27,990 nucleotides of DNA from a virus (taxonomy: Duplodnaviria; Caudoviricetes): positions 1 through 27,990 of IMG/VR virus record IMGVR_UViG_3300020044_011667, one strand, 5' to 3'. This document shows positions 1-27,990 of the stretch, in pieces (the stretch's first letter is position 1; each line of letters begins with the position of its first letter). The notes beneath the pieces were generated by a model that saw nothing but the letters and a program-made list of their open reading frames with translations, had not been told where the DNA came from and did not search any database. A program made the translations under genes and the position numbers.

Positions 1-1
1 C

Positions 2-253
2 ATGAGCAATAGAATAAAACAAATAAGGTATAATTTAGGCATTACACAAGCAGCGCTTGCGAAAGCTATACGCACTACTGTGATGAGTGTCTCTCAGTGG
101 GAAAGAGGCATACGTCATATTTCGCCGGAATTTGCTATCAGACTTGCTCGATATGCAACTGCAAAGGGCCTACCGACTACGCTTGATGATATCTACGAAA
201 TGCCCAAAAAAAAGCCTGCTGTAAAAAAAGCTTATCAAAAAACGATAGATTAG
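2..253 (+). CDS. Cro-like XRE-family HTH transcriptional regulator
   Basis: 83 aa; IKQIRYNLGITQAALAKAI..TVMSVSQWERG is a typical HTH_3 pattern; first gene of the rightward early operon. Confidence 0.85.
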   Translation: MSNRIKQIRYNLGITQAALAKAIRTTVMSVSQWERGIRHISPEFAIRLARYATAKGLPTTLDDIYEMPKKKPAVKKAYQKTID

Positions 254-286
254 TGAGCATAGGATATGTGTGGCTCGCGTTTTTTT
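253..286 (+). terminator. possible intrinsic terminator after cro
   Basis: GTGAGC(253-258)/GCTCGC(273-278) stem followed by T7 (280-286). Confidence 0.35.
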
Positions 287-310
287 GATGCATAATTATA
301 GGATGAACAC

Positions 311-634
311 ATGAAAAAATACATTATATTAGCAATGTCCCTGCCCTTATTATTAAGCGGGTGCTTATCATACGAAGAGCTGGAGGCCAGGAAACAGCAA
401 CATTGCGCTAGCATGGGAGCCCCAATTGGGTCTCATAATTATTATAACTGCCGGCAATCACTAGAGGCGCGCCTCGAAAGAGAGTATCAAGCGGCTGTGC
501 AAAGAGCGGCAGAAAGTTGGGCTCCTCGACCTACTCCACGTGAGCCCATCACCATCCCTCCTGCCTATGGCTCTAAGAACATAAGGTGCCGCTCTTATGC
601 AATGGGAGACTCGATTAACACAGATTGCAATTAA
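311..634 (+). CDS. predicted lipoprotein
   Basis: MKK + hydrophobic stretch + lipobox LSG|C; Cys pair in HCASMG..IGS.NYYNC; Pro-rich linker; AGGA upstream. Confidence 0.8.
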   Translation: MKKYIILAMSLPLLLSGCLSYEELEARKQQHCASMGAPIGSHNYYNCRQSLEARLEREYQAAVQRAAESWAPRPTPREPITIPPAYGSKNIRCRSYAMGDSINTDCN

Positions 635-738
635 GTAGTAAAAAATTATTAAAACGATATGTAGTGAGGTAAAAATTAAAGGTTTATAAAGCTCTAAACG
701 TGCCTTAAAATCTTAAAATTGACGACAAATAGACATCG

Positions 739-751
739 TAACCTATTGATT
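739..751 (-). promoter_or_regulatory. IHF-binding consensus site
   Basis: Reverse strand reads AATCAATAGGTTA, an exact match to WATCAANNNNTTR; lies in the AT-rich intergenic region just upstream of palindrome 1. Confidence 0.4.
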
Positions 752-774
752 TATAACGGGAATAATGCCTGCAT

Positions 775-794
775 CCGGTAATAGGGGTTACCGG
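775..794. promoter_or_regulatory. palindromic protein-binding site 1 (CCGGTAA-N6-TTACCGG)
   Basis: CCGGTAA TAGGGG TTACCGG, perfect 7-bp arms; motif recurs at 851-870 and 7069-7088. Confidence 0.65.
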
Positions 795-850
795 CAATTG
801 TATGTGTTATTCAAATGAAATAAGCTGATTTTAATGGAAAATTAACATTT

Positions 851-870
851 CCGGTAATCAGCGTTACGGG
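851..870. promoter_or_regulatory. palindromic protein-binding site 2
   Basis: CCGGTAA TCAGCG TTACGGG, one mismatch to site 1 arms, same 6-bp spacing. Confidence 0.6.
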
Positions 871-989
871 GAGTATACAAGTAAATTGTTGTAAATAAAA
901 TAAATGGCTCAATCAAAAAACAGAGAGCATCGCAGGAGCGAAAAAAGGGGGGTTATTATTAGCTAAAGCTTTGATGAGGGGTATTTGTT

Positions 990-2201
990 ATGAGTGAAGA
1001 CAAAGTAAAAGGGCAATCGGTATACCTAAATGGTGATGAAAATGCGGCTTTAAAGCAGGTGAGGAAAACCCCCCATGCTTACACCGTTTACTTGACAGCT
1101 AAGCAGGATACGGACGATTGGCGCGAAGGAAAATGGGATACGTACGTCACTAGCATAGCTACGTTGACTGGACTTGACAGAAACACTGTCAGAAGAGCCT
1201 TGAAGAAGCTAGAGGATATCGGATTGATTCGAAAAGTTCAAAAAGGAAAAAGGGGGAGGGAGGGAGTCACTTTATTTTTTTTGCTATCTGACGTTTGCTC
1301 AAAAGAAGCCAACCGGTTAACGACCGGTAAAACGACCGCCGGATCGACCAGCGGATCGACCGGTAACGAAAGCTTCGAAAATACCGATTTATCAATGATT
1401 ATTGGAGATTCTGTTAAGGTGCACGACCACTTAAATGGCCAGACATTAGAACAGGTCGAAATTGTTAATTCGACCGCATTAAAAATAAATAATATAAATA
1501 CAAATAAAAATATAAACGCGCGCGACTACTTTAGGGCAGAAGAAAAAGATCAAGAATCAAGAAACGTTTTGCTCATGACAGAGTACGAATTTTTTAACAA
1601 AAAAGCAGCGACTAAGAGCGCTGCGAGACGTTCGCCGGATGCGAATGTCGCAAACGAGATTATCGCAACAGATGCAGATTCGGCGGGTGCCAGCCCCGTG
1701 AATACATGCTCGGCGGGTGCCAGCCCCGTGAGCGCAAATCGCGCGGTAGGGGGGGCTTACGCGGACGTCGGCCACCCCACGGAATTAACGGAAACTGATA
1801 AAATTTTTGCGAAAGTTACTGAAATTCAGCAGTTTTTTATAAGCAAGCAAGACATACAGCAACATAACGTGCTCAATACTAAAATGCGTCTTGAGATTAA
1901 AAGATGGATTGAGCAGCTTGGCCTTACAGTTGCTGACGTTATCGATGCTGTTAAGGTCAGAGATGAGCAGGTTAATTTGCGTGCAAAAAGCGGCGGTGAA
2001 TTGCCTACGATCGTCTCGCCAAAATGGTATTGCGTAGCCATTGAGCAGTACGCCGATGCCAAAAAAAACCCACTTGTCAGCGGTAAGCTAGCAGGTGGGC
2101 AAGAGGATTTCAAAACGTCGCAAACGAAAAAACGAGGATATTATCATGCATCATCAGCAGCTAAAAAGCAACGACAAACAGGCGGATATACAGAGCGATA
2201 G
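990..2201 (+). CDS. phage replication initiator (N-terminal winged HTH)
   Basis: SIATLTGLDRNTVRRALKKLEDIGLIRK wHTH; internal repeats and KINNINTNKNIN linker typical of lambdoid O-like initiators; immediately upstream of DnaC-like gene; GAGGGG RBS. Confidence 0.8.
   Translation: MSEDKVKGQSVYLNGDENAALKQVRKTPHAYTVYLTAKQDTDDWREGKWDTYVTSIATLTGLDRNTVRRALKKLEDIGLIRKVQKGKRGREGVTLFFLLSDVCSKEANRLTTGKTTAGSTSGSTGNESFENTDLSMIIGDSVKVHDHLNGQTLEQVEIVNSTALKINNINTNKNINARDYFRAEEKDQESRNVLLMTEYEFFNKKAATKSAARRSPDANVANEIIATDADSAGASPVNTCSAGASPVSANRAVGGAYADVGHPTELTETDKIFAKVTEIQQFFISKQDIQQHNVLNTKMRLEIKRWIEQLGLTVADVIDAVKVRDEQVNLRAKSGGELPTIVSPKWYCVAIEQYADAKKNPLVSGKLAGGQEDFKTSQTKKRGYYHASSAAKKQRQTGGYTER
1310..1516 (+). 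repeat. putative replication origin: 12-bp iterons plus A-rich tract inside the initiator gene
   Basis: CGACC at 1321, 1333, 1345 and 1357 (12-bp period); GGTCGAA/TTCGACC inverted pair at 1454-1475; A/T-rich tract at about 1479-1516. Confidence 0.6.
1680..1731 (+). repeat. 22-bp GC-rich direct repeat, 2 copies, 30-bp period
   Basis: TCGGCGGGTGCCAGCCCCGTGA at 1680-1701 and 1710-1731, encoding SAGASPV twice. Confidence 0.9.
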
Positions 2202-2868
2202 CAGCGGCACTATCGTCACATACGATTTGCAATCGTGGCAGGCGGAAGCAGCTTTCAAGGCTCAAGAGGAGTTGCGGAAAAATTTGATTGAGTCCCAGCT
2301 TGAGCAATTGCCACAACGCTACAAATCAGCGAGCTTTGATAATTACGAGATATTAATTGATAAGCAAAAGATAGCGCTTAATCGTGCGCGTAAATTTGCA
2401 GATAGTTTGTTAAACAAACAAAACGTCTCGGGCATATTTTGCGGCACACCGGGCACAGGCAAGACGCACTTGAGTGTTGCGGTATTTCGGAATTTCGTGC
2501 AAGCGGGTAAGCGTGCGCGATGGATGCCGATTTACAAGGTGATTGATGAAATCCGCACAGCATACAAGCCGTGGTGCACGGACACAAAATCATCAATCAT
2601 CGATAGGCTTGCAAAGCTAGACCTGTTGATTATTGACGATGTGGGCAAAACAACAGCCGGCGAAGCTGAGCAGACAGAGTTATTTGAGTTGTTTAATGAG
2701 CGATACAACGCAGAAAAACCGACGTTAATCACGACAAATTTAAACGATGCGGGCATTTGCGACTATCTCGGGGAGACAGTACACAGCAGGCTTTTAGATA
2801 ACAACGGCATTACAATAGTTTGCGACTGGGATGACTATCGAGCGAGCACGCGCACTCTAAGTAAGTAG
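2146..2868 (+). CDS. DnaC/IstB-like AAA+ ATPase (helicase loader)
   Basis: LPQRYKSASFDNY, Walker A GTPGTGKT, Walker B LLIIDDVG, RY..KPTLITTNL and SRL motifs; start moved to ATG 2146 behind GAGGA (track start 2095). Confidence 0.9.
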   Translation: MHHQQLKSNDKQADIQSDSSGTIVTYDLQSWQAEAAFKAQEELRKNLIESQLEQLPQRYKSASFDNYEILIDKQKIALNRARKFADSLLNKQNVSGIFCGTPGTGKTHLSVAVFRNFVQAGKRARWMPIYKVIDEIRTAYKPWCTDTKSSIIDRLAKLDLLIIDDVGKTTAGEAEQTELFELFNERYNAEKPTLITTNLNDAGICDYLGETVHSRLLDNNGITIVCDWDDYRASTRTLSK

Positions 2869-2896
2869 TAATAGATAAATTTAAAGTGAGAAAATT

Positions 2897-3175
2897 ATGA
2901 GTAAAGAATCAGCGGGGAATGTTTCGATTGAAGAGGTCGGAAGCGATACTGTATCTATCACTAATATGTTAGTAAAAAAAGGCTTTCAGCATTTTGTGAA
3001 TGTTTTGATTAATGCGATGGGGATAATATTGATATGTCATAGCGTAGAGATAGAAGATTTAGACGAAATTACGGAAGAAGTATTTAGCTCGATAAAAGAA
3101 ATCGCAAAGAAAAACATTGAAAAAATTGAGTCTTTAAAAAAAATGGGTTTTAATGTCCCAGAGTCGGTGCATTGA
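2897..3175 (+). CDS. hypothetical phage protein
   Basis: 92 aa, co-directional in the early operon. Confidence 0.6.
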   Translation: MSKESAGNVSIEEVGSDTVSITNMLVKKGFQHFVNVLINAMGIILICHSVEIEDLDEITEEVFSSIKEIAKKNIEKIESLKKMGFNVPESVH

Positions 3176-3324
3176 TGAGTTTTACGATTGATTTTTTTAT
3201 TGTGCAAACAGTACTATTTTTTTGCTACTAATATTGATTGTTTTCGTTGTGCTGCATTATCAAAAAAAGGCTATATGAAGTGCTTGAGATATTGGTTGAG
3301 AATGAAGTTAACGAGGTTGAGTAA
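3175..3324 (+). pseudogene. possible degenerate small membrane-peptide gene
   Basis: Frame opens with a TGATG overlap at 3175 and closes with a TAATG overlap at 3324, but has internal TAA and TGA next to a T7 run. Confidence 0.3.
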
Positions 3325-3536
3325 TGAATAAATTATTGCCGTGCCCGTTTTGCGGAGGCGTGAACATTGAGCATAATTACATTATGGAGATGAGGATGTC
3401 ATGCACGCTATGTAAAGCGCAAGGACCGACTGCATCGTCTCATGATAAAGCCGAAAAAGCCTGGGACACTCGCACGGCTAAAGTCGGCGTATGGGAATGC
3501 GTGTATGTCCCGAAGATCGAAAAGGGGAGATTATAA
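3324..3536 (+). CDS. Lar-family restriction alleviation-like zinc-binding protein
   Basis: LLPCPFCGG ... CTLCKAQGP ... AEKAWDTR pattern; GAGG RBS. Confidence 0.8.
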   Translation: MNKLLPCPFCGGVNIEHNYIMEMRMSCTLCKAQGPTASSHDKAEKAWDTRTAKVGVWECVYVPKIEKGRL

Positions 3537-3643
3537 TTGGAATTCAGGATGACGTTGAACTTAAAGCGGAGATTGTCCTACAAAAAGACAATGCAATTAT
3601 TTTTGCTAGGGCAATTTTGGCAATGTACGGCATTTCAAAATGA
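3491..3643 (+). CDS. small hypothetical protein (50 aa, not in ORF track)
   Basis: MGMRVCPEDRKGEIIIGIQDDVELKAEIVLQKDNAIIFARAILAMYGISK; fills the gap after lar but overlaps it by 46 nt. Confidence 0.3.
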   Translation: MGMRVCPEDRKGEIIIGIQDDVELKAEIVLQKDNAIIFARAILAMYGISK

Positions 3644-3732
3644 AAGGCTTAAGCAAAGGGCTCAATCCAGCATCTCTGCCTTAAAACACTTTTTGCAACA
3701 TATTCCAAAAGCCTAATTTATGGGAGAATTAA

Positions 3733-4056
3733 ATGATTAAATGTTTTCTTTTGGATGAGGAAGCGGACGCTCTAATTAAATATTGGGAATGAAAGTTAGA
3801 GGAAGAACGTATGCTGAAAAAAGAGCTGGGAAGCGGTTATTATCCCAAATACTGTCCCGATGAGATTGACCGGCACAAGTCAAAAATAGAAAGCTTTCGA
3901 CAGTTAAAACTAGAGTCAAAAATAATTATTGACTCTTTCGCTCTGAATGAAGAGAAAAAAAGCCTCAAAGGTTTTTTCAAATCTCGACACAACATGGAGC
4001 AATTGATTCAGATTGAAATAGAGCTCGACAAAATCAAAGCGAAGTATAATGCCTAA
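3733..4056 (+). pseudogene. hypothetical protein interrupted by one in-frame TGA (or an 81-aa gene from 3811)
   Basis: GGGAG RBS + ATG 3733 is in frame with ORF 3811-4056; single TGA at 3790-3792. Confidence 0.45.
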
Positions 4057-4414
4057 GCGTTCTTTTTCTCCATCCGAGCGCCAATCTCAAATCGCCGTCG
4101 TGCAATATCTTCGGGTGAGATATCCGGATGTTCTGTTTTGGGCAACGCCGAACGGTGGCAGCCGTAACGCGATAGAGGCCGCTAACCTCAAGAAAGAGGG
4201 CGTTAGAGCGGGAGTTCCGGATTTGTTTATAGCGAAACCTGGCGATAGATTTGCTCCATATCATGGTTTATTCATTGAGATGAAAGCGAAAAATGGCAGA
4301 TTGTCCTTTGCTCAAAATGGAGTTATAGAAAAGCTTAGATTTGAGATGTACAAAGTCGAGGTCTGCTATAGTGTCGACCAAGCAATAAAGGTGATTGATG
4401 AGTATCTTAATTAA
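4049..4414 (+). CDS. VRR-NUC domain nuclease (probable Holliday junction resolvase)
   Basis: E..SQ, ATPNGG.R, GVRAGVPDL, FIEMKA..GRLS..Q motifs. Confidence 0.9.
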   Translation: MPKRSFSPSERQSQIAVVQYLRVRYPDVLFWATPNGGSRNAIEAANLKKEGVRAGVPDLFIAKPGDRFAPYHGLFIEMKAKNGRLSFAQNGVIEKLRFEMYKVEVCYSVDQAIKVIDEYLN

Positions 4415-4425
4415 AAGGGTGAATA

Positions 4426-4893
4426 ATGTCTAAAGGTGTAAACAAAGTAATTCTATTGGGTAATTTGGGGCAAGACCCAGATATGCGCAACATGCAAAAT
4501 GGGGTCGCAGTAGCTACCATTAGCGTTGCCACACAGGAAAAATGGAAGGATGCTAAAACCGGTGAACAGAAGGAGAAAACAGAATGGCATCGCGTCGTAC
4601 TCTTTAATCGTTTAGCGGAAATATGCCGACAGTACCTTAAGAAGGGCTCCAAAGTCTATCTAGAGGGCAAGCTCGAAACGAAAAAGTGGACAGATAAAGC
4701 AGGCATAGAGCGTTACACAACTCAGATAGTGTGCAGTGAAATGCAGATGTTGGGTAACAGTCGCGGCACGGGAGCGTCGCCAGAACAGCCAGACGTGGGC
4801 GGATATGAAGAAGACGCTAAGCGGTATGCGGCGGCGAGTGGAGGCGGAGTGCATGCGGCTCCCGAATATAATGCTGATGATATTCCGTTTTGA
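4426..4893 (+). CDS. ssb: single-stranded DNA-binding protein
   Basis: [37 protein letters not shown]; C-terminal DDIPF. Confidence 0.97.
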
Positions 4894-4902
4894 TGTGTCG
4901 GC

Positions 4903-4966
4903 AATACCATAGTACTATAATATTATTATATTATAGTACTATGGAGTTATAGCAGTATAATATCTA
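4903..4966. repeat. array of 7-8 phased degenerate octamers (putative partition centromere), containing a 17-bp-arm inverted repeat
   Basis: aataccat agtactat aatattat tatattat agtactat ggagttat agcagtat aatatcta; IR arms at 4907-4923 and 4928-4944. Confidence 0.7.
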
Positions 4967-5257
4967 GCTGTCTTTCTCAATTAGAAGCTTCTTGTTTAAA
5001 GCGTTATTTAAATAGACTTCTATTGCTTCAAGCAGGAGGCTATTTAGGCTCTTGCTTGTCATAAAAGACAGAGTTTTAAGTGATTCCCACTGCTTTTCCT
5101 TAAGTCTAATCGTTGTTATTCGAATAGGTTCGCGCCCTTTAATAAAGGCTTTTGCTCGAAAATCTTCTTTTGTGCTTCCCACGTTTAGATTCCCGGGCTC
5201 ACTGCTTAATCTATCGCTTGAGATTGCAGGGATTCTGCTTTTTGTTTTACTGACCAC
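4964..5257 (-). CDS. ParG-like ribbon-helix-helix centromere-binding protein (97 aa)
   Basis: GTG start at 5257 behind GAGGTG, overlapping the parA stop; low-structure N-terminus, then IRITTIRL strand and two helices (EKQWESLKTLS, SLNSLLLEAIEVYL). Confidence 0.75.
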   Translation of the reverse strand: MVSKTKSRIPAISSDRLSSEPGNLNVGSTKEDFRAKAFIKGREPIRITTIRLKEKQWESLKTLSFMTSKSLNSLLLEAIEVYLNNALNKKLLIEKDS

Positions 5258-5924
5258 AAAACACCTCTCTGTATACTGCTGTAAATTCATCAATTGCCCT
5301 CTGATCTACGGGTTTATGCTCTACGATAGACATTCCGTTTGCGGATGCGGTACGTATAGGCTTGCGCTGATAGATGATGCTCTTTAATCGGATCAGGTTC
5401 TCGTAGTCGGTTAAAAAATCATCACACTCGGCTATCTCTTGTCTCGCCGCTTGTGGTTGTGTGCTTACTTTGCTTAATAATATGTAGCCACGCAGATCAC
5501 TGTCTTTGCTCTGAGCTTCTGACACTAGTTTACTTGCGTTTGAAAATGTCCACATATCGAACTCAGACGGAGTAACCGGAAAAATAACAATATCTGATAA
5601 AGTGATAGCTGCTCTCAAAACTTCATTGTCGGCCCCACCCGCATCTATAATAATGTCACTATATCTTGGCAGTAATGCCTTTATTTCATTGCGTATAACT
5701 ATGCCAGGGCTCAATATCTTTTTGTCTAATATTTTTTGATTGCTTTGTATGCGTGGCTCGATTTCATTTTGATCGCGTCTCGACAAGCAAAGTGTAGATG
5801 TGCTTTGTGGGTCGATGTCGAACAACAAGATATCCCGCTTTTCCAACGCTCGCATAATAGCGAAGTTTACAGCGACAGTAGTTTTACCTGTGCCGCCTTT
5901 TTGCCCCCCAATCGTGATTAACAT
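5247..5924 (-). CDS. parA: ParA/ParF-family partition ATPase (short, type Ib)
   Basis: Deviant Walker A KGGTGKTT, DIDPQ, IIIDAGG, PVTPSEFD; 225 aa with no N-terminal HTH. Confidence 0.93.
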   Translation of the reverse strand: MLITIGGQKGGTGKTTVAVNFAIMRALEKRDILLFDIDPQSTSTLCLSRRDQNEIEPRIQSNQKILDKKILSPGIVIRNEIKALLPRYSDIIIDAGGADNEVLRAAITLSDIVIFPVTPSEFDMWTFSNASKLVSEAQSKDSDLRGYILLSKVSTQPQAARQEIAECDDFLTDYENLIRLKSIIYQRKPIRTASANGMSIVEHKPVDQRAIDEFTAVYREVFCGQ

Positions 5925-5937
5925 AGTGAACCTCTAA

Positions 5938-6033
5938 TATGTTGTTATGTTATAGTATCATGCTATCATAGTATAATATCGTTATGCTACTATAATGTCA
6001 TGACAGCATGCTATAATAGTACCATAATACTAG
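5938..6033. repeat. array of 12 phased degenerate octamers upstream of parA (putative operator/centromere)
   Basis: tatgttgt tatgttat agtatcat gctatcat agtataat atcgttat gctactat aatgtcat gacagcat gctataat agtaccat aatactag. Confidence 0.75.
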
Positions 6034-6050
6034 TAGAGGGGAGGGGGGGG

Positions 6051-6221
6051 ATGTTAAAAAGCATGATTAAATTCCTTGAAAAAATATTCGGCTGTTTTCA
6101 CTCGTGGAATAAGTGGGAGCTTAAAAATCTAATCTACCATCATGGAGCCGAAGAAGGGAAAAGATTCATTAATATGCGCAATTGCGAAAAATGCGGTCTT
6201 TATAAGATTAAAAATTTATGA
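6051..6221 (+). CDS. small Cys/His (zinc-ribbon-like) phage protein
   Basis: IFGCFHSW...RNCEKCG; start at ATG 6051 after a G-rich SD (track start 6000 lies inside the repeat array). Confidence 0.6.
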   Translation: MLKSMIKFLEKIFGCFHSWNKWELKNLIYHHGAEEGKRFINMRNCEKCGLYKIKNL

Positions 6222-6334
6222 ATCTCGAAAACTACACTACACCAAAATTATGTAGTCAAAATCCCGAAGCCGACGCCCGCGCCGAATTTTTGATTTATTT
6301 GTTGGAGATGAAGAAATATAATGCCACTATTTAG
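6218..6334 (+). CDS. possible 38-aa peptide
   Basis: ATGA overlap with the upstream stop; MNLENYTTPKLCSQNPEADARAEFLIYLLEMKKYNATI; ends inside the endolysin 5' end. Confidence 0.3.
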   Translation: MNLENYTTPKLCSQNPEADARAEFLIYLLEMKKYNATI

Positions 6335-6713
6335 TAAGTCCTCAATGCTCCGTCTTTTGACGTGTCACAAAGACCTTCAAACGTTATTTAACGAGGTTAT
6401 TAAAACTTATGATTGTACAATTACCTGTGGGGTTCGAAATCGAGCAGACCAGGAAAAAGCGTTTGCGCAAGGGAATAGCAAGGTGCATTTTCCTAACAGC
6501 AAACATAATACTAGCCCTAGTCGCGCTATCGATGTTGTTCCGTATCCTGTTGATTGGGACGACATAGAAAGATTTAAAGAAATGGCGGTAGTCGTAAAAG
6601 ATGCAGCTAAGAGGCTAAAATCCGAAGGAAAAATTACTCACGATATCGAGTGGGGCGGAGACTGGAAGACGTTTAAAGATTATCCCCATTGGCAGATAAA
6701 AGAGGTGAAATGA
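6321..6713 (+). CDS. endolysin, M15-family L-Ala-D-Glu peptidase (T5-like)
   Basis: G.R...DQ, SKH....RAID, IEWGGDW..F.DYPHWQ zinc-peptidase motifs. Confidence 0.92.
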   Translation: MPLFSKSSMLRLLTCHKDLQTLFNEVIKTYDCTITCGVRNRADQEKAFAQGNSKVHFPNSKHNTSPSRAIDVVPYPVDWDDIERFKEMAVVVKDAAKRLKSEGKITHDIEWGGDWKTFKDYPHWQIKEVK

Positions 6714-6714
6714 T

Positions 6715-7014
6715 ATGTCGATAAAACTAAGTGAGCGGATTCTTCAAATATTATTAGAGTCCATGCCACCGCAAGCTAATGATTTATGAAATTCCGCTCC
6801 AGTCTATAAGTCATTAGCAAAATGCATTATGGGATACCTCGATGAAGAATGGGAAAAAAAAGATCGAATTAAGAGAGTAAAGATGCATACATTGGACTTT
6901 ATTGACGGAACAATTTCTGTTAATGAAGCCAGAAGATTAGCTATTAGCTACGTGTACGGGGCTTCGAAAGAAGCATTTAGCCGGGCAAATGAAGAATTTT
7001 CGACAATAATCTGA
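6715..7014 (+). pseudogene. hypothetical protein interrupted by one in-frame TGA
   Basis: GAGGTG RBS + ATG 6715 is in frame with ORF 6829-7014; single TGA at 6787-6789; no evident SD at 6829. Confidence 0.5.
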
Positions 7015-7020
7015 GCTAAG

Positions 7021-7050
7021 TTGTCAATCATGGGACTAATGGTTTATATT
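7021..7050 (+). promoter_or_regulatory. candidate sigma70 promoter
   Basis: TTGTCA-18 nt-TATATT in the intergenic region, just upstream of palindrome 3. Confidence 0.4.
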
Positions 7051-7063
7051 AAACCTATTAACA

Positions 7064-7093
7064 AATTGCCGATAATAACAGTTACCGGCAATT
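7064..7093. promoter_or_regulatory. palindromic protein-binding site 3 (extended arms)
   Basis: AATTGCCGATAA TAACAG TTACCGGCAATT, 12-bp arms with one mismatch; right arm identical to that of site 1. Confidence 0.65.
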
Positions 7094-7165
7094 CTAATGA
7101 TATTTATGGTAAAATTTAATGTTTAATCACCTTTATGGCAGTATTTTTGGCGGTCAATCTTCTCA

Positions 7166-7381
7166 ATGAAATTTCTCCATGACGCATTTACAGGCATTGA
7201 CAATCAAACCTACGACTTAGGACGTATCCTTCTCGCCTTTTCTTTGTTTGCCTACCTTGTTCTCTCTTTTCTTACCATTTCGCGCTTTAATCCGCTGGAT
7301 TTTGCTGGAGGCGTTGGCGCAATTTTGACGACAGGCGGAATACTGCTGAAACTTAAAGAGACCACGGAGCCCAAGAAATGA
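7166..7381 (+). CDS. two-TM membrane protein, holin candidate
   Basis: 71 aa, two hydrophobic segments, charged C-terminus, near the endolysin. Confidence 0.6.
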   Translation: MKFLHDAFTGIDNQTYDLGRILLAFSLFAYLVLSFLTISRFNPLDFAGGVGAILTTGGILLKLKETTEPKK

Positions 7382-7740
7382 CTTGGCAAACGCGCCCTGT
7401 TTCTGAAGCTGATTTCTACGCTCGCTATCCGTGCCCGTCATGCAAGGGCTCCCCTTTGGTTTACTCGTATATCACGCGCCAAATAACGCAAAAAATAAAC
7501 CACTACGGAGAGATTCAGATTTGCCTCACGCTTTTTCCTATTGCCTTTCAGGAGCTACAATATTCTTGGCTTGCCAATCGGTGGGAGCATCCAAAATATG
7601 TTTTAAAATGCGCCAATGAAACAAAAGGTTGTTATTCTAAATCTTTAGACTCAAGTACGACCTCCAGGGGTCTTAGAGAGTATTGGTATTATCGTTTATG
7701 GAGATTAAAAAATGACCCCCGAAATACGACGCACGCTTGA
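7378..7740 (+). CDS. hypothetical protein with CxxC
   Basis: ATGA coupling to the upstream gene; PCPSC and distal C....C. Confidence 0.5.
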   Translation: MTWQTRPVSEADFYARYPCPSCKGSPLVYSYITRQITQKINHYGEIQICLTLFPIAFQELQYSWLANRWEHPKYVLKCANETKGCYSKSLDSSTTSRGLREYWYYRLWRLKNDPRNTTHA

Positions 7741-7927
7741 TTCCTATTATTCCTCTCTTGCATCACAAGGCCGAACAGGTGATTTTCTCAGAAAAGCCAT
7801 CGCCCTCCTTTCCGCTCAAACCGAAACCCTATCGGCTGATGAAATAACCGCCGCAATACGCGCTGAGGCCGCAAAAGTCTGCGACGATGAAGCGCATATC
7901 GACCAGACGTTAGCCGAATTTGGTTAA
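7712..7927 (+). CDS. hypothetical protein
   Basis: GGAG RBS, 71 aa. Confidence 0.55.
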   Translation: MTPEIRRTLDSYYSSLASQGRTGDFLRKAIALLSAQTETLSADEITAAIRAEAAKVCDDEAHIDQTLAEFG

Positions 7928-8124
7928 CTTAACCCCGAACGGTAACAGATTCAGCTAGCTTAAGCCTACAATTTAAAATGGGGTAAATGCGGCCTCCCCT
8001 TTTCTATCTTTTTCCCATTTCATCGATTTATCGCCATAAAAACGTTATTCGGCTTTGCAGCCTGCATACAGTTTACGCAAGACTGTATATTTATTTAATT
8101 ATCAAAATATACTGACGAAATCAG

Positions 8125-8166
8125 TTTACAATCACTCTTTTCGGGAGTAATATTGTGGAATTACTC
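8125..8166 (+). promoter_or_regulatory. candidate late-operon promoter overlapped by a palindrome
   Basis: TTTACA-17 nt-TAATAT (8125-8153); GAGTAAT-N8-ATTACTC (8145-8166). Confidence 0.35.
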
Positions 8167-8183
8167 TTTATTCGCGAGGCACA

Positions 8184-8396
8184 ATGGCAAAGCTCACAAC
8201 CAAAGCCCGAGGCAAACTGGCGGCTAAAACCTTCGGACTTCCAAAAGAAAAGAAATATCCCATGCCTGACAAATCTCATGCGGCAAATGCTAAAGCGCGC
8301 GCTACGCAGATGGTCAACAAGGGGAAATTAAGCGCCTCCGAAAAAAAGAAAATAGACGCAAAAGCGAATAAGCTTTTATGTAAAGGTAAAAAATAA
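8184..8396 (+). CDS. small basic protein (DUF6582-like)
   Basis: MAKLT...R..L....FGLP.E.KYPMPDKSHAANAKARA pattern recalled from phage/bacterial small proteins; Lys-rich; GAGG RBS. Confidence 0.7.
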   Translation: MAKLTTKARGKLAAKTFGLPKEKKYPMPDKSHAANAKARATQMVNKGKLSASEKKKIDAKANKLLCKGKK

Positions 8397-8539
8397 TGTC
8401 AATTGCGGCCATGAATCAAGCGTATGTTTTTTTTGCTGAGCAATTGCTAAGTACGCCTGGTGAAAACGTTGAAATGCTGTACGAAGATGGCGATTTTATG
8501 CTGTACGAAGATGGCGACTATATGATTTATGAGGATTAG
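8396..8539 (+). CDS. 47-aa acidic repeat peptide (not in ORF track)
   Basis: TAATG coupling; MSIAAMNQAYVFFAEQLLSTPGENVEMLYEDGDFMLYEDGDYMIYED; stop 2 nt before the fibre ATG. Confidence 0.7.
   Translation: MSIAAMNQAYVFFAEQLLSTPGENVEMLYEDGDFMLYEDGDYMIYED
8474..8536 (+). repeat. 24-bp tandem repeat (2 full + 1 partial)
   Basis: atgctgtacgaagatggcgatttt / atgctgtacgaagatggcgactat / atgatttatgaggat. Confidence 0.9.
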
Positions 8540-8541
8540 AA

Positions 8542-10071
8542 ATGCCAACACTTCCTTGGTCTGGTAAAGGTTTTAAAACCACCCCCCTTGCGGCAGATTA
8601 CAGCTTGCTTGTTGATTCTGTCTCCGGTAACAATTTACGTTACACATTTGGTTCTTTAGCTCCAATTACAAGAGCTACCGAGCTTACAGGTTTAACATCT
8701 GTTAACTCCCCTATACTTCCCACTGATACTATTTTGCAAGGGTTAGGAAAAGCGCAGGGGCAGATTGACGATTTAGATGGCGGAAAATGGGAGCTTGTCC
8801 CGTCAACAACGTATTTGAGACCGGAGCAAGCTCTTGGTATTGCCGGCCTTCGTTTGTACAACTTATCGCAATCTGAAAGCGTTCGGACTTCTTATGAGTC
8901 AAACGGGTTTTATTTTGACTCATCTGATACAACTATGAAATGGCGCTTTTGGCAAACGTTGCAAGCAGAGACTTTTATAAAGTTAAATAATTCGGGCGCT
9001 TTAAACGCAAACAAAGGGATCTCTTTTTATGGTCTGAACGATCAATATAAAATTGGATTTGATGATGCTGGAGGTCTCTTAGGATCTCTGAGATATAATG
9101 TAGATACAGCCGCGAGTACTCATGGACATTTATTTTCTGCGGGAACGATAGGCTCTTCATCAACTCTGGCGTTTTTAAGCGGCATTGGTCAGTTACGAGT
9201 TTACAAAAATAATGGATGGTTAGCTGGGGTTTTTGGAGGGGTAGCAACAAATCAGGTTGTAATGGGTTCTTTAGAAAATGTTCCTACAATCGCTGGGCAT
9301 AATTCAGCGCTTAATGCGTATTCTGCTCTAAATTTGCGTAGTGACGGTAATTTAATGACGGTCTACGCCTCATCTTTTGAAGTTCTTTCTAATATAAATT
9401 CATATGGAAATGTTTATTCTCGTAACATTGTATCTCAAAACAAAAATACTTATATTTCGCATGACGCAATCAACAATGTTGGCGTTATACAATCTGTACA
9501 AGATGGCGTTGCGTTTCGTTCTACCTATATATCTGAACAAGGCGGTGGTGTTGCTTTTGGCCTGAGTAGGTCTATACCGGGTCTTGCGCTTTTTCATTCC
9601 GAACTTCCTGCATATTTTAAAAGTACAATAAATATAGACAATAGCCCTGTTGCGCCGTCTGCCGCAGCTCAAGGAGGTATGCTGTATGGATTAGCAACGG
9701 GCTCTTTTGATAATTTGTGTTGGATAGATCATTCTGACGCTGTTACAAACATAACAGACTTAAAACGTAAGATAATCACAAATAATTACAATACAAATTA
9801 TGGCGATGACATTTTACTAGTAAATGCAACTGAATTTACAGCAGGATCCCCTCTACAGATTACTGTTGCCGCTAACACAATCAAGCGCACATTGACAATC
9901 GTAAAAATAGCAGGCCCACAGGACAGCGTTGTAATCGCGGCTGAAATTGGTCATTTTATCAGCGGTAATTCTGGCGTATTTTTTGCGCTTGGCGCGAACT
10001 ATAACTACCTTCGATTACAACAACAAAACTCTACTAATGCATTCGATGTGGGCGCGCGCTATAGCTCATAG
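8542..10071 (+). CDS. virion fibre-like protein (head or accessory fibre)
   Basis: Gly/Ser/Asn-rich beta composition; LTGL..VNSPI..TDTILQGLGKAQGQI segment and C-terminal DDILLVNAT..ITV..LTIVKI..ISG module recalled from phage fibres. Confidence 0.7.
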   Translation: MPTLPWSGKGFKTTPLAADYSLLVDSVSGNNLRYTFGSLAPITRATELTGLTSVNSPILPTDTILQGLGKAQGQIDDLDGGKWELVPSTTYLRPEQALGIAGLRLYNLSQSESVRTSYESNGFYFDSSDTTMKWRFWQTLQAETFIKLNNSGALNANKGISFYGLNDQYKIGFDDAGGLLGSLRYNVDTAASTHGHLFSAGTIGSSSTLAFLSGIGQLRVYKNNGWLAGVFGGVATNQVVMGSLENVPTIAGHNSALNAYSALNLRSDGNLMTVYASSFEVLSNINSYGNVYSRNIVSQNKNTYISHDAINNVGVIQSVQDGVAFRSTYISEQGGGVAFGLSRSIPGLALFHSELPAYFKSTINIDNSPVAPSAAAQGGMLYGLATGSFDNLCWIDHSDAVTNITDLKRKIITNNYNTNYGDDILLVNATEFTAGSPLQITVAANTIKRTLTIVKIAGPQDSVVIAAEIGHFISGNSGVFFALGANYNYLRLQQQNSTNAFDVGARYSS

Positions 10072-10087
10072 AAAGAAGGAAATGAAA

Positions 10088-10435
10088 ATGATAATAGTTG
10101 ATTTAAATTTTATATTGATAGACATCAATGGCAATCAAATTATAAAAAAATATGATGAAAATAAAGAGCCAATTTATTTTGAGGCCTGGGATTGTTTTTC
10201 TGAAAACATAGAAAAACACATAGAAACACGTAGAAAAAGAGGTCAGATAGAGCTGGCAAACGCATGGGGGAATGCAAGAAACCAGTTTATGTTAAACAAA
10301 AAAGCAAGATTAACATTTGAAGAGCATGATTATGTTAAATTATTTTTAACAGAAAACGTAATTGATTGGGTCGGAACAATTAAAGCGCAATTTTTATCAG
10401 CATTTAATGAGGGAGAAAATAATGACCGCAGTTAA
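10088..10435 (+). CDS. fibre-associated hypothetical protein, paralogue 1
   Basis: ATG 10088 behind AAGGA (or 10082); aligns by eye with the next ORF. Confidence 0.7.
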   Translation: MIIVDLNFILIDINGNQIIKKYDENKEPIYFEAWDCFSENIEKHIETRRKRGQIELANAWGNARNQFMLNKKARLTFEEHDYVKLFLTENVIDWVGTIKAQFLSAFNEGENNDRS

Positions 10436-10706
10436 CTTTGACTTTGATCTTTTAGATCAATACGGAAATAACCTTGGAAATTGCGCTATTTGGGTTCAAA
10501 GTTGGGACAAAATGGTTTCAAAAATACGTGATTTGGTCAATGAAGGGCAAAATGTTGAAGCTGACTACCTGAAGGGGGCATTAAATCAATGGGAAGCAAT
10601 GAAAGAAGCAAATATGGGCGATCCTCAATATAGCTATGTTAAAGATGTTTTTTTAGATATGCATGTCGATATTAGAAAACAAATATATGACAGGTTTCCA
10701 GTTTAA
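10422..10706 (+). CDS. fibre-associated hypothetical protein, paralogue 2
   Basis: ATG 10422 behind GGGAG; VNFDFDLLDQYGNNL resembles VDLNFILIDINGNQI. Confidence 0.7.
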   Translation: MTAVNFDFDLLDQYGNNLGNCAIWVQSWDKMVSKIRDLVNEGQNVEADYLKGALNQWEAMKEANMGDPQYSYVKDVFLDMHVDIRKQIYDRFPV

Positions 10707-10726
10707 TTTGATCAAAAGAGGAAAAA

Positions 10727-10909
10727 ATGAATATTTTTAAATTATCAGAATCGATTGTAAATCAACTTGTTGATGCCGCTTGTCGAGGTATAGGTGCCGC
10801 TGCCCTTCCTTTGGTTGACGCTGTTAGAAACGAAATCAATAAGCAAATGTCAATTCAAGAGTCTGAAGAGATTTCTGTTATTGAGAAAAAGGAAGATGTT
10901 TCTAGCTAA
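10727..10909 (+). CDS. hypothetical protein
   Basis: GAGG RBS, 60 aa, fills the operon gap. Confidence 0.6.
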   Translation: MNIFKLSESIVNQLVDAACRGIGAAALPLVDAVRNEINKQMSIQESEEISVIEKKEDVSS

Positions 10910-10911
10910 AG

Positions 10912-11367
10912 ATGGGCAGACGTAAATTAGCGTCAAGCGCGGATGAAGAGGATTCAATATTTGCTGAAATTTGCGAAAAAATAGCAAACTCAAAGCAAGG
11001 GATTGAGCACATATTAAAAACGGATGAAAAATACCCTTCTCTTTCTGTGTTTTTTAAATGGAAAAGAGAAGACCCGATTAAAAACAAAATTTATCTTCAA
11101 GCGAAAGATGTTCAGGGACATGTCTTTGCTGATGAGGTAAATAGGATAGCTCAAGAATTAGAGTCTCTCGCCGACCAGTGCGATGCAAATTTTATTTTAG
11201 CGCACACACGAAGGCTTGTCGCTTTGCAAAATAGTAGGACATGGCAGGCAAAGAATTTTGCGCCACGTCAGTTTGGAGACAGTCACACCACCGCCATTGA
11301 AGAGCTGATGGCGAAAGTTAACTCGATGGCTGAAAATGAAATAAATGGCAAGTCTAGCGGAAATTAA
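10912..11367 (+). CDS. terS: terminase small subunit
   Basis: EICEKIA..PSLSVFFKW HTH, Y.QAK..Q...ADE, RTW.A...APRQFGD (Sf6-like TerS); precedes terL. Confidence 0.88.
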   Translation: MGRRKLASSADEEDSIFAEICEKIANSKQGIEHILKTDEKYPSLSVFFKWKREDPIKNKIYLQAKDVQGHVFADEVNRIAQELESLADQCDANFILAHTRRLVALQNSRTWQAKNFAPRQFGDSHTTAIEELMAKVNSMAENEINGKSSGN

Positions 11368-12886
11368 AAAGCGGATAGAGCAAATTGAAGCCGCGAGAGC
11401 CAAAAGGAAAAAAGTAGATATCACGCTTGATGGAAATGTAATTACGGTTCACGGAAAAAGTGACATTATTTACAGACCATCAAAAACGGGGATTTTACTA
11501 AGCAACGCAAAAGATTTTGTTATTGCGACTAAAGGCCCAGTTCGGTCTGGGAAGTCGACAATGAAAATAAACAAGATGATGGAGCACACGCTTCAAATGC
11601 CGCCGTGCCTTGATGGCGTTAGGCGTGCATGCTGGGCGGTTATTCGTAACACGTACGGCGAATTAGAAACTACAGTTCTTCGGACATGGATGATGTGGTT
11701 TGGTGATTTAGGCGACGCTTATCTTCGGATGAATGCGCCCATCTATTATAAATCATGCTTTAGGGATACGCATGGACCTGTCGAGCTTGAAGTTTATTTC
11801 ATGGCGCTTGACAGAGCCGAAGATGTAAAGAAATTAGATTCTTTGGAATTAACCGGCGCTTATGTTAATGAGTGCCGATATATTCCTGAAATAGTTATTG
11901 ATAGATTGCAACAACGAGTAGGACAGTTTCCAAAAAAAGATTTTGTACGCGGAGGGAAGTTTGATGGATTGATTTTGCTTGATACTAATCCTCCTTCTAC
12001 GCGCCATTGGTTTTATGAAAAGTTTGAAAAGAAAAAAACCCCGGGATATTTATTGCTTAGTCAGCCGCCAGGGCTTCTTAAACTTGACGATGGTACTTAT
12101 GTGACAAATCCAGAAGCAGATAATTTAGAAAACTTGAATCCGTCTAATTATTACGAGCAAGCGGCGATAGGACAAAGTCAAGAGCACATCAATGTTATGT
12201 TAATGGGAAATTACGGTATTACATCAGAAGGTAAGCCGGTTTACCACGAGTACGATGATGATAGGCATTCGGCGTGGGGGCTTGAGTATATGCCAGATTT
12301 GCCCGTTTATCTCGGAATCGATTACCAAACATTACCATCGGTTGTGTTTTCGCAAGTTTCACCGAATGGACAGATACAGTTTTTGAAAGAACTGATCGCA
12401 ACACATCAAGGGTGGAATGCTTTTGTTGATGTGCATTTGATGCCTTACATTCAGCGCACATTGCGCGGACATAAAATTTACGCATATGACGACCCAAGCG
12501 GGGGAAATAAAGTAGCGACGACAGCGACATCATGCAGACAGTATTTAGCAACGCATGGGATTAGAGCTATGCCTGCCTACTCCAACACTATCAGCGTTCG
12601 CATTGAAGTTGTTAGAAATGTTCTAAGAAACAATATAGACGGGAAGACCCCGGAATTTATTTTAAGTCGAGAAGGATGCCCCACATTAAGAGAAGGCTTT
12701 ATTACGGGTTATCGATTTAAAGAGGTGGGGACAAAGAACGGCACAGAATACAAAGATGAACCTGAAAAAGATAGGTTTGCCGACGTGCATGATGGTTGCC
12801 AATACAACTTAATGGGGATTAAAGGTCCTCCAAGACCAAAAACTGTAATTAAAACAAACATGAAACCAAAAGGGGTTTGGGCATAA
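11345..12886 (+). CDS. terL: terminase large subunit
   Basis: Walker A GPVRSGKS, AVIRNTY.EL, Walker B LTGAYVNE, DTNPP, nuclease YLGID and DVHDG.QY. Confidence 0.95.
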   Translation: MASLAEIKKRIEQIEAARAKRKKVDITLDGNVITVHGKSDIIYRPSKTGILLSNAKDFVIATKGPVRSGKSTMKINKMMEHTLQMPPCLDGVRRACWAVIRNTYGELETTVLRTWMMWFGDLGDAYLRMNAPIYYKSCFRDTHGPVELEVYFMALDRAEDVKKLDSLELTGAYVNECRYIPEIVIDRLQQRVGQFPKKDFVRGGKFDGLILLDTNPPSTRHWFYEKFEKKKTPGYLLLSQPPGLLKLDDGTYVTNPEADNLENLNPSNYYEQAAIGQSQEHINVMLMGNYGITSEGKPVYHEYDDDRHSAWGLEYMPDLPVYLGIDYQTLPSVVFSQVSPNGQIQFLKELIATHQGWNAFVDVHLMPYIQRTLRGHKIYAYDDPSGGNKVATTATSCRQYLATHGIRAMPAYSNTISVRIEVVRNVLRNNIDGKTPEFILSREGCPTLREGFITGYRFKEVGTKNGTEYKDEPEKDRFADVHDGCQYNLMGIKGPPRPKTVIKTNMKPKGVWA

Positions 12887-14877
12887 TGGCCGGAAAATTA
12901 ACGAAAGCAAAGCAAGATAAAATTGTAAAAGAAGCCTACGCAGCGGCGGACAGTTATTTTACATCGTTTAAAGATAATATTGACCGCTATCGGAGTCAAC
13001 TTAAATTTTGGATAAGTATTCGCGATCAATGGGACGAACCCCAAAAAGCTACCATTTCAAGCTTTAATCAAATACCTCTCGCCTGCCCTAAAATTTACGG
13101 CATTGCACGGAGAATGATTGGAGAGCAACGGCAATCCACTCCAGACATAAAAGTTTCCGCGCTCACTGAGAAAGCAACACCCGAAGATTTGAAGTTACGT
13201 GATGATTATGTGCGCACAGCATGCTTTCATTCAGATGCGCATGTAGCATACCAAACGGCATATCGCTGCACGATGTTTGGCGGTTTTGGAGCGTGGAAAA
13301 TGTTTCCAAAGTACGAAAATTCAAACACCTTCAATCAGTACATGGCATTAGCAAAAGTAGATGACCCTACATTATGCTTTTGGGACATTGCTGCAAAAGA
13401 TCCGTCGAAAGGTGATGGAGACCACTGTGGCGAATATTTCACAATGCCAACAAAGAGATTTGAATCAAAATATCCAGGCATAGACGTTACAACGTACGAC
13501 GCGCTTCCTAATTGTGGTTACGTGATGTCGGATAAAGATTCCGTCGGCATTATTATATATCAACGAAAAGAATATTTTAATAAAACAATTCTTCAAATGG
13601 AGTCAGGCGAAGTAATTCAGGAAAAAGAATACGAAAAGAAAGTAAATGAATATGTGGCAATGCAAAAAGAGATAGCGGAAGTTTCTGGAGTTCCTTTTGA
13701 CCCGGAAACAATGGAAATTCCAGAAAGCTTACGCCCAACTAATAAAAAGCGAGTTGCTCGCGATTATAAAATACGCACTTATAAAATTGCAGGCAAGCAA
13801 GTGCTAGAACATTTCACATGGCCAGCAAAAGAGCTTGGTTATATATTTATCGACGGCGATTCCTCCTGGGTAAACGGAAAGCAAGTAACAAAACCTTTTT
13901 TCGAAGATGCACAAGATTTACAAAAAGCGGGAAACTATCTGTTTACAAAAATTACGCACCTCATCCGCACTATGCGTTCTGAACAATGGCTGGTTACCCC
14001 GGAAAACATTACCGGGTACGAAGCTATGTGGCAAAATCCTGAGCTCCAGCAAGGCGCGTTAATTGCAAATCCAGATAACAACGGAATGATGCCGATACAA
14101 CTTCAGCCAGGCTCTATTAGCATGGCGCTTATTCAACAATATGAAACGTTGATGCAGAATATAAATACAACGTTAGGTATCTATGAAGCCTACGAAGGAA
14201 ATAATGGGCGAGAAATATCAGGCGTAGCGCACGAAAATCGCGTAAAGCAAGGGAATCTTGCTACCTTTATTTTGAACAGCAATCTCAATCGCGGCGTTGC
14301 GCAAACCGGAAAAGTGTTTTTAAGCGCATTTCCCAGACTGTATGACACCCAACGCCCCATCACCCTCACTTCCCGTGATGGAGAAACACGCACGATTATA
14401 TTAAACAAATCAGATGGCGGTCAGATTTTAAATGACACATCTGGCGATGATTATTATATCGAAATGGATGCAGGCTCCTCATTCGAAGGACAGAAAAAAG
14501 AATCGCTTGACGCGTTGCGCGAGTTACTGCAAATCAACCCAGGGATTTCACAATTGACTGCCGACCTTTTTGCCGAAAATTTACCACTTCAAAATGCTCA
14601 AGTATTGGTTCGTCGTTTACGCGCCGCTCTTGTCCCCCCGGAAGTCGTGGCCGCTGGAAATGGCGAAGAAATGCCACCCAAAGAGCCAGAGCCGCCGCCC
14701 CCAGAAGTAGAGTACATGATGCAAGATATCAAACTACGCAGAGAAAGGCAGCAACAAGAAGCCGCCTTGAAGCAAGAAAAATTAGATCTCGAAAGAGAAA
14801 AGCAAGAATTCGACGCTTATGTGCAAGAAGAAAAGCTAAATCTGGAAGCCGCTAAAATAGGCATCTATGAACGATAA
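12886..14877 (+). CDS. portal protein (P22-like)
   Basis: 663 aa after terL (TAATG coupling); DQW, IGEQRQ, GGFGAW, ISGVA..R..QG motifs; C-terminal coiled coil. Confidence 0.9.
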   Translation: MAGKLTKAKQDKIVKEAYAAADSYFTSFKDNIDRYRSQLKFWISIRDQWDEPQKATISSFNQIPLACPKIYGIARRMIGEQRQSTPDIKVSALTEKATPEDLKLRDDYVRTACFHSDAHVAYQTAYRCTMFGGFGAWKMFPKYENSNTFNQYMALAKVDDPTLCFWDIAAKDPSKGDGDHCGEYFTMPTKRFESKYPGIDVTTYDALPNCGYVMSDKDSVGIIIYQRKEYFNKTILQMESGEVIQEKEYEKKVNEYVAMQKEIAEVSGVPFDPETMEIPESLRPTNKKRVARDYKIRTYKIAGKQVLEHFTWPAKELGYIFIDGDSSWVNGKQVTKPFFEDAQDLQKAGNYLFTKITHLIRTMRSEQWLVTPENITGYEAMWQNPELQQGALIANPDNNGMMPIQLQPGSISMALIQQYETLMQNINTTLGIYEAYEGNNGREISGVAHENRVKQGNLATFILNSNLNRGVAQTGKVFLSAFPRLYDTQRPITLTSRDGETRTIILNKSDGGQILNDTSGDDYYIEMDAGSSFEGQKKESLDALRELLQINPGISQLTADLFAENLPLQNAQVLVRRLRAALVPPEVVAAGNGEEMPPKEPEPPPPEVEYMMQDIKLRRERQQQEAALKQEKLDLEREKQEFDAYVQEEKLNLEAAKIGIYER

Positions 14878-14888
14878 ACCGCAGTGCA

Positions 14889-14919
14889 TAAAGGCTGCCC
14901 CCTTCGGAGGGCTTTTATT
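14889..14919 (+). terminator. intrinsic terminator after portal
   Basis: GC..CCCT-TCGG-AGGGC hairpin followed by TTTTATT. Confidence 0.6.
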
Positions 14920-14941
14920 CAAAATCCACACGCATTTCGAG

Positions 14942-14999
14942 AATATTGCTCCAGTAAACAGCAAATTTAGTTGATTATTGCTGTTTTTTGGAGTATATT
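14942..14999. promoter_or_regulatory. imperfect inverted repeat containing a sigma70-like promoter upstream of scaffold
   Basis: Arms at 14942-14964 and 14978-14999; TTGATT(14971)-17 nt-TATATT(14994). Confidence 0.5.
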
Positions 15000-15037
15000 G
15001 TCTGTCAGCTATAACCTACATTGATTAAGGGGATTTC

Positions 15038-15784
15038 ATGACAGATTTAGATCCAGTTTCCACTGACAATATTGATGACTTAAATAATGAAAGCGTGCAA
15101 GCGCAAGAATTAGAAGTTCAAGATATTGCAGAAAAAGGAAGCGAGTCTGAGGCAGGTTACGAATCGTCAGAATCAACTCCGGCTAGCGCCTCTTACGACA
15201 ATGATTATTTAGCAAGAGAATTGCAGGAAATTAAGCGGCAACTTTCAGAAGCGGTTCGCGCCCAATCTCAGCAATTTAATCATGGCGGGCAAGAGCAAAC
15301 TTATGCCGCAACGCCGAAGGATATTGTTCTTCAGGCGCTTGAGGACATAAAGCAAGACCAGAAAAAGATTCAGTACCAACGCTTTCAGCAAGAATACGAA
15401 ATGAAGCTGGCATCAGCGCCATCGAGATTTCGTGACTTTGAAAGCACTGTATTTAAAAACGGGTCACACCCCTTTTCAGATGAAATGATTGAAATACTCA
15501 AATCATCTGACGACCCCGTAGCGACGATTTACCACGCCGCTAAAAATTATTCGGCTGATTTGGATCGCATTAGAGCTATGCCTAATGCACCAATGCAGAT
15601 TAGGGAAATGGTAAAGCTTGAAGAAAAAATTAAAGCATCACTTAAGCCGCGATTAGTTTCGCGTGCGCCATCTCCAATGCAGCATGATATCGGTAGCGCC
15701 GGTACCTCAGCAGGAGACGATGTTAATAGTACGTCTGGTATGGCAGATTTTTTGCGCCGGCGTGATAACTCCCGTCCAACCTAA
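15038..15784 (+). CDS. capsid scaffolding protein
   Basis: Acidic, coiled-coil, between portal and coat; SRAPSP and C-terminal DFLRRR basic helix. Confidence 0.8.
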   Translation: MTDLDPVSTDNIDDLNNESVQAQELEVQDIAEKGSESEAGYESSESTPASASYDNDYLARELQEIKRQLSEAVRAQSQQFNHGGQEQTYAATPKDIVLQALEDIKQDQKKIQYQRFQQEYEMKLASAPSRFRDFESTVFKNGSHPFSDEMIEILKSSDDPVATIYHAAKNYSADLDRIRAMPNAPMQIREMVKLEEKIKASLKPRLVSRAPSPMQHDIGSAGTSAGDDVNSTSGMADFLRRRDNSRPT

Positions 15785-15798
15785 AAAGGTATATACAC

Positions 15799-17034
15799 AT
15801 GGCCAATGCCGCTATTTTTTCAGATCTCGTATCTAAATACTTGTTGCCCGATTTCGTCAACAACATACAATTTTTAAAACACGCCAACCGAGAATTTGAG
15901 GGCATGTTTTCCGATACTCAGTATATTTCCGGCCAAACAGTAAACGTATTACTGCCTAACCGATTTACGCCTGGTTTCGGTTCAACCGTTACACCCCAAG
16001 GCGTGCAAGACAGAACAACTCCTCTCACCATCGAAGAGCAAATTCACGTTGGAATGTCTTTTACGTCGTCAGAATTAACGACAGACTTTCGTACCTCCGG
16101 TGTAAATTTAAGCATTCGTGACAAATATACTCGCCCCGCATCTTTGGATATTGCTAACTCTGCGGACACATATGCAATCAGCAAATTAAAAACTATCAAT
16201 AACTTTGTGGGAACTGCGGGAACGTTAGTTAACTCTATTGATATCGTTAATAACGCAAATGCAAATTTAACGGCACGCGGCGTTCCACTTCATGATCGCT
16301 ATTGCGGCGTTAACATTCAAACAGGCGCGAGCATTAAAAACTCGATGAAATCTAACTTTACGCCTAACATCAATGAAGGCGTGGTAAAAACAGGTTTTAT
16401 TGCAAATATCTACGGGACTGAGTTTTTCGAAACTCAGAATTTGGGGTATCATACTTCCGGCCTTGGAAATGAAACTGCGGCAGTTGGCGGCTTAATTCCT
16501 TGCGGAACGGTAAAAACAGCGGTTTCCACTGGGAACACTATCGTGCTGCAAGGCTTACAAAATAACACTGTGGGTGTTGTCAAAGCTGGCGATATTATCC
16601 AAATGCAAGTTACCCAGTCCGTTAACTTTAGAACAAAAGCTCCTACCGGATCTTTAATGTCGTTCTCAGTTTTAGCAGATGCAAATTCTGGTCCAACCGG
16701 CGAATGTACTATTACGGTTTCGCCGTCTATTGTGACGACTGGGAATTATAAAAACGTAAGCGGCATTATCGGTGTTGGCGAAGCTGTAAAGCTTGTTGCA
16801 TCTCATAACGTTGGCTACCTCCTTCAGAAATCCGCATTGACCGTTGCCATGCCCAAGTTAAAGCCTTTGGGAGCGGGAACAACATCTACTGCGATGACAT
16901 TTGACAAAGAATACAGCATCGGCATGCGTTATTCCGAAGGTTCTTTGATTTTAACTGATGAAAATGTCCAACGATTGGATATCTTAATTGGCGCGCTTTG
17001 TCTCGCTGATTACGGAGTTCGTATCGTTGGTTAA
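15799..17034 (+). CDS. major capsid protein (P22 coat family)
   Basis: GQTVNV.LP.RF, F.S.ELT, Y.RPA...IAN..D, RLDIL.G motifs; position after scaffold. Confidence 0.92.
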   Translation: MANAAIFSDLVSKYLLPDFVNNIQFLKHANREFEGMFSDTQYISGQTVNVLLPNRFTPGFGSTVTPQGVQDRTTPLTIEEQIHVGMSFTSSELTTDFRTSGVNLSIRDKYTRPASLDIANSADTYAISKLKTINNFVGTAGTLVNSIDIVNNANANLTARGVPLHDRYCGVNIQTGASIKNSMKSNFTPNINEGVVKTGFIANIYGTEFFETQNLGYHTSGLGNETAAVGGLIPCGTVKTAVSTGNTIVLQGLQNNTVGVVKAGDIIQMQVTQSVNFRTKAPTGSLMSFSVLADANSGPTGECTITVSPSIVTTGNYKNVSGIIGVGEAVKLVASHNVGYLLQKSALTVAMPKLKPLGAGTTSTAMTFDKEYSIGMRYSEGSLILTDENVQRLDILIGALCLADYGVRIVG

Positions 17035-17044
17035 CTTAAACCAA

Positions 17045-17069
17045 AGAGGGGGCATGTTGTGCTCCCTCT
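17045..17069 (+). terminator. hairpin after capsid gene (attenuator or mRNA stabiliser)
   Basis: AGAGGGGGCAT-GTT-GTGCTCCCTCT; no clear U-tract. Confidence 0.5.
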
Positions 17070-17086
17070 AAATTAAGGAATTAAAA

Positions 17087-17497
17087 ATGAGTTATGGTGT
17101 AAAGGCAGACGAGATCCAAGACATTATTGATACGCAAGAGCCTGAGTATACGTTCGACCACATGGGGCATGCGCATGTAGTCTGGCCTCTCTTAGCAAAA
17201 AAACGAAGAGAGCAGCGAGGCGAAACTAGTAATTTTGATCCGGAAACCACGCCATCCATCTATATTTTTGATGTGAATTCACGGCATGTATTAGTTAACA
17301 AAGCAGGGTTTGAAACGCGGGATAAATCCAAGTGGTTCCCAACGTTAGAAGAAGCGATGTTAGCAAAAGAAAAAGCATTAGATGAAAAATTAGCTTCCCT
17401 TTCAAAACGACAAAAATCACTTGAAGCGGCGAAGAAACAAAAGGAAGAAGAAGCTAAAAATTTAAAAGATTTAGAAAGTGACAGTAATCCAGAGTAG
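17087..17497 (+). CDS. hypothetical protein with C-terminal coiled coil
   Basis: AAGGA RBS, 136 aa. Confidence 0.7.
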   Translation: MSYGVKADEIQDIIDTQEPEYTFDHMGHAHVVWPLLAKKRREQRGETSNFDPETTPSIYIFDVNSRHVLVNKAGFETRDKSKWFPTLEEAMLAKEKALDEKLASLSKRQKSLEAAKKQKEEEAKNLKDLESDSNPE

Positions 17498-17546
17498 CTG
17501 ATAATGCAAACCATTGCGGCTCTCTTATTTTTTCGGTGGGGCCGTA

Positions 17547-18245
17547 ATGAGTGTAATTACAGTAAATCAACTCGTTTTAGATGCGTATCTATTGACGGGT
17601 GAGTTTGACCCCATAAATCCTCCCAGTCAGGGGCAAGTCTCACGCGGGATAGCAGAATTAAAATACATTATTGAATGCACCCCCAGCATTTCGCTTCCCT
17701 TTCAAAAATCATTCACATTTAATCTTGAGGCCGGAAAACGTATTTATACATTTGGCGAAACTCCCGCGCAGGATTTTGACATGCGTAGGATTCAGCGATT
17801 AAATACAGCATTTATAACGTGGAATGATGTCACTTATGATGTGAAGGTTTTAGATCAGGTTGTTTACTATCAATCGCTTCGCGTAAACACGCTCCAAACT
17901 TTACCTAAAATATGTGTTCTTGAAAACTCGCAAGGCTATTCTCAAATCACGATTTACCCAAAGCCAGACATTGAATATCAGTTCACCATTAAATACATGG
18001 AAGACTTAGGCGATTTCACACCGCAGCAGCCAATAGATAACATTCCGCCTTATCAATTTAAATTCATTCGTTATGAGCTCGCTTCAGTTTTATGTGACAT
18101 TTACAATCTTTCCTGGTCTCCAAAAAAATCGGAAGAACTTGAAAGGCTGAGAAAAATTGCGAGATCACAAAATTTTCATGATTTAGTTGTTAGAGCATCA
18201 ACGGGAAGAGACGCAGGCTACGGGAGGATTCTCAGTGGCGTTTGA
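17547..18245 (+). CDS. head-tail adaptor (P22 gp4-like position)
   Basis: T.NQLV.DAY...G, AGKRIYT.G, ITIYPKPD, P.Y...IRY.LA..LC motifs; start at ATG 17547. Confidence 0.75.
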   Translation: MSVITVNQLVLDAYLLTGEFDPINPPSQGQVSRGIAELKYIIECTPSISLPFQKSFTFNLEAGKRIYTFGETPAQDFDMRRIQRLNTAFITWNDVTYDVKVLDQVVYYQSLRVNTLQTLPKICVLENSQGYSQITIYPKPDIEYQFTIKYMEDLGDFTPQQPIDNIPPYQFKFIRYELASVLCDIYNLSWSPKKSEELERLRKIARSQNFHDLVVRASTGRDAGYGRILSGV

Positions 18246-19668
18246 ACCTTTTGAAAAGCCGTTAGATATTATCGGCAGCTTTAATAAAACAAAATTTAAG
18301 CGCGTCGACTCTGCTCGCACCGTCAACTTGTATCCCGTTATCTACAACAAGCTCGGAGAATCTTCTCTTTTCTCCTTCCCTGGATACAAAAAAAAATCAG
18401 AGCTTCAAGGACAAAAAGGAACGAGAGCATCTTTTAACCTAGGAGACCGCGTTATATTTGTGTGCGGTAACGGCGTATTCACAATGAACGAAGCGCTCGT
18501 TACGGCGCAGATAGGCACGCTAACAACATTTTCAGGCCATGTTGGAATCGCAGCGAACGCATCAGGACAAGTGATTTTTGTTGACGGCGCATTTGGATAT
18601 ATTTACGAGAACAATGTTTTTACAAAAATTACAGCGCCTGCATTTCCTGCTCTCCCCGTTAGCGTTGTTTTCCTTGACGGATTTTTTTACGTTGCAAAAG
18701 GCAATTCTCCAACGTTTTACCAGTCTGCCCCTAACAATGGGAACTCGTGGGATTCAATGAATTTCGCATCCATCACAACAAAGCCAGACATTATTGTAGC
18801 GATGGCCGTTTTAAATCGAAGACTTTTTATTTTCGGGAAAGAAATAACAGAAACCTGGTACAACGCTGGCCGGCCTACGGTTGCAGTTGCGCGTGACAAT
18901 AACTTAATTCTGCCTTACGGATGCGCATGCGCTGATAGCGTTGAAGTGGATTACGGTTTGATGTTTTTCATGGCGGCGCAATCAGGCGGCCCCAATCAAA
19001 TCATGATGACAGATGGAACGGAGCCAAGAAAAGTAAGTAATCCGAATATGGAAAATGAAATTTCGAATTACATAAAACCAAGTGATGCCTCTGCTAATTT
19101 ATGCAAATTTGAAGGTCAGTTATTTTACATTTTGTCGTTTACAACAGATCAACATACGTGGGTCTACAATTTTAATACCGGCGGGGATGACTGGGCAGAA
19201 GCCGAGCAACTACCCGGTACGCGGCACATTATGCAGGCGCATATTTATTTTAAAAACAAACATTACATCGGCTCTTATCTCGACGGAAATATTTACGAAT
19301 TGTCAGACAAATATTACGACAACGACGGAACTACGTTCAGACGGCAACGAGTAACGCCACGGCTTTACGACCCAAGATATAGAAAAATTACGATCGACCG
19401 TCTTGAGGTCGATTGTTTAAAAGGAAATGGGTCTGCATTTGGTGAAGACGAAGAGCCATTGTTATTTCTTTACGTTTCAACCGACGGCGGGATCACATTT
19501 AAAGCATGCCTTTCAGAAACAACAGGCGAGATAGGAAAATACAGTCGGCGCGTCATTTTTAGAACGCTCGGCTCTGCTTACGATTTTGTTTTTAAATTTG
19601 AATATTTCAACAGAACAGAATTTGCATTAATTGGGGCGGTAATCAAAGGGACGGTAAGCGACAGATGA
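18235..19668 (+). CDS. tail hub / packaged DNA stabilisation protein (P22 gp10-like)
   Basis: RTVNLYP, VDG..GY, FLDGFF, PD.IV, FG...TE.W, STDGG.TF, G.IG.Y..R motifs; GTG start 18235 behind GGAGG. Confidence 0.85.
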   Translation: MAFEPFEKPLDIIGSFNKTKFKRVDSARTVNLYPVIYNKLGESSLFSFPGYKKKSELQGQKGTRASFNLGDRVIFVCGNGVFTMNEALVTAQIGTLTTFSGHVGIAANASGQVIFVDGAFGYIYENNVFTKITAPAFPALPVSVVFLDGFFYVAKGNSPTFYQSAPNNGNSWDSMNFASITTKPDIIVAMAVLNRRLFIFGKEITETWYNAGRPTVAVARDNNLILPYGCACADSVEVDYGLMFFMAAQSGGPNQIMMTDGTEPRKVSNPNMENEISNYIKPSDASANLCKFEGQLFYILSFTTDQHTWVYNFNTGGDDWAEAEQLPGTRHIMQAHIYFKNKHYIGSYLDGNIYELSDKYYDNDGTTFRRQRVTPRLYDPRYRKITIDRLEVDCLKGNGSAFGEDEEPLLFLYVSTDGGITFKACLSETTGEIGKYSRRVIFRTLGSAYDFVFKFEYFNRTEFALIGAVIKGTVSDR

Positions 19669-19925
19669 GCCTATTACCTACACTACCCCCTCCTCCTCTT
19701 TACGACAGATTTTTAAATGATGACGGAAAAGTAACGGACGCATGGCAAAACTGGTTTAGTTTATTGCAGATTGGCTTAGAAGGCTCTCAATTTGATTCTG
19801 TTTCGTTAGCGGCAGTTGATGCGCCAGAAGCACCAGAGACAGGAATTATTTTGTACGCGAAAGATGATAAAAATTTATACGCCATGAATGAAGATGGCTC
19901 CGAATATAAAGTAACCCCTTTTTAA
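19665..19925 (+). CDS. small virion/tail protein
   Basis: ATGA coupling; PPP....DG.VT.AW..WF pattern seen after gp10-like genes. Confidence 0.65.
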   Translation: MSLLPTLPPPPLYDRFLNDDGKVTDAWQNWFSLLQIGLEGSQFDSVSLAAVDAPEAPETGIILYAKDDKNLYAMNEDGSEYKVTPF

Positions 19926-19940
19926 TTTTATAGGTGATTT

Positions 19941-20636
19941 ATGGATCCAATGACAATGTTATCGCTAGGAACTTCTCTTTTTGGCGGCTTAGGAAGCCTT
20001 TTCGGGGGGAACAAAGAATCTAAAAACTACGAAGAAATGGCGCGACAAATTCAAGCGGCCATGGAAGAGCAACGCAAGCTAACAGGCCAAGCTAATAATT
20101 TAATATCGCCATGGCATCAGGCCGGTCAAAATGAAATTGGCGGCTATCAGCAAAATTATAAAAAGCTCATGGATCCAGAATTCATCAATAAATTGATGGG
20201 CGATTACAAAACAAGCAATTGGGCGAACCAGCAATTAAAAAGCGGAAACCAAGCCATTACGAATGCGGCATCTGCAAGCGGCTCTCTGAATAGCGGACAG
20301 TTCGGAAAGGATATGGCTAACTATTCCACCGATATTATGTCGCGAGATCAAAACCAATATATAGATAGGATTCTACAGCAATACGGAATTGGCGTGGGTC
20401 ACCAAGGGGACATGGTGGGGAACGGAATGAGAGCGGGAGGCCTGATGGGGCAAAATTTAATTGGAATGGGCGATAGAAACATAAACGCAATTATGGCTGC
20501 ACAAAAAGCTCGCATGGAAGGAAGCCAAGCCCAACAGGGCGGACAGGCGGGGCTAATGAACTTCATCACTGGCGGGCTAAGCGGATTACGTGGCCTAAGT
20601 GGTTTAGGTGGTTTAGGTGGTTTACTAAAAAGGTAA
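19941..20636 (+). CDS. ejection (DNA transfer) protein, P22 gp7-like
   Basis: Gly/Gln/Met-rich; PW.QAG, ITNAASA.G.L.SG motif; position. Confidence 0.75.
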   Translation: MDPMTMLSLGTSLFGGLGSLFGGNKESKNYEEMARQIQAAMEEQRKLTGQANNLISPWHQAGQNEIGGYQQNYKKLMDPEFINKLMGDYKTSNWANQQLKSGNQAITNAASASGSLNSGQFGKDMANYSTDIMSRDQNQYIDRILQQYGIGVGHQGDMVGNGMRAGGLMGQNLIGMGDRNINAIMAAQKARMEGSQAQQGGQAGLMNFITGGLSGLRGLSGLGGLGGLLKR

Positions 20637-20640
20637 CGTT

Positions 20641-21963
20641 ATGCAATACATCAATCCAGCGCTACTTCCCGAATACGACCCAGAAAAAACCTTCCTTGGT
20701 CAGCTTCTTGGCTTTCGTCAAAAAGAAGGGCAAGCTAACCTTGCGCAAAATCAAGCGGGATATTATGACGCGCTTCGCCAGCTTGAAGGCGCAAAGATTC
20801 CGTATGCGCAACAAACCGCAGAAGCAAAAATGCAGCATGAAATGTTGAAAAACTTCTGGAAAGAGCAACAAGGATTGAAGGAACAAGCGCATGCATTGAA
20901 TCTCCCTGGCGATTACGCATCAAAAAGAAGCTTGCGCGGAGCTCAAGCGGGAGCGTCAAACGCAGCTGCGGCATTGTCACACACTAGACGCGCAGGACAA
21001 GAAGGAACAAATTCTTGGATGGAAAGTCTTCGCTCAAACCCATTGTTTCAAGCCAAAACTGTCGGAGGCAGATTGTCGCCAGAGGTTGTGGCAGCAATTT
21101 CAGGGCAAGCTGCAATAGGAAATTCACCGCTGCAAATGGACGCAGTTGACAGGCAAGGAATGCCCGTAGGCCAGCCTCAACAGCCTGCACAAATGCCTAT
21201 GCCACAAGGTGGCGCACGAGGCGCGCCGATGCAAGGTGGAATTCCTTTTGCTAGAAGTCCGCAAGGAGAAAATGCGCCTGCTGCGCAGAATTTTGCGCCT
21301 CAAGAGCAAATTAACCAAGCTGCGCAACAACAAAAAACAATGTATCAAAAGGCATATCCGCAATTGATGGACGCAATTCAAAACAAGCTAGAAAAGGCTC
21401 AGCTGGCCAATCCTGCCGCGGCTCAAAAATTACAATACTTAACCAACATCAAAGAAACTATTGCCGGAATAAATCCAGACGTAGTTAAAGCGTATGGAGG
21501 AATAGATGGAAGGGCAAAATTAAGAAGAGATAAAGGGCTATCCGCTTTAGGCATTGCTCCTCCTGAATATGATGAATACGTCGAATTTGTTGAAAACCAA
21601 GCAGTAATTCTCGCGTCACAGATACGCCAATTTTATGGCGACTCCATTCAGCCGAAAAAAGAAGAACAAATCATGGAAACATTTTCATCTGAAAATATCT
21701 ATAAAAACCCAGAAGCCGCATTGAGAAAAATGGCCGAACTAATTCGAATCGTAGAATCCGAAGGTATGACTTACGCTAAGCCCGTCGGCTCACTTATACA
21801 TGAAGCAAATAATTTGGGGTTTGGTAAAAAGTGGGATGGAATTTTATCAAAACATAAAGAAGAAAAAGAAAGAAAACAAAATGGCGTAAATGAAACAGTA
21901 AAGCCTCTTTCCTCAGAAGAGCTCAAAGAAGCTAAACAGCTTCAGGCATTAGGGAAAATATGA
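20641..21963 (+). CDS. putative ejection protein (gp20-like position)
   Basis: Gln/Ala-rich helical, 440 aa, follows the gp7-like gene. Confidence 0.6.
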   Translation: MQYINPALLPEYDPEKTFLGQLLGFRQKEGQANLAQNQAGYYDALRQLEGAKIPYAQQTAEAKMQHEMLKNFWKEQQGLKEQAHALNLPGDYASKRSLRGAQAGASNAAAALSHTRRAGQEGTNSWMESLRSNPLFQAKTVGGRLSPEVVAAISGQAAIGNSPLQMDAVDRQGMPVGQPQQPAQMPMPQGGARGAPMQGGIPFARSPQGENAPAAQNFAPQEQINQAAQQQKTMYQKAYPQLMDAIQNKLEKAQLANPAAAQKLQYLTNIKETIAGINPDVVKAYGGIDGRAKLRRDKGLSALGIAPPEYDEYVEFVENQAVILASQIRQFYGDSIQPKKEEQIMETFSSENIYKNPEAALRKMAELIRIVESEGMTYAKPVGSLIHEANNLGFGKKWDGILSKHKEEKERKQNGVNETVKPLSSEELKEAKQLQALGKI

Positions 21964-23672
21964 AAAACGACAAATCACAAGAAGATTTAGCGCGACGCTA
22001 TAGGGAATATAAAGCCAAAAATGCAGCGCCGACAGGAGACAAGTTGCTAAAAGATATGATGCCTGGGCAATCCGGATTCAGCAAAGCCGAAAATAACTTT
22101 TGGAAAAAATTTGTGCAAGGCGCGGTCAACGCAGTTCCGTCTGTAGCTAATCTTGCAAATAAAGGAATGAGCTCTCTTGCTAGTGCGGTAACAGGAAAAG
22201 ATATTCCTTACACCCCGTTTCCATATCGCGCTGAATTTGGCGATTCAAATATGCCTGGCGCATCTGCCGGTGAATTTCTAGGTTCAATGGTTATGCCAGG
22301 GGTGGGCGTTGCTGGGAATGCGGTGCAAGGCGCGATAAAAGGAGCTCCACTCATTGGGAAAATACTAGGAGGGGCAACATCAGGAGGCTTAGGCGCGGCG
22401 GCCGCAGGAGTGACAGAAAACCCCGAACAAAATTTAAACGGTATGAATGTCGGAATATCTTCGCTGATTGGCGGGGGCACCGGCGGCCTTTTGGGTATTC
22501 CAGCGGCTTTGGCTGGGAGACAGCTCAGAGCAGTAAAAACCGCACGAGAAGCTAACCCTAAAAGCCCTGAAAACCCTACCGGAATACGCTCGCCTGAACA
22601 AGTGGCAGAGCTGGGCGCAAAATTTCCAGAAAATAGTATTGATTTGGCTTCCTTGGCTGGCCATAAAAAAAACGCGGGATTTTACAGCGACGTATTAGGA
22701 CGCTTACCGCTTACGGGAGTCAGAAAGGCGGAACAAAAATCGCTAAAAGCGTACGAAGGAATCAAAGCAGAGAACCAATCAACCTGGGAAAATTTTAAGA
22801 AAAACGCAAAAGATTCTAACGTGAAGGTAGATTACGAGCCGCTTTATAAAGATTTAAATGAAAAATATAGTTCATATCTGGGCATAAAACAGCCAAAACA
22901 GCCAAAAGGAAAGGCGCGAATGTCAGAAGAAGAATTTTTATCAAAACTCAATCCTGAGCAAAGAAAAATTGCAATGAAAAAGCTAGGGATAAATCAAAAT
23001 ACGATATCAGAAAACACAAAAAGAGCTCTACTCAAAGAGGCGAATGTTTCCCTCTTAAAAACAATTAATCTTGGCGGTGACAGTTTAAGCGATGCGATAA
23101 AAAAATATCAAAAGCTAGGCGATATGGCGCGCTCAACGAAAGCGCCGTCAGCAAAGAGCGAAATAATGGACGCTCAAAAACTAGTCAAGCAAAGCATAGA
23201 GGAGTCCCTACAAAAATCAGGAAGAAAAGATTTGATTCAGGAATGGCAGTCGGCAAACAAAAGCCACATTAATAAACTTGAAACAGGAAAAGCATTAAAA
23301 AATGCGAGAGTCCGCCAGGGTGAAACATTTTCAAACACCATGGGCAAAAACATTGTTGGTTCACCGGCAGGAAAGGGCGTGCAGCTTGGAATAATGGGCG
23401 CGCTTGGCCTTGTGTCCGGAAAAGGAGCCGCCGCCGCCGCTGGGGCTAACGCCATTGGCGGAATTTCTGCTAAGACGGCAAGAAGCAAATCCTTGCGGGA
23501 TGCCTATGTTTCCGGTGAAGCCCTCAACGAAAAAAATCTAAGCAAAGATATCTTTCCTATTTGGATGCGAGCGTTAGGAGTTGGCGCAAAAGAAACCCCA
23601 CGCGCAGTAGGCGTAGGGATTGCAAAAGCAGATAGAGAGCGTCAAAAACGAAAAGAAGAGGAATCCAGATAA
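21960..23672 (+). CDS. putative ejection protein (gp16-like position)
   Basis: Gly/Ala-rich hydrophobic segments plus Lys-rich helices, 570 aa. Confidence 0.6.
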   Translation: MKNDKSQEDLARRYREYKAKNAAPTGDKLLKDMMPGQSGFSKAENNFWKKFVQGAVNAVPSVANLANKGMSSLASAVTGKDIPYTPFPYRAEFGDSNMPGASAGEFLGSMVMPGVGVAGNAVQGAIKGAPLIGKILGGATSGGLGAAAAGVTENPEQNLNGMNVGISSLIGGGTGGLLGIPAALAGRQLRAVKTAREANPKSPENPTGIRSPEQVAELGAKFPENSIDLASLAGHKKNAGFYSDVLGRLPLTGVRKAEQKSLKAYEGIKAENQSTWENFKKNAKDSNVKVDYEPLYKDLNEKYSSYLGIKQPKQPKGKARMSEEEFLSKLNPEQRKIAMKKLGINQNTISENTKRALLKEANVSLLKTINLGGDSLSDAIKKYQKLGDMARSTKAPSAKSEIMDAQKLVKQSIEESLQKSGRKDLIQEWQSANKSHINKLETGKALKNARVRQGETFSNTMGKNIVGSPAGKGVQLGIMGALGLVSGKGAAAAAGANAIGGISAKTARSKSLRDAYVSGEALNEKNLSKDIFPIWMRALGVGAKETPRAVGVGIAKADRERQKRKEEESR

Positions 23673-25954
23673 TGTCAGTCATTACTTACAACGTACTCCC
23701 CAACCCATTGTGGCAATTCACGGACGCTGCCGGTATTTTTCTCATGGACGGAACCATAGAAACGTTTCTAGATACCAATCGAACAACGCCAAAGCCCGTT
23801 TACCAAACGCCGGATGACTCAACCCCGTGGGATAATCCATTATCCCTATCTTCGGCGGGCTCTGTTAATGGTCTGTTTTGGGCGGATGATGCAGACTACT
23901 GGGTCGTCGTTCGAGATTTAAACGGTGTTCAAAAATACGAATTTACCGTTTACTCAACTACAGCACAAAATGGAGCGAACAGCGCGACCCTAAAAAATCA
24001 CATTCTGGATGGGCAGTTTCGGTTTCCGTACGCTACAAGCTTCCCTAACATTCAAGCAAACACGTTCATAGCTCCAAAGTGCATATTTAACAAAACGAGC
24101 GCATCAACAGATAACGCAAGCATCATTGATTTTCCATTAGGGCAAACATTTGTAAACGAAGGAAACCCCGTAAGTTATCTAAATATAGAGTGCACGATCC
24201 CAAACGTTACAGAAACGCTCAAAAATATTTTCTTTTATTTTTCTGATGTAACTTCATTTGAAATGCAACCCATTACCATTGCATTTTGGGCAAAAAGCAC
24301 CACGGCGGCTCAAATATATCTGTTATGGAATCAATTTTTTGGCGCAGGAGGCTCAACTTCGGTAGGAACGGTTGTTCCTGGCTCCACAACTACGCTCACC
24401 TCAACCTGGACAAAATATTTCTACCAATTCACGCCGCCATCTACAACAGGGAAAACAAAAGGTGGTGGATTTGATGACGTTGCAGAGCTTGCTTTCATCT
24501 TTCCTTTTACTAGTGTCTTTAACGTACAACTTACCAATGTAGAGGTAAAGCTGGGTGACTTTCCCGGAGTTTATGACTATAGAACTTACGAGCAACAAAG
24601 AGGTGTTTCTTTTGCCCAGCGGCTTCCATTTGCCATCACTCCCGCAGACACGAACAAATCACTTATTGTGGGGCTAGAAAACACAGGACTATCACAAGAA
24701 GCCGCTTATGTGCTTAACAACAATGCAGGCGTGATTAATGAATGGGCGGGAGTTAATGCCCTTCCTTCTGATGCGATTTTGTGCAATGGAGCAACGCTAG
24801 ATGCCTCTGCAAACAATAATAAGTACATGAATCTGTATCTATCCATCATGAATCAATGGGGGACAGGCGCAGACGGCTTATTTAACATGGTTTCAGGCGA
24901 TGGGCTTAGCGCAATTGCAATCAATGACGCATCGGGCGCAATCATCGATGCGCTGGACGTAAATACGGGGATGACGGTTACAACAACGACCCCAGGCACC
25001 ACAGGCTATTTTCACAACATGTTCCACTGGCTAGCCCCTCTAGACTTTTTAGGGGGCGGCACACGAACCTCTAGCAATACCGTATGGCTGGAATGTCTTT
25101 ATGTGGGCGCGGTAACCGAAGCTTATGACGTAAATACGGGCTTCACAATTATCAATGCTATCCAGGGGAGCGCGGATGGAAAGGCTGTAATAGGAATCCA
25201 AACCACCGATGGATCTGTTATCGGCCTGTCCGGCTCTCACTTCATTATCTACGACGAAAACGGCACGATGTACGCCCCCTGGATAAAAGTAGACGGCTCT
25301 GGCGCTGCACCCGTTGTCCCGGGCGCAATATTGATTGAGGTCGATATATTAAGCCTCAGCACCGCACAGGACGTAGCTATGTCTCTTGCGCTGGCTTTGG
25401 GCGGTAACCAGGTTACAAAAATCGACGCGGTACCAGGCTCAGACATTATCCCTGGCTCTTACCTGCTCATAAACGGCAACTCTCACGAGTGGTACCTTTA
25501 CTTTACAGTCGATGGAGCAGGCGCAGACCCAGCCCCCGCAGGAAAAACCCGCATCTCTCCTGTAGCTGTTTTATCAACCGACACAGCAGAAGAGGTGGCG
25601 CTAAAGATTACCGTTATGCTAGGAGCTCCCTTGTTTAAAGTCCCTCTCCTGAATAACGGCCAGTTTGTGCGCGGGGGTCCTGTCATCAACGGCTCGATTG
25701 ACCCTGATTTTGCTTCACGTGCCGGTGGAAACACATTGGGGTCATTGCAGCCATGGCAAATACAAAGCCATACACATCCACTGGCCTTCCCTCCCTCTGG
25801 CTCTTATTACTCTCCAGAAGCCGGATCCATCCAGGTTGCCGGCGGGCCTAACCCAATTGCGGAGGGGCGGACATTCCCAGTCGCAACATTGGGGGCTGGA
25901 ACAAATCAAACTAACCCTTATAACGTTTATTTACGCTACATCATTCGATACTAA
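23672..25954 (+). CDS. tail fibre/spike: particle-binding N-terminus, CBM-like domain, split tail-collar domain
   Basis: WQF.D..G....GT....TPKPVY...PW.NP..L; TIAFWAKS..LTSTWTKY; GVINEWAG..P....LCNG ... FKVP...GQFVRG; GS.Q..QIQSHTH; T.P.NVYL.YIIRY. Confidence 0.85.
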   Translation: MSVITYNVLPNPLWQFTDAAGIFLMDGTIETFLDTNRTTPKPVYQTPDDSTPWDNPLSLSSAGSVNGLFWADDADYWVVVRDLNGVQKYEFTVYSTTAQNGANSATLKNHILDGQFRFPYATSFPNIQANTFIAPKCIFNKTSASTDNASIIDFPLGQTFVNEGNPVSYLNIECTIPNVTETLKNIFFYFSDVTSFEMQPITIAFWAKSTTAAQIYLLWNQFFGAGGSTSVGTVVPGSTTTLTSTWTKYFYQFTPPSTTGKTKGGGFDDVAELAFIFPFTSVFNVQLTNVEVKLGDFPGVYDYRTYEQQRGVSFAQRLPFAITPADTNKSLIVGLENTGLSQEAAYVLNNNAGVINEWAGVNALPSDAILCNGATLDASANNNKYMNLYLSIMNQWGTGADGLFNMVSGDGLSAIAINDASGAIIDALDVNTGMTVTTTTPGTTGYFHNMFHWLAPLDFLGGGTRTSSNTVWLECLYVGAVTEAYDVNTGFTIINAIQGSADGKAVIGIQTTDGSVIGLSGSHFIIYDENGTMYAPWIKVDGSGAAPVVPGAILIEVDILSLSTAQDVAMSLALALGGNQVTKIDAVPGSDIIPGSYLLINGNSHEWYLYFTVDGAGADPAPAGKTRISPVAVLSTDTAEEVALKITVMLGAPLFKVPLLNNGQFVRGGPVINGSIDPDFASRAGGNTLGSLQPWQIQSHTHPLAFPPSGSYYSPEAGSIQVAGGPNPIAEGRTFPVATLGAGTNQTNPYNVYLRYIIRY

Positions 25955-25967
25955 CCAGGAGAATATT

Positions 25968-26285
25968 ATGTCATCACAACCATTAGACCCAAACAAACAA
26001 TCCGCCGATATCGGCCTAGTTTCAACAAGAGGTGGCGCAGTGTTCTTAGACGAACCTTTTAGAGTAGAAGGGTCACCTCTTTCGGAATTTTGCGCCACAT
26101 TTCACACCGGAACAGGCGGCGATATATTATTTGTATCCGAAGACAACACAATTAATCCGTATTTCAACACCGCCCCCTCTCAAGTGCTCGTCGTAAAAGC
26201 CATGAAAGTAGCATCAACTGCAATGATCAACGAGGTCCCCAGAAACACCACCGCCACTGATATGACCTGGCACGGCGGCCAGTAG
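25968..26285 (+). CDS. head spike base-like protein (RcGTA Rcc01079-like)
   Basis: ATG 25968 behind AGGAG; HTGTGGDI...F.....L.V...V.ST...TTATD pattern. Confidence 0.6.
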   Translation: MSSQPLDPNKQSADIGLVSTRGGAVFLDEPFRVEGSPLSEFCATFHTGTGGDILFVSEDNTINPYFNTAPSQVLVVKAMKVASTAMINEVPRNTTATDMTWHGGQ

Positions 26286-26332
26286 TGAAAGTCACCAAAA
26301 TAGAGAGCTTTATGCACGCAGGAGTGGAGACT

Positions 26333-26671
26333 ATGGCTGATGAAGCAAGCTATAAAATCGAAATGCTTGTCAAGGATATAGACAAGATGCGCGATGTAGT
26401 CCACAAAGTTCAAATCGAGCTCTCAACTATGTCGCAAAAGGTAAAAGATGATTATGAATTCATGTTCGACAAGATTGACTCGCTTCTAAAAAGCACAAAT
26501 GGGCTGCACGACAAAGTTGAAGCAATGCGAGAAAAGGAGTTAAAAAAGGAAGGATTTAGGCAAGCGCTGAGAGCTATTTTTATCAAACATCCGATAGTCC
26601 TTCCTGGCATTTTTGTAGCGCTTCTTTATTTAGCTCAGTCGGATTTTTTTAAAAATTATCTCTTAAAATAG
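26333..26671 (+). CDS. coiled-coil protein with C-terminal TM helix (lysis-accessory candidate)
   Basis: Heptad-rich N-terminus, IVLPGIFVALLYLA TM; start ATG 26333 or GTG 26285. Confidence 0.6.
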   Translation: MADEASYKIEMLVKDIDKMRDVVHKVQIELSTMSQKVKDDYEFMFDKIDSLLKSTNGLHDKVEAMREKELKKEGFRQALRAIFIKHPIVLPGIFVALLYLAQSDFFKNYLLK

Positions 26672-26755
26672 AAAAATGTTACACGTGCAACAACAGCTAA
26701 CAGATTACTTTAAAGGTAATGGGTTATCTCCGCAAAGCATCGTGTAACATTTTTC
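26671..26755. repeat. long inverted repeat between convergent operons
   Basis: Perfect 15-bp arms GAAAAATGTTACACG (26671-26685) / CGTGTAACATTTTTC (26741-26755) with an inner stem. Confidence 0.8.
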
Positions 26756-26945
26756 ATTTTTCAGAATCTACATTAAAAAATAGATTCTTTAATTCGCTCT
26801 TAACTTCTTGATAGGCATGCTTTTTATGCAGTGCTGCCTCTCGCATATATTTAGTATTCGCGATTGAGCCGCCTTCCTTGGTGAGCCGCACAATTTCTTG
26901 GTCAAGCCAATCTTTGATTTTTTGTAAGCCAGTTTTTTCAATCAT
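26754..26945 (-). CDS. hypothetical protein
   Basis: TAATG coupling to the upstream gene, GGAG RBS, 63 aa. Confidence 0.6.
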   Translation of the reverse strand: MIEKTGLQKIKDWLDQEIVRLTKEGGSIANTKYMREAALHKKHAYQEVKSELKNLFFNVDSEK

Positions 26946-27271
26946 TAAAGCTCCAAATTTATATTTTTAATTCCATTAATTATATCCCAAATTGTTTGAA
27001 CGAAAATTTTATCATCTGAGTTGTATAGGTAAAATACGTCAAGTATTTTTAAAACCTGATCAAGCGGCACCATTCTTTGCTCAGCTGTCAATGATTCTTC
27101 GTTAACTGGGGGCTCGGTAACGGCAGGGGGTTTATTTAGCTCAGCAATGAGGGCATCTGCATACATCACCGCTCCTTTTGCCTTTGCCTCATGTTTAATA
27201 AAAAGGGACGCTATCGCCGCGATAAAATCCCGCTTCGTCATGTCTAACGCTAAGTCATCTAAATTTGTCAT
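26945..27271 (-). CDS. conserved-type phage hypothetical protein
   Basis: MTKRDFIAA...AV.YADALIAELNK motif common in phage early-left genes; GAGGTG RBS. Confidence 0.7.
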   Translation of the reverse strand: MTNLDDLALDMTKRDFIAAIASLFIKHEAKAKGAVMYADALIAELNKPPAVTEPPVNEESLTAEQRMVPLDQVLKILDVFYLYNSDDKIFVQTIWDIINGIKNINLEL

Positions 27272-27755
27272 TTAACACCTCTTCTATCATTTCGATTAGT
27301 TTTTTAAGTTTAGTTTGCCCAGCCCAAGCGGCAGCCACAGCAGCAGATTCATCAGCATCCCCAGCAGCCCTAGCAGCAGCATCAGCAACAGCACAACCGG
27401 CAGCCCAAGCGGCAGCCACAGCGGCAGCCCTAGCCTCCTTTAGCTCTTCTTCCCCCACTTCACCCTTCGCATACTTTTCGGCGACATCAAGCGCAGCAAT
27501 ACTCCTCTCATCTTTCATTAAATGCTGAACCTGCCGAGCGCACCACACCGCAAATAATCTTAGAAAACGAGAGGGCAATAATTCTTCTCTTAGCACTACC
27601 CAGAATCTATCCTGAATAGGTATTTCTTTATTTTTCAAAATATCCAACACTGTTCCGCTCCAACCTTCGGGCAAATGTCTTATCGGGTCATAACATGGCA
27701 TCCATGACCGAATATCTTTGATAGTAAATATTTTAAGCTCTGATTTTTCACTCAT
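27255..27755 (-). CDS. Ala-rich repeat phage protein (Imm-5-like family resemblance)
   Basis: LRLFAVWCARQV.HLM.DERS..A..VAE.YA.G......L..A followed by AAWAA repeats. Confidence 0.75.
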   Translation of the reverse strand: MSEKSELKIFTIKDIRSWMPCYDPIRHLPEGWSGTVLDILKNKEIPIQDRFWVVLREELLPSRFLRLFAVWCARQVQHLMKDERSIAALDVAEKYAKGEVGEEELKEARAAAVAAAWAAGCAVADAAARAAGDADESAAVAAAWAGQTKLKKLIEMIEEVLNDKFR

Positions 27756-27812
27756 GATATTTTAATCCTCTTCTATCATTTCGATTAGTTTTTTAAGTTG
27801 AGTTTGCTCAGC
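27278..27812. repeat. 46-bp direct repeat (2 mismatches) at the 3' ends of the paralogues
   Basis: 27278-27323 vs 27767-27812; first 33 bp identical. Confidence 0.9.
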
Positions 27813-27990
27813 AGTAGCCCTAGCAGACCAAGCAGCAGCCCAAGCAGTAGCCCTAGCAGCAGCAACTTCAGCATCCCTAGCAGACCAAGCAGCATCCCCA
27901 GCAGCACCCCTAGTAGCAGCCCTAGCAGCAGCCCTAGCAGCAGCAACTTCAGCATCACTCGCACCTACCGCAGCCGCCATCGCACAATCC
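27762..27990 (-). CDS. 3' part of a paralogous Ala-rich repeat protein (truncated by window edge)
   Basis: Frame is open to the window end; AAWSA/AARA repeats; ends QTQLKKLIEMIEED like its neighbour. Confidence 0.7.
   Translation of the reverse strand, partial: DCAMAAAVGASDAEVAAARAAARAATRGAAGDAAWSARDAEVAAARATAWAAAWSARATAEQTQLKKLIEMIEED

Follow-up and report, generated by a model that had tools for sequence, protein, structure and literature searches.

The locus studied here raises the question of why a phage with P22-like virion genes carries a pair of partition-type genes, and whether its prophage is kept as a plasmid. The window, i.e. the whole stretch of DNA analysed, is the entire viral record of 27,990 bp, which is classed as linear and has a CheckV completeness of 49%. 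Neither end repeats nor other indications of circularity were found across the 27,990-bp window, and no tRNA or tmRNA genes were detected in it. The part of the genome beyond the window is estimated at about 3-8 kb; terminase relatives are often found on contigs of ~ 35 kb.

The rightward early operon begins with a Cro-like HTH regulator (2-253, + strand), 78% to cro of the sister phage G037 described below. A lambdoid-type replication initiator (990-2201, +) and a DnaC-like loader (2095-2868, +), which overlaps the initiator end, are the sole replication genes seen. Further along are ssb (4426-4893, +; 83% to G037 ssb), a small ORF (6051-6221, +) whose start and ribosome site match the G037 gene located just after the one replaced by the cassette, and an M15-family endolysin (6321-6713, +; 73% to G037 endolysin). 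The virion, packaging and lysis genes that characterize a phage-plasmid are present: besides the endolysin, profile matches define a P22-like virion module (10912-25954, +) comprised of TerS (10912-11367, +), TerL (11345-12886, +), P22 portal (12877-14877, +; Pfam E 3.8e-89), scaffold (15038-15784, +), P22 coat (15799-17034, +; Pfam E 4.3e-12), a gp10-like head-closure protein (18187-19668, +), an ejection protein (19941-20636, +) and a tail fibre (23672-25954, +). Relatives of the coat protein were not found among the viral contigs searched. The distal part of the leftward early operon (26754-27990, -) follows, and the window ends within a duplicated Ala-rich ORF. The sequence-only reading had described P22-like virion genes combined with a lambdoid initiator/DnaC module, and a cassette placed antisense between ssb and the lysis region; the P22-type portal and coat, the initiator/DnaC pair and the position of the cassette were all recovered.

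Several other features of the window were recorded. A perfect pair of 22-bp direct repeats, 30 bp apart, lies inside the initiator gene (1680-1731) and could represent either origin iterons or a coding duplication. A 70-aa basic protein (8184-8396, +; phrog_16160) is 57-77% identical in G004, G006, G008-G011 and G037, and is far more conserved than the virion proteins of those records (21-44%). Ahead of the terminase genes is a 509-aa ORF (8542-10071, +) without family matches; a 658-aa G037 protein shares 57% identity with its residues 81-272. At the other end, two tandem paralogous ORFs (27255-27990, -; phrog_18326, weakly Imm5-like) contain Ala-rich 12-bp repeats and are almost identical at their 3' ends. 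The window breaks off inside the second of these paralogues, which is a likely cause of the assembly end.

The cassette is comprised of two overlapping genes. The upstream one (5247-5924, - strand) encodes a short Walker-A ATPase of ParA/ParF type with 225 aa, matching phrog_164 "ParA-like partition protein" (E 6.6e-40). Its P-loop, GGQKGGTGKTT (residues 6-16), begins at residue 6, so that no N-terminal HTH is present. Residues G7, K9, G10, G11, K14 and D94 are invariant across 94 aligned clade members. The protein also matches ParF of TP228 (4dzz; E 3.6e-9) and the NCBIfam family ParA_partition (E 3.9e-34), yet in the latter case its score stays under the curated cut-off (118 vs 180 bits). 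The short deviant-Walker-A ATPase without N-terminal HTH that defines type Ib systems is thus found here, with the signature lysine invariant.

Other classes of ParA-related proteins were also considered. Type Ia systems, with HTH-bearing ParA and CTPase ParB, were ruled out by length and fold. An orphan ATPase of the MipZ/MinD kind was ruled out as well, as the partner gene and the arrays are conserved alongside ParA. An N15-type linear phage-plasmid with protelomerase and SopAB was rejected because ParA is short and the partner is RHH-like, not SopB; in addition, no protelomerase was found in 40 ORFs of this partial record.

The second gene (4964-5257, -) encodes a candidate centromere-binding protein of 97 aa, ParG-like, with a GTG start and an AGAGAGG ribosome site. 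The GTG lies within the 3' end of parA, giving an 11-nt overlap, and the identical overlap is observed in L001, pWALBA1, pWALBA2 and L088. A word-based search with the 97-aa protein returned only itself, and homologues were gathered from parA neighbourhoods. The N-terminal tail, flexible as judged from low confidence in the model, carries a conserved IPxISxDR(16)L motif. In the 13 aligned partners, IPxIxxxR16 and the residues R51, F65 and N72 of the RHH region are invariant (13/13). The arginine-bearing flexible tail typical of type Ib partners is therefore present through R16, with a putative arginine-finger role. A profile built from these 13 proteins had Arc repressor as its top match (E 0.008), followed mostly by RHH proteins, and the ParG-like proteins of pWALBA1/2 matched it at E 1e-19.

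The fold of the partner was examined by modelling, since an RHH structure prediction had been named beforehand as a check. The single-sequence fold gave a poor model (pLDDT 62) with no RHH, and an alignment-based model was used in its place. Built on a shallow alignment, it shows an extended stretch followed by confident helices at residues 54-67 and 71-96. Most of its structural neighbours are RHH domains (VIA, Z ≤ 6.5), such as pCXC100 ParB (Z 4.6) and omega (Z 4.1). A Foldseek search with the model gave no match at E ≤ 0.001, the best being E 0.43, and RHH scores are modest one by one (Pfam RHH_3, E 0.13). The Arc match, the fold neighbours and homology to the ParG-like proteins of pWALBA agree with a small downstream partner with a C-terminal RHH, and we predict that its C-terminal region, approximately residues 45-90, folds as a ribbon-helix-helix. 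The proposed coupling of a short Walker ParA to a 97-aa RHH-like gene is likewise upheld by two open reading frames, their 11-nt overlap and the homologous pair in pWALBA1/2.

Both ends of the cassette are occupied by repeat arrays built from related units with the consensus TAYYATRR, which is self-complementary when repeated. Array A (4905-4968), located 3' of the RHH gene, is a candidate centromere (parS-R/parH-like) with seven clear 8-bp units and one degenerate, and it holds a perfect 17-bp inverted repeat. Array B (5940-6035), located 5' of parA, is comprised of about 12 tandem 8-bp units and is a candidate operator and centromere (parS-L/OF-like). The two arrays give the two highest period-8 peaks in the whole 28 kb, each with p = 0.002 against 500 dinucleotide shuffles; among 100 shuffles of the whole window, none reached the score of array A and one reached that of array B. 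A matrix trained on one array finds the other, with 4-unit scores of 32.3 and 24.9, while the best sites outside the arrays score 11.0 and 6.5 and the joint-matrix maximum in 200 shuffles is 15.7. No third array site or dispersed genome-wide regulon was found above shuffled background in the window. The description of two related arrays bracketing the cassette therefore stands, as each matrix recovers the other array and the unit is absent elsewhere in the window.

A sigma-70-like promoter match (ATGACA-17-TATTAT, 10/12; 5973-6001, -) lies inside array B and is directed into parA; it is a consensus match only, in a region with 10 such matches vs 4.8 expected. Array B, with p = 0.002 and overlapping this promoter-like match, corresponds to the upstream repeat centromere/operator of type Ib systems. 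Of 13 relatives tested, 12 have an upstream period-8 array at p ≤ 0.01, one of these being only a TA-rich low-complexity run; downstream arrays reach this level in just 3/14. In other P22-portal phages (L168, L167, L185, L207), arrays with an 11-bp period are located 5' of parA, and G006-G011 have arrays with 8- or 16-bp periods before it. Array period may track Par lineage.

Taken together, the short ParA, the RHH partner with its invariant N-terminal arginine, the two cognate-looking arrays and the homology to the pWALBA1/2 pair argue for the type Ib assignment made earlier, and from its sequence the cassette is very likely an intact two-gene, two-array type Ib partition unit. By analogy with ParF/ParG and delta/omega, RHH dimers would load cooperatively onto the palindromic 8-bp units of both arrays, and binding at array B would repress the par promoter inside it. 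The Arg16 tail would stimulate ATP hydrolysis by ParA, and nucleoid-bound ParA-ATP would move prophage copies into both daughters.

Comparison with G037 delimits the cassette. This phage is the closest terminase relative with context (73% identical) and is syntenic with the window, while no ParA was found in its 27.4 kb. At the left junction, DNA homology to G037 stops at 4898, just short of array A; at the right junction it returns near position 6035, where the ribosome site of the following small gene (6051-6221) lies. The corresponding interval of G037 holds a single 73-aa gene. As homology breaks at both array edges, the outer array edges are the cassette borders, and the flanking stop and ribosome site are intact at both junctions. 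GC content of the cassette is 0.39-0.42 vs 0.41-0.48 in its neighbours. Because the cassette opposes the operon in which it resides, and because ParA occurs in none of 28 terminase relatives, gain by the window phage is more likely, as far as the direction of change can be inferred, than loss in G037.

The same Par clade is found on a range of other elements. About 95 proteins are 43-66% identical to the window ParA, and its best plasmid matches are in Wolbachia pWALBA1 and pWALBA2. Of 15 close-clade loci, 14 have a homologous small gene immediately behind parA, the exception being L089, a Wolbachia chromosomal copy. In a tree of 39 ParA rows, the window ParA and pWALBA belong to a clade of 14 rows (100/99), within which the window ParA is placed beside pWALBA1/2 and the Wolbachia copy with weaker support (94/87). 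The clade also accompanies a T7-like virion module (G001), baseplate-bearing phages (G002, G003) and a MobA contig (L085), and is therefore a mobile module. In the 39-row tree, where long branches meet, ParAs from P22-portal phages are divided among at least four supported groups, which suggests that these phages took up ParA repeatedly.

Two of these carriers can be described further. The G001 genome (L245/L246, 33.5 kb) combines the T7-like virion module with a lambdoid initiator, RecT, two Cro-like HTH genes and a response-regulator-like gene; its Par is of the window clade (53%), and a tyrosine integrase or resolvase was not found. The MobA contig L085 (1062-7157) belongs to a 1.6-Mb gammaproteobacterial genome and carries, in addition to the Par clade, a reverse transcriptase and a protein with an MLKL N-terminal domain. 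Spread of the clade among Rickettsiales, Wolbachia and small-genome gammaproteobacteria gives a low-confidence hint at a host-associated bacterium as the host. SSB matches (54-56%) were uninformative in this respect, and a partner search through 41 genomes of the order around G065 returned only G065's own strong match.

To assess integration, we inspected the meeting point of the late and left operons. The leftward ORFs at the window end are homologous to, and in the same order as, those of the G037 left early operon (64% over 55 aa; 45% over 40 aa), with the segment 26754-26945 being 64% identical to a G037 left-arm gene. This shared order indicates that the window spans the point where the two operons meet. 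In L371 and L372, annotated P22-like circles, int/xis are located exactly at this junction. In the window it is occupied by an 82-bp gap (26672-26753) without int/xis, located between the end of the late operon and the distal left early operon. The G037 stretch matching the missing part of the window (~ 3.3 kb) carries RecT, Gp157 and small genes, and integrase is absent from it; the junction itself is not included in the G037 sequence. L371 and L372 were deposited as plasmids, have no listed ParA and are probably excised prophages. Since integrase-bearing P22-like circles occur among "plasmid" records, circularity is weak evidence for a plasmid state.

The relation between partition and integration was addressed in a comparison set of 36 records drawn from 82 viral loci found by ParA; they were picked by close ParA, length or window-protein matches and are thus a biased sample. 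A P22-type portal is present in 15 of them, 13 well above the Pfam cut-off among 31 records, with G004 and G005 added by tblastn; G022 and G023, with weak portal matches, were excluded. The cassette had earlier been called an unusual pairing with P22-like virion genes, which is an overstatement: pWALBA1 pairs the Par clade with a P22-type portal and a gp10-like gene, and in 14 of the 15 other records a ParA of 210-229 aa is followed by a gene of 66-109 aa. The partner profile recovers eight of those 14 small genes at E < 0.01. In G034, ParA is longer, its neighbour is a 313-aa ParB-like protein, and three tyrosine recombinases are present.

Among the P22-portal and ParA records at least 90% complete, a tyrosine integrase was found in 0/11, a small serine resolvase in 4/11 and end repeats in 8. 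The control set contained 28 terminase-selected records (25 longer contigs of 80, plus 3), chosen without regard to portal type and, besides G037, only 34-39% identical. None of these has ParA (0/28), and integrase is present in 8/28 and in 5/9 complete ones; the integrase search recovered 5/5 positive controls. The difference between 0/11 and 5/9 gives a Fisher p = 0.008, which overstates independence because some of the ParA records are closely related. Across the relatives, a genome with Par tends to lack Int and vice versa. Four of the nine complete controls have neither ParA nor tyrosine integrase, so integrase absence alone does not mean a plasmid. Both functions can occur together: PARCL1pr encodes an integrase besides a short ParA and a small gene 3' of it, and G002 carries the window clade's cassette plus a 175-aa tyrosine recombinase.

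Inspection of the record for circularity, integrase and protelomerase, suggested at the outset, gave the following: the record is classed as linear and has no end repeats, and neither enzyme was matched among the 40 ORFs scanned in the 28 kb of this incomplete record. An integration module is absent from these 28 kb and its usual site is empty. We consider it probable that the phage persists as a non-integrated circular plasmid prophage, as first proposed. The empty int site and the tendency of Par and Int to exclude each other speak for this; a linear fragment of 49% completeness cannot prove it.

How such a plasmid would replicate is the most weakly inferred step. A CI-type repressor, a toxin-antitoxin pair, a resolvase or a plasmid Rep was not seen in the 28 kb examined of this partial record, and because no plasmid-type Rep was seen, we propose that the plasmid state would replicate from the phage's own lambdoid initiator/DnaC module. 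In the partial genome, that pair is the only initiator candidate; the single 22-bp repeat pair was found, an iteron array being absent. Cro autoregulates lambda-dv. Laboratory plasmids that combine the lambda origin with cro exist, according to the accessible part of the source (PMC3017604). A far-reaching version of the plasmid-prophage reading would hold that a single clean cassette swap has just made this phage a phage-plasmid, that it is one of a hitherto undescribed group of podophages, with genomes of 35-41 kb, which infect host-associated bacteria with small genomes and have acquired short-ParA/RHH cassettes several times, and that it persists lambda-dv-like from its lytic initiator/DnaC origin under Cro-like autoregulation without CI or integrase; as a whole we regard this as unlikely.

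Other explanations of the cassette differ in the role they leave to partition. If there were no regulated lysogen, Par would position or spread replicating genomes during infection or transient pseudolysogeny, in a lytic or carrier state. A repressor was seen neither in the window nor beside cro of G037, where the segment left of cro (L360:4150-4700) has no recognisable CI-type gene, and the window contains no addiction module or resolvase. A Peptidase_S24 repressor (PF00717) was found in 0/25 records, but this search was equally empty for relatives with integrase and is therefore non-discriminating. The divergent layout of cro and left operon with RecT is lambdoid-temperate in style, and RedRock prophages are stabilised by an intact two-array cassette, as the accessible part of that study states (PMC7157519); a purely lytic or carrier life is thus quite unlikely. 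We hold it rather improbable that the phage integrates by an integrase encoded in the unassembled part, with Par stabilising excised circles or permitting a dual integrated and episomal life. The record is incomplete, Par coexists with an integrase or recombinase in PARCL1pr, G002 and G034, and 8/28 terminase relatives have integrase; against this, the usual int site is present in the window and empty, the matching G037 stretch lacks the gene, and none of the 11 near-complete P22-portal and ParA records has it.

Alternatively, the cassette could serve no function in the phage, having arrived recently as a passenger or having been joined to it by misassembly with a co-occurring plasmid. The sister phage lacks it, and its clade is represented on plasmids too, as illustrated by the MobA contig. 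The two junctions coincide exactly with the array edges and the flanking stop and ribosome site are kept, GC is like that of the neighbours, and the design recurs in 14 of the 15 other P22-portal and ParA records, all of which makes this explanation very improbable. A plasmid prophage maintained by partition thus remains the preferred reading.

The partition mechanism itself is already known, and so is the plasmid-prophage lifestyle, which has rarely been reported for short-tailed phages. In the accessible part of a phage-plasmid survey, 95.9% of classifiable ones are sipho- or myoviruses and podoviruses are few (PMC7969092), and a review, in its accessible part, states that no case of a phage-plasmid arising through acquisition of plasmid genes has yet been observed (PMC11652158). 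Our literature search, mostly without subscription papers, found no description of a P22-like phage-plasmid with this cassette beyond pWALBA1, and no paper about a complete P22-like lambdoid phage that carries it. What the present analysis contributes is the exact cassette swap seen against a sister phage, the unoccupied int site and a set of Par-bearing P22-like podophages that is apparently undescribed. The arrangement of short ParA and small gene recurs in at least 11 other podophages from metagenomes. The cassette-free sister phage pins both junctions almost to the base, and the at least 11 near-complete podophage records with Par and without Int point to an under-counted route from lambdoid/P22-like phages to plasmid prophages. 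Being compact (1.13 kb) and kin to cassettes of Wolbachia and Rickettsiales plasmids, this unit could also help vector stability.

The closest known counterparts are the Wolbachia plasmids pWALBA1, pWALBA2 and pWCP, which, in the accessible part of their description, have a ParA-like/ParG-like pair as in the window (PMC9560607). In pWALBA1/2, ParA is 47-51% identical and the partner 37% over 75 aa. Genes listed there for pWALBA1 include those for ParA-like, ParG-like, terminase, portal, stabilisation and coat proteins; the authors raise the idea of a phage-plasmid, and pWALBA1-like regions are also found as chromosomal islands (PMC9560607), for which L089 may be compared. Its portal (E 1.6e-16) and gp10-like gene (E 3.9e-5) are homologous to those of the window. 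Unlike the window, pWALBA1 is an 18.8-kb plasmid with DnaB and RelBE, and its description, as far as accessible, has no detected tail or lysis genes. The window carries, in contrast, a full P22-like virion module, an endolysin and the lambdoid cro/initiator/DnaC genes.

ParB of RedRock, a cluster A mycobacteriophage, is an RHH protein of type Ib. According to the accessible part of its report, RedRock resembles the window in having no integrase and in placing parA-parB between two sites of tandem 8-bp units; these two parS sites have eight units each, and the plasmid prophage is stabilised at ~ 2.4 copies (PMC7157519). RedRock differs in being an actinobacterial phage whose cassette, in the same account, takes the place of the integration cassette itself, whereas in the window it resides among early-right genes, away from the int site, and its units are self-complementary. 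Burkholderia phage KS14 is similar, as its accessible description indicates, in coming from a normally integrating family and having a short ParA, a small downstream gene and a plasmid prophage (PMC3091744); its ParA is 31% to that of the window. In contrast, it is described there as a P2-like phage encoding RepB of plasmid type along with a serine recombinase, and its small protein gave no match to the partner profile (E 0.9). TP228 ParF-ParG-parH and pSM19035 delta-omega share with the window a short Walker ATPase, an Arg-tailed RHH partner and promoter-overlapping upstream repeats, and the definition of type Ib given in the accessible part of a paper on such systems fits the window cassette (PMC5016525). 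The window differs from both in its repeat unit, in its second array downstream, and in being a phage instead of a conjugative resistance plasmid.
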